From an uncultured candidate division Zixibacteria bacterium (GTDB taxonomy: Bacteria; Zixibacteria; MSB-5A5; RBG-16-43-9), in the NCBI GenBank assembly GCA_963713865.1, contig OY970208.1:544001-608000 (forward strand): a stretch of DNA of 64,000 bases, read 5' to 3'. The notes beneath the pieces are model-generated. The model worked only from the letters and a program-made list of their open reading frames with translations, was not told the DNA's origin and searched no databases. The position numbers and the translations under genes were made by a program. Shown one piece after another: positions 1 to 64,000 of this stretch (position 1 is the stretch's first letter; every line of letters begins with the position of its first letter).

Positions 1-15
1 TATGTTACTCAGATT

Positions 16-783
16 TTATTTTCTTCTTCTTATGTAATTAAACGCTCCTAAACCTAAAAGACCGCTCCCCAGAAGGATTATTGTTCCTGGTTCAGGCTGG
101 GCTATTAGATATCTTTCATCCACTCCAGTTATATTAGAAGCATCTGCCATAAAATTATCATAATGAACTTCGACTGCCGGAGCATTTCCTGCGCTACCAT
201 CATTACCTGCTTCCATAAAAACCCTTACAGACGAATTATACCCGTAAGGAAGTACAATACTATTTACTAACTGCCAATCACCAGCGGAATAATAATAAGC
301 GGAAAGTGTAGAACCAAATCTACCCAATCTGAATTTACCATTAAAATCTGATGTGACTGAAACATATCCAGTTTGCCAGCTTCCATCCACCATAAAATCA
401 ACCTGTTCGTAATACTGAAGGTTATTCACATCAAATTTTCGAGACATTAGCATTGCGAAAGTATTATCTTTTGCCCATATCCCTAAAGTAGCGCTACTAA
501 AATAAGTATCAAAATCAATTAAATCAAAATCAACATTTGTAATGAAATCACCTGCAAGATTGAAATTGGAAGATACCTGACCTCTACCCCCTCTTCTACC
601 TTCTGTTGTTTTTAAGTTAAGATAACCATTTTCCACAGATGCATAACCATAGTCATGTGAATAATCATTCCACAGAGCTGGATCAAATGAATCAAAATTA
701 TCATTTAACAGGATCTGGGAATAGGCTGAAGTAGCTAATAAAAGGATGATTGCTAAGCTTAAAACTGTTATTTTCTTTTTCAT
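16..783 (-). CDS. PEP-CTERM sorting domain-containing secreted protein (beta-rich, possibly lectin/ConA-like body)
   Basis: N-terminal signal peptide; C-terminus QPEPGTIILLGSGLLGLGAFNYIRRRK = PEP motif + TM helix + basic tail. Confidence 0.9.
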   Translation of the reverse strand: MKKKITVLSLAIILLLATSAYSQILLNDNFDSFDPALWNDYSHDYGYASVENGYLNLKTTEGRRGGRGQVSSNFNLAGDFITNVDFDLIDFDTYFSSATLGIWAKDNTFAMLMSRKFDVNNLQYYEQVDFMVDGSWQTGYVSVTSDFNGKFRLGRFGSTLSAYYYSAGDWQLVNSIVLPYGYNSSVRVFMEAGNDGSAGNAPAVEVHYDNFMADASNITGVDERYLIAQPEPGTIILLGSGLLGLGAFNYIRRRK

Positions 784-822
784 ATCTCACTCTCCTTATC
801 TAATTTTTCCATAATAAATACC

Positions 823-838
823 AGCAATTAATATGCCA
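823..838 (-). promoter_or_regulatory. sigma54 (-24/-12) promoter of the PEP-CTERM gene
   Basis: Minus strand TGGCATATTAATTGCT matches TGGCAC-N5-TTGCW with correct GG-N10-GC spacing. Confidence 0.8.
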
Positions 839-940
839 AAACCCTGAATTATGTTTAAAGCCATAACTTATTGATATAAAACAAATTAAAAGTACCAATA
901 TCCGCCAAAATTATTTAATCAAAATCTTGAGCTTTAAATA

Positions 941-957
941 TGTTCAATTTGCTGACA
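941..957. promoter_or_regulatory. Putative enhancer (bEBP) binding site TGT-N11-ACA
   Basis: TGTTCAATTTGCTGACA about 105 bp upstream of the sigma54 site; short motif, could be chance. Confidence 0.4.
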
Positions 958-1203
958 GACTCAATTCAACAAAATCGGGATTTTAGGCTTAACTCATTGA
1001 ACATTAGAAGATTAAAGATTCACTTTTTTGAGTTCAGACAAATGACATTTTTAATATTAATCTGACACAGGAAAAAATTACTTCTTTGATTGAAATATAT
1101 TCCATTTTTTGATCATTGTTTATTCACATTTCTAAAAACCTATAAAACCTTAATTCTTTAACATTCAAAGAGATACATCCAAAACTTGTATAGTTATTTA
1201 GTG

Positions 1204-1402
1204 TAGGCATACCTTTTGCTAAAAATTTGAACAGAATTTAGTTAAGATTTTCTTAATGTTGCCGAATTGACTCAAAAGGATAAGCTATGTCCCAGGAAGG
1301 GGCGATAAAAAGCAAAAGAGCTTGTCCACTAAAAATGGACTCAAGCAACTTTAGCAGGAGGCTAAAGACAAACTGCCGGAGAAGAAAAGGGGGGTTTTTC
1401 AA
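1204..1402 (+). repeat. Duplicated promoter+leader element, copy 1 (conserved GGA motifs, hairpins, uORF 1287-1430)
   Basis: Clear similarity to 18266-18465; core aligns gap-free at offset 17060. Confidence 0.9.
1205..1220 (+). promoter_or_regulatory. sigma54 promoter of EPS operon 1
   Basis: AGGCATACCTTTTGCT with GG-N10-GC spacing; homologous site at 18267. Confidence 0.75.
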
Positions 1403-1456
1403 GTCATTTAGAATCCAGGATATTACTTAAACTGTTTTTAATTAAAAAACAATTCT

Positions 1457-2203
1457 ATGATCGATTTACATACACATCTTCTTCCGGGAATAGATGATGG
1501 AGCAAAATCTATGGAGGAAGCAATCCAGATGATAAAAGAAGGAAGGGAAATAGGGATAACTGCAATCTGCACCACACCCCATCTTTCAACCAATTTTAAG
1601 AAAACTAAAACGGAAAAAGTTGTAGAGATTTTCTTAAAACTTCAGGAAAGAATGGCTCAAGAAAAAATTGATATCCAGCTCTATTTGGGAAGCGAGATAG
1701 ATTTGAGGGAGGATCTTAGCTCAATGAAAGACCTCCCTTGCTTTTTCCTGAACCATACTCAGAAATATTTATTCCTGGAACTCCCCTTAGGAGAATTCCC
1801 TTCCTTTACAGAGAGGATACTTTTCTCCTTACTGATAGAAGGTCTATCTCCAATTCTGGCACATCCGGAAAGAAGTTTAAATCAAGAAATTGACTTTGAA
1901 AGATTAGGGAAGCTAAAAGATTCAGGAATTCTAATCCAGCTTAACGCTGGTTCCCTTTTAGGAAGTTTCGGTAAAAAAGTTCAAAGGTCAGCTTTGAAGT
2001 TATTAGAAAAAGATCTGGTGGATCTGTTAGCCAGTGATGCACATGACTCAAATAACCGACCTATAACCATTCTATCAGAAGCTTTTAAAAGGATAAAAAA
2101 TGATTTTGGGGAGGAAAAAGCAAGAGAACTTTTTGAGGAGAATCCCCAAAAAATCCTTCAAGCGGAAGATATTGAAAGAAAAATGAGAATAAAATACTTC
2201 TAA
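1457..2203 (+). CDS. cpsB: PHP-family tyrosine-protein phosphatase (CpsB/CapC/YwqE type)
   Basis: MIDLHTHLLPGIDDG, TPH, AHPER and ASDAH motifs. Confidence 0.92.
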   Translation: MIDLHTHLLPGIDDGAKSMEEAIQMIKEGREIGITAICTTPHLSTNFKKTKTEKVVEIFLKLQERMAQEKIDIQLYLGSEIDLREDLSSMKDLPCFFLNHTQKYLFLELPLGEFPSFTERILFSLLIEGLSPILAHPERSLNQEIDFERLGKLKDSGILIQLNAGSLLGSFGKKVQRSALKLLEKDLVDLLASDAHDSNNRPITILSEAFKRIKNDFGEEKARELFEENPQKILQAEDIERKMRIKYF

Positions 2204-2216
2204 CCAAGGTGGAAAA

Positions 2217-2714
2217 ATGAAAAGAGTAAAAAAGTTAATCAGCCTGGGTTTAGTATTCTACCTATTCTTTTTTCAGGTATCAAGTTTAGTCTGGGCTCAG
2301 GTGGAAGAAAAAGAGGGAACTCTGAGGAATGCCGGCTCAAACTATTTTCTTGCTCCCGGAACTAATAACCAGCTTTTAATTAAAGTGAATGTCTGGGGTG
2401 AGGTATTTAAGCCAGGGATTGTGGAGGTGCCGGATAATACTGATCTGCTCTCTCTGCTTTCCATAGCAGGAGGACCGACTGAAAATGCCCGGCTCAGCAA
2501 AGTTAAAATCCTGAGACATTTTTCCCAGAACAAAACCATCACCGTGAATGTCAAAGATTTTGTTCGAGATGGCAAAGCTGAAGAGATACCTTTAATCAAA
2601 CCGGGGGACACAGTTATAGTTCCTCGAAACAGCTTCCATACGGTTACAAAATATATAACCTTTGTCTATAATTTAGCAGTGATAGCCAGCGTGATTAAAC
2701 TTTTTACTCAATAA
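2217..2714 (+). CDS. SLBB-domain polysaccharide export protein (Wza-like)
   Basis: Signal peptide; VNVWGEVFKPG...LSIAGGPT...PGDTVIVP SLBB signature; adjacent to wzc. Confidence 0.8.
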   Translation: MKRVKKLISLGLVFYLFFFQVSSLVWAQVEEKEGTLRNAGSNYFLAPGTNNQLLIKVNVWGEVFKPGIVEVPDNTDLLSLLSIAGGPTENARLSKVKILRHFSQNKTITVNVKDFVRDGKAEEIPLIKPGDTVIVPRNSFHTVTKYITFVYNLAVIASVIKLFTQ

Positions 2715-2728
2715 TAAGGAGTAGTAAA

Positions 2729-4997
2729 TTGGAAGAGCAGAATAGAATAGCCCAGGTTCAAAAAGAGATCTCCTTTCAGGACTACCTGATAATCCTGAAG
2801 AGGAGAGGGTGGATCATAATCAGTTCTTTTTTAATAATCCTTCTCTCCGCTGGAATCTTTTCTTTTATCGCTCAGCCGATCTACGAGTCTTTTACTACCT
2901 TGATGATCGAGGAAGATGGAGGGATGAAGAAAGATATTTTTGAGATCTCCTCTTACTTAAAGCAGGAGACGATGATCAAAAACCAGGTGGAGATACTTAA
3001 AAGTCGAACTCTGACTGAATCGGTTCTACAGGTCCTTTTATCCTCCCCTTATAAAAGAGTCTGGGAAGAAAAAGCTCTGGGGAAAAGAGCCGATAGGGTC
3101 AAAACTAACGATATGGTCTTGATCCTGCAGAACAATATCAAGGTGGTACCTTTAAAGGAGACTGATATAATTCAGGTTAAAGCAACCGCTCCGGATCCTG
3201 ATCTGGCTGCATTTTTAGTCAACACCATTGCAGAAGAATACTATAAACAAAGCCTCCAGGTCAGCCGGGGAGAGATCACCGAGGTACGCCAGTTCTTAGA
3301 GGAACAGCTTTTGAGCATTCAAAAAGAGTTGCAGCAAGCTGAAGAGGCTCTAAGAACATATAAAGAGCAAGAAAAGGTTGCCGCCCTACCTGAAGAAACC
3401 GAAGAGCTGGTAAAACAGTTAGCCGGTTTTGAGTCCATGTATAATGAAGCAAAAACCGATCTGGAAGCCAATCAGAAAAGACTTACCTATATGCAAAACC
3501 AGCTTTCGGAGAGAAAAAGTCATTTAGTGGAAGATGTATCTCAGGTCTCCAGTCCTTTGATAACTCAATTACGGCAGGAGATGGCAAATTTAGAAGGGAT
3601 GAGAGCGGGATTTTTAGCCCAGGGTTTCCCGGAAGACCATCCCAAGATGGTAGAAACAGTCAATCGCATAGAGGATATAAAGCAGAAACTCATAAAGGAA
3701 ACCACCCAGTTAATTTCTAAAGAGCTTTCTTCTTCGGACCCTTTAGCCTATTCCCGGGAGTTAGTGGAGAAGATTTTAACCCTGGATATAGAGATTCAAT
3801 CTTTAACTGCTAAATCAGAGGCATTAAAGAGAATTGTGGATACCTACTCAGATAATCTCAACACCCTGCCGGAAAAAAGCCTTAAATTAGTTCGCCTGGA
3901 GAGAAATGCCAAGGTGGGAGAAAATATCTTCTTAATGTTAAAGGAAAAATATGAGGAATCACGCATAAGTGAGGCTGGACAGATCGGAAGTGTGAGGATC
4001 ATAGATAAAGCCTTACCTCCGGAGAGCCCCATAAAACCTAAAAAGAAAATAAACATTCTTTTAGGTGCGCTCCTGGGTCTGGGATTAGGATTGGGAATGG
4101 CATTTTTTGTGGAGAGGCTGGATAATTCCCTAAAGAGTATAGAGGATGTGGAAAGAGCTGGCCTTTCGATCTTAGGCTCGATACCTCTGATAAAAAGCAG
4201 TAAAGATAAAAAATCAAAGAAAAAAGAAGAGAAGTCTGAAGACTATCAAATAAAAAGAATTGCCTCAAATTTAGTAACTCATTTCGAGCCAAAGTCACCT
4301 ATCTCTGAGGCATATCGTACCTTCAGGACTAATCTGCAATTTGCCAGAACTTGATTCACCCTTGAGGACTATTCTGGTAACCAGTTCAGGGCCAGGCGAG
4401 GGTAAATCTACCACTGTAGCTAATTTGGCAATTACCATGGCTCAGATGGGAACCAAAACTCTTTTAATCGATTCAGACTTAAGGCGTCCGGTCTTACACT
4501 CTATCTTTAGTCTCCAGAGAAATCCGGGGTTGACCAACTATCTGGCAGGAAACGTTCCCTTAGTAGAAATTATCCAAGCAACTCCTATAGAAAACTTAAG
4601 TGTCTTAACCTGTGGAGTCCTGCCTCCTAACCCTTCTGAGCTTTTAGGCTCAAAGAAAATGAAGACCCTTTTAGAAGAGCTGAAAGGAAAATATGAGATG
4701 ATCCTGTTTGATTCTCCACCGGTAATAGCAGTAACTGATGCCGCAGTGTTATCGACCTTATTGGATGGAGTGGTTTTAATAGCATCATCCGGACATACTT
4801 CCAGAGAGGCATTAGTAAGAGCGACTACTTTGTTGCAGAATGTCAATAGCAGGTTAATAGGCGGAGTCCTAAATAAGATCAAAGTGGAAAACATTTACGG
4901 TTCATATCACTATTACTACTATTACCACTACTATGGAGGAACTAAACAGAAGAGGAAAAAAAGAACGGCAGAAGAGGTAAAGGTTAATGTCTCATAG
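2729..4997 (+). CDS. wzc: Polysaccharide chain-length regulator / BY tyrosine kinase Wzc, with +1 frameshift at ~4348
   Basis: Two TM segments with coiled-coil periplasm, EAYRTFRTNLQF, Walker A GPGEGKST, DSDLRRP, C-terminal Tyr cluster YHYYYYYHYY; deleting one A at 4348-4349 joins ORFs 2729-4354 and 4341-4997. Confidence 0.9.
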
Positions 4998-6429
4998 CAA
5001 AGCCTTTGTCATTTTTAAAAACTCAGGTACCTTGGGGATTTCCACATTTGTAGGAAAGATTTTTTACTTATTATTATTCATTATAATCGGAAGGTATTTA
5101 GGACCTTCGGATTTAGGGAAGTTCAGTTTTGCTATGTCCTTCGCTGCCATATTCTTTTTGGTAAATGATTTAGGGATAAGAATCCTGGCAGTAAGAGATG
5201 TTTCCCAAGATAAAAACTTGACTGGAAAATATCTAGGGAATTTAGTATTACTAAAGCTCTTCTTGGCTGCCTTTGCCTTCTTAGGGGTATTTGCTATGAT
5301 TAACCTTATGGGATATCCCAAGGAAACGGTTATCATTGTTACCCTTATAGGCTTAGCTTCTCTCTTGATTCACTTTTCTACGAGCTTTAGATGGATTTTT
5401 CAGGCTTATCAGAGGCTGGAGTATGAGTCACTAATTGGTGTTATTGAGAACTTGGGTAACTTAATTCTAGGATGTTTGGCAATGATACTCAACTTACGAA
5501 TTGTTGGCATCGGCTATGGCATGATTATTGTGGGAGCTTTTATTGTTATTATCTCCTGGTTTGTAGTGAACAGAAAATTCCACAGAGTAAAAATCGAAAT
5601 AGATTTACCATTCTGGAAAGATTTGTTGAGTAAGTCCATCCCTTTTGCTTTGATGCTGGTCTTCGCCACTTTATATCTTAATGCAGACACAGTTCTGCTC
5701 TCCTTATTCAAAGGTGACCATGCAGTGGGGCTTTACAATGCGGCTAATCGGTTAGCCCTAGCTTTAAGAATGTTTCCTGCAGTATTTATCTCCGCTTTTT
5801 TCCCGATAGCCTCTGAGCTCTCTAAAGTCTCTAAAGTTGAGCTTAGTAGCTTTTTAGAAAAATCCTTAGCTTTGATGGTTTCCTTAGCTTTACCCTTGTG
5901 CGTTGGCACAACTTTTCTTGCAGAAAAAATTATTACTTTCTTTTATGGTCAAAAATTTAGTGGTTCGGCATTAGTTCTACAGATAACTATTTGGGGCACC
6001 TTCTGCATGTTTTTAAGTGTCGTTTTGGGATACACTTTGATATCTCTGGGAAAACAAAAAATATATACTCTGATAACTGGTTTGGGTTTAGGAGTTAACC
6101 TAGTGATTAATTTCAGCTTGATCCCTAGATTTGCTCAGTCTGGAAGTGCCATAGCCATTCTATGTACTGAGCTTTTTATCCTAGTGGCAGTATTTTACTC
6201 AATTGTAAAATTACTTGATTTCAAGATGAAAGGATTTCTGCCCTCGGTCATGAAAATAAGTGCCGCCTGTTTGGTTATGCTGGGAGTGATATACTTAACT
6301 AAAGATTTTCATCTCCTGTTGTCTGTTGGATTAGGAACAATAAGCTATTTCACCGCTCTTTTCGCATTCAAAGGGATATATGGATATAATCTATATAGAA
6401 TTAAAGAACTAATTTTAGTGCGACTTTAA
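4987..6429 (+). CDS. wzx: Wzx-type flippase
   Basis: Many TM helices; RYLGPSDLGKFSFA and DTVLLSLFKGDHAVGLYNAA motifs of polysaccharide flippases. Confidence 0.88.
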   Translation: MSHSKAFVIFKNSGTLGISTFVGKIFYLLLFIIIGRYLGPSDLGKFSFAMSFAAIFFLVNDLGIRILAVRDVSQDKNLTGKYLGNLVLLKLFLAAFAFLGVFAMINLMGYPKETVIIVTLIGLASLLIHFSTSFRWIFQAYQRLEYESLIGVIENLGNLILGCLAMILNLRIVGIGYGMIIVGAFIVIISWFVVNRKFHRVKIEIDLPFWKDLLSKSIPFALMLVFATLYLNADTVLLSLFKGDHAVGLYNAANRLALALRMFPAVFISAFFPIASELSKVSKVELSSFLEKSLALMVSLALPLCVGTTFLAEKIITFFYGQKFSGSALVLQITIWGTFCMFLSVVLGYTLISLGKQKIYTLITGLGLGVNLVINFSLIPRFAQSGSAIAILCTELFILVAVFYSIVKLLDFKMKGFLPSVMKISAACLVMLGVIYLTKDFHLLLSVGLGTISYFTALFAFKGIYGYNLYRIKELILVRL

Positions 6430-6443
6430 AAGGAATTTATAGG

Positions 6444-7817
6444 ATGATAACTGACTTTCTGTTAATAACAGTGATTTCTTTGTTTGTCTTTCTTTGGGTA
6501 GGTAAGAGCTTTAAAAGAGTAGTTCTCTTTCTGGCATTTTTTATGCCTTTTGAGGAGTTCATCCTGAAATTTATTCCAGTCTCAGATGAGCTATATTCTC
6601 TTTTGAGATATGGAAGTGAGGTTTTATTACTTATAACCCTTGTAGCTTTGATTATTAATAAAATAATCCAGAAAAAGCCATTTGTTAAAACTGTAGCGGA
6701 TATTCCGGTTTTGACATTTGCAGGAATTGCCTTCCTATCCGGAATCTTGAATCAAACCCCTCTATTAGAAATTGTGCTATTTTTAAGAATAGTACTACGA
6801 TACTATGCTTTGTATTTCCTTTTGGTAAATATTGAGCTGGATGAAAAATTTACCAAAAAACTTATATATGGACTCGTGACCATAGCTTCTCTTCAATTCT
6901 TTATAGGATTAGCCCAGGTTTTAATTGGTGGGGCTGTGAATGACCTACTCATGCCCAAACCTTCAACTCTTATAGTTGGGAGTTACTCTAAAGAGTGGGT
7001 ACTTCTTCAGGGTTTCAGGGAAAAGGGATATTTATTCTTTGGCACTTTTGGTGATACGGTAAATCTTGGTCTTTTTATCTTTGTAATTTTTGTGATGATG
7101 TTGGGGGTTTATTTTATCTGGGAAAAACCTATAAAGAGGATGTGGTTATTCTTCCTTTTATCCTTTTTTACCCTTCTTTACACCTATTCTGTCGGTTTAA
7201 TATTTTCCTTATTCGTAAGTTTATTATTTATCACTATAATAAAAAGAAAGTGGACTCTAATGGTAAGCACTTCCCTAATTGTTCTATTATTCTTTCTAAT
7301 ATTGACTTTCTATCCAGCCGAATTTGCAGAGGTAGCTACATCACATTATATGGTTTCACCCTTAAAAAATCTCTCCGCAACCTTTTCAACTACGTTCCTT
7401 GAAAGTATTCAAAAGAATAGAATTTTCACACTTATAGAAGTTCCAAAAGTGATCTTATTTCAATCACCTCTGTTTGGTTTTGGACCGGGCTGGCGCCTAA
7501 TTAAAGATAGAATCTCAAGTTATTGGTTAGGAGATGTATATTGGGCTCAAATGGTTGCCCAGGTGGGTCTAATGGGACTTTTTGCCTTTTTATGGATAAT
7601 TTTAAGATTTTATAAAACCAGTTTCAAGGTTTATAAAAATTCAAATGATTTGCTAAAGAAAGGAATTGCCCTTGGATTTTTAGGAGTAATAGCTGGATTC
7701 TTTTTTTATAACTTCATTTGTGGAACTTTCGAGACTCGACCCTCAGCTCTTTGTTTCTGGTTGTTTGCCGGGCTAATTGGAAACTGGTCAAAATCTATTC
7801 CGGGAAATGAAATATGA
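6444..7817 (+). CDS. Wzy polymerase / O-antigen ligase family membrane protein
   Basis: Multi-TM; GTFGDTVNLG, PLFGFGPG and QVGLMGL motifs; position in the cluster. Confidence 0.75.
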   Translation: MITDFLLITVISLFVFLWVGKSFKRVVLFLAFFMPFEEFILKFIPVSDELYSLLRYGSEVLLLITLVALIINKIIQKKPFVKTVADIPVLTFAGIAFLSGILNQTPLLEIVLFLRIVLRYYALYFLLVNIELDEKFTKKLIYGLVTIASLQFFIGLAQVLIGGAVNDLLMPKPSTLIVGSYSKEWVLLQGFREKGYLFFGTFGDTVNLGLFIFVIFVMMLGVYFIWEKPIKRMWLFFLLSFFTLLYTYSVGLIFSLFVSLLFITIIKRKWTLMVSTSLIVLLFFLILTFYPAEFAEVATSHYMVSPLKNLSATFSTTFLESIQKNRIFTLIEVPKVILFQSPLFGFGPGWRLIKDRISSYWLGDVYWAQMVAQVGLMGLFAFLWIILRFYKTSFKVYKNSNDLLKKGIALGFLGVIAGFFFYNFICGTFETRPSALCFWLFAGLIGNWSKSIPGNEI

Positions 7818-8890
7818 AAAAGATATTAATGGTAGTTGGTTGCAAAGTTCAGAGTTTAAAAGAGGATGACAAAAGTAAGCATCCGGCTGACATTTTGTTG
7901 CCAAACCAGAGATACTGGTTTTTCAAATACTGGTCCGGAGACAATTTGAAGATAGAGGTTATAGGTTATAAAAGAATCCCTTTTTTGAGCAAAATCGAGA
8001 AAAAGATTTTACATTTTCATCTTTTTCAATCCTTAAGGATTTTGCCAAAGATGAAAAAATATGACCTTGTGATTTTCTTTCATTCGCAGATAGGGATAAT
8101 CCCGGCTTTATTTAAGAGCATCTTTAAAATAAAGACTCCTCTGGTGTTGATAGATGTGGAGGGTTTAGGCAGAAAAAACAAGGGGTATATGTTGCCCTTT
8201 ATTAGAAAAGCCCTACGGGGAATAGACCAGCTTTTCTATTTAGCTTCAATTCAAAAAGAAGACTATCAGAGATATTTGCCTGAAATCATCAACAAAAGCG
8301 ATTTTCTCCCTCTGGGAATAGACCTGACCAGATTTTCATCTAACAGAGCAAAAGAAGATGATTATATCGTCTCCATAGGATATCAAGGTCCTGATTTCAG
8401 AGACTGGAAAACCTTGATAAAAGCTTATGGACAGTTGAAGACCAAGACAAAGCTCTTAATTGTAGGAAGAGAGAAGTTTAAACCAGAGGAAGTTGATTAT
8501 GAGAAAATCCCTTTAGGGGTAGAATTTGTTGGGAAAACAGACCTTTTGACTTTGAATGAAATCACTTCAAAAGCCAAATTCGTGGTATTGCCACTTCCTG
8601 AGAGGAGACATGCTTTTGGGCAGATGACACTTTTAGGATGTATGGCAATGGGGAAAGCGGTGATTGTAAGCCGGGTGCCAGGGATTATTGATTATGTCAA
8701 AGCTAATGAAAATGTTTTGTTAGTGGAACCAAGCAACATTTTAGATTTGAAGAGCAAAATGGAATACTTGTTAGCTGAACCTGAAAAGAAGAAGGTCCTT
8801 GAGACAAAAGCCAGAGAAACGATTGAAAAAGAGTTTAACGAGATTAAAATGGCGAAAGGGATTTATGAAGCAGTTTCTAAAATTATTTGA
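7814..8890 (+). CDS. Glycosyltransferase family 4
   Basis: GT-B C-terminal domain GQMTLLGCMAMGKAVIVS. Confidence 0.85.
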   Translation: MKKILMVVGCKVQSLKEDDKSKHPADILLPNQRYWFFKYWSGDNLKIEVIGYKRIPFLSKIEKKILHFHLFQSLRILPKMKKYDLVIFFHSQIGIIPALFKSIFKIKTPLVLIDVEGLGRKNKGYMLPFIRKALRGIDQLFYLASIQKEDYQRYLPEIINKSDFLPLGIDLTRFSSNRAKEDDYIVSIGYQGPDFRDWKTLIKAYGQLKTKTKLLIVGREKFKPEEVDYEKIPLGVEFVGKTDLLTLNEITSKAKFVVLPLPERRHAFGQMTLLGCMAMGKAVIVSRVPGIIDYVKANENVLLVEPSNILDLKSKMEYLLAEPEKKKVLETKARETIEKEFNEIKMAKGIYEAVSKII

Positions 8891-8902
8891 AGATATTAGA
8901 GA

Positions 8903-9673
8903 ATGCAAAAAAAACAAGGGGTAGGAATGGATCAAGAGTTCTTAAAACAATTAGATGAAATTCAATTATCCAGATGTCTTCCTTTTTTGAGAAAATACTA
9001 TCAAAAATTGAGAGGACAATTCAAAGATTTCCAGGAGTTGGTGAGTTATAATCTCCATCCCGAACTCAAAGTTTTAGATGCTGGCTGTGGAGATGGTCAA
9101 TGGGGTGATATTTCTCAACTAATCCACTCTCATCCATTTGTGGTGGGCATAGATGAAAGTGAAGAATCTTTGAAGAAGAATACCACTATAAAGCGATTGT
9201 TTAAAGGGGATCTACATCAGCTTCCTTTTGGTCCTTCTGAGTTTGATCTGGTGATCTGTCGTTCAGTCTTTGAGCATTTAGAAAATCCTCAAAAGGTTAT
9301 TGCGGAATTCAAGAGAGTACTAAGTGACCACGGTCGGGTGATCATCTCTACTCAGAACCGATATAATCCCATAATGTTTTTAAGTTCGATATTGCCGGCC
9401 TGGTTAAGAAAAATTTTAAAACTGTTTATTATTAGTCAGGGTTGTGATGAGGGGACTTATAAGACTTTTTACCGCTGCAATACCAAATCAAAATTTCACC
9501 AACTTTTCCACGGAAACGGTTTTAAAGAAATTAAGTTTGTAAGACTTGGACAATGTCCGGACTACTGGAAGAATTCAGCGTTTCTTAATTTCTTTTTAAT
9601 TTTTGAAAAGCTGACTGATTGGAAAAGGCTCAATTTTTTGAAAGCACATATAGTAGCGGTGTACGAAAAATAA
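8903..9673 (+). CDS. Class I SAM-dependent methyltransferase
   Basis: VLDAGCGDG motif I; FDLVICRSVFEHL. Confidence 0.88.
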   Translation: MQKKQGVGMDQEFLKQLDEIQLSRCLPFLRKYYQKLRGQFKDFQELVSYNLHPELKVLDAGCGDGQWGDISQLIHSHPFVVGIDESEESLKKNTTIKRLFKGDLHQLPFGPSEFDLVICRSVFEHLENPQKVIAEFKRVLSDHGRVIISTQNRYNPIMFLSSILPAWLRKILKLFIISQGCDEGTYKTFYRCNTKSKFHQLFHGNGFKEIKFVRLGQCPDYWKNSAFLNFFLIFEKLTDWKRLNFLKAHIVAVYEK

Positions 9674-9688
9674 AAGGAATTAGAAGGA

Positions 9689-10911
9689 ATGCAAACAGGT
9701 ACAAGTTGTGAAAAAGGGTGTTTTAAAAATGTTTTGCTGCTCGGGTTCGGATTTTATCTCCATAGAAATAGTGGGGATAAGAATTTCTGGCTGGGACTTT
9801 CCAGGGAGTTGTCTTTTATGCTGGATAAAATAGTTATAGTTTCAGCTAATTCCTCGCCAACTAAATTTGAGCAGGAAGGGAATATTTACCAGTATAATTT
9901 TCAGTCCTCATTTCACCGAAAGAAAGCTGGTGGAAAGGATGAAAGATTTCAATTCTTGAAGAATTCTCCTCCTTGGAGGGCTGTACAAAGATCTGCTACT
10001 TTGCTAAAGTTAATTCCTTTCTTGAAAAAGTTAGTTAAACATCACAATATCCAGGTAATTCATCTGATGGACAATTTTGGATTTTTGACCGGATTGGTTA
10101 AACTGTTTTTTCCTAAACTGAAAGTCTATGCCACTGCTATCACATATAATATCCATAGTTTCCCTGCTAAGCCTTATTCTTTTTATCAAAAGATAGTTTT
10201 TGGAAATCTGGATAAGGTGGTGGTCAGTTCAAACGCTTATAAGCAGAAATTAATCGAGCATAACTTTTCAAGAGAAAAGCTTAAAGTCATCCGGTGGGGA
10301 ATTCCTGTTTCAAATGGAGAAGAGAGGATGCCAGAGAATGGAAAAGCTTATCGTTCTAAAAAAGTGATCTTATGGACAGGCTTTACCCAACAGGTAAAGG
10401 AAAAAAGTTTTTATCTCTCCTTATCCCTGGCAAAAAATATACTAAAGAAAAACCCATTTGTTGATTTCATTTTCGCCTTTAAGCCGGAATGTTTTGACAA
10501 AAAGTATGAATATTTCAGGGGTGAGCATATCCAGGTTTTAACTACAAAACCTGAAGATTTCAAAAATCTTTTACCGAAGGTTGACCTTCTACTTGCCCCG
10601 ATTGATAACTATAGCTCAACTGTAGCTCCTCCTCTGACCTGGATAGAGTGCATGAGCTTGGGAATACCAGTTATAAGCACACCGGTACCGGAGTAGATGA
10701 GATTCTTATCCACAACCAGACCGGTTTTGTGGCTAAATCTAAACAGGAGTTAGAGGAGCTAATAGAAAGGGTCTTAGAAGAAAGAGATTTGCTGACAAAA
10801 GTATCAACCAGAGCAAAAGAATGGGTCAGAGAAAATTATAATTTGAAAGATATCGCTGGGGATTACCTGAAATTATGGAGGGAAGATGGTAGAGCTATCT
10901 TATCCAGCTAA
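9689..10911 (+). CDS. Glycosyltransferase family 4, with -1 frameshift at ~10691
   Basis: ECMSLGIPVISTPVP continues as GVDEILIHNQTGF in the next frame; adding one G at 10690-10691 restores the typical GT4 C-terminus. Confidence 0.8.
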
Positions 10912-11533
10912 AACTGCCTATCAGTCTGAAGAATCGGCTGAAACCTACGACAGGATTAGATTTGATAGTTTTAAAGGGAAACTGGCAGATAGAAGGGAGA
11001 AAAAGATAATAGGAAAGTTTCTCAAAGACCTTCCTAAAGGTAGCCTGGTTTTGGATTTGGCTTGTGGAACCGGAAGAATCGCTGAGTTTTTATTATCTCA
11101 AGGTCATAGAGTCTGGGGAGTAGATATCTCAAAAGAAATGCTGAAAGTTGCAGAAGAAAAACTTAGCTCCTTTGGAAAATCAGTTAATTTCTACCAGGCA
11201 GAAGCAGAGAATCTGCCTTTTGAAAAAAAGTTATTTGATAGTGCTACCTGTATCAAGCTTTTGGGACACATCCCACCTGAAACCAGGATTAAAATCCTTC
11301 AGGAGTTAAAAAGGGTTACTAAAGGTTCTCTTGTTGTGGCTTATTACCTCTCTGGACCGATTGCGAATGCCAAAAGGAAAATCAGGAAATTCATTACAGG
11401 TAATAAAGCTCCCTGGTATCCAATTAGCAGAAAGTGTTTAAAAGAAGAGATAACTTTAGCTAATCTGAGAATTCTTAAAGAAAAACCGGTATTAGCATTT
11501 GTTTCTGAAACCTTGATTCTTTTGTTAGATTGA
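10886..11533 (+). CDS. Class I SAM-dependent methyltransferase
   Basis: VLDLACGTG, GVDISKEML, AENLPF. Confidence 0.88.
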   Translation: MVELSYPAKTAYQSEESAETYDRIRFDSFKGKLADRREKKIIGKFLKDLPKGSLVLDLACGTGRIAEFLLSQGHRVWGVDISKEMLKVAEEKLSSFGKSVNFYQAEAENLPFEKKLFDSATCIKLLGHIPPETRIKILQELKRVTKGSLVVAYYLSGPIANAKRKIRKFITGNKAPWYPISRKCLKEEITLANLRILKEKPVLAFVSETLILLLD

Positions 11534-11579
11534 AGTTAAGAGGTTATACAGTAGAGTAGTGTCAAGAAAGAAGTAAATT

Positions 11580-12839
11580 ATGGTTCATTATTTCGATAAC
11601 AAAAAAGAAATCGTGTTATGCCTTTTGATGATTTTCTTTCTTGCTTTTGCTTTAAGATTTATTTGGGTTTCAAAGCTGGGGTCTAAATTTTATTGGTCAG
11701 ATGAATATGAATATAACAAAATTGCCACTAACCTATTGGAAGGGAAAGGATATTCCTTGGATGGGGTCAAACCAACCGCCTATAGACCACCTGGACAATC
11801 AATTTTTCTGGCGCTTTTATATTTTACCTTCGGTCATAACCTTTTCTTAGTAAGGATCTTCCAAAGCATAATGGGGTCTTTAGCCTGCTTCTTAGTATAT
11901 TTAATCTGTTCCAAACTTAGTTTTAGCTCATCCGCTTCACTCCTATCTAGTTTATTAGCTGCTCTTTATCCATATTATATCTATGCGGCCGGGAGTTTAT
12001 ATCCTATAATTCTTTTGACCCTCCTACTCCTTTTGGCCTCACTTTTCTTAATTGATGCTTATGGTCGATATAAAAATCTCAGCTTAATAAGTGCAGGTAT
12101 TTGTTTAGGCTTAGGAACGTTAACAACTCCCCACTTATTTATATTATTTCTCTATGTTCCATTTTGGTTGATATTGAACCCAAGAATATCCACATTGAAG
12201 AAAAAGTTGGCTTATTTCTCAATAATTTCGATAACCTTTATTTTAACAGTATCACCCTGGCTTGGACGGAATTACTATGTCTTTCACAAAATCACTTTTT
12301 CAACTAATGGCGGTTATAATTTTTGGTTAGGCAACAACCAAGAAGCTACTCCAACCAGTGGAAATAAAGTCTCAGTACCAGCAGAACTAAATAAAAAATT
12401 AGGTTTAGCTATCAGTGAAGTAGAAAAAGAAGAAATTTTCGTAAAAGAAGCTTTAGGTTTTATTAAAGAGCATCCGATAAGATTTGCTTATCTCAGTCTG
12501 GGCAAGGCTTTAAATTTCTTTAGCTTTTATCCGGAGACCGCTACTCAAAATGAACATACTTCTTATAAATTCAAGATTATTTCAATTCTATCCTACAGTC
12601 CAATTCTGATTTTTGGAATATTGGGAATGTTTGTCCTTCGGAGACGTTGGAAAGAACTATCGATTTTCTTATGGTATCTTATCTCTTTTGTGTTGCTTTG
12701 CAGTTTTTCTATTTCTAAGATCAGATTTCGTTTACCCTTAGATGTTTATTTAATAATTTTTAGTAGCTACTTTATTGTTCTCTTGATGGAAAAGACTTTT
12801 GTTAGATTTCATATAGCAACGATAAAAAGCGAGTATTGA
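11580..12839 (+). CDS. GT-C fold (ArnT/PMT-like, GT39/83) membrane glycosyltransferase
   Basis: DEYEY after TM1, TAYRPPG, PWLGRNY, NFWLGNN, RFRLP; many TMs. Confidence 0.75.
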   Translation: MVHYFDNKKEIVLCLLMIFFLAFALRFIWVSKLGSKFYWSDEYEYNKIATNLLEGKGYSLDGVKPTAYRPPGQSIFLALLYFTFGHNLFLVRIFQSIMGSLACFLVYLICSKLSFSSSASLLSSLLAALYPYYIYAAGSLYPIILLTLLLLLASLFLIDAYGRYKNLSLISAGICLGLGTLTTPHLFILFLYVPFWLILNPRISTLKKKLAYFSIISITFILTVSPWLGRNYYVFHKITFSTNGGYNFWLGNNQEATPTSGNKVSVPAELNKKLGLAISEVEKEEIFVKEALGFIKEHPIRFAYLSLGKALNFFSFYPETATQNEHTSYKFKIISILSYSPILIFGILGMFVLRRRWKELSIFLWYLISFVLLCSFSISKIRFRLPLDVYLIIFSSYFIVLLMEKTFVRFHIATIKSEY

Positions 12840-12889
12840 AATATGTTTCTGAGACATCGATTCTTTTATTGAATTGAGGTAAACTATTT

Positions 12890-12934
12890 ATGAAGATTTT
12901 ATTTGTAAACAGATACTATCGAGGCTATAAATGA
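12890..12934 (+). other. 14-codon mini-ORF MKILFVNRYYRGYK, ATGA-coupled to the downstream methyltransferase
   Basis: GAGGT upstream; TGA overlaps ATG 12931; homologue at 14686-14730. Confidence 0.5.
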
Positions 12935-14670
12935 ATACGGTAATAACTGAGCAAAAGCCAAAAACTGAGTTAGAATATACCAATTGTGATTTCTGCGGTG
13001 AGGACAAAACCAGCCTCTTTCTGGAAGCAATGTCTGAGGATACCCCGGAGAAATTTAAGATTGTAAGATGCAATAATTGTGGATTACTCTATCTAAATCC
13101 TAGGCCGGTCAAGGAGATTATTGGAAGATATTACCCTGTAGATAGCTATTATGCTTATCAAGATTTCTCAAACAAAAAATTCAATTATCGGGAATGGTTA
13201 AAGAAAATCTCCTTAGATGGGTATTACAATTCAAAAAATAGTTTTAAAAAACTTCTCTCTCTGCTTTTAGTCAGAAATTTTATGATTGTGGTTCCGAACG
13301 AAAAAAGGGGAAGACTCTTAGACATAGGTTGTGGGAGTGGGGAATTTTTGTACCAGATGAGAAATTTTGGCTGGGATGTCTCTGGAGTAGAGATAAATCA
13401 AGCATCTGCTAATTTGGGAAACAAACAGGGGCTTAATATCTTCTGCGGAGAATTAGGGGGTGCTGATTTCTCAGATAACTTTTTCGATGTAGTGGTCTTA
13501 AACCAGACCTTGGAACATGTTTACTCCCCCGGTTCATATCTGAAAGAAATACATAGAATTCTCAAACCAGAAGGGACTTTAATAATCGCCGTGCCTAATA
13601 TCGGGTGTATGGAGAGCAAAATGTTTAAAGAAAACTGGCACCTTTTAGATGTTCCGACACACCTTTATTTTTTTAATACCACTTCTCTAAGGCGGTATTT
13701 GGAAAAGTATGGATTTGCAGTTGAGGAAGTTCTTTCCAAAAGATTTAGTCTCCCTCTTAACGAAATAAGAGCTGATTTAAAAGCAGTTATTCAAAATGAA
13801 TGTAGAGATAAAAGTTTTTTAAATAAAACACTGATGAGCATTCGAGTAATTTCTCGATTGATCATTGCAAAAAGTTTAAGATTTCTCTTCATTCGAGATA
13901 AGGTTGAGGAATTAGGTGTATATATCTCTTTCTATGTCCGAAAACCGAGAATAAGAAATGTAATTCCTTGCACGAGGGAACTCTCAACTCAAAAAGACAG
14001 GGGGCTAAATAGCATGAATAACTTTATGCTGAAGACTAATAAAAGAAGAATACTCAGGTACAGCAAACGGTATAAGATAGTTCAAAAGTATTGTTTCGGC
14101 AAAACAGTTTTAGACCTGGGTTGTGTTGATCACTCCGCTGAGGCGGAAGAGAACTTCAATGACTGGCTTCATAAAGGAATAAAGGATGTGGCTAAAGAAG
14201 TGGTAGGGCTGGACAATGCCGAGAAAGAAGTAAAGCTTCTAAATCAACGAGGATATGACATCTTAGCGGGAGACGTGGAGAACTTCAATTTAGGTAGACG
14301 TTTTGAGGTAGTTGTTTGTGGAGAATTGATTGAACATGTCAACAACCCGGGGCTAGTTCTACAAAATATCAAGAAGCACCTACTAAAAGAAGGTACTCTT
14401 ATTGTTACAACCCCGAATTCTGAATCGATGTTGTGGGTTCTGTATAACCTGGTTTATGGAAGAGTGCCCTGTAATCCAACCCATGTTTTTTGGTATAATT
14501 ACCAAACCCTTACAGAACTTTGTAGAAGATACGATTTCGAGGTTGTAACCACCTATTACGAAGTAGGTAATCCTAATAACAGGGTGCTGTACAACATTGA
14601 GCGATGTATGCGTTCCATCAGGAAGAATTGGGCTCACGAACTGATTGTGATATTTAAGAACAAACATTGA
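12931..14670 (+). CDS. Tandem double class I SAM methyltransferase (Cys-motif MTase fused to a second MTase starting near 14014)
   Basis: CDFC...CNNC N-terminus, LLDIGCGSG; second domain VLDLGC...GELIEH; possible internal ATG at 14014. Confidence 0.8.
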   Translation: MNTVITEQKPKTELEYTNCDFCGEDKTSLFLEAMSEDTPEKFKIVRCNNCGLLYLNPRPVKEIIGRYYPVDSYYAYQDFSNKKFNYREWLKKISLDGYYNSKNSFKKLLSLLLVRNFMIVVPNEKRGRLLDIGCGSGEFLYQMRNFGWDVSGVEINQASANLGNKQGLNIFCGELGGADFSDNFFDVVVLNQTLEHVYSPGSYLKEIHRILKPEGTLIIAVPNIGCMESKMFKENWHLLDVPTHLYFFNTTSLRRYLEKYGFAVEEVLSKRFSLPLNEIRADLKAVIQNECRDKSFLNKTLMSIRVISRLIIAKSLRFLFIRDKVEELGVYISFYVRKPRIRNVIPCTRELSTQKDRGLNSMNNFMLKTNKRRILRYSKRYKIVQKYCFGKTVLDLGCVDHSAEAEENFNDWLHKGIKDVAKEVVGLDNAEKEVKLLNQRGYDILAGDVENFNLGRRFEVVVCGELIEHVNNPGLVLQNIKKHLLKEGTLIVTTPNSESMLWVLYNLVYGRVPCNPTHVFWYNYQTLTELCRRYDFEVVTTYYEVGNPNNRVLYNIERCMRSIRKNWAHELIVIFKNKH

Positions 14671-14685
14671 GAATACACACAGAGT

Positions 14686-14730
14686 ATGAAGATTTTATTT
14701 ATAAACAAATACTATCGAGGTAATAAATGA
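14686..14730 (+). other. 14-codon mini-ORF MKILFINKYYRGNK, ATGA-coupled to the downstream methyltransferase
   Basis: Homologue of 12890-12934; TGA overlaps ATG 14727. Confidence 0.45.
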
Positions 14731-15773
14731 ACACAGCAATAACTGAACAAAAACCAAAAACTGAGTTAGAATATACTAATTGTGATTTCTGTGGAGAGAA
14801 TAGAACTAATATCTTTCTGGAAGCAGAGTCTGAAGTCAATAAAGAGAAATTTACAATAGTCAGATGTGATAACTGTGGATTAATCTATCTTAATCCTAGG
14901 CCAACTAAGGATATCATTGGAAGATATTATCCTGAAGATAGCTATTATTCTTATCAGGATTTCACAGAAAAAAGATTGAATTACCGGGAATGGCTGAAGA
15001 AGATCTCTTTGGAGGGATATTATAATTCAAAAAATATATTTAAAAAACTCATCGCCAAACTTTTAGTTAGAAATTTCCTGGTCGTGATACCCAAAGAAAG
15101 AAAAGGGAGGCTTTTAGACATAGGTTGTGGGAGTGGGGAATTTTTGTACCAGATGAGAAATTTTGGTTGGGATGTCTCAGGAGTGGAGATAAATCGAGCA
15201 TCTTCTAATTTGGGAAACAAACAGGGGCTTAATATTTTCTGTGGCGAATTGGGGGAAGCTGATTTTCCAGATAACTTTTTTAATGTAGTTGTCCTAAGCC
15301 AAACCTTGGAACATGTTTATTCTCCGGGTAATTATCTGAGAGAAATATATAGAATTCTGAAACCTGAAGGAACTTTAATTATTGGAGTGCCAAACATTGG
15401 GTGTATGGAGAGCAAAATATTTAAAGAAAGCTGGCATGCCTTAGAGGTTCCCAAGCACCTTTACTTTTTTACATGTGACACTTTAAGACGTTATCTGGAG
15501 AAATACGGATTTGAAGTGGAGAAAATTCTTTCTAAAAAATTTAGCTTGCCCCTTAAAGGAATAAAGGCTGATCTAAAAGCATTTATTCAAAATAAAGGTA
15601 AAAATAAAAGTTCTTTGAACAAGATCTGGATGAGATTTCTGGTTGTTTTTCATTTAATATTTTTAAAAAGCTTAAGATGTCTCTTCATTCGAGATAAGCT
15701 TGAGGAATTAGGTGTACATATCTCTTTTTATGCTAATAAACCAGTGAACAAAAAGAAAGAAAAAGTCCATTAG
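14727..15773 (+). CDS. Class I SAM methyltransferase with N-terminal Cys motifs; close paralogue of the N-terminal half of 12931
   Basis: Near-identical blocks such as EQKPKTELEYTNCDFCGE and GRLLDIGCGSGEFLYQMRNFGWDVSGVEIN. Confidence 0.88.
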   Translation: MNTAITEQKPKTELEYTNCDFCGENRTNIFLEAESEVNKEKFTIVRCDNCGLIYLNPRPTKDIIGRYYPEDSYYSYQDFTEKRLNYREWLKKISLEGYYNSKNIFKKLIAKLLVRNFLVVIPKERKGRLLDIGCGSGEFLYQMRNFGWDVSGVEINRASSNLGNKQGLNIFCGELGEADFPDNFFNVVVLSQTLEHVYSPGNYLREIYRILKPEGTLIIGVPNIGCMESKIFKESWHALEVPKHLYFFTCDTLRRYLEKYGFEVEKILSKKFSLPLKGIKADLKAFIQNKGKNKSSLNKIWMRFLVVFHLIFLKSLRCLFIRDKLEELGVHISFYANKPVNKKKEKVH

Positions 15774-15780
15774 GGAATTT

Positions 15781-17028
15781 ATGAAAGTCTTGATGTGCAA
15801 TAAATTCTTGTTTGAAGATGGTGGACCAGAGAGATATATCCTGGAGCTCTCCCGGATGTTGGAAAAACATGGGAACCAGGTTGCCTATTTTGCTATGCAA
15901 CACTCTGAGAACATAAAGACTGAGTACTCAAAATATTTTGTCTGCCAAGTCTCCTTAGGGAATCCTAAAGAGGGAAGTTTACTGGAAAAGATGAAGGCCG
16001 GATTAAGGATAATCTATTCTACCGAAGCTAAGAGAAAGATGGAAAAATTAATCTCAGAGCAGAAGCCGGATCTGGCTCATCTGCATAATATCTATCATCA
16101 GATCTCTCCTTCCATTTTACCAGTTTTACATCAGAAGGGGATTCCGGTGGTTATGAGCTTGCATGATTATAAACTTATCTGCCCGAATTATAGACTTATG
16201 ACCCAGGGGAACATCTGTGAAAAATGCAACTCCACTAAATACTATCAGGCAGTTTTCCATAAATGCGTAAAAGATTCTTTCTCTGCCAGTTTGCTAAATT
16301 GTTTGGAGATGTATGTTCACAAGTTTTTAAAGTTCTACGAGAAAAATGTGGACCTCTTTATTTCACCCAGTCTTTTTATGAAGGAAAAGCTTTCTGAATT
16401 TGGATTTGATAAATCCAAAATCGTTTATCTCCCCCCCTGGGTTAAAGAGATCAAATCTACTCCATCTTATACCTATTCTGATTTCATCCTCTATTTCGGA
16501 AAGATAAACAAAGAAAAAGGAGTGGAGATTTTGATTAAGGCAATGGAAAGAATAAAAGAGGAACAATTGTTTATCGTGGGTGAAGGAGAGGAAAAAAACA
16601 GATTGCAAAATTATATTAGTCAAAATGGAATTGATAATGTAAAGTTTATGGGATTTGCAGAAAAAGCAAAATTAAATGAGCTAATCCAAGAATCAAGATT
16701 TGTGGTCTTACCTTCGCAATGGTATGAGAACTCTCCTTCTGTTATCTATGAGTCTTTTTCTCTTGGGAAACCGGTAATTGGTTCACGTATCGGAGGAATC
16801 CCTGAACTAATTGAAGATGGAATAACAGGACTTTTGTTCGAGCCTTCGAATGTGGAAGATTTAGCGGAGAAGATACACTATCTTTATCACCATCCGCTCT
16901 TAGCTCAGAAGATGGGGATTTCTGCCCGGAAAAAGGTTGAAGAAAAATATTCAGAGGAGGGATATTATAAAAAACTTTTAAGGATATATAACGATCTTAT
17001 TGAAAACGGGGGGGAAAGTTATGTTTAA
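15781..17028 (+). CDS. Glycosyltransferase family 4
   Basis: HLHNIY, LHDYKLICP, PSQWYEN...ESFSLGKPVIGSRIGGIPE. Confidence 0.92.
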   Translation: MKVLMCNKFLFEDGGPERYILELSRMLEKHGNQVAYFAMQHSENIKTEYSKYFVCQVSLGNPKEGSLLEKMKAGLRIIYSTEAKRKMEKLISEQKPDLAHLHNIYHQISPSILPVLHQKGIPVVMSLHDYKLICPNYRLMTQGNICEKCNSTKYYQAVFHKCVKDSFSASLLNCLEMYVHKFLKFYEKNVDLFISPSLFMKEKLSEFGFDKSKIVYLPPWVKEIKSTPSYTYSDFILYFGKINKEKGVEILIKAMERIKEEQLFIVGEGEEKNRLQNYISQNGIDNVKFMGFAEKAKLNELIQESRFVVLPSQWYENSPSVIYESFSLGKPVIGSRIGGIPELIEDGITGLLFEPSNVEDLAEKIHYLYHHPLLAQKMGISARKKVEEKYSEEGYYKKLLRIYNDLIENGGESYV

Positions 17029-18100
17029 AAACACAGAACTCGCTATAATGCCTACTTTTCGCTGTAATGCCCATTGTCAGATGTGTCATATCTGGCAGCA
17101 TCCGAGCAAAAGAGAAGAGGAGCTAACCCTGGAGGATATAGATAAACTTCCTGAAGGTTTTGCGCGCATCAATCTCGGAGGAGGAGAACCAACTCTTCGC
17201 AAGGACATTATTGAAATAGTAGATATTCTCTCAAAAAAAACAAAACATCTTGAGATCAGCACCAATGGTTATTTTACAGAGAAATTAGTCTCCATCGCTA
17301 AAAAACATCCGGATATAAGGATAAGGATTAGCCTGGAAGGTCTGCCCAGGAAAAATGACCAGATCCGTGGAATCAGAAACGGATTTGACCGGGCAATGAG
17401 AAGCATGCTTAAACTAAAAGAACTGGGGATAAAAGATATCGGTTTTGCCATAACCATATCCCATCGGAATGCGGATGAACTGGTAAATTTATACCATCTC
17501 TGTACCTATCTGGGAATTGAGTTCAGCCAGTGCGTGGTTCATAATGCCTGGCAATTCCGCATACCGGATAATCTGATTGACGATAAGGGAAAGGTCATAG
17601 GCGAGATTAAAAACTTCATCCGGGAATTACTTCGATCAAAACGAAGAAATTATTTTTTAAAAGTTAAAGACTGGTATCGGGCTTATATGAACAGAGGATT
17701 TATAAATTTCATATTGGGGGATAAAAGGCTCCTTCCCTGTGGGGCAGGAACAGACATAGTATTCATTGACCCCTATGGTGAAGTTTATCCCTGTAATGCT
17801 CTTAAGGAATCGATGGGTAACATAAAGGAGAAAAGTTTTGAACAGATCTGGAACGGCTCTCAGGTAAAAATGGTTCGAGAAATAGTTTCCAGATGCCCGG
17901 AGAACTGCTGGATGACCGGAACTGCCAAACCTGCACTCAGAAGAAATATACTGAAGCCAAGTTTGTGGATTTTAAAAAACAAGATAAGGCTTTTTTTGGG
18001 GAAAGATCTTATTGGGGACCTTGAGGGAGGAGAAGACCTTAAAAAACTTAAGAGAATTGAAGAAAAGGAAGAAAGTTATTGCCAGCTGATAAACTCTTAA
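17021..18100 (+). CDS. Radical SAM protein with SPASM/twitch domain
   Basis: CNAHCQMC (CxxxCxxC), GGGEP, C-terminal CGAG...VYPC...CPENC; ATG at 17021 follows a G-rich RBS. Confidence 0.9.
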   Translation: MFKNTELAIMPTFRCNAHCQMCHIWQHPSKREEELTLEDIDKLPEGFARINLGGGEPTLRKDIIEIVDILSKKTKHLEISTNGYFTEKLVSIAKKHPDIRIRISLEGLPRKNDQIRGIRNGFDRAMRSMLKLKELGIKDIGFAITISHRNADELVNLYHLCTYLGIEFSQCVVHNAWQFRIPDNLIDDKGKVIGEIKNFIRELLRSKRRNYFLKVKDWYRAYMNRGFINFILGDKRLLPCGAGTDIVFIDPYGEVYPCNALKESMGNIKEKSFEQIWNGSQVKMVREIVSRCPENCWMTGTAKPALRRNILKPSLWILKNKIRLFLGKDLIGDLEGGEDLKKLKRIEEKEESYCQLINS

Positions 18101-18265
18101 GTTAAATGTTATTTTCTAAATAAATCCCCTAACGGAAAAAATTACTTTTTTTAAGAAATATATTCCTGTTGTACTCAAAATCTGAACTTTATTTCAAAAA
18201 ATATCTCCAAAGCTTATTCTTTGATATTCAATGAGTTACATATTAAACTCAACGGGAAACTCCTA

Positions 18266-18465
18266 TAGGCACGCCTTTTGCTAAAATATTGAACAGAATT
18301 TGTTAAGATTTTCAGGATGATGTCGATTAAAGCAAAAGGATAAGCTATGTCCAGGGAAGGGGCGAAAAAAAGTAAAAAGGCTCGTCCAGAAAGAATGGAC
18401 TCAGTCGAGCTTAGCTGGAAGCTAAAGCTAAACTGCCGGAGAAAAAAATGGGGGGTTACTTTCAA
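18266..18465 (+). repeat. Duplicated promoter+leader element, copy 2 (uORF 18347-18535)
   Basis: Homologous to 1204-1402. Confidence 0.9.
18267..18282 (+). promoter_or_regulatory. sigma54 promoter of EPS operon 2
   Basis: AGGCACGCCTTTTGCT, near-perfect -24/-12 consensus. Confidence 0.82.
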
Positions 18466-18539
18466 CTGTTTCCAAATAATCTTTCTCTGTAATTTATCAG
18501 TAACAGTGAGTATTATTAAACTTTTTACTTCATAAAAAT

Positions 18540-19499
18540 ATGCGTTATTTTATTACCGGCGGAGCCGGTTTCATTGGAAGCCACCTGGTGGATAGGTTAA
18601 TTCTTGAAGGAAAGGTTACGGTTTTTGATAACCTCTCCTCAGGTAGAATTGAGTTCATCACCCACCATTTTGGTAATCCAAATTTTGAATTTATACAAAA
18701 AGACCTGCTAGACTTGGATGATTTAAAAGAAGCCATAAAAGACCATGACGTAGTTTTCCATTTAGCTGCAAACCCTGATGCTCGTTTAGGGATTGATGAT
18801 ACCAGCCTGGATTTGAAACAGGAGACCTTAGCCACCTATAACGTTTTAGAAGCGATGAGAGAAGCTGGTATAAAAAAGATTGTCTTCTCCTCCTCTGGCA
18901 CTATCTATGGAGAGACTCCAGTTATCCCTCTTCCAGAAAACTATGGTCCGGTTCTTCCCATCTCCCTCTATGGTGCAGGAAAGGTAGCCAGTGAGGCTTT
19001 GCTCTCTGCTTTCTGTCATACGTTTGACATGCAAAGCTGGATTTACAGATTTGCCAATATCGTTGGTCCACGAGGGACCCATGGGGTAATTTTCGATTTC
19101 CTGCATAAACTGAAAAGAAACCCAAATGAATTAGAGATACTGGGAGATGGAAATCAGAAGAAACCTTACCTCTCAGTAGAAGATTGTGTGGAGGGGATAC
19201 TGTTCGGTTTTGAAAATTCAAACGAGAGGGTGAATTTCTTCAATCTGGGCTGTGAATCTACGACGGATGTGAGGACAATTGCCAAGATGGTTGTAAAAGA
19301 GATGGGTTTGGAAAGCGTTAAATTCGAATACACCGGTGGTGATAGAGGCTGGCCCGGTGATGTCCCGCAGGTGAGGTTTAATACAGAAAAGATGGAAAAG
19401 TTAGGATGGAAACCCAGATACACATCCGACCAGGCAGTTGAAAGAGCTGTAAAATTCCTGGTTGAAGAGATCATAGGAGAGAAAGTATGCAGTTGGTAA
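18540..19499 (+). CDS. NAD-dependent nucleotide-sugar epimerase/dehydratase (GalE-like extended SDR)
   Basis: GGAGFIG, YGAGK (YxxxK). Confidence 0.9.
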   Translation: MRYFITGGAGFIGSHLVDRLILEGKVTVFDNLSSGRIEFITHHFGNPNFEFIQKDLLDLDDLKEAIKDHDVVFHLAANPDARLGIDDTSLDLKQETLATYNVLEAMREAGIKKIVFSSSGTIYGETPVIPLPENYGPVLPISLYGAGKVASEALLSAFCHTFDMQSWIYRFANIVGPRGTHGVIFDFLHKLKRNPNELEILGDGNQKKPYLSVEDCVEGILFGFENSNERVNFFNLGCESTTDVRTIAKMVVKEMGLESVKFEYTGGDRGWPGDVPQVRFNTEKMEKLGWKPRYTSDQAVERAVKFLVEEIIGEKVCSW

Positions 19500-20200
19500 T
19501 CTTAGCTGGAGGTTTAGCCACAAGGCTTTTCCCTTTAACTTCAAAAGTGCCTAAATCTATGCTCGAGATAAATAAACGTCCTTTTCTGGAATATCAGTTA
19601 GAGCTTTTAAAAGAGTATGAGATAAAAGATGTTCTTCTCTGCCTGGGATATAAAGGTGAATTAATTAAAAACCATTTCGGAGATGGGAAAAAATTTGGAG
19701 TTAACCTCTCTTACAGCTTTGATGGGGAGAAACTTTTAGGCACTGCTGGTGCCCTTAAAAAGGCTTATAAGATTTTAAATGATAATTTCATTCTGATGTA
19801 TGGAGATTCCTATCTCCCTTATGACTATTGGAAAATAGAAGAAGCCTTTAAAAACTCTGAGAAACTCTCTTTGATGGTGGTGTATAAAAATCAGAACCGG
19901 TTTGATAAAAGCAATATTCTAATCGCAGATGACTTGGTAAAAGTTTATGATAAAACTCTTAAAGGTGAGAATTTAGAATATATCGATGCTGGGCTTTCGA
20001 TTCTCAAAAAAGAGGTCTTAAGCCTTGTGCCGGAGGATGAGCCTTTCGATTTACAGGAACTCTATAAAACCTTGATCTCTGAACAGGAGATGTTAGCCTA
20101 CGAAGTTAAACAGAGGTTCTACCAAATCGGTTCTCTCGAGGGGTTAGAGGAATTTAAAAACTTAGTTGAAAAGGGGGCAAAAATCTATGATCGTTACTAG
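19487..20200 (+). CDS. Sugar-1-phosphate nucleotidyltransferase (HddC-like)
   Basis: LAGGLATRL...PKSM; LGTAGAL; context of heptose genes. Confidence 0.8.
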   Translation: MQLVILAGGLATRLFPLTSKVPKSMLEINKRPFLEYQLELLKEYEIKDVLLCLGYKGELIKNHFGDGKKFGVNLSYSFDGEKLLGTAGALKKAYKILNDNFILMYGDSYLPYDYWKIEEAFKNSEKLSLMVVYKNQNRFDKSNILIADDLVKVYDKTLKGENLEYIDAGLSILKKEVLSLVPEDEPFDLQELYKTLISEQEMLAYEVKQRFYQIGSLEGLEEFKNLVEKGAKIYDRY

Positions 20201-21170
20201 AACACCATTACGCATACCCTTAGGTGGAGGAGGAACAGACCTTCCTTCTTATTATACTCAATATGGCGGCTTTTTGATCAGTGCTGCTATTGATAAATAT
20301 ATCTATATCACTTTAAACAAAAGATTTGAGAAAAGCATCCGGCTAAGTTATTCCTTAACCGAGATAGTAGATTCAGTAGAGGAGATCAAGCACCCCATTG
20401 TCAAAGAGGCACTGAAACTTCTGAAGATCGACTCAGGTATCGAGATCACCTCTATAGCAGATGTCCCATCTAATACCGGTCTGGGAACCTCATCCGCCTT
20501 TACCGTCGGGCTTTTAAACGCACTTCATACTTACAAAAACGAAAAGGTTAATGCCAGAGATTTGGCTGAGGAGGCTTGCTATATTGAGATAGAGCTTCTA
20601 AAAGAACCAATCGGAAAACAGGACCAGTACCTGGCTGCATTCGGAGGGATAATCTGCTTGGATATTGACAGGTTAGGTACTGTCAGAGTGCTCCCGCTGA
20701 AACTATCTGAGGACACTTTAGACCAATTAGAAAGTAATACTTTAATTTTCTATACTGGAATCAAGCGATCTGCCTCAGAGGTCTTGGGTTCTCAGAGTAA
20801 AGATGCCAGCCTGAATCAGGATAAGGTAATTCAAGGAATGCACGAGATTAAAAAGATCGGTTTGGAGATAAAGGAATGTTTTGAAAAAGAGGATCTGGAG
20901 AGGTTTGGAAACCTGTTAGATCTGCACTGGCAGACCAAGAAAACTCTTTCGGATAAGATGACTAAGGAAAGGATAGACCAGTGGTATGAAATTGCCAGGA
21001 AGAATGGAGCTTTAGGAGGAAAACTTATGGGCGCGGGGGGTGGAGGATTCTTTATGTTTTACTGCAATAATGGTAAAAACGGCTTACGAAAGACAATGGA
21101 ACAGGAGAATCTGAAGGAGATGAGGTTCAGGTTGGATTTTGAAGGTTCAAAAGTTTTAATAAATATCTAA
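20187..21170 (+). CDS. hddA: D-glycero-alpha-D-manno-heptose-7-phosphate kinase (GHMP family)
   Basis: TPLRIPLGGGGTD, PSNTGLGTSS, GKQDQY, GGKLMGAGGGG. Confidence 0.85.
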   Translation: MIVTRTPLRIPLGGGGTDLPSYYTQYGGFLISAAIDKYIYITLNKRFEKSIRLSYSLTEIVDSVEEIKHPIVKEALKLLKIDSGIEITSIADVPSNTGLGTSSAFTVGLLNALHTYKNEKVNARDLAEEACYIEIELLKEPIGKQDQYLAAFGGIICLDIDRLGTVRVLPLKLSEDTLDQLESNTLIFYTGIKRSASEVLGSQSKDASLNQDKVIQGMHEIKKIGLEIKECFEKEDLERFGNLLDLHWQTKKTLSDKMTKERIDQWYEIARKNGALGGKLMGAGGGGFFMFYCNNGKNGLRKTMEQENLKEMRFRLDFEGSKVLINI

Positions 21171-21182
21171 TGGGGGGAAATT

Positions 21183-21849
21183 ATGAATAAAACCTTGACT
21201 CTTGCTACTACTTTTGAGGAAAGGCTTTCTAACCAGAACCTTTACTGAATCCTATCTGGAAGATATGAAAGAGATAGTCGATAAGCTCTCCGTCGAGAAA
21301 ATCGACAGGATAATCGAGCTTCTTTTTTCAGCCTGGGAAAAGGGAAGAACTATCTTCGTTATGGGGAATGGCGGTTCCGCCTCAACTGCTACTCATTTTG
21401 CTTGCGACCTGTCTAAATGCACCACTGTAGAGGGGAAGAAAAGGTTCCGGGTCATCTGTTTAAATGAAAATATCCCGCTGATGAGCGCTCTAATAAATGA
21501 CAACGGCTTTGACAATCTTTTCTCTGAACAGCTCAAAAATCTAATACAGAAAAAAGATTTTCTGGTAGCCTTTTCAGTTCACGGGGGGTCTGGCAAAGAC
21601 AAAGCCGGGTTATGGTCTCAGAATTTACTTAAAGCTATGCTCCTGGCTAAGGAGGAATATCAGGCAACTTTAATCGGATTCTCCGGGTTTGAGGGAGGAG
21701 CGATGAAAGAGGTTGCAGATGAATGTTTGGTGATACCCGCTAATTCCACACCGCAGGTGGAATCGTTTCATCTGGCTATGGAACATCTTATCTGCAACTG
21801 TTTAAGAAAAAAGATAGAGGATTATGAACCGGGCAGTATTTTTAGATAG
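21183..21849 (+). CDS. gmhA: Sedoheptulose-7-phosphate isomerase (SIS), probable +1 frameshift at ~21239
   Basis: GNGGSASTATHF, INDNGF, QVESFH; RBS+ATG at 21183 joins the main frame if one C at 21239-21240 is removed. Confidence 0.85.
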
Positions 21850-22426
21850 AGATGGGGTTATAAACCGGATAGTCTATCATTCGGATATGGGGGTTTTAGA
21901 TACCCCTTTTCATCCCTCTCAATTCAAGCTTTTGCCCGGAGTTGAAAAAGCTTTAAGGAAGATAAATAGACTCGGTTTCAAAACTATAATAATATCCAAC
22001 CAGCCTGGTGTTGCCAAAAAGCATATGAGCCTGGAAAATTTTCACCAGATAGATTTAAAAATGAGAAAAGAATTAGCTGAAAAGAAAGTGTTTTTGGATG
22101 CAGTCTATTATTGCCTGCATCATCCTCAGGGGGTCGATAAAAGGTTTAAGAAAATTTGCAGTTGCCGTAAGCCTAAATCCGGCTTAATCCTTAAAGCCGC
22201 GAAAGAGCAAAAAATTGATCTTGAAAACTCCTATATGATAGGTGATAGCCTTACTGATATCCAGGCCGGTGGAAAAGCAGGCTGTACAACTTTTCTATTA
22301 GGTAATCACAAATGTGACCTGTGTAAATTTATGGAAGAAAAAAATGCTAAGCCGGATTTCATCGTCAAAAACCTTTATCAGGCAGCTAAGTTTATAGAAA
22401 AAATGGTCCAAAATAATAACTCATAG
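21824..22426 (+). CDS. gmhB: Heptose-1,7-bisphosphate phosphatase (HAD IIIA)
   Basis: FLDRDGVIN, SNQPG, CLHHP...CSCRKP, MIGDS. Confidence 0.9.
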   Translation: MNRAVFLDRDGVINRIVYHSDMGVLDTPFHPSQFKLLPGVEKALRKINRLGFKTIIISNQPGVAKKHMSLENFHQIDLKMRKELAEKKVFLDAVYYCLHHPQGVDKRFKKICSCRKPKSGLILKAAKEQKIDLENSYMIGDSLTDIQAGGKAGCTTFLLGNHKCDLCKFMEEKNAKPDFIVKNLYQAAKFIEKMVQNNNS

Positions 22427-22444
22427 GATAGGAAGGGGGAAAAA

Positions 22445-23167
22445 ATGGAACTTTACATCGACACTGCCAATATCCAGGAGATCAAAGAGGCGTTAAGCTG
22501 GGGCTGTATCTCCGGCGCAACCACCAATCCCAAGATTATGTCCAATGAAAAAGGTGGATATAGTTTCAAACAGAAGATTCTGGAGATTGTGGAGTTAGTT
22601 AAAAACCCGGTAAGCGTGGAAGTAACCGAAGAGGATTTTCAAGGTATGGTAGATGAAGCAAAAATCTATGCCTCCTGGGATGAAAAGATCGTCATCAAAA
22701 TACCGATGGGGATTGAAGGTTTAAAAGCTGTAACTCAACTGGAAAGATCTGAAGGGGTAAGGACGAATGTCACTGCGATTATGTCTACTAATCAGGCTAT
22801 CTTAACTGCTCTATCCGGAGCATCTTATGCCAGCATCTTCTATGGAAGGGTCTCGGATATGGGGTACGATCCAGCGGAAGTTATAAAGGATACTTCCAGA
22901 CTTTTTAATGAGTTTAATATTAAAACCAAACTGATTGTGGGAAGTATCCGCTCCATGTTAGATGTCAACAAAGCCTTTTTTGCCGGAGCAGACATAGTAA
23001 CAGTTCCTTTCCCCATTTTGAAGAAGATGACGCAGAATCCAAAGACTGAGGAGACTGTAAAAGAGTTCAACTCAATTTGGAGAGAGATGAAAGAAAAGGG
23101 ATTAATTAAATTAGATGAGGAGATCCCTTCCAGAACCTTAACCTTTACCCTGGCAAAAGAGGCATGA
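22445..23167 (+). CDS. tal: Transaldolase (TalC/FSA family)
   Basis: YIDTAN, GATTNP, VSVEV, VIKIP (catalytic Lys), GADIVTVP. Confidence 0.85.
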   Translation: MELYIDTANIQEIKEALSWGCISGATTNPKIMSNEKGGYSFKQKILEIVELVKNPVSVEVTEEDFQGMVDEAKIYASWDEKIVIKIPMGIEGLKAVTQLERSEGVRTNVTAIMSTNQAILTALSGASYASIFYGRVSDMGYDPAEVIKDTSRLFNEFNIKTKLIVGSIRSMLDVNKAFFAGADIVTVPFPILKKMTQNPKTEETVKEFNSIWREMKEKGLIKLDEEIPSRTLTFTLAKEA

Positions 23168-24264
23168 AAATAGCTTTTATCGGACAGAAGGGGATACCTG
23201 CTACTTATGGAGGAGTAGAAGATTTTACTGAAAAAGTAGCGCTCAGACTCTCAAAAAAAGGGCACCAGGTAACAGTCTATTGCCGACCCTATTACACTCA
23301 AATCGAAGGGGAGTATAAAGGGGTAGCTCTGAAGAAAATAAAAAGTATTAAAACCAAGCACTTGGATGCAATCTCTCATACTCTATTCTCAAGTCTGGAT
23401 ACGCTTTTTAAGGATTATGACCTGATAAATTATCAGGGGATAGGACCTTCTTCTTTATCTTTCCTTCCAAGACTAAATAGTAAAACTAAAGTAGTGGTGA
23501 CGATCCATAGCTTAGACTGGAAAAGGAAAAAATGGGGTCCCTTGGCTAAAACCCTTTTGAGAGTAGCCGAGTATCCCTCTGTCTTTTTCCCGCATAGGGT
23601 AGCCACAGTCTCTCAGGAGTTGAAAAGTTACCTGGAGAAAAGATTCAGAAGGGAAATTTTTAAATTTACACCCGGGATCGACCCTCCGAATTATAGAGAG
23701 CCCCAGAGGATTAAAAGGTTTGGCCTGGAAAAGGAGAAGTTCATTCTTTTTTTAGGAAGATTAGTCCCGGAAAAAGGATGCCAGTATCTTTTAGAAGCTT
23801 TTAAGTATTTAGATACTGATTACAAGCTTTTCATAGCTGGAAACGGATTTTTCTCAGAGGATTACCTGAAAAAACTTCACCAGTATAAAAGCGAGCGGAT
23901 TATTTTCGGCGGTTTTGTAGAAAAAGAGGTTTTAGAGGAGCTTTTCTCCAATGCTTACCTGTATCTCCTTCCTTCGGAAATCGAAGGGGTTCCTCAGTCT
24001 TTACTTCAGGCTTTAAGCTACGGCAGATGCGTCTTAGCCAGCGATATTCCTGAGAACAAGGAGGCTATGGGTAAATGGGGTTTCTATTTCAGAAACAAAG
24101 ATGTAAAAGATTTAAGAGAGAATTTAACCTCTCTTTTAAGCGATAAAGAATTAGTGCTCAATGGAGGAAATCAAAGGAGCAGTTACGTCAGATCAAGATT
24201 CTCCTGGGACAGAACCGCAGAGGACTTAGAGAAACTTTTCATCCAGTGTCTGGAAAAGTGCTAA
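23164..24264 (+). CDS. Glycosyltransferase family 4
   Basis: GQKGIPATYGGVE, GRLVPEKG, LPSEIEG...ASDIPEN. Confidence 0.92.
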   Translation: MKIAFIGQKGIPATYGGVEDFTEKVALRLSKKGHQVTVYCRPYYTQIEGEYKGVALKKIKSIKTKHLDAISHTLFSSLDTLFKDYDLINYQGIGPSSLSFLPRLNSKTKVVVTIHSLDWKRKKWGPLAKTLLRVAEYPSVFFPHRVATVSQELKSYLEKRFRREIFKFTPGIDPPNYREPQRIKRFGLEKEKFILFLGRLVPEKGCQYLLEAFKYLDTDYKLFIAGNGFFSEDYLKKLHQYKSERIIFGGFVEKEVLEELFSNAYLYLLPSEIEGVPQSLLQALSYGRCVLASDIPENKEAMGKWGFYFRNKDVKDLRENLTSLLSDKELVLNGGNQRSSYVRSRFSWDRTAEDLEKLFIQCLEKC

Positions 24265-24277
24265 AAGGAAAAATAAT

Positions 24278-24946
24278 ATGAAGAAAATTTTTATTCCTAC
24301 AAATGGACCAGAAGATTGGAGGAAATTTTTAGCTGATCCCAATAAACACTGGAAACCAGGTTATTCAGCTCATGAACTGGCACGCTGTTGGGAAGAGACA
24401 GATGATTTCCCTGAGTCGGTGCGGAGAGTATTTAAAGATTCTGGAATAGATTTATTTCAAGATGTAAAATTATTGTTGGCTTTTCCTGAATACAAGGTAG
24501 AATTACCACCAACTGGAGGACACCCCTCACAAAATGATATTTTCATTTTGGCAAAAGGAAATTGTCAATTAATCTCTATAGCTGTAGAAGGAAAGGTGTC
24601 AGAAGGTTTTGGTGAAACTATAGCTGAGTGGAGAGTAAGCAATAAAGAAGGAAAACAAGAAAGATTGAAGTTTTTGCTCAGCAAATTACAATTGAGTGAA
24701 GATAATATTCTTCATGTTCGTTATCAACTTCTACATAGAATAGCTTCAGCCATAATTGAAGCAGAAAAGTTTGGGGCAAAAAATGCTTTAATGTTAGTTC
24801 ACTCTTTTAGTCAAAACGATGAGGGGTTTGATCATTATCGGCAATTTTCAAAACTATTCAATTCGGATGGTAAAATAAATTCTTTAGTATTTGCAAAAAA
24901 TATAAGAGGAATAGACTTATATCTTGGCTGGGTTAAAGAAGTGTGA
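24278..24946 (+). CDS. Hypothetical protein, DUF6946-like, possible PD-(D/E)XK nuclease fold
   Basis: HWKPGYSAHELARCW, SQNDIF...AVEGKVSE, RYQLLHR, LMLVHSFS; family recalled from memory. Confidence 0.6.
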   Translation: MKKIFIPTNGPEDWRKFLADPNKHWKPGYSAHELARCWEETDDFPESVRRVFKDSGIDLFQDVKLLLAFPEYKVELPPTGGHPSQNDIFILAKGNCQLISIAVEGKVSEGFGETIAEWRVSNKEGKQERLKFLLSKLQLSEDNILHVRYQLLHRIASAIIEAEKFGAKNALMLVHSFSQNDEGFDHYRQFSKLFNSDGKINSLVFAKNIRGIDLYLGWVKEV

Positions 24947-26520
24947 AGATAAAGGGTTTTATTAAATTTCTTTATAGGAAGATGAGAAAGAGATTAATTT
25001 TTCTATTCTTTTTACTACTAACTATCCCCTATCTGCCAATCAGAGCCGGTCAGATGGAGACTTTGCCGGTCGGGGATAAAAGCTATAGCTGGATATACGA
25101 TTTCATAGAAAAACTCTACCTCCGGGGTTATTTGAAAGAGATCCATATAGGGACCAAACCTTATTATCGGGGTGAGATTGCTTCTGCATTGCTTAATTTA
25201 AAAACAAAGATAGAAAAAGAGAGTCTTCAACTAAACCCTTTTGAAAAATATGTTTTTTCAGAGTTAGAAACAGAATTTGAGCCGGAGATGAAAAGCTTAG
25301 GTGATAAAAACAGATTAAAATGGGGGATAGATTTTCTGGAGAACAGCAATCTTACTTCCAACCACAAATCTATCTTCTATGAATCTTTTCTACCCTATCT
25401 CCAGGCAGATATGGGAGACAAATTCTCCTTAATCTGTCGTTACAGCATTGATGAAAATTTAGCTAAAGATTCCACTTATACTGGAAAGGTCTGGAAAGGT
25501 TTTGCCGGGGATGCGGTTCAAGCTTATCTTTCCTTTAAGTTACCCTGGTTTAATTTATTTCTGGGCAGAGAAAATCTTTCCTGGGGACAAAACTTGATAT
25601 TATCTCCTTCCTCACCACCTATGGATATGCTGAAGCTTGAAGGAAAATGGGGCTTTTTAAAGGCAACCTCCTTTTTTGCTCAACTCGACCCTGTGGAAAT
25701 AACTGATAGCACCGGCACGAGCGAGATTCGAAGATACCTGTCAGCCCACAGATTAAGTTTTAAGATAAAAGAGTTTTTGCAAGTCGGCTTTTCGGAGACG
25801 GTTATCTACGGAGGTAAGAACAGATGGTTTGAGCTTTATTATCTTAATCCCTTATTATGGTTTCACGGTTCTCAATTGAATGAGGGCGAAGATGACAATA
25901 CCTTTATAGGATTTGATTTCAATTTTACCCCATTAAAAAAATTTATACTTTATGGAGAGCTTTTGATAGATGATTTTCAGATAGAGAATAAAAGCGCCTC
26001 AGACAAAGAGCCGAACGAGCTCGGATATTCCATTGGCTTAAAAGCTGGCGACCTTTTAGGCTTGAACGGTTCTGAGTTCAACTTTGAATACTTGAGGGTA
26101 AACAACTGGACCTATAACCAGAAATATCCCTGGAATAGATACCTCTTCAAAAATAAGACGATTGGAAACCCCTTGGGTCCGGACGCAGACAATCTTTTCA
26201 TCTTAATTGGAGGTTATCTCAGAAAAGGGTTGGAAGCCAGACTTTCTTATGAGTTAACCCATAAAGGGGAAGGAAAAATTACTTCTGTATGGTACGAGCC
26301 CTGGCTTTATGTAGAAGATTACCGGGAAAAATTCCCCAGCGGGATTGTGGAGAGGACTGATGATTTCCAGCTTTCCCTTACTTATCATTACAGAAATTTG
26401 CTCAAGGCAACCCTTGCCGGTGAGTTTGTCAAAATTTCAAATAGTAATAATATCTCAGGATCAGACGATAATCAAACGGGACTCTCGCTTTTCATCCATT
26501 ATCATTTTGTAAGAAGATAG
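24943..26520 (+). CDS. wzi: Capsule assembly Wzi-family outer-membrane protein
   Basis: Signal peptide; LGRENLSWG, SAHRL, ETVIY, YGELLIDD, GNPLGPDA. Confidence 0.75.
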   Translation: MKIKGFIKFLYRKMRKRLIFLFFLLLTIPYLPIRAGQMETLPVGDKSYSWIYDFIEKLYLRGYLKEIHIGTKPYYRGEIASALLNLKTKIEKESLQLNPFEKYVFSELETEFEPEMKSLGDKNRLKWGIDFLENSNLTSNHKSIFYESFLPYLQADMGDKFSLICRYSIDENLAKDSTYTGKVWKGFAGDAVQAYLSFKLPWFNLFLGRENLSWGQNLILSPSSPPMDMLKLEGKWGFLKATSFFAQLDPVEITDSTGTSEIRRYLSAHRLSFKIKEFLQVGFSETVIYGGKNRWFELYYLNPLLWFHGSQLNEGEDDNTFIGFDFNFTPLKKFILYGELLIDDFQIENKSASDKEPNELGYSIGLKAGDLLGLNGSEFNFEYLRVNNWTYNQKYPWNRYLFKNKTIGNPLGPDADNLFILIGGYLRKGLEARLSYELTHKGEGKITSVWYEPWLYVEDYREKFPSGIVERTDDFQLSLTYHYRNLLKATLAGEFVKISNSNNISGSDDNQTGLSLFIHYHFVRR

Positions 26521-26528
26521 GGGGCAAT

Positions 26529-27926
26529 ATGATAAAGGAAAACGAATTTTTTTATAAAAGACTACATTTCTTGACAGACCTTTTTCTCACCATCCTGGCT
26601 TTATATTTATCCTTATATCTGGGTAGCCAAGACCAGTACCTGGAAAATATCTTTGTCCAGGAACTCTTACTTTTTATCCTTCCGGTCTGGAGTTTCTTTT
26701 TCTTAACTGATAAAACCGCCTATAAATATCGCCAGACCAGCTTAGCCCGGATATTTAAAAACCTTCTTTCTCCATATTTAAAAAGCTTTACCCTCTTTAT
26801 CCTGCTTCTTTTTATCTCAAATTCTCTGAACCAGAATTTTAAAATTACAGCTTTATTCTTTGGGTTCAATCTATTATTCCTGTCCTCTATAAGAGGAGGA
26901 ATCAAGCTTTTCTTAAAGATAAGAAATTCCAATGGAAATCATCTAAAGTATGTCTTGCTAATTGGAACCGGTAGCCTGGCTCAGGACTTTATTCAGAAAG
27001 TAAAAGAGAATAAGGACTGGAGAGTTAAAATCTCAGGTCTTTTAGACTGGGAGGAGTCTAAAAAAGGAAAGTTAATTTCCGGGATAAAGGTAATTGGTAC
27101 TCTGGCAGACCTGCCTCAGATTATAAAAAACTCTCATTTAGATTATATAGTCTATGCAGTTCCCAAAAGGTTTTTGAATACAATCGAGGATAGCCTTTCC
27201 ATCTGCGAGAAGATGGGTGTTTCAACCTGTATCTCAGCAGATTATTTCCCTAAAAGTTCTGCTAATCAGAAACTCTTAACCCTTGAGGATAAACCATTTA
27301 TTCTGAACAAACCTGCTCCAGGAAAAGATGAGATGATTTTAGCTAAAGAATTTTTAGACCGAATTTTATCTTTCGTCTTTATAGCTTTATTCTCTCCTCT
27401 TTTTCTTTTAACTGCTCTTTTGGTGAAATTAAGCTCAAAAGGTCCTGTTCTCTTCAAGCAGCAAAGAGTGGGATTAAACGGCAGAAAGTTCACTTTATAT
27501 AAATTCAGGACTATGGTGAAGAATGCAGAACAGCTTCAAAAAACTCTCTTGGATAAAAACGAGATGGATGGTCCTGTTTTCAAGATAAAAGAAGACCCCC
27601 GGATCACCAGACTGGGCAAAACCTTAAGAAGAACCAGCCTGGATGAACTACCTCAGCTTTTTAATGTGCTTTTAGGCGATATGTCTTTAGTTGGTCCCCG
27701 ACCACCGCTGCCAGAGGAGGTAATCCAGTACGACCTGTATCATAGAAAAAGACTTTGTGTAAAGCCTGGTTTAACCTGTCTCTGGCAGGTAAATGGCAGA
27801 AACAAGCTAAACTTTGAGAAATGGATGGAGCTGGACTTAGAGTATATTGACAACTGGTCTTTGCTTTTAGATTTCAAGATTTTACTCAAGACCATCCCGG
27901 CAGTTCTTTCTGGAAGTGGAGTTTAA
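26529..27926 (+). CDS. Priming polyprenyl-phosphate glycosylphosphotransferase (WcaJ/EpsB type)
   Basis: KFRTM, DPRIT, SLDELPQLFNVLLGDMSLVGPRP, KPGLTCLWQV. Confidence 0.93.
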   Translation: MIKENEFFYKRLHFLTDLFLTILALYLSLYLGSQDQYLENIFVQELLLFILPVWSFFFLTDKTAYKYRQTSLARIFKNLLSPYLKSFTLFILLLFISNSLNQNFKITALFFGFNLLFLSSIRGGIKLFLKIRNSNGNHLKYVLLIGTGSLAQDFIQKVKENKDWRVKISGLLDWEESKKGKLISGIKVIGTLADLPQIIKNSHLDYIVYAVPKRFLNTIEDSLSICEKMGVSTCISADYFPKSSANQKLLTLEDKPFILNKPAPGKDEMILAKEFLDRILSFVFIALFSPLFLLTALLVKLSSKGPVLFKQQRVGLNGRKFTLYKFRTMVKNAEQLQKTLLDKNEMDGPVFKIKEDPRITRLGKTLRRTSLDELPQLFNVLLGDMSLVGPRPPLPEEVIQYDLYHRKRLCVKPGLTCLWQVNGRNKLNFEKWMELDLEYIDNWSLLLDFKILLKTIPAVLSGSGV

Positions 27927-27949
27927 AATATAAAGAGACTTTCATGTGA

Positions 27950-28015
27950 CCGTCGTCCGCCTCAGGTGGACTGACCCGACGAAAAAAGTAGGGAGTGTAA
28001 ACCTTCAGGTTTACC
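27950..28015. repeat. REP-like palindromes
   Basis: GTCCGCCTCAGGTGGAC and GGAGTGTAAACCTTCAGGTTTAC; the latter recurs at ~38132, 42298 and 54718. Confidence 0.7.
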
Positions 28016-28084
28016 AGTTTATTTCCGATATTAAAAAAGAAGTAGGTTTTATCGAAAAACATCTATTTAGAAGGAGTAATTAAA

Positions 28085-29488
28085 ATGAAAAAGGGGAGAA
28101 TAATACTTTGTTCTTTGTTGGTTCTTTCTGCAGCCTGGTTAAGCTTATCATATGCATATGATAATTCAGGATATGGTGCCAGAGCTACAGGTTTAGGGGC
28201 TTTTGTAGGACTGGCAGATGACCCCAGTGCTATTTTCTATAACCCAGCAGGGATTTCCCAGATAGATAATCCCCAGATCTATTTTATGTATGACAGGAGG
28301 TCAAAATTTACTTTCGCAGAGAGTGAAAACCCATACCTTTTATCCGGAGTTGGGGTTTATCCTTTAAACCAGAAAATAAGAGTTTTTATGGGTGGAAGCC
28401 AGAAAGGTTCTTGGGCAGATCCTACTAACATTGTTACTAATAACCAGGGAATTATCGGAGTTTCCGGATGGGTTATTCCTGACCTCTCCCTGGGAATTAA
28501 TGGAAAATTTCTCTACAATTCAAATTATGGCAAGAAAAAAGGGGCTGACTTCGATTTGGGTCTATTTTACAGAGTCTCCCCGAAGTTCTCTTTCGGAATT
28601 GCTTTAGAGAATGCATTAGCCACAGAGATGATCCCGGAAAACTCTGACACCTTAGGATATGCAGTCAGGGAGGGAAAATTGGGTTTAGCTTATCATCTTG
28701 ACCTGGAAAGACATTCAACCATCTTAGCTTGGGATTTAAAGGTAAAAAATTCAACTAAGCCGGAGAGCAAAACCTATACTTTGACCTCCCTTGGGATTGA
28801 AGAATGGATTTTGACTGGAAATGATTTGAGCTTTGGGTTAAGGGGTGGGTATACCGTTGGAAAAGAGTATGAGCAGGACTTAAGCCAGCCCAGTGCTGGA
28901 TTATCCATCAAATATAAAGGCGAAAGCCAAACCTTCCAGTTAGATTACAGCTTCCAGAAATATCCTTATAAAAGCGATGAAGGACTGACTGGTGACCACC
29001 GGCTCTCCTTCTCCATACTATTCGGAGGTACAGGCAAGAAAAAACAAGAATATGATTTTAGCCAGAAAGATATTTACGAAAGAGTTCCTGAACAAATAAT
29101 TTTCCCAGAAAAGAAAGCAGAAGAGAAAAAACCTATCGCTGTTCCTACGGGCATTCAGACCTTTAATCTCACCTCTTCAGTTGAGGAGCTATCTTCTGGC
29201 AGGAATCGCACCCTGATGTTTATGCTAAAACCGGAGTTCGAAGAGCAGATAGATTCCTGGAAACTTTATGTCTGCCAGGATAAGCCCTCTGGATTTGAGA
29301 CTGACCAATTAAAACCAGTCCTGTTAAAAATTGTAGATGGAAAAGGCCTACCCTCTTCCGGCATCATCTGGGATTGCAGATATAACGGAAAAACACTCAA
29401 AAAAGGAACCTACTATTATGCTATGGAATTAGTTGATACCAATGGTCAGAAATGGTATTCCCCCTGGAAAACCTTTAAGCTGAAATAA
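28085..29488 (+). CDS. PorV/FadL-like outer-membrane beta-barrel with C-terminal FlgD-Ig-like domain
   Basis: GARATGLGAFVGLADDPSAIFYNPAG plug motif; beta-strands ending HRLSFSILF; C-terminal IWD...GTYYY. Confidence 0.65.
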   Translation: MKKGRIILCSLLVLSAAWLSLSYAYDNSGYGARATGLGAFVGLADDPSAIFYNPAGISQIDNPQIYFMYDRRSKFTFAESENPYLLSGVGVYPLNQKIRVFMGGSQKGSWADPTNIVTNNQGIIGVSGWVIPDLSLGINGKFLYNSNYGKKKGADFDLGLFYRVSPKFSFGIALENALATEMIPENSDTLGYAVREGKLGLAYHLDLERHSTILAWDLKVKNSTKPESKTYTLTSLGIEEWILTGNDLSFGLRGGYTVGKEYEQDLSQPSAGLSIKYKGESQTFQLDYSFQKYPYKSDEGLTGDHRLSFSILFGGTGKKKQEYDFSQKDIYERVPEQIIFPEKKAEEKKPIAVPTGIQTFNLTSSVEELSSGRNRTLMFMLKPEFEEQIDSWKLYVCQDKPSGFETDQLKPVLLKIVDGKGLPSSGIIWDCRYNGKTLKKGTYYYAMELVDTNGQKWYSPWKTFKLK

Positions 29489-29491
29489 ACC

Positions 29492-29880
29492 GTAGGGGCG
29501 AAACTGCGTGTTCGCCCTAAACGTTGGGGCAGGACATCGTCCTGCCCTTTTTTATTTATAGACATTAGGTTATCGTAGAGGGTTATGGTATACCGTGTTC
29601 CTCCCTTCAGGTAATCCCACCTTGCACGCAAGGTGGGACAATTAGATGTAGGATCTGCTCAGTCAGTATGTAGTTAACCCATATCCGCCCTTCGAGTACC
29701 TCAGGGTGGTGACAGTTCGATTTCTCTCACTGTCCCTGAGCACACTCGAAGGGAGTAAAGTCGAACTAAAGGACTGGTTGACAACCTGTTTTTATTTTTT
29801 TTGTCAAGCAGACTTTGCCATGCTTGACCTACATATTGTCCGATAAGTTTTTTTTCGTCGGGCATGAAATCCGACGCTAC
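29492..29880. repeat. Cluster of REP-like palindromes and a likely terminator (29527-29553)
   Basis: GTAGGGGCGAA..TTCGCCC; GGGCAGGAC-ATC-GTCCTGCCC-T6; CCCACCTTG..CAAGGTGGG; CCCTTCGAG..CTCAGGG / CCCTGAG..CTCGAAGGG. Confidence 0.75.
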
Positions 29881-29996
29881 ACCACGAAAAAATTCCATTT
29901 TCCCTTGACAACCCCCAAACTATCCCTATTTTATTACCCATCATAAATTTTGTTATTTTGTTTTTGTATTTTAAATTCAGACTTTGTGATTGAGAG

Positions 29997-30560
29997 ATGG
30001 TGAGATTAGTAGTAGGATTAGGAAATCCGGGTAGAAGGTATCAGAAGACTAGGCATAACTTAGGCTACCGGGTAGTTGACCTTTTAAGCGAGAAATATAA
30101 AAAGGGCTTCAAGGCAGGAAAGGGGGAATACCTTTACTGTCAGCTAAAAATTGAAGGTAAAGAGGTCTATCTTTTAAAACCTCTTACCTTTATGAACGAC
30201 AGCGGTCAGGCGGTTTTTGACTCCCTGAGTTTTTTTAACTTGACTCCGTCTGATCTTTTTGTTATATGTGATGATATAAATCTCCCCTTAGGTAAGCTAA
30301 GGCTAAGAGAGAAAGGAAGTGATGGAGGACATAAAGGCTTAAGCTCAATTATCTATCATCTGGTCTCGGAGGAGTTCCCCAGACTGAGACTGGGAATAGG
30401 TCCTCTTCCAGAGGATGAAGTATTAGAGAACTTTGTTCTAAAAAAGTTCAAAAAAGAAGAGGAAAAAAGCGTAGAAGAGATGATTTGTAAGGGGGCTTTA
30501 GCCGTTGAGAGTTCGATTATATTCGGATTAAAAGAAAGTATGAACCGATTAAATATGTAA
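29997..30560 (+). CDS. pth: Peptidyl-tRNA hydrolase
   Basis: GLGNPG...TRHNLG, KPLTFMNDSG, GGHKGL, RLRLGIG. Confidence 0.96.
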   Translation: MVRLVVGLGNPGRRYQKTRHNLGYRVVDLLSEKYKKGFKAGKGEYLYCQLKIEGKEVYLLKPLTFMNDSGQAVFDSLSFFNLTPSDLFVICDDINLPLGKLRLREKGSDGGHKGLSSIIYHLVSEEFPRLRLGIGPLPEDEVLENFVLKKFKKEEEKSVEEMICKGALAVESSIIFGLKESMNRLNM

Positions 30561-30571
30561 GGAGGTGAGTT

Positions 30572-30922
30572 TTGAAGAAATACGAGACTGTTTTTATCCT
30601 GGACCCGGGATTAGATGAGATCACCTGGGATAAAGAGGTAAAAAAACTTGAGGAGCTGATAGAAAACAATAAAGGTAAAATCATCCAGACCCAGCGCTGG
30701 GGATTGAGGAAACTATCCTACCACATAAAGAAAAAAAACGAGGGATATTACGTTTTAATCCAGTTTGAAGCTCCTGTAAGCCTGATCCGGGAACTTGACC
30801 GGTATTATAAACTGAACGAGAGCTGTCTTAGGTTCCTGAATGTTGTCCTGGAGGAGAAAAAAACTGTTCTGGAAAAAGATAAAGAGATTTCCCCTGTGGG
30901 TGGAAGTAAAGAGAAGGTGTAA
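30572..30922 (+). CDS. rpsF: 30S ribosomal protein S6
   Basis: YETVFILDP, WGLRKLSYHIKK, GYYVL. Confidence 0.96.
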   Translation: MKKYETVFILDPGLDEITWDKEVKKLEELIENNKGKIIQTQRWGLRKLSYHIKKKNEGYYVLIQFEAPVSLIRELDRYYKLNESCLRFLNVVLEEKKTVLEKDKEISPVGGSKEKV

Positions 30923-30959
30923 ATCTAAGTTGAAAAAATGAGGATATAAGGAGGATTCG

Positions 30960-31403
30960 ATGTCCAATACCAGGCTGCCCCATCTGAACCGGGTTTTGAT
31001 CGTGGGAAACCTGACCAAGGACCCGGAATTGCGTTACACTTCGACTGGCGTTCCCGTGGCAAATTTCAGAATAGCTTCCAATAAGAAATACAAGGACAAC
31101 CTGGGGGAAAACAAGGAGGATGTCTGCTTTATTGGGGTAGTGGCTTGGCAGAAATTAGCTGAAAGCTGTACCAAATTTTTAAAAAAAGGGAGCGCAGTCT
31201 TAGTCGAAGGAGAACTGCGGAGCAGATTCAAAGAAAATGATGATGGTAGCAAAAGAAATTTAATCGAGATAAGAGCCTTCCAGATACAGTTTTTAGACAA
31301 AAAGACTGAAACTGTCCCGGTGGAGGAAACCAGCCTTTTTGATTTAAAATTTTCTGGAGAGGAAAACATCTCAGACTTAAGGAGCTCAATTGAGAATTTA
31401 TAA
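30960..31403 (+). CDS. ssb: Single-stranded DNA-binding protein
   Basis: [29 protein letters not shown]; rpsF-ssb-rpsR order. Confidence 0.95.
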
Positions 31404-31425
31404 AAAGGAGGATAAAATTAAAACT

Positions 31426-31662
31426 ATGTTAGATGATCTGGAAAGAAGGAAAAAAAAGGTCTGTCGTTTCTGCGAGGATAAATTGAAGGTCATTGATTAT
31501 AAAGACGAAAAGCTGCTTAGAAGATTTATCACTGACCGGGGGAAGATAATCCCCAGGCGAATCACTGGCAACTGTGCCAGCCATCAAAGGGAGATAACCC
31601 ACGCCATAAAGCGAGCCCGGCATATAGCTCTGCTCCCCTTCACCACCGAGACCTATAGATAA
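31426..31662 (+). CDS. rpsR: 30S ribosomal protein S18 (Zn-ribbon form)
   Basis: [22 protein letters not shown]...[12 protein letters not shown]. Confidence 0.96.
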
Positions 31663-31683
31663 GATAAAGATGCAGAGGAGAAA

Positions 31684-32136
31684 ATGAAGATAATCTTAAA
31701 AGAGGATTTAAAGGATTTGGGAAAATGCGGTGAGGTAATCCAGGTCAAAGATGGTTATGCCCGGAATTACCTTTTCCCCAAGAACTTAGCCATACCTGCT
31801 ACTAAAGGAAACCTCAGGTCGATAAATGAGGTCACCCGTCAGAAGAAGATCCGGGACGATAAAAAGATAAAAGGGGATGAGAAGCTAAAAGCTGATTTGG
31901 AGAAGATTTCCATCACGGCTGAGGTCAGGGTGGGAGAAGAGGATCGGATCTTCGGCTCCGTAACCTCTCAGGATATAGCCGGGCTTTTAAAAGAGAAGGG
32001 TTTTGAGGTTGACAAACGAAAAATAGAGCTGGATGAACCGATCAAAGCCCTGGGAGTTTACACCATCCCGGTAAAAATTCATGGAGAGCTCGTAGCTAAT
32101 TTAAAATTGTGGGTGGTCAAGAAAAGCGAGGAGTAG
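31684..32136 (+). CDS. rplI: 50S ribosomal protein L9
   Basis: VKDGYARNYLFP, FGSVT, PIKALG. Confidence 0.97.
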   Translation: MKIILKEDLKDLGKCGEVIQVKDGYARNYLFPKNLAIPATKGNLRSINEVTRQKKIRDDKKIKGDEKLKADLEKISITAEVRVGEEDRIFGSVTSQDIAGLLKEKGFEVDKRKIELDEPIKALGVYTIPVKIHGELVANLKLWVVKKSEE

Positions 32137-32198
32137 CCTTTATCCAGCTTTTCCGGAGGAAAAGATAGTTTAAAACAGGATGCAGGGCCAAAGTCGTT

Positions 32199-32684
32199 AT
32201 GAAAGAAGTAAAGATAAATGGCATAGCCTTAGATGTTACTACCAATTCGCCGGTGGTGATCCTGGCCCCCTTGGATTCAGACCAGCTTCTCCTTCCCATC
32301 TGGATAGGACACTATGAAGCCTGGGCTATCGGTATGGAGCTTTCTGGTCTTTCCTCCAAAAGACCCTTGACCCACGACCTTTTGAAGTCTGCGATTGAAT
32401 CCCTAGGTGGTAAAGTCCTGAAGGTGGAGGTAACTGAACTGGTCAATCAAACCTTTTATGCTAAAATCTATGTAGAGCTTAATGGCTCAGTTAAGGAGAT
32501 CGATGCCAGGCCTTCAGACTCTATCGCCTTAGCCTTAAAAGCAGGGGCAAAAATCTATGTGGCAGATGAATTGTTTGAGATAAAAAAAGGTGACGGTAAA
32601 ACTCCTGGAGCAACTGATGCAGAATCTTTAAGAGAGAGATTGAGAAAGATAAACCCGGAGGATTTCGGGAGATATACCCTTTAA
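32199..32684 (+). CDS. Bifunctional nuclease family protein (DUF151)
   Basis: LPIWIG, RPLTHDL, IDARPSDSIALA. Confidence 0.9.
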   Translation: MKEVKINGIALDVTTNSPVVILAPLDSDQLLLPIWIGHYEAWAIGMELSGLSSKRPLTHDLLKSAIESLGGKVLKVEVTELVNQTFYAKIYVELNGSVKEIDARPSDSIALALKAGAKIYVADELFEIKKGDGKTPGATDAESLRERLRKINPEDFGRYTL

Positions 32685-32725
32685 ATCTTCAGCTTTATTT
32701 TTATAGACTCATAAAGTCCTTCTTT

Positions 32726-33583
32726 ATGAAACCAACTCAAGTAAAATTCGCACAGTTGAAAAAAAACCTTAAAAAGATGGGAAAAGTTCTCATTGCCTTT
32801 TCCGGAGGGGTGGATTCTTCCTTCCTTTTAAAAGTCGCTCTGGATACCTTAGGAAAAGAAAACATCTTAGCAGTAACTGCTGATTCAGAGACTTACCCAA
32901 AAAGCGAGCTTGAAGATGCTTCCAGATTGGCTGAGGATTTAGGTTTGAACGGAAAACATAGAATTATAAAAACCTCAGAGCTTAAGCTTAAAAAATTCTC
33001 GGAAAATCCACCAGACCGGTGTTATTATTGTAAATCCGAGCTTTTCTCAAAATTAAAAAAGATCGCTCAAAAAAATAAAATCTCTTATGTGTTAGACGGC
33101 TCCAACTATTCAGACCAGACCGATTTCAGGCCCGGCAGAAAAGCTATTTTCAAGTTAGGAGTCAAAAGCCCTCTTCTTGAATCCGGGCTTAACAAAAAGG
33201 AAATAAGAGCCCTTTCTAAAAAACTTAAGCTTCCCACCTGGAACAAACCAGCATTAGCCTGTTTATCCTCCAGGATTCCTTATGGGGAGAAAATAACCCT
33301 TAAAAAACTGAACCGGATAGAAAAAGCTGAAAGCTTCTTAAAAAGTATGGGGTTTAGCCAGCTCAGGGTTAGAGATCACAATGATATTGCCCGGATCGAA
33401 TTAAAGCCAGAAGAGCTTAAAAAGTTAGTAGGTAAAAATTTAAGAAAAAAAATATATGATAAATTCAGAGGTTTAGGTTTTACCTATATTACATTAGACC
33501 TTTTAGGATATAGAACCGGAAGTATGAATGAAATTCTGTCCACAGTCCGCCAAAAGGCGGACAAATCCGGAAAGAGGAGATAA
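32726..33583 (+). CDS. larE: ATP-dependent sacrificial sulfur transferase LarE
   Basis: AFSGGVDS PP-loop, RCYYCK, RPG, ACLSSRIPYG, GYRTGSMN. Confidence 0.9.
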   Translation: MKPTQVKFAQLKKNLKKMGKVLIAFSGGVDSSFLLKVALDTLGKENILAVTADSETYPKSELEDASRLAEDLGLNGKHRIIKTSELKLKKFSENPPDRCYYCKSELFSKLKKIAQKNKISYVLDGSNYSDQTDFRPGRKAIFKLGVKSPLLESGLNKKEIRALSKKLKLPTWNKPALACLSSRIPYGEKITLKKLNRIEKAESFLKSMGFSQLRVRDHNDIARIELKPEELKKLVGKNLRKKIYDKFRGLGFTYITLDLLGYRTGSMNEILSTVRQKADKSGKRR

Positions 33584-33587
33584 AAGT

Positions 33588-33833
33588 TTGGAGGAGAAAG
33601 ATAAAAGAATTGCTCTAAAGATATATTATGAGGGTAAATGCAAAGAGGTTACCTTTGAGGAGCTATGTTTATCCAATAACTTAGCCCAGGAAGCATTGGT
33701 AACCCTTCTGATTAAAAAGAAGATTATCGAACCCAAAGAGCTTATGGAGATGATGGAGAAAATTAGAAAAGAAAGATATAAAAATTCAGAGGAGAAGTCC
33801 GAATTGGGATCCTCCTCTGGTGGTAAAGAGTAA
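33588..33833 (+). CDS. Small hypothetical protein
   Basis: GAGGAG RBS then TTG; operon-packed between larE and the next gene. Confidence 0.6.
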   Translation: MEEKDKRIALKIYYEGKCKEVTFEELCLSNNLAQEALVTLLIKKKIIEPKELMEMMEKIRKERYKNSEEKSELGSSSGGKE

Positions 33834-33835
33834 GT

Positions 33836-34300
33836 ATGGCAGAAGTCGATAATCCGCCAAAGGCGGATACGATACCTACGCCGGACTTGACTCCCCGCAG
33901 GGAAGCCTTGACCTGGATTTCACATCCTTTAAAGAAGAATAAGAGGAATACCCTTTTAGTTACTCTTTTTCTTGTTCTGGCACCGACAATAGTATTTTTC
34001 TCAACTCAAAGCCTGTTTTTTCTTTTACTTTCATTTTTGATCTTACTGGGCTCACTTTCCTCCTTTTTCTTACCTACGAGCTATGAGCTATCACAGGAAA
34101 AGATTAGGGTGAAATTCTTTTTTAATACTAAAGAAATGGAATGGAAAAAATACCGCAGTTTTTATGTGGATAAAAATGGGATTTTACTTTCACCTTTTGA
34201 AAAACCCTCGCGTTTAGAAAATTTTCGCGGCATGTATATTAGGTTTAATCAAAATAAAGAAGAAGTGGTAAATTTTCTTAAAGAAAGGATAAAAAGCTAA
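33836..34300 (+). CDS. Hypothetical membrane protein (2 TM + short beta/PH-like domain)
   Basis: WISHP, two hydrophobic helices, FFLPTSY, LSPF..PSRLENFRG. Confidence 0.75.
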   Translation: MAEVDNPPKADTIPTPDLTPRREALTWISHPLKKNKRNTLLVTLFLVLAPTIVFFSTQSLFFLLLSFLILLGSLSSFFLPTSYELSQEKIRVKFFFNTKEMEWKKYRSFYVDKNGILLSPFEKPSRLENFRGMYIRFNQNKEEVVNFLKERIKS

Positions 34301-34301
34301 A

Positions 34302-34715
34302 ATGCCATTCAGACTGCCCTTCTCCTCGGAACCTAAAGGAGCAGGAAAAGAGGAAAAAGAGCTTACTCCTGAACAACAGGAGATCTTAGACAAGATTGCT
34401 AAAAAGGTAGTCTTGTGGAAGATGTCTGTTCCGGCAATACTGTTTCTGGAATCAGTCAAACCTTTGAATTACATCGGCTCCCAGATGATGGTCTTCTTCG
34501 AGCCTTTTGTGCAGACCCTTTTCTCCTGGAAGGACTATGACGAGTTCAGGAAAATGATGGAAGAAAGGGAGAATACAGAAAGACTTTTACAGACAATAGA
34601 GAAATTCGACGCTGAAGCCTTTACCAGAGAGAAAGAGGATAAAAAAAGAAGAAAAGAGGAGAGAAAGAAGAAAGGCAGAAGAACTTTGTGGCAGGTAATT
34701 ACCGGAAGAGACTAA
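34302..34715 (+). CDS. Conserved hypothetical protein
   Basis: PAILFLESVKPLNYIGSQMM; operon-packed. Confidence 0.75.
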   Translation: MPFRLPFSSEPKGAGKEEKELTPEQQEILDKIAKKVVLWKMSVPAILFLESVKPLNYIGSQMMVFFEPFVQTLFSWKDYDEFRKMMEERENTERLLQTIEKFDAEAFTREKEDKKRRKEERKKKGRRTLWQVITGRD

Positions 34716-34788
34716 TTTTGGAGTGCATCCAAATGGATGCCAAAACGTAGCGTCCCGCATTTATGCGGGACGAAAAAAAGAACGTCCT

Positions 34789-35586
34789 ATGAAGCAAACT
34801 CAATATAGAATTGGCAAAAACTGTATTTACTGCTGTACTCCTATTGTAGGTGAGCTAAAAACGAATGACCATATTTTATCTAAGTCCTTGGGCGGAGTAT
34901 TCACAATTTCTGCTTGCAAGGAACATAATCAATTATTGGGTTCCACTGTTGAAAATTGGATAAGTGTAGATTATTGGATTAATTTGGCAAAAAATAATTT
35001 AAAACTTAGGAATTTTAAATTAAATCCAAATTTCAAATTTAGTGCTAAGTCAAGTGAATATAAGACTCTGAAATTGCCCAATGGAAAAGAAAAGCTAATA
35101 GCTCCATACACAGATAAAACTATTTGGAGAATAATTGCCAAGTATTTCTATGGCCATTTAGCATTCCTTATAGGTGATGACATTTTTAAAGAGGAGTTTC
35201 ACACCTTGCGTGATTATATTTTGGGGCGTACCATAACAAATATAAATGAGGAAGAATATCTAGTCCGCTGCGTAAAAAAAGAAAACGAGACACATAAAGA
35301 AGATTGGAATATAATAAGGTGTGATTATAGCCATACACCTTGTGATGCAGTTCATATTATTGAATTCGACCAAGCAATGCTATCTCTTTTAATAACATTT
35401 TATCTTTTTCGTTCTTATGTATTTCTTTGTGGAATAGTATACACCGTTCCGAATAAAGTAAGATGCAAATTGCCTATGAGAATTTTATATGATTTAAGGA
35501 ACAGAGATGTTCTTATTGGAGAATTATCAAAAGATAAAAAGGAGTGGACTTATAAATCTATCAATAAATCAAGGAAATATTGCTGA
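34789..35586 (+). CDS. HNH endonuclease-like protein
   Basis: CIYC...DHILSKSLGG...ACKEHNQLLG; AT-rich. Confidence 0.65.
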   Translation: MKQTQYRIGKNCIYCCTPIVGELKTNDHILSKSLGGVFTISACKEHNQLLGSTVENWISVDYWINLAKNNLKLRNFKLNPNFKFSAKSSEYKTLKLPNGKEKLIAPYTDKTIWRIIAKYFYGHLAFLIGDDIFKEEFHTLRDYILGRTITNINEEEYLVRCVKKENETHKEDWNIIRCDYSHTPCDAVHIIEFDQAMLSLLITFYLFRSYVFLCGIVYTVPNKVRCKLPMRILYDLRNRDVLIGELSKDKKEWTYKSINKSRKYC

Positions 35587-35622
35587 GTCAATACGAGAGT
35601 TTCTCGAGTGAGGGCCAAAATT

Positions 35623-36021
35623 ATGCGATATATTAAATATTTATATTTAATTTCTTTTTTATTTTTAGCTTGCGCGAGCAATAATCAAGCACTACAAAAA
35701 GAATTAGAAAAACAAGATAAACAAGAATTAGAAAAGCAAATTAAACAAGAAAAATTGCAAAAATTCTTTAATGAATTAGATAGCTATAAAAATGTAATGA
35801 CTTATGATGATGCACTTTTAAAGTGGGGTGAACCGACTTCTAATGTTGAAGGTAAAGAAACTTACATTGTAATTTGGCGTAATGAAAAAAAAGGAGAGAT
35901 AACAATTGCAGGGCCTCAAGGTACAACATTTACAAAACAGGTGATTAAGGGTTCGGAATTGAGACTTATGTTTGATAAGGCAACTAATAAAATGATAAAA
36001 TGGGAATTTAAAGAATTGTAG
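35623..36021 (+). CDS. Putative lipoprotein (SmpA/BamE-like small domain)
   Basis: Lipobox FLAC; MTYDDALLKWGEPT motif. Confidence 0.65.
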   Translation: MRYIKYLYLISFLFLACASNNQALQKELEKQDKQELEKQIKQEKLQKFFNELDSYKNVMTYDDALLKWGEPTSNVEGKETYIVIWRNEKKGEITIAGPQGTTFTKQVIKGSELRLMFDKATNKMIKWEFKEL

Positions 36022-36109
36022 GTTAAGCATCGCCCGTAGGGGGTGCTTGACAAAAAATTAAAAATGTCGATCAATATTTTCGGGTATGCTCGACATACAA
36101 ATATGAAAT

Positions 36110-36209
36110 GTAGGGACAGGGCTTGTCCCTGTCCGAATCGATTGCGGACAGCCACACGGTTCGACAAACTCACCGTCCTGAGCAAAGTCGAAGGAAGGGC
36201 TGTCCCTAC
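36110..36209. repeat. REPIN-like inverted pair of GTAG REPs
   Basis: GTAGGGACAGGGC...GGGCTGTCCCTAC enclosing TTCGAC..CCTGAGCAAAGTCGAAGG. Confidence 0.75.
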
Positions 36210-36250
36210 GAAAAACAAAAGATAAATTGATACTGCTATAAAGGAGTTCT

Positions 36251-38119
36251 ATGAAAGATCTAAAACCTGAAGATATCAATGTAATCGTCGCTACAGACTG
36301 CGGAAGCACCACTACCAAAGCGATCTTGATTGAGAAAAGAGGAAATGAATACCGCCTGATCGTGAGAGGTGAAGCCCCTACCACAGTTGAATTTCCTTTT
36401 GAGGATGTAACTATGGGAGTATTAAATGCCGTAGCTGAGGTGGAGGAGCTTTCTGGAAGAAAGATTCTGGATGAGAAAGGCAGGATTATTTCACCGGCTA
36501 AGGGAAACGTAGGTACCGACATCTATGTATCAACTTCAAGTGCTGGTGGCGGCTTGCAGATGATGGTCGCCGGAGTGGTAAGAAGTATGACCGCAGAAAG
36601 TGCTGAAAGAGCCGCCTTAGGAGCAGGTGCCATTGTGATGGATGTTATCGCCTCCAATGATAAAAGGCTTCCTCATCAGCAGATTCAGAGGATCAGACAT
36701 TTAAGACCGGATATGATTTTATTATCCGGAGGAATAGATGGGGGAACCACTACCCATGTGGTAGAATTAGCTGAGTTACTCTCTGCTGCAGACCCAAAAC
36801 CGAGATTAGGTATCGGTTACCAGCTACCGGTTATCTATGCCGGAAACATAAATGCGCGTGAGGCAATAAAAAATACCCTTTTAGATAAAGTGGATTTAAC
36901 CATAGTGGACAATATAAGACCAGTTTTAGAGAGGGAAAACCTCTTCCCTGCCCGTGAGAAAATCCACGACCTTTTTATGGAGCATGTGATGGCTCAGGCG
37001 CCCGGTTATAAAAAACTTATGACCTGGACCGATGCTCCGATTATGCCCACTCCAGGCGCAGTTGGTCTGATTATGAAAAAGATCGCAGATGAAGAAGGAA
37101 TTGAGGTGGTGGGTGTAGACATAGGTGGAGCAACTACTGATATCTTTTCCGTATTTCAAACCATCTTCAACCGGACCGTCAGCGCTAATCTGGGGATGAG
37201 CTATTCTGTATCCAATGTTTTTGCTGAAGCGGGATTGAGTAATGTGATGAGATGGGTCCCCTTTCATATGGATGAAAGAGATTTGAGAAACCGGGTCAAA
37301 AATAAGATGATTAGACCAACTACTATACCACAAACCTTAGAGGAGTTAATCTTTGAGCAGGCAATTGCTAAAGAGGCTTTAAGGCTTGCCTTTATCCAGC
37401 ATAAATCTTTTGCCACAGTTTTAAAAGGGATTCAACAGCAGAGAACCATAGCAGATGCCTTTGACCAGACCGCAGGTGGCCTGACACTGGTTAATATGAT
37501 GACCTTGAATATGCTCATTGGTTCAGGCGGGGTTTTATCCCATGCTCCGAGAAGAAATCAAGCCGCATTAATGTTAATCGATGGATTTTTACCAGAGGGT
37601 ACTACCAGATTAGCAGTTGACAGCATCTTTATGATGCCCCAGCTTGGAGTTTTATCCACTGTTCATACCAAAGCCGCAGTTGAAGTCTTCAATAAAGACT
37701 GCTTAATTCACTTAGGGACTTGCATCGCACCAGTTGGGGAACTTAAGGTCACTTACAGCTCTACGACCCGTAGGGAAGAAAAGGATATCTTAAAATATAA
37801 ATTTCAGATGCCGAATGGTGAAACCATTGAGGGTATTTTAAAATATGGTGAAATGAAAAAGTACCCCTTAGGCCTGGATGAAAAAGGAAACCCATTAAAA
37901 GCTAAGGCTACTTTGGAGCCGCTTAGAGGATTTGATGCTGGAGCAGGGAAAGGAACAAAAGTTGAAAAAGATATTTACGGTGGTGTAACTGGAATAATCT
38001 TAGATGGCAGAGGAAGACCTTTTGTTCTACCAACGGATGATAAAATCAGAGTTAAGAAACTAAAAGAGTGGATGATCGCATTAGGTATATATTCAAAGGA
38101 GATATTGGAAAGGCTGTAA
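36251..38119 (+). CDS. GlmL (glutamate/methylaspartate mutase L)-like ASKHA ATPase, long form
   Basis: Phosphate-1 DCGSTTTK, STSSAGGGL, SGGIDGG, MPTPGAV, phosphate-2 VDIGGATTD, GSGGVLSH. Confidence 0.8.
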   Translation: MKDLKPEDINVIVATDCGSTTTKAILIEKRGNEYRLIVRGEAPTTVEFPFEDVTMGVLNAVAEVEELSGRKILDEKGRIISPAKGNVGTDIYVSTSSAGGGLQMMVAGVVRSMTAESAERAALGAGAIVMDVIASNDKRLPHQQIQRIRHLRPDMILLSGGIDGGTTTHVVELAELLSAADPKPRLGIGYQLPVIYAGNINAREAIKNTLLDKVDLTIVDNIRPVLERENLFPAREKIHDLFMEHVMAQAPGYKKLMTWTDAPIMPTPGAVGLIMKKIADEEGIEVVGVDIGGATTDIFSVFQTIFNRTVSANLGMSYSVSNVFAEAGLSNVMRWVPFHMDERDLRNRVKNKMIRPTTIPQTLEELIFEQAIAKEALRLAFIQHKSFATVLKGIQQQRTIADAFDQTAGGLTLVNMMTLNMLIGSGGVLSHAPRRNQAALMLIDGFLPEGTTRLAVDSIFMMPQLGVLSTVHTKAAVEVFNKDCLIHLGTCIAPVGELKVTYSSTTRREEKDILKYKFQMPNGETIEGILKYGEMKKYPLGLDEKGNPLKAKATLEPLRGFDAGAGKGTKVEKDIYGGVTGIILDGRGRPFVLPTDDKIRVKKLKEWMIALGIYSKEILERL

Positions 38120-38131
38120 ACTGAGGAATAC

Positions 38132-38213
38132 GGAGTATAAACCTTTAGGTTTATCTAAATGAATTTTCCTGTTTTGAATCTGATTGAGATGGTAAAGCTG
38201 AAGCTTTACACTC
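38132..38213. repeat. REPIN-like inverted pair (GGAGT family)
   Basis: GGAGTATAAACCTTTAGGTTTATC ... GTAAAGCTGAAGCTTTACACTCC; near-identical at 54718-54772. Confidence 0.75.
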
Positions 38214-38261
38214 CAGTTTTTTCCCAAAAAATAATTTTTCTGAAATCTTAAAGGAGTTTTT

Positions 38262-39389
38262 ATGGGACATGCATATACGCCGGGTTTAAAAGTAACTGAG
38301 AAGGTCTTAGTAACCAAGAAAAGGATTCTACCTTTGAAGGGCGAGGTCGTGGTAAAAGTTGGAGACAAGGTAAGCCCTGATACAGTGGTTGCCAGAACCA
38401 ATCTCCCTGGAAATGTGGAGCCGATAAATATAGCAAATATTTTGGGACTTCCTCCAGAGGATGTGCCTGAGCATATGTTGAGAAAAGAAGGGGAAAAAGT
38501 TAAAGAAAATGAAGTGATTGCCAAAAGCAAATCTTTCTTCGGGTTTTTCTCCTCAGAGTGCCGGTCCAAAGCTGAGGGCACAGTTGAAAGTGTTTCCTCC
38601 ATTACTGGACAGGTTTTGATTCGCGGAAACCCAATTCCAGTGGAGATAAAAGCCTATTTAGAGGGCGAGGTTGTCGAAGTCTTCCCAAAAGAGGGAGTTT
38701 CGGTTAGTACCTGGGGCTCTTTTATCCAGGGTATCTTCGGTATTGGTGGTGAGACCCATGGAGAGATAAAAATTGTAACCAAAGATAATACTGAAATCTT
38801 AACTGATACACTCATAGATAAAGAATGTGCTGGAAAGGTGATTGTGGGCGGAAGCCTGGTCACCAGCCTGGCAATAAAGAAAGCTGTTTCATCTGGAGTA
38901 AAGGGGATCGTGGTAGGGGGGTTTGATGATAAAGATCTAAGGGAATTTTTAGGGTATGATTTAGGAGTAGCCATAACCGGCTCAGAGGAGCTGGGCATAA
39001 CCCTGGTAGTAACCGAAGGTTTTGGGCAGATAAATATGGCAGAGAGAACCTTTAACTTGCTTAAATCCAAACAGGGAAAAAAGGCTTGTATAAACGGAGC
39101 CACCCAGATAAGAGCTGGGGTAATCAGACCTGAGGTGGTAATACCTTATACTGATGATATTCATAGAAAGATCGAAACTGAAGCCTTTGAAAATATCGGC
39201 CTGGACATCGGAAGCCCCATCCGGGTAATTCGACAACCCCATTTTGGCAGACTGGGTAAAGTTGTTAGTCTTCCTTCACCTTTGCAGAAACTTGAGTCCG
39301 AATCCTCTGCCCGGGTCTTGGAGGTTGAATTCGAGGATAAAACCAGAGCCATAATCCCCAGAGCTAATGTGGAGATGATAGAGGACTAG
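38262..39389 (+). CDS. Hypothetical cytoplasmic protein with repeated barrel-sandwich hybrid (biotinyl/lipoyl-like) motifs and a C-terminal KOW/SH3-like segment
   Basis: VVKVGDKV and RKEGEKVKENEVIA...AEGTVESV hybrid-like motifs; IQGIFGIGGE; GSPIRVIRQPHFGRLGKV. Confidence 0.7.
   Translation: MGHAYTPGLKVTEKVLVTKKRILPLKGEVVVKVGDKVSPDTVVARTNLPGNVEPINIANILGLPPEDVPEHMLRKEGEKVKENEVIAKSKSFFGFFSSECRSKAEGTVESVSSITGQVLIRGNPIPVEIKAYLEGEVVEVFPKEGVSVSTWGSFIQGIFGIGGETHGEIKIVTKDNTEILTDTLIDKECAGKVIVGGSLVTSLAIKKAVSSGVKGIVVGGFDDKDLREFLGYDLGVAITGSEELGITLVVTEGFGQINMAERTFNLLKSKQGKKACINGATQIRAGVIRPEVVIPYTDDIHRKIETEAFENIGLDIGSPIRVIRQPHFGRLGKVVSLPSPLQKLESESSARVLEVEFEDKTRAIIPRANVEMIED
39336..39389 (+). repeat. 54-bp direct repeat, copy 1 (3' end of gene 38262-39389)
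   Basis: Repeated at 42150-42203 with five synonymous differences. Confidence 0.92.
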
Positions 39390-39545
39390 AAGTAGGGACA
39401 GAACACTGTTCTGTCCCTACAATATGTAATCTCGCCTTGTCCTCAAGTCCGAGAAATGGATCCACAGTAGAGGGATATTTGACCTCCCGTAGGCGGGGCT
39501 TCAAACCCCGCTAAATAAGTTTTCCAGAAAACTCTAAAAAATTCC

Positions 39546-39574
39546 TTGACTAAGTTAATCCTGTCTTATATAGT
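39546..39574 (+). promoter_or_regulatory. sigma70-type promoter of the M4 peptidase gene
   Basis: TTGACT-N17-TATAGT; the upstream part is duplicated at ~42422-42467. Confidence 0.6.
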
Positions 39575-39617
39575 TAAAACTTAGAAAAAAGTAACCTTTT
39601 AACCGGAGGGGTGTCAA

Positions 39618-42134
39618 ATGAAAAAAGCAATTATTTCGGTGCTTGCTCTTTTCTTATTGAGCACACCACAGATTTTTGCCTCTGGCAAAGCCAGACCGAT
39701 TCAAAATGACCAGAAGGCAAAAGAGAAGATGGTCTTGTTAAAAGCCCGGGATGGGGCTTTAACAAAGTTAAAATCTCAAAGCAAATCGAAAATAGATGTT
39801 CGTTTTGACGAAAAGGGGATTCCTACATTTTTGAAGGGTGAGCTTTCTTTACCCGCTTCTGGGGATAAAAAAGATTTCGCTTTACAATTTCTGGATGGAT
39901 ACAAAGAACTGTTTCTCCTTAAAGATCCCAGAGCTGAACTAAAAGTAAAATCAGTACAAGAGGACAAAGCAGGGAACATACATATAAGATTTGATCAGGC
40001 TTATCAGGGTATTCCAGTTTGGGGTGCTCAGCTTTTAGTCCATTTGCATAAAGACGGGTACATAAAGTCTGTGAATGGTCGTTGGGAACCTACCCCGCAA
40101 ATTGATGTTATACCAACTTTATCCAAGGAGAATGCTTTAAAGATTGCCAAGGACGACTTAAAAAATTTAGACAGTCTCTTAGAGAAGCCTGAAGTTGAGC
40201 TTTTGATTTTCCCCTGGCAAAACGAAACCCATTTAGCCTGGCAGGTAACTTTAATTCCTGACTTAGCCCACGACTGGAAATACTTTGTGGATGCGAAAAC
40301 AGGAACTATTTTGTTAAAATATAATGACGTGAAAGACGATGGGTCTGTTACTGCCTTAGGAGTTATGCTAAACGGGAGCACGGTTAGTTTAAATGCTTAT
40401 ATAATAACGAACACAATTTATCTTATAGATGCTACTAAGTCGATGTATGTTCCGCCAATTGATAGCTTAAAAGGGATAATAGTCACACTTGACGACCATA
40501 ATGATACTACTGGGACTATTCCGCCATCATACATTATTGACCCAAATTCAGATACTGTCTTCAATGACAACAATAATCTTAAAGCTGGAGTCAGTGCTCA
40601 TTATTATGTTGGCAAGGTCTATGACTACTTTTATAACACCTTTGGCAGAAATAGTTGGGATGATAATGGAGGTAGATTAATAAATATAGTTCATTTTAGA
40701 GTCAATTACAATAATGCTTTTTGGAATGGCTCATGTATGGTTTTCGGAGACGGAGATAGCTTAGAATTCTTACCTTTCGCAGGAGCCTTAGATATAACTG
40801 CTCATGAATTAGGTCATGCTGTCACACAAGCAACGGCTGGTTTAATTTATTTGGGTGAATCGGGTGCTCTAAATGAGCACCTTTCAGATGTTTGGGGTGC
40901 AATGGTGGATAGAAAGAATTGGCTAATTGGTGAGGACATCACACTAATGAGCCCTGGATTCGGGAGAGACATGGCAGACCCACACCAAGGGCTTCCAACC
41001 GTCCCAAATCTTCCCTACGCTCAACCTGCCAATATGAGCGAATATGTTGATTATCCTTCTTATGAACCTTATGACAACGGTGGAGTTCATGTAAATATGG
41101 GAATTCCAAACAAGGCCTGTTATCTTTTAGCCACAGCTATAACCAGAGATACCACCGAGCAACTATACTACCAAGCATTGAATTATTATTTGTTTCCGAC
41201 CTCAAGATTTGTTGACCTGAGACGGTATTTGCTTCAAGCGGCTGAAGACCTTTACTCCCTTTCCTCAAATTATAACCATATCATAAGTTCAATCGGGATG
41301 GCTTTCGACTCTGTGGGTGTAATTGATTTTTATAATTATGGCTTGGATATCCTTGCTTACGATGATGGAAATGCATACTACTATTTATATTCGGATGTCA
41401 ATATCTCCCATGCGGTTAGATTTACACCACATGCCCCCTGTAGCTTATTGGCTATTATAGCCCAGTTTTACACAACCGGAAACAATTCATATCTTCACAT
41501 CTGGAAAGATTCTCTGAGGTATGGAATTCCTGGAACTGAGTTGCTCAATTTGAATATAAACCGAACTATTACATCTCCAGATTGGGGATTAATAGACTTG
41601 ACTGGCTTCAATTTACATTTTGATGAAGACTTTTATGTGGGATTCACTGCTACATCTCCTGATTCTTTTCTCTTATCTGACTCTTTGATGGATGTTAATC
41701 ACTATACAGTTTATTATGATAGTGGCTCAGGTTGGTTTTGTGTAAATCCGCCGGGCGATTGGACAACGGTTCTTGGAGATCCTTTAATTCAAGCTATTGT
41801 TAAATATGACTCTTTGCCAACAGATGTAGATGAAGATGCTGTTACTCTTTTGCCAAGCACCTTCAATTTATATCAGAACTTTCCAAATCCTTTTAATCCT
41901 GAGACTGAAATCAGATATAATTTGCCAAAAGGCACTAATATCCAATTAACTGTATATAATCTCTTGGGGCAAAGGATTAGAACCTTGGTGAACGAATACC
42001 AAAATGCTGGACACAAATCTATCCACTGGGATGGTAAAGACGAGAAAGGAATAGAAGTTGCCAGCGGGATATATTTCTATCTCCTTAAAGGAGGGGAATA
42101 TAAGCAAAGCAAAAAAATGATTCTGTTAAGATAG
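39618..42134 (+). CDS. Secreted M4 (thermolysin-like) metallopeptidase with FTP/PepSY propeptide and C-terminal FlgD-Ig/T9SS-like sorting domain
   Basis: NNAFWNG, HELGH, GALNEHLSD, DNGGVHVN; LYQNFPNPFNPET...WDG...ASGIYFY...KKMILLR. Confidence 0.92.
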   Translation: MKKAIISVLALFLLSTPQIFASGKARPIQNDQKAKEKMVLLKARDGALTKLKSQSKSKIDVRFDEKGIPTFLKGELSLPASGDKKDFALQFLDGYKELFLLKDPRAELKVKSVQEDKAGNIHIRFDQAYQGIPVWGAQLLVHLHKDGYIKSVNGRWEPTPQIDVIPTLSKENALKIAKDDLKNLDSLLEKPEVELLIFPWQNETHLAWQVTLIPDLAHDWKYFVDAKTGTILLKYNDVKDDGSVTALGVMLNGSTVSLNAYIITNTIYLIDATKSMYVPPIDSLKGIIVTLDDHNDTTGTIPPSYIIDPNSDTVFNDNNNLKAGVSAHYYVGKVYDYFYNTFGRNSWDDNGGRLINIVHFRVNYNNAFWNGSCMVFGDGDSLEFLPFAGALDITAHELGHAVTQATAGLIYLGESGALNEHLSDVWGAMVDRKNWLIGEDITLMSPGFGRDMADPHQGLPTVPNLPYAQPANMSEYVDYPSYEPYDNGGVHVNMGIPNKACYLLATAITRDTTEQLYYQALNYYLFPTSRFVDLRRYLLQAAEDLYSLSSNYNHIISSIGMAFDSVGVIDFYNYGLDILAYDDGNAYYYLYSDVNISHAVRFTPHAPCSLLAIIAQFYTTGNNSYLHIWKDSLRYGIPGTELLNLNINRTITSPDWGLIDLTGFNLHFDEDFYVGFTATSPDSFLLSDSLMDVNHYTVYYDSGSGWFCVNPPGDWTTVLGDPLIQAIVKYDSLPTDVDEDAVTLLPSTFNLYQNFPNPFNPETEIRYNLPKGTNIQLTVYNLLGQRIRTLVNEYQNAGHKSIHWDGKDEKGIEVASGIYFYLLKGGEYKQSKKMILLR

Positions 42135-42149
42135 ATCCCCCTCCAAAAG

Positions 42150-42203
42150 GACAAAACCAGAGCCATAATCCCCAGAGCAAATGTGGAAATGATCGAGGAC
42201 TAA
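42150..42203 (+). repeat. 54-bp direct repeat, copy 2 (orphan gene 3' end DKTRAIIPRANVEMIED*)
   Basis: Matches 39336-39389. Confidence 0.92.
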
Positions 42204-42656
42204 CCGGATTTCTGGATTATAAAGTCTTCAAGGTTTGAGATTTCAACTTTATCAAACTGCAAACCCACGTTGAGGGCAACGTGGGTATACTTTTTGGGGA
42301 GTGTTAACCTTCAGGTTTACCATAAATAAAACTAAAGTTTTACACTCCAGTATAGAAATCGGTAATCCCGCCTTGCCCCCAAGGTGGGATATTTGACCTG
42401 CCGCCAGTGGAGTTCCAAGCTACGCTAAATAAGTTTTCCAGAAATATCTAAAAAATTCCTTGACTAAAAAAATTAATCCGATAAATTAGAAGGCGAGATG
42501 GAGAACCCTTAAGAGTCTGGAGGTTCTTTCTGACAAAAAGGATTGCTCAAAACAGAAGATCTACTTTGAAGATTTGGGCAATTGATATTTAATTTTAGCC
42601 GCTAATCCATTTTAGAAGATTAGTGGTTTTTGTTTTTAATATCTTAAGGATACTCG

Positions 42657-43862
42657 GTGAGAATAGTTAGAGCAATGAGCAAGAGAAATAAGAGGATAAA
42701 CTGGAATTTAGTTTCACTCCTTTTTATTTTTAGCCTATCTATTTTAAGTCCCGCTTTTGCCCAAGAAGATACCCTTCCCCCCTCTTCACCCACAGATGTT
42801 ATGGCTAAAGATACTCCGAATGATGCGGGAGGGAGTATCACCATAACCTGGAATAAATCTATGGATGATGGTGCTGGAAAAAATAACGTGACCGGATATT
42901 TGATTTATCGTTCTGAAGAGCGGGAGGGAGAATATAAAGAGATTGGACAGGTCGCCAAAGGAAGCAAAGAGTTCACTGACGGCAACACCAAAGATAAAAT
43001 TAACTATTATTACAAGATAAAGGTTATAAATAAATCTGGTCTTTTTTCTTTTTCTGAACCCAGTCTAAGCGCTTTATCTAAAGCTCAATGGTTTTCTTCA
43101 GGGAGAAAAAATACTTTGATTGCTGCACTGATCCTGGGAGGGTTAATACTCTACTTTATAAGTCAGGCCAGAGCAGGAAAAGAGCTGTTCATTAGAAAAA
43201 TTGCCGGCTTGGACGCGGTAGACGATGCGGTTGGTAGGGCCACGGAGATGGGTAAGAAGATCCTGTATATTCCCGGCACCCAGGATATGGATAATGTCCA
43301 GACCATCGCTGGAGTTACTATCCTAAGCCGGGTTGCCAAAATAACTGCAGAATATGAAACACCACTGGAGGTGCCGGTTTCCCGTTCCTTGGTAATGATC
43401 ACCTGTCGGGAAGTGGTCAAAGAAGCATATGCTTCTGCAGGCCGTCCGGATGCCTTTAAAGAGGATATGGTCCATTACCTGACCGATGATCAATTCGGCT
43501 ATGCGGCTGGAATCGATGGCCTGATCTTGAGAGAGAAACCAGCTACCATCTTTTATCAAGGTGCTTTTTATGCAGAATCTTTAATTATGGCTGAAACCGG
43601 AAACTCCATTGGAGCGATTCAAATTGCCGGAACCGCTATGCCAGCTCAAATCCCCTTCTTTTTTGCCTCCTGTGATTACACTTTAATCGGCGAAGAGCTT
43701 TTCGCGGCATCAGCTTATCTTTCCAAAGAGCCAAAACTTCTGGGTAGCCTGAAAGGGCAGGATATTGGCAAAGCCATTATTTTGCTGATGCTGACTGCAG
43801 GGATTCTTTTCATAACCACTGGATTGTGGAGAGGGTTTGATAGTTTGTTTATAGTTCAATAG
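42657..43862 (+). CDS. Module A1: signal peptide + fibronectin type III + TM + DUF6754-like domain
   Basis: DTPNDAGGSITITW...YYYKI (FN3); IRKIAGLDAVDDAVGRATEMG; LIGEELFAASAYLS. Confidence 0.8.
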   Translation: MRIVRAMSKRNKRINWNLVSLLFIFSLSILSPAFAQEDTLPPSSPTDVMAKDTPNDAGGSITITWNKSMDDGAGKNNVTGYLIYRSEEREGEYKEIGQVAKGSKEFTDGNTKDKINYYYKIKVINKSGLFSFSEPSLSALSKAQWFSSGRKNTLIAALILGGLILYFISQARAGKELFIRKIAGLDAVDDAVGRATEMGKKILYIPGTQDMDNVQTIAGVTILSRVAKITAEYETPLEVPVSRSLVMITCREVVKEAYASAGRPDAFKEDMVHYLTDDQFGYAAGIDGLILREKPATIFYQGAFYAESLIMAETGNSIGAIQIAGTAMPAQIPFFFASCDYTLIGEELFAASAYLSKEPKLLGSLKGQDIGKAIILLMLTAGILFITTGLWRGFDSLFIVQ

Positions 43863-43870
43863 GAGAAAAG

Positions 43871-44524
43871 ATGCGAAGAGAAATACCCCTGATTTTGACT
43901 GCAACCGTGGGAATAGTTTATATAATCTCATTTTTCATACCCCATAGACCATTTGGCTCGGTGGAAACACTTTTCTCCGACTGGATTTTAATCATAGCCG
44001 CATTTGCCATCTGGTTAGGGGCATTAAATCTCCTGAGAGTATCGGCTGATAAAATTTACAGGAAAAAAAAGGACTGGTTTTATGCTCTGGTCACCATTTT
44101 AAGCTTTTTTTTGATTGCCATAATTGGGTTTTTCTTTTCCCGGGGCTCTCATTTTCAAGATGTCGGAACCTCTTTCGACTATCTTTATAGAAACGTATAT
44201 AACCCCCTTTCCGCCACTATGTTTGCCATCCTGGCATTTTTTGTCGCCTCAGCTTCTTACCGGGCATTTAGAGCCAGAAGCTGGGAGGCAACCCTGCTTT
44301 TGCTCGCCGCATTTTTTGTAATGTTAGGAAGGGTGCCTATCGGTGATATGATTTCCGGGTTTCTACCGGAAAATATTCGGCTCTCCGCGGTTGCTACTTT
44401 CATTATGAACATTCCTCAGTCTGCTGGACAGAGAGCTATTATGATAGGAATTGGTTTAGGTATTATCTCCACGGCTTTACGTTTAATCCTGGGGATTGAG
44501 AGAACTTATTTAGGTGGGGATTAG
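43871..44524 (+). CDS. Module B1: uncharacterised multi-TM protein
   Basis: About 5-6 TMs; FFVASASYRAFRARS; LGIERTY. Confidence 0.8.
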   Translation: MRREIPLILTATVGIVYIISFFIPHRPFGSVETLFSDWILIIAAFAIWLGALNLLRVSADKIYRKKKDWFYALVTILSFFLIAIIGFFFSRGSHFQDVGTSFDYLYRNVYNPLSATMFAILAFFVASASYRAFRARSWEATLLLLAAFFVMLGRVPIGDMISGFLPENIRLSAVATFIMNIPQSAGQRAIMIGIGLGIISTALRLILGIERTYLGGD

Positions 44525-44540
44525 AAAGAGGAGTAAAAGG

Positions 44541-45383
44541 ATGAATTTTTTTGATAAATTAATGAAGATAGACCGGAGGATAATCTTCCTCTTCGTCGCA
44601 GCTGCTGTGATTTTACCCTTTTTCTTATCTATTCACCAGAAAATTTTAATCTCCCCGGAGGTGCAGGGTTTGTATGATGCTTTTGAAAGTCTGCCCCCCG
44701 GCTCCAAAGTTATGATCTCCTATGACTATGATCCAGCTTCAGCCCCGGAGCTTCAACCTATGGCAGTGACAGCCATGAAATATTGCTTTGCCAAAGGGCT
44801 TAAAGTGATAATCCTGGGCCTTTGGCCCCAGGGCTCTATCCAGGCCAATATGGCTATTGAAAGCGCACTGGAAGATACGATTGTTAAAGAAAAAAATCCT
44901 CAATATGGGAAAGACTGGGTTAATTTAGGATACATGTCAGGAAATGAGCTGGTAATTCAAAGAATGGGAACAGATATACCGGTTACCTTCCCTCGAGATT
45001 ATCAAGGAAATCCAGTGGAAGACCTTCCTCTAATGCAGGGGATTAAAAACTTCTCAAATGTTGATTTCATTTTCAATCTTTCGGCCGGTTATCCCGGAAC
45101 AGTAGAGTGGGTGCAATTTGCCGTAGACAGGTTCCATGCTAAATTGGGGGCGGGGAATACCGCGGTACAAGCCCCGCAGATGTATCCTTATTTGCGGGCA
45201 GGCCAGTTAGTTGGCCTTCTGGGTGGCATGAAGGGAGCATCCGAGTTTGAGAAGTTAACTGACTTTGAAGGCAAGGGAACTAAATTTATGCTCTCTCAGT
45301 CCTTTTCTCATGCCATTATCATAATCTTTATAATCATCGGAAACCTGGCCTATTTTATTTCCCGAGGTATAAAGAAAAAATAG
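44541..45383 (+). CDS. Module C1: TM + alpha/beta domain + TM protein
   Basis: IDRRIIF, DYDP...EL.P, YPYL..GQLVGLLGGMKGA.E. Confidence 0.8.
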   Translation: MNFFDKLMKIDRRIIFLFVAAAVILPFFLSIHQKILISPEVQGLYDAFESLPPGSKVMISYDYDPASAPELQPMAVTAMKYCFAKGLKVIILGLWPQGSIQANMAIESALEDTIVKEKNPQYGKDWVNLGYMSGNELVIQRMGTDIPVTFPRDYQGNPVEDLPLMQGIKNFSNVDFIFNLSAGYPGTVEWVQFAVDRFHAKLGAGNTAVQAPQMYPYLRAGQLVGLLGGMKGASEFEKLTDFEGKGTKFMLSQSFSHAIIIIFIIIGNLAYFISRGIKKK

Positions 45384-45395
45384 CTGGAGGAAAGT

Positions 45396-46052
45396 ATGGA
45401 AACTTTTGGACTTTGGATAGCTGCTCTTCTAACCTTGGGAATAATGTCTTTCCTATACAAGGATAACCCTATATATAAGCTCTGCGAATCTATCTTCATT
45501 GGAATCTCTGCCGGGTACTGGTTTGTCAGCCTTTTCTGGCAGAGTATGTACCCCCGGCTTTACCTGAATATCCGGGGTGCCGTATCTACCCTCTTACATG
45601 AGGGAAGGATCTCTGATGATCGGTGGCTTTACCTGGTGGCTGGGATCCTGGGAGTGATGATGCTTTTGCGCCTTATCCCGAAAATCGGCTGGATTTCCCG
45701 CTGGCCCCTTTCCTTTATAGTGGGTTCAACCGCAGGCCTTTATTTTATCACTTACCTGCAGAGCAATATAATGAACCAGATTCGTAGTACCATTATCCCG
45801 ATTTATGTGCCTGGAAACCTGGGAATCTCCATCTCAAATCTAATAGTTTTTGTGGGAGTTTTCTGCGGCCTGGTTTATTTTTTCTTTTCTCGGGAACATA
45901 AAGGGGCTTTTGGCGGAGCAGCCAAGGTGGGGATCTGGTTTCTAATGATAACCTTTGGCGCTTCCTTCGGGTTCACAGTTATGTCCCGAATGTCCCTGTT
46001 AATTGGTAGAATCGACTTTCTCTTCGGAACCTGGTTAGGCTTGATAAAATGA
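45396..46052 (+). CDS. Module D1: uncharacterised multi-TM protein
   Basis: SFLYKDNP.YK, YFFFSREHKG, FLMITFGASFG. Confidence 0.8.
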   Translation: METFGLWIAALLTLGIMSFLYKDNPIYKLCESIFIGISAGYWFVSLFWQSMYPRLYLNIRGAVSTLLHEGRISDDRWLYLVAGILGVMMLLRLIPKIGWISRWPLSFIVGSTAGLYFITYLQSNIMNQIRSTIIPIYVPGNLGISISNLIVFVGVFCGLVYFFFSREHKGAFGGAAKVGIWFLMITFGASFGFTVMSRMSLLIGRIDFLFGTWLGLIK

Positions 46053-46085
46053 CCCCAAAATTTTTAACTTGACTTTTAGGAGTAA

Positions 46086-47267
46086 ATGAAAATAACAAAA
46101 TATATTCCATTTTTAATTTTACTGATACTTCTCTTCTACGACCTGTCTTCCCCTCAAGAGGCTTTACCTCCTCTTCCTCCAACCGATGTAAGGGTTAAGG
46201 ATGCTCCTAACGATAACGGCACGGCATTAATAATCACCTGGAAACATTCACCGGATAGCAACAGGATCTTAGCTTACGAAATTTTAAGGTCTGATTCTCC
46301 AGAAGGTGAGTTCGTGGTTGTAGGAAAGGCTACTCCCAGTGATACTCTGTATAAAGATAAAGGCGATAAGGAAAAGGAAAGCCCTAACTATTTCCCCAGT
46401 CATAAAAATTACTATTATAAAGTAAGAGCAAGAATAGATAATCTTTATTCTGACTCAAAGGTCTCTTTACCAGCTTATGCTTATCAACAGTGGTACCATA
46501 CCGGTAAAACACCGGTCCTGGTAGCAGTTATAATCTTCACCATCTTAACCATTGTTTTTATAAACATAGCTAAGAAAGGGAAGGAACTTTATGTCCGGCC
46601 CCTGGCTGGAATTATGGCGGTAGATGAGGCAATTGGCAGAGCAACAGAGATGGGAAGACCTATACTTTTTATCTTAGGTTCAGGCACTGCGGCTGATATT
46701 GCTACCATTGCCGGTTTTACTATCTTAAGCCGGATAGCCAAGAAGACCGCGGAATATAAGACAAAGATTATAGTTCCCTGCAATGACCCGATTATTATGG
46801 CGGTTGCCCAAGAAACAGTCAAATCGGCTTATATGGATGCAGGCAGACCAGATGCTTATCAGGAAGAGAATATATTCTTTCTCACCTCTATGCAATTTGC
46901 CTATGCAGCAGGGGTAAATGGGATTATGTTAAGGGAGAAAACCGCCACCAATTTCTATATGGGAATGTTTTATGCGGAGGCATTGATTTTTGCTGAGACC
47001 GGTACGATTGCCGGCTCGATTCAGATATCGGGGACGGACCAGATGTCTCAGCTTCCGTTCTTTGTAGCAGCTACGGACTATACCCTAATCGGTGAGGAAC
47101 TTTACGCAGCAAGTGCCTATCTTGGTAGGGAGCCATTACTTTTGGGAGCACTCAAAGCCCAGGACTGGGCCAAAGTGATACTCTTGGTTTGCTTGATATT
47201 GGGAATTGTCTTTACCAGTTTTCATTTAGATTTCTTCGCTAACCTTTTCAAATATACTTTGGAATAA
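46086..47267 (+). CDS. Module A2: FN3 + DUF6754-like
   Basis: Paralogue of A1 (DAPND...W...YYYKV; AIGRATEMG; LIGEELYAASAYL). Confidence 0.8.
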   Translation: MKITKYIPFLILLILLFYDLSSPQEALPPLPPTDVRVKDAPNDNGTALIITWKHSPDSNRILAYEILRSDSPEGEFVVVGKATPSDTLYKDKGDKEKESPNYFPSHKNYYYKVRARIDNLYSDSKVSLPAYAYQQWYHTGKTPVLVAVIIFTILTIVFINIAKKGKELYVRPLAGIMAVDEAIGRATEMGRPILFILGSGTAADIATIAGFTILSRIAKKTAEYKTKIIVPCNDPIIMAVAQETVKSAYMDAGRPDAYQEENIFFLTSMQFAYAAGVNGIMLREKTATNFYMGMFYAEALIFAETGTIAGSIQISGTDQMSQLPFFVAATDYTLIGEELYAASAYLGREPLLLGALKAQDWAKVILLVCLILGIVFTSFHLDFFANLFKYTLE

Positions 47268-47272
47268 AGAAT

Positions 47273-47923
47273 ATGAGAAGAGAATTGCCTATCTTAGTGG
47301 TTTTGATATCCGGGCTTTTTATGGCGGTGCAGTATTTTGTTCCCAGTGGTCCAGCAGAGTTTGTGCAGGAATATGCTATGGACTGGGTAATAATTATTGG
47401 AGCATTTGCTATGGGTTTGGGATTGTGGAGCTTGACCAAAGTTAATTGGATAAAACTTCAGAGAAGAACGCCCGGCTGGGGATATAATTTAGTAACCATT
47501 TTAGGAATGGTTTTTATGCTGGTGGTGGGACTGATTTGGGATCCAAAATTGGGGCTTTTCCCAGGAGCAAAATCGCAAGTAAGTGGAACCTGGTTTATGA
47601 ACTTTTTTGTTCATGTTTATACTCCTATCCAAGCGGTGATGTTTTCGCTGTTGGCTTTTTATATCGCCTCTGCCGCCTATCGTGCCTTTAGGGCAAGGAC
47701 TATTTTGGCTACTATCCTTTTGGTCACGGCCATAGTTATTATGTTAAGACTGATTCCGTTAGGGTCTATCTCAGGCATAAATCAGTGGTTGGCTAACTGG
47801 ATTCTGATAGTACCGAATATGGCTGCAAAAAGGGCAATCTGGATGGGAGTTGGTTTGGGTATGGTGGCTATGGCCTTGAAAATAGTCTTGGGAATTGAAC
47901 GTTCTTATATGGGCAGAGACTAA
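47273..47923 (+). CDS. Module B2
   Basis: MRRELP, FYIASAAYRAFRAR, LGIERSY. Confidence 0.8.
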   Translation: MRRELPILVVLISGLFMAVQYFVPSGPAEFVQEYAMDWVIIIGAFAMGLGLWSLTKVNWIKLQRRTPGWGYNLVTILGMVFMLVVGLIWDPKLGLFPGAKSQVSGTWFMNFFVHVYTPIQAVMFSLLAFYIASAAYRAFRARTILATILLVTAIVIMLRLIPLGSISGINQWLANWILIVPNMAAKRAIWMGVGLGMVAMALKIVLGIERSYMGRD

Positions 47924-47924
47924 T

Positions 47925-48782
47925 ATGGATTTTTATGACAGACTAATGAATTTGGATCGCAGGTGGGTTTATCTGTTTGTGGCGATTGCGGTGATTTTGC
48001 CGATCCTTTTGCAGGACTTTGGAGTTCCGATAATCATACCCCCATATATCACCCCAGAGACAAAAAGCGTTTACAGTTTTGTAGAAAAGCTGCAAGCTGG
48101 TGATGTACTTTTTTTGGCAATAGATTATGATCCAATGGCTATGGCGGAGTTGCATCCTGTAGCCAGAGCTATATTGAAGCAATGTTTCAAAAAAGATGTT
48201 AAAGTAATTATTTCCGCTTTAAGCCAGAATGGTCCGGGAATGGCAGAACAGCTCATATCCCAAACTGGCCGAGAATACAATAAAGTTAATGGGGTGGATT
48301 ATGTTTACTTGGGTTATAAGCCCTTTCCCGCCATTGTGATTATGGGTATGAGTCAGAACTTTAAACTCTTTTTCCCCAAAGATTATTACGGCAACCCGCT
48401 TGATTCTTTGCCAATGATGACAAAGATAAGAAGTATCAAAGAAACCAAAGGAGTAATTGATGTTGCAGCAGGGAGCGTGGCTGACTATTGGATAAACGAA
48501 GGAGCTGGAAGATATAATTATCCTTTGGCTTTGTGTGTAACCGGGGTTATGGCAGCGGATTATTATCCTTTTTTGAATTCCGGCCAGATATTTGGTCTTA
48601 TAGGAGGAATGAAAGGCGCGGCCGAATATGAGTATTTGGCAGAAAAAGGTGGGTACATGAAAAAAGAAGAGCTTAAGGCTACGCAAGGAATGCCCATACA
48701 GACTTTTGCCCATATTGTAGTCATACTCTTCATTATCATTGGGAATGTTGGGTATTTTATGTCCAAAAGAAAGAAATCTTAA
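47925..48782 (+). CDS. Module C2
   Basis: LDRRWVY, DYDP..AEL.P, YPFLNSGQIFGLIGGMKGAAEYE. Confidence 0.8.
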   Translation: MDFYDRLMNLDRRWVYLFVAIAVILPILLQDFGVPIIIPPYITPETKSVYSFVEKLQAGDVLFLAIDYDPMAMAELHPVARAILKQCFKKDVKVIISALSQNGPGMAEQLISQTGREYNKVNGVDYVYLGYKPFPAIVIMGMSQNFKLFFPKDYYGNPLDSLPMMTKIRSIKETKGVIDVAAGSVADYWINEGAGRYNYPLALCVTGVMAADYYPFLNSGQIFGLIGGMKGAAEYEYLAEKGGYMKKEELKATQGMPIQTFAHIVVILFIIIGNVGYFMSKRKKS

Positions 48783-48792
48783 GGAGACAAAG

Positions 48793-49452
48793 GTGACTTT
48801 GGTTAACTTTATCTGGCTTACCGTTGAAGCTATGCTGGTCCTGTTTACCTTCTCTTTTTTATACAAAGATAATCCGTTTTATAAATTCGCCGAGCATCTG
48901 GTAGTGGGAGTCTCAGCCGGGTATTTTGCAGTCCTCCTTTATTATAGCTCTTTTGTACCAAAGGTCATAGATACCATATTCAAACAGGGCTGGTGGTATT
49001 ACTCTATTCCGGCGATCTTGGGGGTTTTGATGTGGACACGCTTTTCCAAGAAATTCTCATGGATATCACGTTTTTCTATTGCCTTCTACATGGGCATAGG
49101 AACTGGTGCAGCTATACCTTTGACATTGCAAAATTACGTGTTGATACACTTAAGGAAGACCATACAACCGGTCAATTTCACCAGCTTAAATGGCATCTGG
49201 CAGTTTTTGGTGGTGTTATTTGTTTTTTCCACTTTGACCTATTTCTTCTTTTCCCGGGAACACAAAGGTCTATTTGGTGCCTCAGCTAAATTAGGTATCT
49301 GGGTATTGATGATAGCCTTTGGAGCAGGATTTGGCCTTACCGTTATGGGCAGGGTCGCCCTTCTGGCTGAAAGGGTCATATTTTTAAGAGACTACTTCGT
49401 CGGGATGAAATATTATCTCTATCTGTTACTTAAATATGGATTACCATTATGA
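48793..49452 (+). CDS. Module D2
   Basis: AGGAG RBS + GTG; SFLYKDNPFYKFAEH, YFFFSREHKG. Confidence 0.8.
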   Translation: MTLVNFIWLTVEAMLVLFTFSFLYKDNPFYKFAEHLVVGVSAGYFAVLLYYSSFVPKVIDTIFKQGWWYYSIPAILGVLMWTRFSKKFSWISRFSIAFYMGIGTGAAIPLTLQNYVLIHLRKTIQPVNFTSLNGIWQFLVVLFVFSTLTYFFFSREHKGLFGASAKLGIWVLMIAFGAGFGLTVMGRVALLAERVIFLRDYFVGMKYYLYLLLKYGLPL

Positions 49453-50339
49453 AAAAACTCCTCTGGTTGAAAAACTTTTTCTTTTTTCTATTTATTTATT
49501 TTACCCTTTCCCCCTTATCTTCAGCTTCAGAAACTGAGACCTCTGCTGAAATTATCTCCGCTACCCAGTGGTTCAATCCTCAAAGGATAAATGTCTTCAT
49601 CATTTTAATTGTTTTTTTTGCCTTCGTGCTTTATTTCATCCAGAAGGCAAAGAAGGGAGGAAGCCTGTTTGTGCGCAGGATTGCAGGACTGGATGCAATT
49701 GAAGATGCAGTGGGAAGAGCAACTGAAATGGGAAAGCCAATCCTTTATATCTCCGGGATTGAGGATATGGACAATCTCCAGACCGTTGCCAGTATGATTA
49801 TTTTGGGTAATGTGGCTGAGATGGTTGCCGCTTATGATGTTCCTCTCATTGTTCCGGTTTGTCTCCCCTTTGTAGTGACAGTGGCTGAGGAATCTGTTAA
49901 ACAGGGTTATGCGAAAGCGGGACGGCCGGAGGCTTATAATCGCAATAATGTAAGGTTTCTGACCAGTGAGCAGTTTGCCTATGCGGCTGGGGTTAACGGG
50001 ATAATGCTTCGGGAGAAACCTGCAGCCAATTTTATGTTTGGTTCATTCTATGCGGAATCTCTGCTTATGGCTGAAACTGGTCTTTCAACTGGAGCTATTC
50101 AGGTAGCTGGGACTGCTAATATTCACCAGCTCCCCTTCTTTGTGGTAGCGTGTGACTTCACCCTTATCGGAGAAGAGCTTTTCGCTGCCTCTGCCTATCT
50201 TTCACGGGAACCCAAGCTTTTAGGCAGTTTAAAAGCCTCGGATTTAGCCAAGTTCTTGATAATGGTAATGTTAATATCTGGAGTTTTATTGGAAACTTTC
50301 GGAATTACAAAATTTACCTCCTGGTTTTTTGTGCAGTAG
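49449..50339 (+). CDS. Module A3: DUF6754-like, lacking the FN3 domain
   Basis: Signal peptide directly followed by QWFN...VRRIAGLDAIEDAVGRATEMG. Confidence 0.8.
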   Translation: MKKLLWLKNFFFFLFIYFTLSPLSSASETETSAEIISATQWFNPQRINVFIILIVFFAFVLYFIQKAKKGGSLFVRRIAGLDAIEDAVGRATEMGKPILYISGIEDMDNLQTVASMIILGNVAEMVAAYDVPLIVPVCLPFVVTVAEESVKQGYAKAGRPEAYNRNNVRFLTSEQFAYAAGVNGIMLREKPAANFMFGSFYAESLLMAETGLSTGAIQVAGTANIHQLPFFVVACDFTLIGEELFAASAYLSREPKLLGSLKASDLAKFLIMVMLISGVLLETFGITKFTSWFFVQ

Positions 50340-50340
50340 A

Positions 50341-50407
50341 GAAGTGCAATCCGCCAAAAGCGGATTGTTGCTAATTTTAAATATGCAAGAGCAAGCTCTT
50401 GCACTCC
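50341..50407. repeat. REPIN-like pair between A3 and B3
   Basis: GAAGTGCAATCCGCCAAAAGCGGATTG ... GCAAGAGCAAGCTCTTGCACTCC. Confidence 0.65.
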
Positions 50408-50449
50408 GACAAGACGTGAGAAGTAAGAAGTGAAAAGATAAAAAAACCT

Positions 50450-51064
50450 ATGCGTAGAGAAGTTCCCATAATCATCTGTTTCTTAGCTGGAGCTTTCTTC
50501 ATTGGAAACTACTTCAGCCCCAAACTTCAGCCAGTAGCTCAGGTAGTTAATCAATGGGCAATAATTTGCATTGCCTTTGCCTATGTCCTGGGAGTTGCCA
50601 ATATCTTCAGGGTAAACTCTCAGGTAATAGCCAGGAAGGGTAAAGACTGGGTTTATAAAATCGTTTTAGTGGCAGGGTTAATCCTGATGATCTGTTTCGG
50701 AATCCTGGGTGAAGTCAGGGAAGGCACAGCTTTTAACTGGGTCTTTATGAACGCCATCTATCCTATGCAGGCGACAATGTTTGCCCTTTTAGCCTTTTAT
50801 ATCGCCTCAGCCGCCTTCAGGGCTTTCAGGATAAGAAGCTGGGAAGCCGCTCTCTTAGGAATTACCGCAGTCCTGGTGATGATCGGCAGGGTGCCGTTGG
50901 GTGAATTGGTTTGGAAAGGTTTCCCACTCTTTACTGAATGGATTATGAATGTCCCTCAGCTTGCAGCTAAAAGAGCCATAATGATTGGAGCGGCTTTAGG
51001 CGCCATCTCAACCGGAATCAAAGTTCTTATCGGACTGGAGAAAACCTATATGGGCGGAGAATAA
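50450..51064 (+). CDS. Module B3
   Basis: MRREVP, FYIASAAFRAFRIRS, IGLEKTY. Confidence 0.8.
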   Translation: MRREVPIIICFLAGAFFIGNYFSPKLQPVAQVVNQWAIICIAFAYVLGVANIFRVNSQVIARKGKDWVYKIVLVAGLILMICFGILGEVREGTAFNWVFMNAIYPMQATMFALLAFYIASAAFRAFRIRSWEAALLGITAVLVMIGRVPLGELVWKGFPLFTEWIMNVPQLAAKRAIMIGAALGAISTGIKVLIGLEKTYMGGE

Positions 51065-51072
51065 TTGTATCT

Positions 51073-51912
51073 ATGAAAAAATTCTTTGAAAAACTTGAGA
51101 AATTAGACCGAAGGATAATCTTTATCTTCGTGGCTATTGCCCTGATCTTACCCCTTTTTATCCCCTTGAATATCAAGTTCTCTGTTACCCAGCCGGTGCA
51201 AAGCTTTTACGATACTATAGAATCTTTACCTCCTGGCTCAAAAATCCTTTTGAGCGCCGATTATGACCCCGGCTCTATGCCGGAGCTCTGGCCAATGCAT
51301 CTGGCAGCAGTGAGACAACTCTGCAAAAGAGGTATAAAAATAATCTCCATCCAGCTCTGGGCAACTGGCTCCCCCTTAGTTGAAAGAGCTTTTAATGAAA
51401 TAGCCGTAGGTGAGTTTCATAAAAAGTATGGTGAGGATTTTGTGAATTTAGGTTTTAAAGAGGGAAGAGAGGTGGTAATGGTCTCCATGGGGAATTCAAT
51501 CCCCCAGACTTTCCCCACAGATTATCACGGTAATAAAACCGAAGATTTACCCATAATGCAAGGTGTAAAAAATTTCAGTGACTTAGGTATGATCGTTAAT
51601 ATCTCCGGGGGTCTTCCTGGAACCAAGGAATGGATTTTGCAGGTGGTTTCCCGTTTTCATATAAAGCTTGCCTCCGGCTGTACCGCAGTCAGTGCCCCGG
51701 AATTCTACCCCTATTTACAATCCGGGCAGTTAGTCGGACTTTTAGGCGGGATGAAAGGTGCGGCAGAATATGAACAACTAGTAGGGGTTACAGGATTGGG
51801 CAAAAGGGGTATGGACTCACAGTCTGTAGCTCATTTAGTGATCTTTTTATTCATCCTGATCGGGAACATTGCTTATTTTTCAACCAGAGGAATGAAAAAG
51901 GAGAAAAGCTAA
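51073..51912 (+). CDS. Module C3
   Basis: LDRRIIF, DYDP..PEL.P, YPYLQSGQLVGLLGGMKGAAEYE. Confidence 0.8.
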   Translation: MKKFFEKLEKLDRRIIFIFVAIALILPLFIPLNIKFSVTQPVQSFYDTIESLPPGSKILLSADYDPGSMPELWPMHLAAVRQLCKRGIKIISIQLWATGSPLVERAFNEIAVGEFHKKYGEDFVNLGFKEGREVVMVSMGNSIPQTFPTDYHGNKTEDLPIMQGVKNFSDLGMIVNISGGLPGTKEWILQVVSRFHIKLASGCTAVSAPEFYPYLQSGQLVGLLGGMKGAAEYEQLVGVTGLGKRGMDSQSVAHLVIFLFILIGNIAYFSTRGMKKEKS

Positions 51913-51917
51913 TAAAT

Positions 51918-52596
51918 ATGCCTTCATCTGAATTCATAGGAACCTGGCTTGCCGCAGGACTAACCATATTTTGTTTCAGTTTCTTATATAAGGATAACCC
52001 TTTTTATAAGTTTGCGGAACATCTCTATGTGGGAATCTCTGCTGGCTATTGGACCTCTATGGAATATCACAACGTATTCTTACCTAACCTTTGGGATCCC
52101 CTGATGAGACTGGACTTGAATCTTCTCTTCTCTTTTCCTGAGCTTGGATTTGCAATGATGTGGCAATCTATGATCCTTATAGTCCCATTCATTTTTGGAA
52201 TCTTACTTTTTACCCGCCTTACTAAGAATTTTGGCTGGCTTTCCCGCTGGTCAATGGCTTTAATCATCGGCATATTTGCCGGAATCGCTATTATAGGATA
52301 CAGCACCGGTGATTTAATAACCCAGATCTATGCCAACCTGCTTCCATTATGGACCGGCAACTGGCTTTCCTCTTTGAATAATATCATTTTAATCATAGGG
52401 GTTATTACTTCTCTAATCTACTTTTTCTTCTCCAAGGAGCACAAGGGGACTTTAGGTGGTGCCGCCAAGATCGGGGTTCTGGTTTCTGATGATCTCCTTT
52501 GGCGCCTCCTTCGGGTATACGGTTATGTCCCGTATGTCCCTTTTAATCGGCAGGATCTATTTTATTTTTGGAGAGTGGCTGAGATTGATAAAATAA
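51918..52596 (+). CDS. Module D3, with +1 frameshift at ~52477
   Basis: Removing one T at 52477-52478 gives IGVWFLMISFGASFGYTVMSRMSLLIGRI...WLRLIK*, matching the D1 C-terminus. Confidence 0.8.
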
Positions 52597-52785
52597 AAAG
52601 TGGTAGGAGTACGTTGTCCCTCCTTTGGCGGGATGCCCCTTGTATATTATATTTATGGTTATATTTTATGAGAGCATAAGGGAAACAACCCTTCAAATTA
52701 GAATAGGAGGGAACCTTGCCGACAGATCGTTTGCCCCTACAATATTTCCCAAAACACCTCTCTTAATTTATTACCACTCAGAAAT

Positions 52786-52812
52786 AAAAAAGCCCCCTTC
52801 CGGGGGCTTTTT
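52786..52812. terminator. Bidirectional intrinsic terminator
   Basis: AAAAAAGCCCCC-TTCC-GGGGGCTTTTT between convergent genes. Confidence 0.85.
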
Positions 52813-52825
52813 CATAATTATAAAT

Positions 52826-54529
52826 TTATTTCTTCTTTAAAAGAGTCGAGCTTAAAGAAACTTTTTTAGTTACAGTTAATCCTCCTCTGGGATCACTATC
52901 CGTTACACTGATTGTGGCACTTTTTATGGTAGTATCTGTTGGTGCAGTAAAGAATAAGTTAGAGGTTTCTCCATAGCCATTGGTGATTTTAGGCGAGCCA
53001 GAGATCGAACCGGAGGTAACAGTGGCAGAGATAGAATGACCTCCTAAGGGGTTACCTGCCCGATCCTTGATTATAACTGTAAAGGGCTCAGTAGCCCCAT
53101 AAGCCACTGTTCCTGTAATATCTACCAAACAGCTCTTATAATAAGCATAGCCGGTTAAGAAATTCACTTGAACCGTAGCAGAAGCAAAGCCTGATTTTGC
53201 AGTCAGGTTGGAGACTGCACCAATACCATCGTCAGGAGAAACCGGTGAATAATCCCTGGTTAGAACCTGGCTGACAAGCTTGGTTTCAAAACTTGAAGTA
53301 TTTACACCATCTGACGTAGCACCAGAACCACAAGAACCGAAATCTGTTTCCATATTGACTGCAGTCCCGTCCACTACGAAATTCCCATTAAGATCCAGAA
53401 CACTAACTTCAACATCTCCTTTGGATACTCCATCTGCTAACAGAGACTCGGGATAAGTTATGAAGGTAATAGAATACGGTGGACCGGAAACGATCAACAC
53501 TCCAGTATCAGCCACTGTCCCGCCTGAGGTAGAAGCCCAAATATAAGCCAGTCCGTCATTTCTCGGTTCACCTGAATGATAAGCTGATGTTGCCAATCCT
53601 CCCGAAGTTAAAGTATAGGCATCCACCATCCCCTCTTCTGTTCCGAAATAGACTGCGGTGCTGTCCTGAACCGGATTACCATAAACGTCATCTACCATAG
53701 CTAAGACATCTGCAGTAGCATTCACCACGTCCCACCCTCGAATATTTAAAGGTTTAATCCCTAAGGTGAGATAAGCTGGAGGACCCGCATGAATTGCTAC
53801 ACGGGTAACCCTGGAACGGATCGAATCCACCTCTGCCCTTAACTCTACAGTGCCGGAGATGGTTCCGCTGTTCAAGGTTACAAACGCACATCCTGAATCA
53901 TTTGTTTCCTTGGTAACCGGCCCATAATCCTGATCCTCAAGATTTTCACCTCCGTGCGGACCATTTAAAATCCGGACAACAATCTCATTCCCCGACCCGA
54001 CTCTTCCTCCATATTCATTATAACCCACTGCTAATAAAACTGAAGACTCTATCCCTCCGGTTCCTTTAACCTGAATAGAAGGCCGGGTTGAGTAGAACTC
54101 AATGCTGGTAATTGAGCCTGAAGGCGTCGGAGTAGTAGTAATACGTAAAGTCGTGGTTATAGTATCGCCAGTTATTACCGCCTGCAAAGTAACTGTGCCT
54201 GTATCAGTGGAGATAAAATAGGTGGAGGCTATTCCTGAAACATCAGTCGTGTCAAAACTATTTCTGAAGGAGCCTGAAGAGGAAGTCGTGGCTGAGAAAT
54301 TAACCCGGATATTAGCCAAGGGATCGTCGTTTTGGTCTACGACCTGAGCCCGGACCAAACTCGAATCCCCTACCTGAATAGAAGTGGGGGAAGCGCTGAA
54401 TGACTTTAAAAGCTGTTGAGTTTCCGAAGAAGGAGATGAGGTAGATTTCTTCTTACATCCTACAGTGAAGATTACTAATGTCAATGATATGAAAGCTATC
54501 CAGAAAATAAATGATACTTTTCTTTTCAT
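52826..54529 (-). CDS. Lipoprotein with tandem bacterial Ig-like (Big_1/invasin-type) domains
   Basis: Lipobox TVGC; repeated V.D.NGNP / TD.SG.A motifs; Ser/Thr-rich. Confidence 0.78.
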   Translation of the reverse strand: MKRKVSFIFWIAFISLTLVIFTVGCKKKSTSSPSSETQQLLKSFSASPTSIQVGDSSLVRAQVVDQNDDPLANIRVNFSATTSSSGSFRNSFDTTDVSGIASTYFISTDTGTVTLQAVITGDTITTTLRITTTPTPSGSITSIEFYSTRPSIQVKGTGGIESSVLLAVGYNEYGGRVGSGNEIVVRILNGPHGGENLEDQDYGPVTKETNDSGCAFVTLNSGTISGTVELRAEVDSIRSRVTRVAIHAGPPAYLTLGIKPLNIRGWDVVNATADVLAMVDDVYGNPVQDSTAVYFGTEEGMVDAYTLTSGGLATSAYHSGEPRNDGLAYIWASTSGGTVADTGVLIVSGPPYSITFITYPESLLADGVSKGDVEVSVLDLNGNFVVDGTAVNMETDFGSCGSGATSDGVNTSSFETKLVSQVLTRDYSPVSPDDGIGAVSNLTAKSGFASATVQVNFLTGYAYYKSCLVDITGTVAYGATEPFTVIIKDRAGNPLGGHSISATVTSGSISGSPKITNGYGETSNLFFTAPTDTTIKSATISVTDSDPRGGLTVTKKVSLSSTLLKKK

Positions 54530-54621
54530 AACCACTCCCTTTTTAAAGATTTTTTGCATATAAGATTATTCTAAATAGATTTATCGGCAGGTTTAACTAA
54601 GAGTTTAGAGGAAAAGATGTT

Positions 54622-54772
54622 GTAGCGGAAACCTTCAGGTTTCCAGAATTAAATGGAGGGTAACGTTGCCAATCCTGCTCTACGGGGGCTTGCTCTGGCA
54701 ACGATCGTCAGGATTTTGGAGTATAAACCTTCAGGTTTATCAAATTAAGGTAAAGCTAAAGCTTTACACTCC
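54622..54772. repeat. REP-like palindrome cluster
   Basis: GTAGCGGAAACCTTCAGGTTTCC; GGAGTATAAACCTTCAGGTTTATC...GTAAAGCTAAAGCTTTACACTCC. Confidence 0.75.
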
Positions 54773-54779
54773 AGTCAAT

Positions 54780-55133
54780 TTATATCACCAGAAGATCTCT
54801 TACCTTTTCTTTTAGCTCAGATAGATTGGAGGATTTGATAAGATAGGCATCTGCGATCCATGAGGAGAAATCGGACTTGAAAGTCTCATAGGCAGAATTT
54901 AAAATTACCGGCAGGTCTTTGTTAAACTCTTTTATCTTTTTCAGTACCTCTAATCCATGTAGCTTTTTTATCTTTATGTCCAGAATCACCAGGTCCGGAA
55001 GCTCTTTTTTGGTTTTCAAAATCGCTTCTTCGCCATCCGCAGTAGTCAGAACCTCGTACCCATCATCTTGAAGCTCTTCTCTATAAAGCTCTAAAAGATA
55101 AGGCTCATCTTCCACCAATAGAATCTTATACAT
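54780..55133 (-). CDS. Single-domain response regulator (REC)
   Basis: LLVEDE, DLVILDI, SAY, YLIKS. Confidence 0.9.
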   Translation of the reverse strand: MYKILLVEDEPYLLELYREELQDDGYEVLTTADGEEAILKTKKELPDLVILDIKIKKLHGLEVLKKIKEFNKDLPVILNSAYETFKSDFSSWIADAYLIKSSNLSELKEKVRDLLVI

Positions 55134-55167
55134 TAAAAATCCTCAACTTCTTTAAATCTCTTCTTAT

Positions 55168-56802
55168 TTAGAAGGGTAGATACACTGCAAACTTCGTTCC
55201 CTTGTTCACCTCGCTTTTTACTTCTATATAACCAGAATGGTCTGCGATTATCTTCTTGCTTACTGGAAGTCCCAAGCCTGAGCCTTTTGGTTTGGTGGTG
55301 AAAAAAGGGATGTATAATTTCTGCAGATTCTCCTCATTTATTCCACAGCCGGTATCCTCGATCTCGAATATGGCAAAATCCTCTTTCTTTTTAGTCTTAA
55401 CGGTCAAAAATCCCCCCTGGGGCATAGCATCAATGGCATTCTCGATCAGGTTGAAAAGAACCTGCTCAATCCTTTTAGGATCAACTTCTAAAATCGGAGT
55501 ATCTAATAATAATCTTGTTCTTAATTTAACCCCGTTATATTTTAACTGATCTTTCAAAACCTCTAAGGCATCCCGTATTAATTTATTCAGATCTTTTTTC
55601 TCATAATTTAACTTCGTGGGTTTAGAATAGTCCAGAATTTCTGAGGTGATCTTCTCTAACCTCTCGGTCTCTTTTACGATAACCTCTAACTCATGGGAAC
55701 AAAGCTTCCCCTGCTCTGCCTGCTTTAAAGCTCTGCGGGCATAACCGCCTATGGCTACTAAAGGGGTCTTTATCTCGTGAGCTACGGTAGTGGCTATCTT
55801 TCCGATATCCACCCATCTCTCCGTCTGTAAAAGATAGCTCTGATTTTCTCTTAAAAGCTTTGTGGCGAGCTCTAACTCCTTTTGCCTTTGTTTTAACTCC
55901 TGTAACAAGAGGATGTTTTCAATCTGATAAGCGGCTTGATTGGCAAAAGTCTCCAGGCCGACACGGTCCTCTTCCAGTATCTCATTTTTGGTGATGAGAT
56001 TATCAACTACTAAAAGACCTAAGGGTATGTTTTCTGAAAGGATAGGTATAAGCATAAATCCAGTTAAGCTAAAAAGATTTAAAACCTCTCCGGGGTTTAA
56101 ACCCGAAAGCTCTTTACTTTTTAGATTATAACTTCTTCTCTCCAAAACCGCTTTCACTAAAATATTCTCCTTTTCCTGTAGAGAAAAAGATAATCCTTTT
56201 ACCCTGTCGGTGAGCTCATTCTCTTCTTCTTCTGATAAAAGCACATTCTCTAACATCTGCTCAAAAGTTATCTTATCCTGTTTTATCTTTGACCAGATCC
56301 TTGAAGCCTCCGCTTCATCTTTGGGACCCAATCCCACGCTTCCCTCCAAGCTTTGAGTTTTTGGATTTACCAGGAAGATGAAAGCTCGGTTAAACCCGAA
56401 TACCTCACCGGCTGTCACCCCCGTTAAGATTATCCTTAAGGTTTTATCCAGATCCTTGGACTGCAGTAGGGCATCCGATACCTTTTTCAGAAGAGAAAGC
56501 TCCTCTAATTTCTTTTTAAGGTCTGTGTAGATCTTATCCAGCTGGCTATCGTATTTCGTTACCTGCTCAATCAGAGATTTTAGAGACTCTTCTGCAATCC
56601 GGTCAGCGGTCCTCCTTCCCGCCATTCTTGAGGAAAATTCCAGGAAAACACTGCACTCCAAGCAGTTTCCCAATTTTTTATCTGAAGGGAAAAGGCATTC
56701 CACCTTATCCCCTGAAGCCAAAAACTTGAGCCAGCAGCTTTCCTGCTCCTCTTCACCCGGAGAAAAACAGGAATGCGGATTATCTAAAAAATCAAATTTC
56801 AT
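55168..56802 (-). CDS. Cytoplasmic sensor histidine kinase (Cys-rich N-terminus, GAF, HisKA, HATPase)
   Basis: VAHEIKTPL, NLIENAIDA, DTGCGI, PFFTTK, GSGLGL; no TM. Confidence 0.9.
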   Translation of the reverse strand: MKFDFLDNPHSCFSPGEEEQESCWLKFLASGDKVECLFPSDKKLGNCLECSVFLEFSSRMAGRRTADRIAEESLKSLIEQVTKYDSQLDKIYTDLKKKLEELSLLKKVSDALLQSKDLDKTLRIILTGVTAGEVFGFNRAFIFLVNPKTQSLEGSVGLGPKDEAEASRIWSKIKQDKITFEQMLENVLLSEEEENELTDRVKGLSFSLQEKENILVKAVLERRSYNLKSKELSGLNPGEVLNLFSLTGFMLIPILSENIPLGLLVVDNLITKNEILEEDRVGLETFANQAAYQIENILLLQELKQRQKELELATKLLRENQSYLLQTERWVDIGKIATTVAHEIKTPLVAIGGYARRALKQAEQGKLCSHELEVIVKETERLEKITSEILDYSKPTKLNYEKKDLNKLIRDALEVLKDQLKYNGVKLRTRLLLDTPILEVDPKRIEQVLFNLIENAIDAMPQGGFLTVKTKKKEDFAIFEIEDTGCGINEENLQKLYIPFFTTKPKGSGLGLPVSKKIIADHSGYIEVKSEVNKGTKFAVYLPF

Positions 56803-56827
56803 TTCCCCCTCCAGGGTTTCATAAAAA

Positions 56828-56855
56828 ATTATACTATTATAAACTAGTTTGTCAA
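56828..56855 (-). promoter_or_regulatory. Consensus sigma70 promoter for the kinase-regulator pair
   Basis: TTGACA-N16-TATAAT on the minus strand. Confidence 0.75.
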
Positions 56856-56901
56856 GAATTTTATGTTGACATCTTATAGATTTATTTTAATTTTTACTCT
56901 T

Positions 56902-57792
56902 ATGAATAACGTTAGCCTTTCCTCAGGACTTAAACTCGGGGAAAAAATTCAGGAATTGATCAAAATCGCCTTAGAGGAAGACCTGGGACCAGGAGATATA
57001 ACCTCGAATCTCATCATCCCGGAGATGAAAAAAGGACAGGGGGTAATTATTGCCAAGGAGAAAGGCGTAATTGCCGGGCTTGAAGTGGCAAAGTCGGTCT
57101 TTAAGCAAGTTGACCCGAAATTGGTCTTTAAGCCTTTTGTCCGGGATGGAGCGGAAGTAAAAAAAGAAGATAAGGTTGCCTTGATTCAGGGTAAAGTGAA
57201 AAGTATTTTAGTAGCTGAGAGAACCGCCTTAAATTTTCTTTCGAGACTTTCCGGAATTGCTACTCTAACCAAAGATTTTGTTAAGAAAACTAAAGGAACA
57301 AAGGTTAAACTCTTGGATACCCGTAAGACCACTCCGGGTTTAAGACTTTTAGAAAAATATGCAGTCAAAATCGGTGGTGGGGAAAATCATCGTATCGGTC
57401 TTTACGATATGATTTTAATTAAGGACAATCATATTACCTCAGCCGGGGGTATCTCCTCTGCCCTGAAAAAGGCACAGGCATGCAAAAAAGGGTTCAGAGT
57501 TGAAATCGAAACCAAAAATCTAAAAGAAGTAGAAGAGACTTTGAACTTTAAGGCTGATAAAAGCCTAAAGGTTCCTGAAGTTGACCGAATTATGCTTGAT
57601 AATTTCAGCCCTAAAGATTTAAAAAAAGCAGTTAAGCTAATCCGTTCTAAAGATAAAAAAGTTGAAATCGAAGCCTCGGGCAGGGTTAATCTTAAAAATG
57701 TGAGAAAGATCGCCTTGAGCGGAGTTGACTATATCTCCGTGGGGGCACTGACCCATTCTGTCAAACCCTTGGATTTAAGCCTGATTTTCTGA
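56902..57792 (+). CDS. nadC: Nicotinate-nucleotide pyrophosphorylase (carboxylating)
   Basis: ERTALN, DTRKTTPGLR, HRIGLYD, IKDNH, IMLDN, EASG. Confidence 0.95.
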   Translation: MNNVSLSSGLKLGEKIQELIKIALEEDLGPGDITSNLIIPEMKKGQGVIIAKEKGVIAGLEVAKSVFKQVDPKLVFKPFVRDGAEVKKEDKVALIQGKVKSILVAERTALNFLSRLSGIATLTKDFVKKTKGTKVKLLDTRKTTPGLRLLEKYAVKIGGGENHRIGLYDMILIKDNHITSAGGISSALKKAQACKKGFRVEIETKNLKEVEETLNFKADKSLKVPEVDRIMLDNFSPKDLKKAVKLIRSKDKKVEIEASGRVNLKNVRKIALSGVDYISVGALTHSVKPLDLSLIF

Positions 57793-57823
57793 GGGACTAA
57801 TTTATAGGAAAAGTGAATAAACG

Positions 57824-58799
57824 ATGCTCGAAGCGATTTTAACCCTGCTTAAAAGAGAAAAAAAATCTACATCAGATGGATTAAGTGCCGGTTTCCTTTC
57901 TTCCTCTCTGAACCTGCCTCTACATTCAATTTATGACGGGATGGTTGAACTGAGAAAACTTGGATATAAGATCGAAGCTGAAAAAGGGAAAGGTTACAAA
58001 CTTGTTTCTTTGCCAGAACGCCTTTATCCCCTTAGAGATAAATTATAATCTGAAGACTAAAATCTTGGGGAAAAAGATTTATTCTTACCGGGTATTGAAA
58101 TCGACCAACGATTTAGCCTATAGATTAGCTGAGGAAAAAGCTCCAGAAGGGACTTTGATTGTGGCTGAGAAACAGACCTCTGGCAAAGGAAGATTAGGCC
58201 GGAAATGGTTCTCCCCTCCAGATAAAGGTATCTGGATGAGTTTGATTTTGAGACCAAAAATCCCCCCAGTTAAAGCTCCAGGACTCTCCCTCTGCGCTGG
58301 CTTAGCTCTGATTAAGACAATAAGGGATAAGACCGGCCTTGAGGTAGATTTGAAATGGCCCAACGATTGCCTGATTGGAGGGAAAAAAGTGGCTGGCATC
58401 CTGCTTGAGCTTTCTGCGGAGTTAGATAAAATAGATTTTATCATTATCGGGGTGGGAATAAATGTAAATCAAACCCAGAACGATTTTCCCAAGAATTTGA
58501 AAGGTAAAGCTACCTCAATTTTTCTTGAATCAAAAGATAAATTCTCCAGGGTAGAGCTTCTAAAAAGCTTTCTGGAGAGATTTGAAAAGATTTATTTGAA
58601 TTTCAAAACCTTTGGATTGAAATTTTATCGTGAGGATATAAAAAAATCCTCATCTTTGTTGGGTAAAAAGGTAAAACTGTTATATGGGGAGGAAAAACTA
58701 AAAGGAGTCGTTAAAGACATTGATGAGAACGGCTCATTAGTGCTTGAAACCCGTAAGGGAGAAAAAACTGTAACCGCAGGAGAAGTTACTTTGATTTAG
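57824..58799 (+). CDS. birA: Bifunctional biotin ligase/repressor BirA, with +1 frameshift at ~58024
   Basis: N-terminal HTH (LRKLGYKI...KGYKL); STND, QTSGKGRLGRKWFSP, KWPND, KKVAGIL; removing one T at 58023-58025 joins the two ORFs. Confidence 0.9.
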
Positions 58800-58912
58800 A
58801 GATATTTTGGAGTGTAAACCTTTCCTACGGATCCGTTTATAGGATAGATTTACTTATGGTAAAGCTATCCATCTCAGGCGGATATGCTGCCGTTAACTTT
58901 TCAGGAGGAAAT

Positions 58913-59689
58913 ATGCTTATCTGTATAGATATAGGGAATACCAATACCGTTATAGGGATTTTTATAAAAAACCTTTTGAGGAATTATTACCGGGTCTCTT
59001 CCAATCATTTTTTGACAGTGGATGAGTGCGGGATTTTAATCCGGGAATTAATTGAAGGGACTAAATCCGAGAAGATCGAAGGGGTGGTTATTGCCTCAGT
59101 TGTTCCAGCCCTGACCTCAGTTTACCAGGAGATGAGCCTTAAATATCTTCATTCTGACCCGATAATAGTCTCCTCCAAGCTCCCCTTAGGTATTAAGATC
59201 CTTTATGATGACCCTGAACAGGTAGGTGCAGATAGAATCGCAAATGCAGTGGCCTCATTTGAGCTCTATGGAGGTCCGGTTATAGTGGTTGACTTAGGCA
59301 CAGCCACTACTTTTGACGTGGTTTCCCGCAGGGGAGACTATCTCGGAGGAGCAATTTCCCCTGGAATAGAAACCTCCTCAGCAAACCTTTTTCAAAAAGC
59401 CGCTTTACTATCCAAGGTGGAACTTAAAAAGCCAACAAAAGTTATTGGCACAAATACACGGGATAGTCTCAAGTCCGGGATAATTTTTGGTGCAATAGGT
59501 CAGATAGATGAGATAGTCAGAAGAATGGAAAAAGAGCTTGGAGAAAAACCTAAGGTCATAACAACTGGAGGCTTAGCGGAGTTAATCTCCAAAGATTCTA
59601 ATACTATTCAAATAATAAATCCTACCTTAACCCTTCAAGGACTTAAAATGATTTATGACAGAGTTAAAAAATCTAAAAAAATTAAATAG
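58913..59689 (+). CDS. coaX: Type III pantothenate kinase
   Basis: IDIGNT, SVVP, VGADR, DLGTATT, GGAISPG, TGG. Confidence 0.95.
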   Translation: MLICIDIGNTNTVIGIFIKNLLRNYYRVSSNHFLTVDECGILIRELIEGTKSEKIEGVVIASVVPALTSVYQEMSLKYLHSDPIIVSSKLPLGIKILYDDPEQVGADRIANAVASFELYGGPVIVVDLGTATTFDVVSRRGDYLGGAISPGIETSSANLFQKAALLSKVELKKPTKVIGTNTRDSLKSGIIFGAIGQIDEIVRRMEKELGEKPKVITTGGLAELISKDSNTIQIINPTLTLQGLKMIYDRVKKSKKIK

Positions 59690-59803
59690 TATTACTCTGC
59701 TAAGTAATTTTAAAGGCTTGACTTACATTAATACTAAAAAAGATGTTAAGTTTAATGTTATTTTTTTTATTTTAATATAGTTTAGAAATTTTTAAATTTT
59801 TAC

Positions 59804-59832
59804 TTGCTTTTTAAAAGTTTATATTATATAAT
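59804..59832 (+). promoter_or_regulatory. sigma70 promoter of groESL
   Basis: TTGCTT-N17-TATAAT just upstream of CIRCE. Confidence 0.7.
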
Positions 59833-59842
59833 CTCAGAGCAA

Positions 59843-59869
59843 TTAGCAATCTTATAAGGAGAGTGCTAA
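59843..59869 (+). promoter_or_regulatory. CIRCE element (HrcA operator)
   Basis: TTAGCAATC-N9-GAGTGCTAA, one mismatch to TTAGCACTC-N9-GAGTGCTAA, upstream of groES. Confidence 0.92.
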
Positions 59870-59940
59870 AATCTAAAATTGTCAAACAGTATAATTGATT
59901 GATAATTAAACTCTTAAACTAATAGAAAGGAGGATCTATT

Positions 59941-60237
59941 ATGTCCATAGGAAAGATTAAACCCTTGGGAGACAGGGTGCTGATCAAATCCTCAGAGCCA
60001 AATGAAGTAAAGAAGAGCGGGATAATTATCCCGGACACTGCTAAAGAAAAACCCCAGGAGGGGGAAGTAATTGAAGTTGGACCAGGAAGGGTGACTGAGG
60101 AGGGGGAAAGGATTGAAATGGAGGTTAAAAAAGGGGATAAGGTTTTGTACGGAAAATATTCCGGCACAGAAGTAACCATTGATGATGTAGAATACCTGAT
60201 AATGAGAGAAAGCGATATTTTAGCAATAATTGGATAA
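59941..60237 (+). CDS. groES: Co-chaperonin GroES
   Basis: [29 protein letters not shown]. Confidence 0.98.
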
Positions 60238-60257
60238 TCCGCCCAAAAGCGAGATAA

Positions 60258-61910
<1,653 letters not shown>

Positions 61911-61948
61911 AGAATGAAGGATGACGAATATCGGATGACGGATTAAAT

Positions 61949-62449
61949 GTAGGGGCAGACCTGCGTGTCTGCCCAAATGTAGGGGCGACCTTCTATCCTG
62001 AGCGAAGTCGAAGGACGGGTCGCCCCTAATATTTTCGTAGTGCGACCCTTTTCCTATTGACGGATCCGTAGGACAGGGTCGCTTTTTTATCCCTTCTCTT
62101 TTAGGATAGGGTAGGGTGAGGTTCTAAAGGTAGAGACGCATGGCTATGCGTCTCTACAAATTTAACGTGCCTGCCAGGTCCCCTGACCTAGCAGGTATTT
62201 ATTATCCATAGTGTCCGGGTCATCCCGGACTTTTTATTTTCTCTCCTTTTAGGAGAGGAAAAGGTTGAAAATCCCGCCGCAGGCGTGGGTGAGATCATTT
62301 TGGGAGTGCACTGACCGTCTCAATGAAAGTGCATACAAATGGATGCTACATCCCGCCATCCGGAGGATGTAATCCATAAAAACCCACCTTGTGGGCAAGG
62401 TGGGATAATCGCTATTAGCAATACAGAGACGCATGCAATGCGTCTCTAC
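61949..62449. repeat. Dense array of REP-like palindromes and a terminator (62213-62240)
   Basis: GTAGGGGCAGAC..GTCTGCCC; GTAGGGGCGACC..GGTCGCCCCT; GTAGAGACGCAT..ATGCGTCTCTAC (x2); CCCACCTTG..CAAGGTGGG; GTCCGGG-TCAT-CCCGGAC-T5. Confidence 0.8.
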
Positions 62450-62527
62450 AAAAGATTAAAAATATTTTTGCAACGAGTTATCTTCAGTTTCCGTTATATA
62501 AATATGCACTTGAGAAAAGGAGAAAAG

Positions 62528-64000
62528 ATGCAAAGAGTTTTTAGAAACTGGAAAAGAGGGGTTTTACTTTTTTTGTTACTTTTTTTATTCCCGATTTATC
62601 TATTTGCAGGGGAGGAAGGAAAGGTTACCGACCTGACCCTCAATAACGGTCTGAAAGTCCTTTTAAAAGAGGTTCATGCCTCACCGGTGGTTTCTGTCTG
62701 GTGCTGGTATAAGGTTGGCTCGAAAAATGAAGGTCCCGGTATAACCGGCATCTCCCACTGGGTGGAGCATATGAACTTCAAGGGAACCAAAGAGTTCAGC
62801 AAGGGAGATATATGGAATTTGGTGGAAAGAGCTGGCGGTTTCGAGAATGGATATACCTGGTTAGACCTGACCACTTATTTAGAAACCCTGCCGAAGGATA
62901 AATTGAGCTTGGGGCTGGAAATGGAAAAAGAGAGGATGACCTCCTCCCTTTTTGACTCATCTGAAGTAACCTCTGAAAGGGGAGTGATAATCTCAGAACT
63001 GCAGGGAGGAGAAAACGACCCTGAACAAATCTTAGATGAACAGCTATGGGCACAAGCATTTATTGCTCATCCCTATCATATTCCTACCATTGGCTGGCTC
63101 TCAGATCTGGAGAAGATAACCAGAGATGATTTGTATAATTACTATAAGTCTCATTATATGCCTAACAATGCCACCCTGGTAGTAGTTGGAGATTTTGAAT
63201 CTGAGAAGGTTATACCGCAAATCAAAGAGCTTTTTGAAAATATCCCTCCAGGAAAAAGTCCTGAGCCTTTAAGAACGGTTGAGCCATCCCAGGAAGGGGA
63301 AAAAAGATTTATCCTAAAAGGCGGGGGAGATACCAGATATATGGAGATCGGTTATAAAATTCCTGAGACTTTCAATCACGACTTTTATCCTTTATTGATT
63401 TTAGATGCTATTCTGACCGGAGCAAAAGGTGCAAACACCTGGTCATCTGATTACTGGTCTCAAGCCTCTAAAAGCTCCAGGCTTTACAAGGCTTTAGTGG
63501 ATGAAAATTTAGCCACAAAAGTCAGAGGTGCTCTGATCCCCTTTGCTAATCCAAATCTTTATACTTTTAATCTTACTCTGTCAGAGGATAAGGATTTCAA
63601 AGAGGTTGAGGAAAAAGTATATAAAGAGATCAATAGATTGAAAACTGAGCTTGTCCCTGAACCTGAATTTGATAAAGCCTTTAATCAACTAAAAGCTAAA
63701 CTTTCTTATGAGGATGAGAGTGTTACTGAACAGGCACATCAATTAGGTTATTATGAGACGATTTCTTCATATAAACTCTATTATACTCTTTTGGACAGTC
63801 TAAATCAGGTAAAAAGGGAAGATATAAAAAGAGTGGCTGAAAAATACCTGAATGAAGACCAGAGAACTGTGGGATGGTATATTCCAACAAAAGATGAAAA
63901 GAGTTTTTCTTCCAAAAGCTCTGAGGGCTCTTCTAAATCCTACTATAAGAGCTATTCTTCTGAAAAAATCAATACTCAACCTGAAATAATGGTGGATGTT
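62528..64000 (+). CDS. M16 (insulinase/pitrilysin) zinc peptidase, 3'-truncated by the window end
   Basis: AAGGAG RBS; signal peptide; LNNGLKV, YKVGSKNE, SHWVEHMNFKGT (HxxEH); absent from the ORF track, consistent with no stop in the window. Confidence 0.9.
   Translation, partial: MQRVFRNWKRGVLLFLLLFLFPIYLFAGEEGKVTDLTLNNGLKVLLKEVHASPVVSVWCWYKVGSKNEGPGITGISHWVEHMNFKGTKEFSKGDIWNLVERAGGFENGYTWLDLTTYLETLPKDKLSLGLEMEKERMTSSLFDSSEVTSERGVIISELQGGENDPEQILDEQLWAQAFIAHPYHIPTIGWLSDLEKITRDDLYNYYKSHYMPNNATLVVVGDFESEKVIPQIKELFENIPPGKSPEPLRTVEPSQEGEKRFILKGGGDTRYMEIGYKIPETFNHDFYPLLILDAILTGAKGANTWSSDYWSQASKSSRLYKALVDENLATKVRGALIPFANPNLYTFNLTLSEDKDFKEVEEKVYKEINRLKTELVPEPEFDKAFNQLKAKLSYEDESVTEQAHQLGYYETISSYKLYYTLLDSLNQVKREDIKRVAEKYLNEDQRTVGWYIPTKDEKSFSSKSSEGSSKSYYKSYSSEKINTQPEIMVDV

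Follow-up and report, generated by a model that had tools for sequence, protein, structure and literature searches.

The described systems that lie closest to the locus considered here, each taken as far as the cited passages describe it, are transcripts controlled by CsrA or RsmA. In E. coli, a short ORF to which iraD is coupled in translation is repressed by CsrA (Park et al., 2017, via PMC7652899). The leader of the E. coli pgaABCD operon carries six CsrA sites and is subject both to translational repression and to CsrA-promoted Rho termination (PMC4052769, PMC7652899), and in the psl leader of P. aeruginosa, RsmA stabilises a hairpin between the SD and an anti-SD sequence (PMC2984543, PMC7652899). 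With the hag leader of B. subtilis, CsrA binds two GGA stem-loops and is antagonised by FliW (PMC13443453, PMC7652899). From such cases, a CsrA-responsive leader is expected to present at least two GGA triplets, one of them at the SD or start codon, spaced at least 10 nt apart and ideally exposed in hairpin loops (PMC7652899).

A second line of precedent concerns transcription. A sigma-54 motif was described upstream of single PEP-CTERM genes in Proteobacteria (Haft, 2006; PMC1569441); motif 1 of that study ends in TTTACA and lies approximately 63 nt upstream, and the cited part of the account reports neither a leader element nor an ORF. The literature searched yielded no paper linking PEP-CTERM loci with CsrA and no account of a leader element at PEP-CTERM sigma-54 promoters. 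For the locus described below, the reading that we favor, and offer tentatively, is that of a sigma-54-dependent leader in which a short ORF gates the operon and initiation at this ORF is controlled at GGA hairpins, probably by CsrA.

The duplicated module and the operons that it heads

The window analysed is a 64-kb stretch of the 2.72 Mb single-contig genome of a Zixibacteria bacterium, and in it two EPS operons are each preceded by a copy of the same module. Copy A (1204-1402) and copy B (18266-18465) are 82% identical (E 1.1e-47; pairwise alignment and BLAST of the genome against itself), and BLAST found only these two copies in the genome. Within them lies a 132-nt gapless repeat (1266-1397 and 18326-18457) with a spacing of 17060, and the homology between A and B reaches further upstream, to approximately 1070 and 18134. 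A preceding sequence-only reading of the window had placed two homologous segments at these positions and with this spacing, as was borne out; its description of the segments as non-genic is too simple, each copy holding a conserved short ORF.

The motif GGCAYRNNNNTTGCW matches three sites in the window, against 0.18 expected, and none of 100 shuffles reached three matches. The sites, at 823 on the minus strand and at 1206 and 18268 on the plus strand, are all intergenic and correctly oriented. A sigma-54 promoter was recognized as a TGGCAC-N5-TTGCW-like motif with GG and GC set 10 nt apart that points toward a gene downstream of it, and this arrangement is found at 1204..1220 in copy A (plus strand; GG at 1206-1207, GC at 1218-1219) and at 18266..18282 in copy B (plus strand; GGCACGCCTTTTGCT). 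The third promoter (823..837, minus strand) diverges from copy A and would drive a PEP-CTERM protein gene (783..16), in which the PEP-CTERM motif was found and which has a short leader of approximately 40 nt with a AAGGAGAG SD. The -24/-12 motif is conserved in 13/13 instances of the module in its family, in keeping with the earlier proposal that a promoter of this type and a conserved leader stand together at the head of both EPS operons.

Transcription from sigma-54 promoters begins approximately 12 nt after the promoter GC; by this spacing, the transcripts would start near 1231 in copy A and near 18293 in copy B. Conservation is 90-100% over the 28 nt that directly follow the promoter (TTGAACAnAAT..GTTAAG), with no structure to explain it, as might be expected if conservation acted at the level of DNA, through repressor operators or promoter-proximal elements downstream of the start site. 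We regard this as improbable for the module as a whole, given that conservation extends some 170 nt into the transcript, that the hairpin and GGA logic is strand-asymmetric, and that compensatory pair changes have occurred (see below).

Upstream of the promoters, alignment of A with B delimits a conserved block at 1070..1103 (plus strand), centred approximately 120 nt upstream of the -24 element, and its counterpart at 18134..18166 (plus strand), which together are a candidate enhancer (UAS) for a sigma-54 activator. The block was matched upstream of the promoter in all four genera (BLAST, query 3-80, E 1.9e-5 to 5e-3); a genome-wide search with its two 12-mers returned 1421 matches, the motif being too A/T-rich to inform. 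Between the candidate UAS and the promoter, the same alignment shows a second conserved A/T-rich block (1153..1178, plus strand), which by eye resembles an IHF site. The genome encodes rpoN and approximately 18 full-length matches to sigma-54 activators, one of which scores above the cut-off for PrsR (TIGR02915).

Operon 1 (1457 to 18100, plus strand) starts with cpsB, encoding a CpsB/CapC-type phosphatase (1457..2203, plus strand; Pfam CpsB_CapC E 1.3e-54), and further encodes an SLBB export protein, a Wzz/GNVR chain-length protein, a tyrosine-kinase ATPase, a flippase, a Wzy-like protein, glycosyl- and methyltransferases and a radical-SAM enzyme. The first gene of operon 2 encodes an NAD-dependent epimerase/dehydratase (18540..19499, plus strand; Pfam Epimerase E 9.4e-45), and its other products are a nucleotidyltransferase, a GHMP kinase, and SIS and HAD proteins. 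The best NCBIfam matches are to families associated with XrtA/PEP-CTERM, yet they fall below the equivalog cut-offs.

Antitermination leaders are often carried by long polysaccharide operons such as these, and the sequence-only reading, having noted a loose similarity to JUMPstart, had put forward an antiterminator loading site as one of two alternatives, a CsrA-responsive leader being the other. Such a site would serve processive antitermination of the 17-kb operon and be of the JUMPstart/ops-RfaH, LoaP-leader or EAR type. That no plus-strand terminator was found between operon 1 and promoter B would suit this view. Against it, a search of Rfam 15 gave no match at the gathering threshold in the window and nothing relevant, JUMPstart, LoaP and EAR included, at E<=10 in either leader; the genome holds a single match to the NusG family (PF02357), and hence no RfaH or LoaP paralogue; and the GGGGCGAUA stretch that resembles ops varies among genera (GGGGCGGAA, GGGACGAA). 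The proposal was consequently rejected, and we hold it to be the least probable of the explanations considered. The same search showed that the element itself is absent from Rfam, as had been anticipated.

Homologues of the module were sought by BLAST and with a covariance model. It occurs in 9/9 genomes of one family, with 13 instances, and in 0/25 other genomes of the order. Copy A lies upstream of cpsB in all nine, and copy B upstream of the epimerase gene in four, which represent three of the four genera, so that the duplication is older than the genera. When metagenomes were scanned with a sequence pattern, 21 loci were obtained, 18 of them real; the remaining three (L059, L060 and L068) were discarded as chance matches to the pattern. 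The same pattern, scanned over 185,579 species genomes, gave nine stretches, the match offsets of which agree with the loci of the family. Elsewhere in the order, cpsB is preceded by another leader, and these families yielded no distant homologues. The existence of homologues in related genomes, on which the earlier reading had made its case depend, is thus established, and the comparisons below draw on 26 distinct sequences from four genera.

The leader ORF

In both copies, a conserved SD and ATG open a reading frame within the leader. In copy A, an SD-like AAGGA (1276..1280, plus strand), the GGA of which is the first of five conserved triplets, lies 6 nt before the ATG at 1287, and the ORF that follows (1287..1430, plus strand; MSQEGAIKSKRACPLK...) comprises 47 codons and stops 26 nt before cpsB. 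Leader ORF B (18347..18535, plus strand), with its ATG at 18347, comprises 62 codons and stops 4 nt before the ATG of the epimerase gene. At other sigma-54 promoters of this genome, an SD and ATG are found within approximately 35-60 nt downstream, and this is the position of the leader ORF. No purine-rich SD precedes either cpsB (1457; 30 nt upstream checked) or the epimerase gene (18540); most other genes of the operons have one. That the leader holds a conserved SD, ATG and short ORF reaching an SD-less first gene argues that it is not a purely non-coding RNA.

The frame from the leader ATG is open in all 25 variants evaluated, one row cut at its 5' end being left out, and spans 35-62 codons; the other two frames of the leader contain 2-5 stops. 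The distance from its stop to the start of the first gene ranges from 4 to 64 nt across the family and is not constant. In copy G005_2, CTA replaces the leader ATG and the frame is still open from a second conserved ATG. One lineage has sustained a 21-nt in-frame deletion, and the tails of leader ORF B differ by 9 nt between genera. The last 19 codons of ORF B repeat, in the original frame, the 3' end of the operon 1 SLBB gene (ITFVYNLAVIASVIKLFTQ compared with IIFLCNLSVTVSIIKLFTS, each followed by a stop), matching a DNA repeat of 78% identity (2655-2717 and 18476-18538), which indicates that copy B arose through duplication of the head of the operon followed by an internal deletion. An open frame could simply follow from the conservation of a sequence in which T-purine-purine triplets are scarce in frame; by a rough estimate, the chance of an open frame in one lineage is P ~0.08.

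The pattern of substitution is not that of a coding sequence. Between genera, codon positions 1, 2 and 3 of cpsB differ by 0.22, 0.12 and 0.45, respectively, and those of leader ORF codons 1-19 by 0.16, 0.26 and 0.105. Within clades, variable columns of the ORF number 13, 17 and 11 by codon position, and approximately 115 nt of it hardly vary at third codon positions among the four genera. Close relatives differ in the frame in which they read the distal half (e.g., L065 compared with G001_A, and G004 with G008), and the invariant G6 tract of the leader is likewise read in frames that differ among homologues. With third positions differing by 10.5%, against 45% in cpsB, and with frames that shift, selection acts on the nucleotides and not on the peptide. 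Within clades, dN/dS values of the ORF are 2.05, 0.51 and 0.42, and genus g3 is not below 1. Judged by these comparisons, the peptide is not under purifying selection overall, and at most the act of translating the leader ORF would matter, not its product.

These data bear directly on whether the ORF encodes a small basic protein of the EPS machinery acting in trans. The N-terminal 19 residues are alike across genera (MSQEGA.K..RACPERMDS), and synonymous third-position changes are found at Ala6, Ala12, Asp18 and Ser19, both as such a protein would require. However, overall purifying selection is lacking, the C-terminal half is frame-shifted between close relatives, the peptide of leader ORF A has no relative among 5.8 billion proteins, and neither leader ORF matches Pfam or NCBIfam; we consider a functional product very improbable. 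Two further coding possibilities were set aside. The G6 tract is not the SD of a hidden ORF, as no start codon was seen by eye within approximately 12 nt of it in any genus, and frameshifting or slippage at the A-run, G6 and U-run is contradicted by frames that are inconsistent among homologues.

Much the same observations would be accommodated if the leader were a non-coding cis-regulatory RNA after all, with an incidental open frame and with hairpins and GGA triplets that form a platform for a protein, CsrA or another, to control elongation, stability or downstream translation without any translation of the leader. The dominance of nucleotide constraint, with third positions conserved and position 2 the most variable, is what this explanation predicts; the dN/dS value in genus g3, the conservation of G6 and ACUGCCGGAG in spite of differing frames, a peptide with no match among proteins or protein families, and the preferential conservation of the GGA columns (see below) agree with it. 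It leaves unexplained why an SD and ATG should lie at the usual distance from a sigma-54 start, why the frame should stay open in every variant through several indels, why the 21-nt and 9-nt changes in length should be in frame, and why both first genes should be devoid of an SD. On balance, we think it rather unlikely, though the most probable alternative to the gating of the operon by leader ORF translation.

Hairpins, GGA triplets and csrA

Three hairpins are predicted in the leader of copy A, all on the plus strand. HP1 (1288..1304; UGUCCC-AGGAA-GGGGCG) takes the UG of the start codon into its stem and presents GGA number 2 in its loop. HP2 (1320..1346; GCUUG-UCCA-loop-UGGA-CU-CAAGC) contains GGA number 3 and, in its 3' strand, the second conserved AUG (1335-1337). 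HP3 (1349..1367; CUUUAGC-AGGAG-GCUAAAG) presents GGA number 4 in its loop. These are followed by a conserved ACUGCC-GGAGAAGAAAA-GGGGGG-UUUUU sequence (1370..1399, plus strand; G6 at 1389-1394) that may form a fourth hairpin with GGA number 5. Alignment and folding locate HP1 to HP3 and the block of GGAGA, A-run and G6 in copy B at 18348..18459 (plus strand; G6 at 18450-18455).

The three hairpins recur in the folds of all genera but the most divergent one. HP1 is seen in all folds, with 94.7% of its cells paired and two pairs changed on both sides, and the upper stem of HP2 is paired in 93.6% of cells; its lower stem, in a variable register, can be seen by eye to have changed in both strands in genus g2 and in copies B. 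The inner three pairs of HP3 are present in 22-24 of 26 rows and the outer four only in genus g1. The fourth hairpin, ACUGCC with G6 and GGAGA in its loop, is predicted in folds, and its two strands are nearly invariant, which leaves no room for covariation. Across the 26 distinct sequences, 81.5% of stem cells are paired, compared to 27-48% when the partners are slid, and both partners have changed in six pairs, where shuffles gave 2.0 on average and none of 500 reached six; the six covarying cells come mostly from the two most divergent genera. Between A and B, mismatches number 3/36 in stems, 6/17 in loops and 13/68 in linkers. The contention that stems are kept as loops change, for which two hairpins had been quoted, both of them present, was thus upheld, and the call for conservation and covariation was answered in part: homologues and retained pairing were found, and compensatory changes are few (six pairs).

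Folding z-scores are modest (-1.93, -1.87, -0.35, -1.33 and -3.00), and RNAalifold on a MAFFT alignment gave a weak consensus (-5.83 kcal/mol). In the minimum-energy folds of genera g1 and g3, GGAUAAGCU pairs with AGCUUGUCC in a helix that would sequester the SD; conservation of this helix does not extend to g2, covariation is absent, and as a modelled structure we raise it as a possibility. A minus-strand terminator-like hairpin at HP2 was dismissed as most likely a by-product of the A-run.

The five GGA triplets start at 1278, 1295, 1337, 1357 and 1378 and each recurs in copy B at an offset of exactly 17060, precisely as first described. The further description of the leader as GGA-rich was not sustained, the counts of 5 (P=0.59) and 6 (P=0.43) being no higher than expected from composition, with means of 4.8 and 5.2, respectively, over 2000 dinucleotide shuffles. 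What distinguishes the triplets is their conservation: the GGA columns are the best conserved, at 0.98, with the remaining columns at 0.805 (P=0.0004 that five triplets chosen at random would be as conserved). GGA number 1 is exact in 22 of the 26 distinct rows and lies within 2 nt in 25. Exceptions are found in the HP1 loop of G001_A, which has AAGAA in place of AGGAA through a synonymous change, and in L052, L071 and G005_2, from which GGA number 5 is absent. Of the features expected of CsrA sites, the layout offers a GGA at the SD (1278), others in the loops of HP1 (1295) and HP3 (1357), and another at 1378. The intervals of 17 nt (1278 to 1295) and 21 nt (1357 to 1378) define two pairs that, by analogy, are compatible with bridging by a CsrA dimer.

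A single csrA is encoded in the genome, as the earlier reading had suggested looking for, flanked by fliW and flgN; its product scores 86.7 bits against PF02599 and has an intact VHREEV motif. The gene is present in 30/34 genomes of the order and the leader is confined to one family, so that csrA does not co-vary with the leader. G005 (90% complete) is the sole genome of the family in which neither csrA nor fliW was detected, and its two leaders are the most eroded of all; overall, this genome is likewise the most divergent in the family. To our knowledge, the only partner logic of FliW-type CsrA is that involving flagellin, which was detected in only 1/34 genomes of the order; no rod genes were found in the present genome. 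Binding of CsrA to the leader, and with it membership in the CsrA regulon, is a possibility raised by the arrangement of the sequence.

The distribution of csrA, together with GGA counts that do not exceed composition, also suits another device, namely that the leader ORF alone loads ribosomes for the SD-less first gene and prevents Rho polarity, with no trans-acting factor that binds GGA and with hairpins that merely tune mRNA stability or initiation. A conserved open ORF before SD-less first genes and the presence of rho in the genome are as this explanation would have them. Neither the standing of the five GGA triplets as the most conserved positions nor the near-invariance of third codon positions over approximately 115 nt in four genera is accounted for, and we judge it unlikely.

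A proposed mechanism and its relation to described systems

In the mechanism that we favor, an enhancer-dependent sigma-54 promoter would transcribe each EPS operon into a message that opens with a conserved leader of approximately 170 nt. The AAGGA SD and an AUG approximately 55 nt from the predicted 5' end would open a leader ORF of 35-62 codons, the amino acids of which would be unimportant and the frame of which would be kept open up to the SD-less first gene. Its translation would deliver ribosomes to that gene by termination-reinitiation, i.e., coupling, and would protect the long leader against Rho. Control of initiation at this ORF would be exerted on the RNA: the start codon lies in the stem of HP1, the loop of which presents a GGA 17 nt downstream of the one in the SD, and two more GGA triplets, the first in the loop of HP3, lie 21 nt apart. 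The most likely ligand would be the single CsrA of the genome, acting as a repressor of leader ORF translation.

A bolder extension, which we consider quite unlikely, is that the CsrA/FliW/FlgN partner switch has been rewired from flagellin homeostasis to matrix production, such that CsrA gates both EPS leader ORFs and FliW senses a partner other than flagellin, e.g., an exported PEP-CTERM protein or the state of the export machinery. The order keeps CsrA with almost no flagellin, and the family that possesses the module also keeps FliW and FlgN.

If the favored mechanism is correct, the module would be a compact, two-layer switch for the biofilm matrix in an uncultured sediment lineage, with sigma-54 and an enhancer protein deciding on transcription and a translated GGA-hairpin leader deciding on use of the message. 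Copied before the second operon, it would keep the synthesis of sugar precursors and the export of polymer in step. It would represent a family-specific RNA motif new to Rfam, an example of leader ORF coupling outside the enterobacteria, and a candidate target for FliW-type CsrA in bacteria without a flagellum.

Set against the described systems, as far as the cited accounts of them go, the locus shares with pgaABCD a long 5' leader on a polysaccharide operon, several GGA triplets, two of them at the SD and start codon, and the availability of Rho; in contrast, pgaA has no leader ORF and an NhaR-activated promoter, and there is no sequence similarity. The psl leader also belongs to an EPS operon, and the pairing of GGAUAAGCU with AGCUUGUCC in the minimum-energy folds of g1 and g3 recalls its SD/anti-SD hairpin, but the helix here lacks conservation in g2 and covariation, and the psl promoter depends on RpoS. 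With the PrsK-PrsR-PrsT regulon, the locus has in common extended intergenic regions, within a PEP-CTERM/EPS locus, that hold sigma-54 and upstream activator motifs, a PrsR-type activator above cut-off, and an adjoining PEP-CTERM gene with its own sigma-54 promoter. Unlike the promoters of Haft (2006), those described here stand before EPS operons, in a lineage outside the Proteobacteria, and have a different upstream block. The hag leader provides the precedent for a FliW-associated CsrA, with one GGA in a hairpin loop and one at the SD, whereas its target is flagellin, which is almost absent from the order.

A further likeness is to iraD. The present module differs in its sigma-54-dependent promoter, in standing before two multi-gene EPS operons, in a longer ORF (35-62 codons) in which three or four conserved hairpins lie, and in a CsrA of the FliW-associated type. 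Nonetheless, the elements of iraD-type coupling are found, namely a conserved SD and AUG, an open frame that ends near the first gene and a first gene without an SD, and the two systems share a short leader ORF before the regulated gene, GGA triplets at the SD and start of that ORF, and downstream expression that is proposed to depend on its translation.

The leader downstream of the inferred start

The first 28 or so nucleotides from the inferred transcription start of each leader copy (1231-1258 and 18293-18320; TTGAACAnAAT...GTTAAGATTTT) show 90-100% conservation across four genera, which no predicted structure accounts for. Further into the leader, the conserved hairpin HP2 also yields a terminator-like score when read on the minus strand, where the complement of the A-run comes after it; this signal is found in both copies (1324-1340 and 18384-18400) and is probably incidental.

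CsrA, FliW and flagellin

Genes encoding CsrA, FliW and an FlgN-like protein are clustered at locus L030 (G000:C1:1965700-1967600) of the genome that carries the window, and searches of this genome returned no matches to Flagellin_N, Flagellin_C or the flagellar rod. Among the 34 genomes of the order, CsrA was detected in 30 and flagellin in one; FliW was detected in seven of the nine family genomes. The flagellin-homeostasis module has been retained in a lineage that is apparently devoid of flagella. The only flagellin-like match of the order (L097/L098, G010:C26:10054-10454) is split, with an in-frame TGA inside it, and it may represent either a pseudogene or a recoded gene.

Duplications and repeats elsewhere in the window

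Positions 12889-15732 hold a tandem duplication (period 1796 nt, 79-82% identity) that spans two methyltransferase genes (12931-14670 and 14727-15773). Between 44213 and 52594, a set of genes, probably encoding membrane proteins, is present in three diverged paralogous copies spaced approximately 3.1-3.4 kb apart (repeat families D3-D7). A 30-nt palindromic element, AATCCCACCTTG...CAAGGTGGGA, occurs four times, at 29613, 42261, 42364 and 62380, and repeats related to it lie at 39472 and 42386 (repeat families D10 and D11); by appearance, these elements look like REP elements or terminators.

Upstream regions of cpsB in the sister families

In the sister families, cpsB is preceded by a conserved leader or promoter region of another kind (loci L081-L091). 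It comprises the motif GAACGTCCCCA, present as a direct repeat, together with a CTGCCGATAT box, and its spacing is reminiscent of an ECF-type promoter with the consensus GAAC...CGTC.

Follow-up and report, generated by a model that had tools for sequence, protein, structure and literature searches.

A widespread four-gene membrane module of Zixibacteria whose two alpha/beta subunits share a layout and are predicted to face opposite sides of the membrane

Membrane proteins of similar build and opposite orientation, coded side by side, raise the question of whether they are diverged copies of one ancestor or separate proteins that have come to look alike. We met this question in a 64,000-nucleotide stretch of the genome of an uncultured candidate division Zixibacteria bacterium (GCA_963713865.1 OY970208.1:544001-608000; hereafter the window), where three co-directional reading frames between 42657 and 45383 code for two alpha/beta membrane subunits, A and C, and for a polytopic subunit, B. 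An earlier model-made annotation of this DNA, the sequence-only reading, had taken A and C to be distant homologues of inverted topology, and we asked how far the prediction of structure, orientation and homology bears this out, and what the proteins might do together.

A tandem module in a candidate phylum

The reading frames were confirmed as they had been described. They correspond to A1 (42657-43862; 401 aa, DUF6754), B1 (43871-44524; 217 aa, six predicted transmembrane (TM) helices with both termini predicted inside) and C1 (44514-45383; 289 aa, with a basic tail), the first three genes of a module A-B-C-D, whose fourth gene, D1 (45396-46052; 218 aa, with about six TM helices and an N-terminus that is probably outside), comes next downstream. 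For C1 an ATG at 44541, giving 280 aa, is the more likely start, because its closest relative is 280 aa long. Two further modules follow in tandem, one at 46086-49452 (A2 46086-47267, B2 47273-47923, C2 47895-48782, D2 48739-49452) and one at 49449-52679 (A3 49449-50339, B3 50450-51064, C3 51073-51912, D3 51918-52679). All of these genes lie on the + strand and are separated by gaps of 5-33 nt or overlap one another, except for 110 nt between A3 and B3; A3 is without the FN3 domain, and the reading frame of D3 is broken near 52470-52480. With two more modules elsewhere, the genome, which is one contig of 2.72 Mb, holds five.

The A proteins match the Pfam family DUF6754 (PF20539) from end to end, with E-values of 1e-113 to 3e-122 and bit scores of 407 (A1), 377 (A2) and 392 (A3) against a gathering score of 27, and there are five such matches genome-wide. 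This family is without a described function and its Pfam entry is silent on B, C and D, which themselves match no Pfam or NCBIfam family over the cut-off; three of the four subunits thus have no place in a catalogued family, and the remaining one is a DUF. A literature search found no paper naming DUF6754, PF20539 or PF13941 (the last a family of a neighbouring gene, below). Rfam gave zero matches in the window, promoter-like and terminator-like sites were in no excess over shuffles, and PADLOC matched none of six proteins.

PF20539 was present in all 101 sampled genomes of the phylum, mostly with 4-5 matches each that were often 3.5 kb apart in tandem, and in none of 14 control genomes. Across 74 loci from many phyla, 58 of the 61 A genes that had 2.6 kb or more of downstream sequence were followed by B, C and D; the exceptions were two followed by B and C only and one with nothing downstream, at a locus containing a run of N. 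By their titles these loci come from Zixibacteria, WOR-3, Stahlbacteria, Poribacteria, Acidobacteriota, Planctomycetota, Fermentibacteria/Aegiribacteria, Cloacimonadota and Edwardsbacteria, and a search with C returned 3655 representatives at E<=0.001. An apparent fusion of A to an S49 peptidase (locus L042) runs across a stretch of N and was set aside. The module is widespread, multi-copy and without a characterised relative: universal in a candidate phylum, with 4-5 copies in genomes of 2-5 Mb, and recurring in eight or more further phyla, most of them uncultured.

Layout and predicted orientation of the subunits

A and C were folded by AlphaFold 2 (AF2) with alignments of 128 and 130 relatives, giving pLDDT values of 92 and 96.7, respectively. 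Together with hydropathy, the models give both proteins the layout that the sequence-only reading had proposed, a TM helix, an alpha/beta domain of six beta-alpha units and a second TM helix; the size of about 230 aa that it gave for the domain did not hold, as the soluble parts measure about 190 aa in A and 215 aa in C. In A1, a signal-like N-terminus (42657-42761) and an FN3 domain (42792-43079), a beta-sandwich by the fold test, do precede TM1 (43098-43172), as had been claimed, and are followed by the alpha/beta domain, predicted to be cytoplasmic (43203-43724), and TM2 (43731-43820). In C1, the basic D-R-R noted earlier is present ahead of TM1 (residues 21-37; 44574-44624), after which the AF2 model has six beta-alpha units (residues 48-249; 44655-45260), placed outside by their flanking charges, and a long TM helix (residues 254-288; 45273-45377). 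The order of secondary-structure elements is identical in the two proteins, and in both the final domain helix continues almost straight into the TM helix.

When structural neighbours were sought with the entire model of A (Foldseek PDB, VIA wide), FN3 domains filled the lists, and the only alpha/beta match to it, the LNS2 domain of Nir2, was unusable (rmsd 27, TM-score 0.2-0.3). All 30 feature matches of C in the ESM Atlas were unnamed clusters of its own kind, and a named-only search there gave no usable match. When the PDB was searched by sequence, A matched FN3 alone, C had nothing below E 0.69, and D and the neighbouring protein F had nothing.

Orientation was measured by counting K+R up to 15 residues from each TM helix across the A and C families. 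The domain side was the more basic in 127 of the 128 relatives of A (99%), with 3.6 and 2.4 K+R there vs 1.8 and 0.9 on the outer side, while in 123 of the 130 relatives of C (95%) it was the side of the termini, with 3.5 and 3.8 K+R at the termini vs 1.6 and 1.5 on the domain side. This bias supports the prediction that the alpha/beta domain of A is cytoplasmic, with its FN3 outside, and that the domain of C is outside, with both of its termini inside, and so bears out the opposite orientation that had been proposed for the two. The signal-like start and the FN3 domain before TM1 agree with the orientation that the charges give for A, and in P0145, a relative of C, a CARDB domain interrupts the alpha/beta domain, in keeping with what an outside location would predict.

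Similar considerations apply to the two polytopic subunits. The six helices of B are joined and flanked by loops with K+R values of 1.9, 0.6, 4.7, 1.3, 3.2 and 1.9, a pattern that reads as both termini lying inside. The K+R bias of D itself is weak. Two C-D fusions were found, however, P0209 and P0255 (598 aa), each with exactly one extra strong TM helix between the last helix of C and the first of D, and because of this extra helix the N-terminus of D would lie on the opposite side from the C-terminus of C, that is, outside. D therefore looks to be N-out, and B and D look to be opposite in orientation.

These predictions bear on the model of the sequence-only reading, in which A-B and C-D come from one duplicated gene pair whose products took up opposite orientations, yielding a pseudo-symmetric complex with related domains on both faces of the membrane, the likeness in sequence having since been lost. 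The shared layout and similar size of A and C speak for it, as do their opposite K+R biases, the predicted N-in and N-out orientations of B and D (each about 215 aa long, with about six TM helices) and the strictly alternating order of the genes. In a fuller form, an ancient two-gene unit, coding for a two-helix alpha/beta subunit and a six-helix subunit, would have been duplicated and its copy inserted oppositely, so that the whole would have pseudo-symmetry around an axis lying in the membrane plane and would belong to a new class of uptake machine worked by an actin-fold ATPase. If true, this would extend inverted-repeat design to proteins with large soluble domains, for which none is known to have been described.

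Tests of homology between A and C

Both forms of this model call for a relationship between A and C, for which we searched at increasing depth. BLASTP gave a best E of 0.87, over 11 residues. Profile comparison by hhalign gave a probability of 0.8% with three paralogues each and of 1.2% with 132 vs 237 sequences, no better than the control pairs A-D (1.9%), A-B (0.4%) and C-D (0.4%). On alignments of about 130 sequences the probability was 10%, confined to 35 columns of the FN3 part, and with AF2 secondary structure added it was 3.8%, the aligned stretch being TM1 of A against TM2 of C, which are helices of the same orientation. In none of these comparisons did a match fall on the alpha/beta domains; all were on TM helices or FN3. 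Likewise, an HMM of the A family had no match at E<=0.01 among 237 C sequences, and an HMM of the C family had five weak matches among 132 A sequences (best E 0.0023), of which all four among the matches listed pair TM2 of C with TM1 of A. The sole weak likeness thus joins helices of the same orientation, which counts against the duplication model.

We then compared the alpha/beta domains directly. A profile-profile Smith-Waterman alignment of the two scored 15.5. The null from permuted columns was higher, at 18.7 +/- 4.2, and 74 of 100 permutations reached the observed score. The C-terminal segments that the sequence-only reading had aligned by eye (A residues 321-355, 43617-43721; C residues 211-246, 45144-45251) do join equivalent elements of the AF2 models, strand 5, helix, strand 6 and helix, a point in favour of duplication; their profile score was 9.4, against 7.5 +/- 1.6 for 400 random 35x36 pairs, 11% of which do as well, and the alignment is accordingly not above chance. 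Pairing the six beta-alpha units in order gave 42.3 vs 38.8 +/- 3.3, a value reached by 110 of the 720 permutations; this slightly high diagonal leans weakly toward a matched order and, while it is the kind of result that duplication would predict, amounts to no signal.

Every sequence and profile test of the proposed distant homology therefore failed. As significant similarity between the profiles of A and C was what the sequence-only reading had itself laid down as decisive, the profile half of its claim is refuted by its own rule. The conserved motifs of A and C, moreover, have nothing in common. For B and D, which had been offered as a possible second inverted pair, the opposite orientation stands as a prediction and the homology does not, the hhalign probability being 0.2% and the lengths of the loops showing no correspondence.

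Comparison with established inverted pairs points the same way. Inverted arrangements are known from antiparallel homologous pairs and from small membrane proteins of dual topology, including EmrE, YdgE/YdgF, the DUF606 pairs and Fluc/CrcB (PMC3962082; PMC3755343; PMC4560821). The module resembles such pairs in its adjacent genes, equal numbers of TM helices and opposite K+R bias; unlike A and C, the partners in those pairs are plainly homologous in sequence, and they are membrane-embedded throughout, with lengths of about 100-150 aa. Each of A and C, in contrast, carries a soluble domain of about 200 aa, and these would have to fold in different compartments. We do not file the module with the inverted-topology homologous pairs, because A and C show no detectable sign of the homology by which these pairs are defined. 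The inverted pairs known to us are all small and without soluble domains, and this too we count against duplication.

Given that deep profiles yield no signal where the model needs one, we regard the origin of A-B and C-D from one duplicated pair as improbable, and its fuller form, with the pseudo-symmetric machine and its actin-fold ATPase, as very improbable. A and C, of the same layout and size and on the charge evidence with domains on opposite faces, are related by no sequence test and are not demonstrably related; in this joint statement, of a shared layout, opposite facing and no demonstrable relationship, we have good confidence. We read the likeness between them as that of two common alpha/beta domains, each tied by two membrane helices, and not as that of a diverged duplicate. 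Three observations count against their being unrelated, namely the same order of secondary structure, including the last helix running on into the TM helix, the similar size and seemingly inverted arrangement of B and D, and the weak lean of the unit-by-unit pairing. The mirrored A/C and B/D offer a clean test case of whether evolution by inversion of topology can extend to large soluble domains, one made directly approachable by the two confident models and the conserved C-D fusions.

Conservation, gene neighbourhood and possible function

Conservation is distributed unevenly over the module. In A, identity to A1 is 44-64% across phyla and 32 columns are invariant, with invariant motifs that include G-R-x-T-E-x-G, G-T, Q-x-P-F-F and G-E-E. 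C has no invariant columns; its near-invariant residues (D-Y-D-P, E79, P82, D134, D162, Q231 and others) fall elsewhere, and the conserved residues of the two proteins differ throughout. B has a conserved Y-R-A-F-R-A-R at the inner end of TM4, and D has conserved F-L-Y-K-D-N-P and F-F-S-x-E-H-K-G motifs in inner loops, so that the most conserved surfaces, those of the A domain, of this end of TM4 and of the two D loops, are cytoplasmic on the predicted topology. Variability is greatest in the outward C domain, which takes large insertions near position 130, and B takes large insertions in an outer loop. In another relative of C the domain contains HEAT repeats, which say little on its location. 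A1 is 58-64% identical to its closest relatives in other genomes and only 48-55% identical to A2 and A3, and the copies of the module are for this reason old paralogues.

Upstream of the array lie two further genes on the + strand, E (36251-38119; 622 aa), an ASKHA ATPase-like protein of the GlmL/MutL family (PF13941, E 1e-129, 433 bits), and F (38262-39389; 375 aa), its partner, which belongs to no family. PF13941, the family of the GlmL/MutL glutamate mutase accessory proteins, matches E over its full length; unlike these proteins, E has about 140 extra C-terminal residues, its partner is F and not a mutase, and its link is to a membrane module. E also scores below the NCBIfam equivalog cut-offs (GlmL 230 vs 475; others 225 vs 600 and 172 vs 204), and its profile scores place it in the GlmL/MutL superfamily, set apart from the accessory proteins of named enzymes. 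A 924-aa paralogue (L110) has an E-like part fused to an F-like part, and E and F would therefore work together.

E or F stands beside the module at 26 of the 74 diverse loci, including ones from Acidobacteriota, Planctomycetota and Fermentibacteria, and at 11 of 30 phylum loci with flanks of only 1.5 kb; 48 of the 74 have neither. F is single-copy and 62-96% identical in 100 of the 101 genomes of the phylum, and it lies within about 6 kb of an A gene in at least roughly half of them (a hand count among the A matches listed, 327 others lying outside these); in several phylum genomes F and the A genes are, among the matches listed, on different contigs. E-F is single-copy, against five copies of the module.

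The module proteins match no transporter family, whether ABC, TRAP or channel. No ABC ATPase or permease family was found at the cut-off in the 12 module proteins; B1 has a weak match to the ABC TMD0 domain PF24357 (17 bits, cut-off 27). B matches no Pfam channel family, and the likeness of its profile to the K2P channel TASK-3 (E 0.23, B residues 67-118), in which the filter positions face non-filter residues, is a lead only. This lack of likeness to transporters is one reason to consider that the module is a membrane-bound enzyme, a sensor or an energy-transducing machine, for instance one that powers or serves outer-membrane processes, with an A domain that is catalytic or coupling and is worked on by E-F. 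The A domain is conserved in the manner of an enzyme, its invariant residues including R, E, D, Q and T, E resembles an ASKHA ATPase and is joined to F in the fused paralogue, and TonB-dependent receptors come directly after D at two loci (L078 and L083). Yet A matches no catalytic family, E-F is absent from most module loci, and five diverged copies with a variable outward domain suit a range of substrates better than they suit one machine. On balance we think such a non-transport role unlikely, though worth keeping in mind.

We favour reading the module as an inner-membrane uptake complex of a new kind, a function that we infer. A family of uptake systems fits best because there are five diverged copies, the outward domain is variable, two of the subunits have six helices, and there are links to proteases and outer-membrane receptors. 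A, B, C and D would form one hetero-oligomeric complex of the inner membrane, in which the variable outward C domain and the FN3 of A would receive the substrate, B and D would provide the path through the membrane, and the conserved cytoplasmic domain of A, acting together with the inner loops conserved in B and D, would couple or gate transport. This coupling or gating by A may involve the GlmL-like ATPase pair E-F, and peptides or amino acids would be the most likely cargo. Against this reading stand the absence of a match to any transporter family, the wide variation among neighbouring genes, the single copy of E-F beside five modules, and the genomes in which, among the matches listed, F and A are on separate contigs. 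As a single explanation, this mechanism combined with the account of layout and orientation seems to us slightly better than an even bet; that the module is a transport system as such we put forward tentatively and would not call probable. Ligand binding on both membrane faces by the A and C domains, which the sequence-only reading had envisaged, would be pure inference. A complex prediction for A residues 145-401 together with B, C and D, in which C was taken as the partner, gave 0.70 for C three times, 0.00 twice when C was replaced and 0.69 when A was replaced, values that speak neither for nor against binding.

Binding-protein-dependent importers include ABC importers with a membrane-tethered binding domain. 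With ABC-type importers the module shares an outward tethered alpha/beta domain, two subunits of about six helices, a cytoplasmic alpha/beta domain and many paralogous copies. If it is indeed an uptake system, it may be a main route of nutrient import in protein-degrading bacteria of sediment and groundwater, and a new architecture of transporter.

Genes beside the module touch on such a role. Between F and A1, adjoining the array, lies the gene of an M4 protease that is thermolysin-like and has a type IX secretion tail, and elsewhere M28 peptidases stand directly upstream of A at four loci and a C25 peptidase at one. The further neighbours vary widely, and include an OPT peptide transporter, genes of amino-acid catabolism and many unrelated genes.

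Local likenesses and fusions among the membrane subunits

Weak alignment between subunits A and C, each of which has an alpha/beta domain between two TM helices, was confined to A TM1 (window 43098-43172) versus C TM2 (window 45273-45377; hhalign P 0.019). These two helices have the same orientation, and both terminate in Y-F followed by basic residues. The profile of the B family, one of the two membrane subunits of about six TM helices, was found to be weakly like the K2P pore-helix to M2 region (E 0.23) across residues 67-118 of B1 (window 44070-44225), and the K2P filter signature is absent from this match.

Subunits of the module were also found joined or interrupted. Proteins in which C and D are naturally fused have one additional TM helix; C has an insertion hot spot near position 130, where the inserts include CARDB or HEAT repeats; and the hot spot in B is its third loop, which receives an insert of ~385 aa that matches no family (P0209 and P0255; P0145, P0225 and P0196; L091 6165-7949 and L103 4182-6017). 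An apparent fusion of A to an S49 peptidase (L042 4863-7247) was rejected as not real, because the reading frame crosses a stretch of N in the sequence record.

Modules elsewhere in the genome

The fourth module, which lies outside the window at G000:C1:274520-280157, is split: three ORFs separate B4 from C4, one DNA methyltransferase-like, one of 364 aa and one STAS-like (123 aa), these names having been given from reading the translations alone. A5, from the fifth module (G000:C1:1268864-1269640, likewise outside the window), comprises only 224 aa when counted from the first ATG/GTG/TTG, but the open frame spans 322 aa; either the start codon or the N-terminal TM helix of A5 is to be taken as tentative.

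Genes flanking the array

Upstream of A1, the window encodes a GlmL/MutL-like protein, E (622 aa), together with F, an unnamed partner of 375 aa (36251-39389). This E-F pair is conserved, single-copy and universal in the phylum, often adjoining an A-B-C-D module, and a fused paralogue of 924 aa is encoded on the minus strand at L110 2804-5575. Between F and A1 lies a thermolysin-like M4 protease (window 39618-42134), which has propeptide motifs as well as a type IX secretion sorting tail and is followed by a terminator-like hairpin (window 42263-42286); in other genomes, M28 or C25 peptidases occupy its place.

Within the third module, the D3 reading frame breaks near a G-run at ~52470-52480. 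In window 52440-52600, frame 0 continues past the break as unrelated residues, and the conserved D C-terminus is found in the +1 frame, with a stop near 52590. The break reflects either an assembly error at the homopolymer or a genuine frameshift. A minus-strand gene (window 52826-54559) converges on the end of the array; it encodes a lipoprotein-like protein of 577 aa with Big_1/invasin D3 Ig-like repeats.
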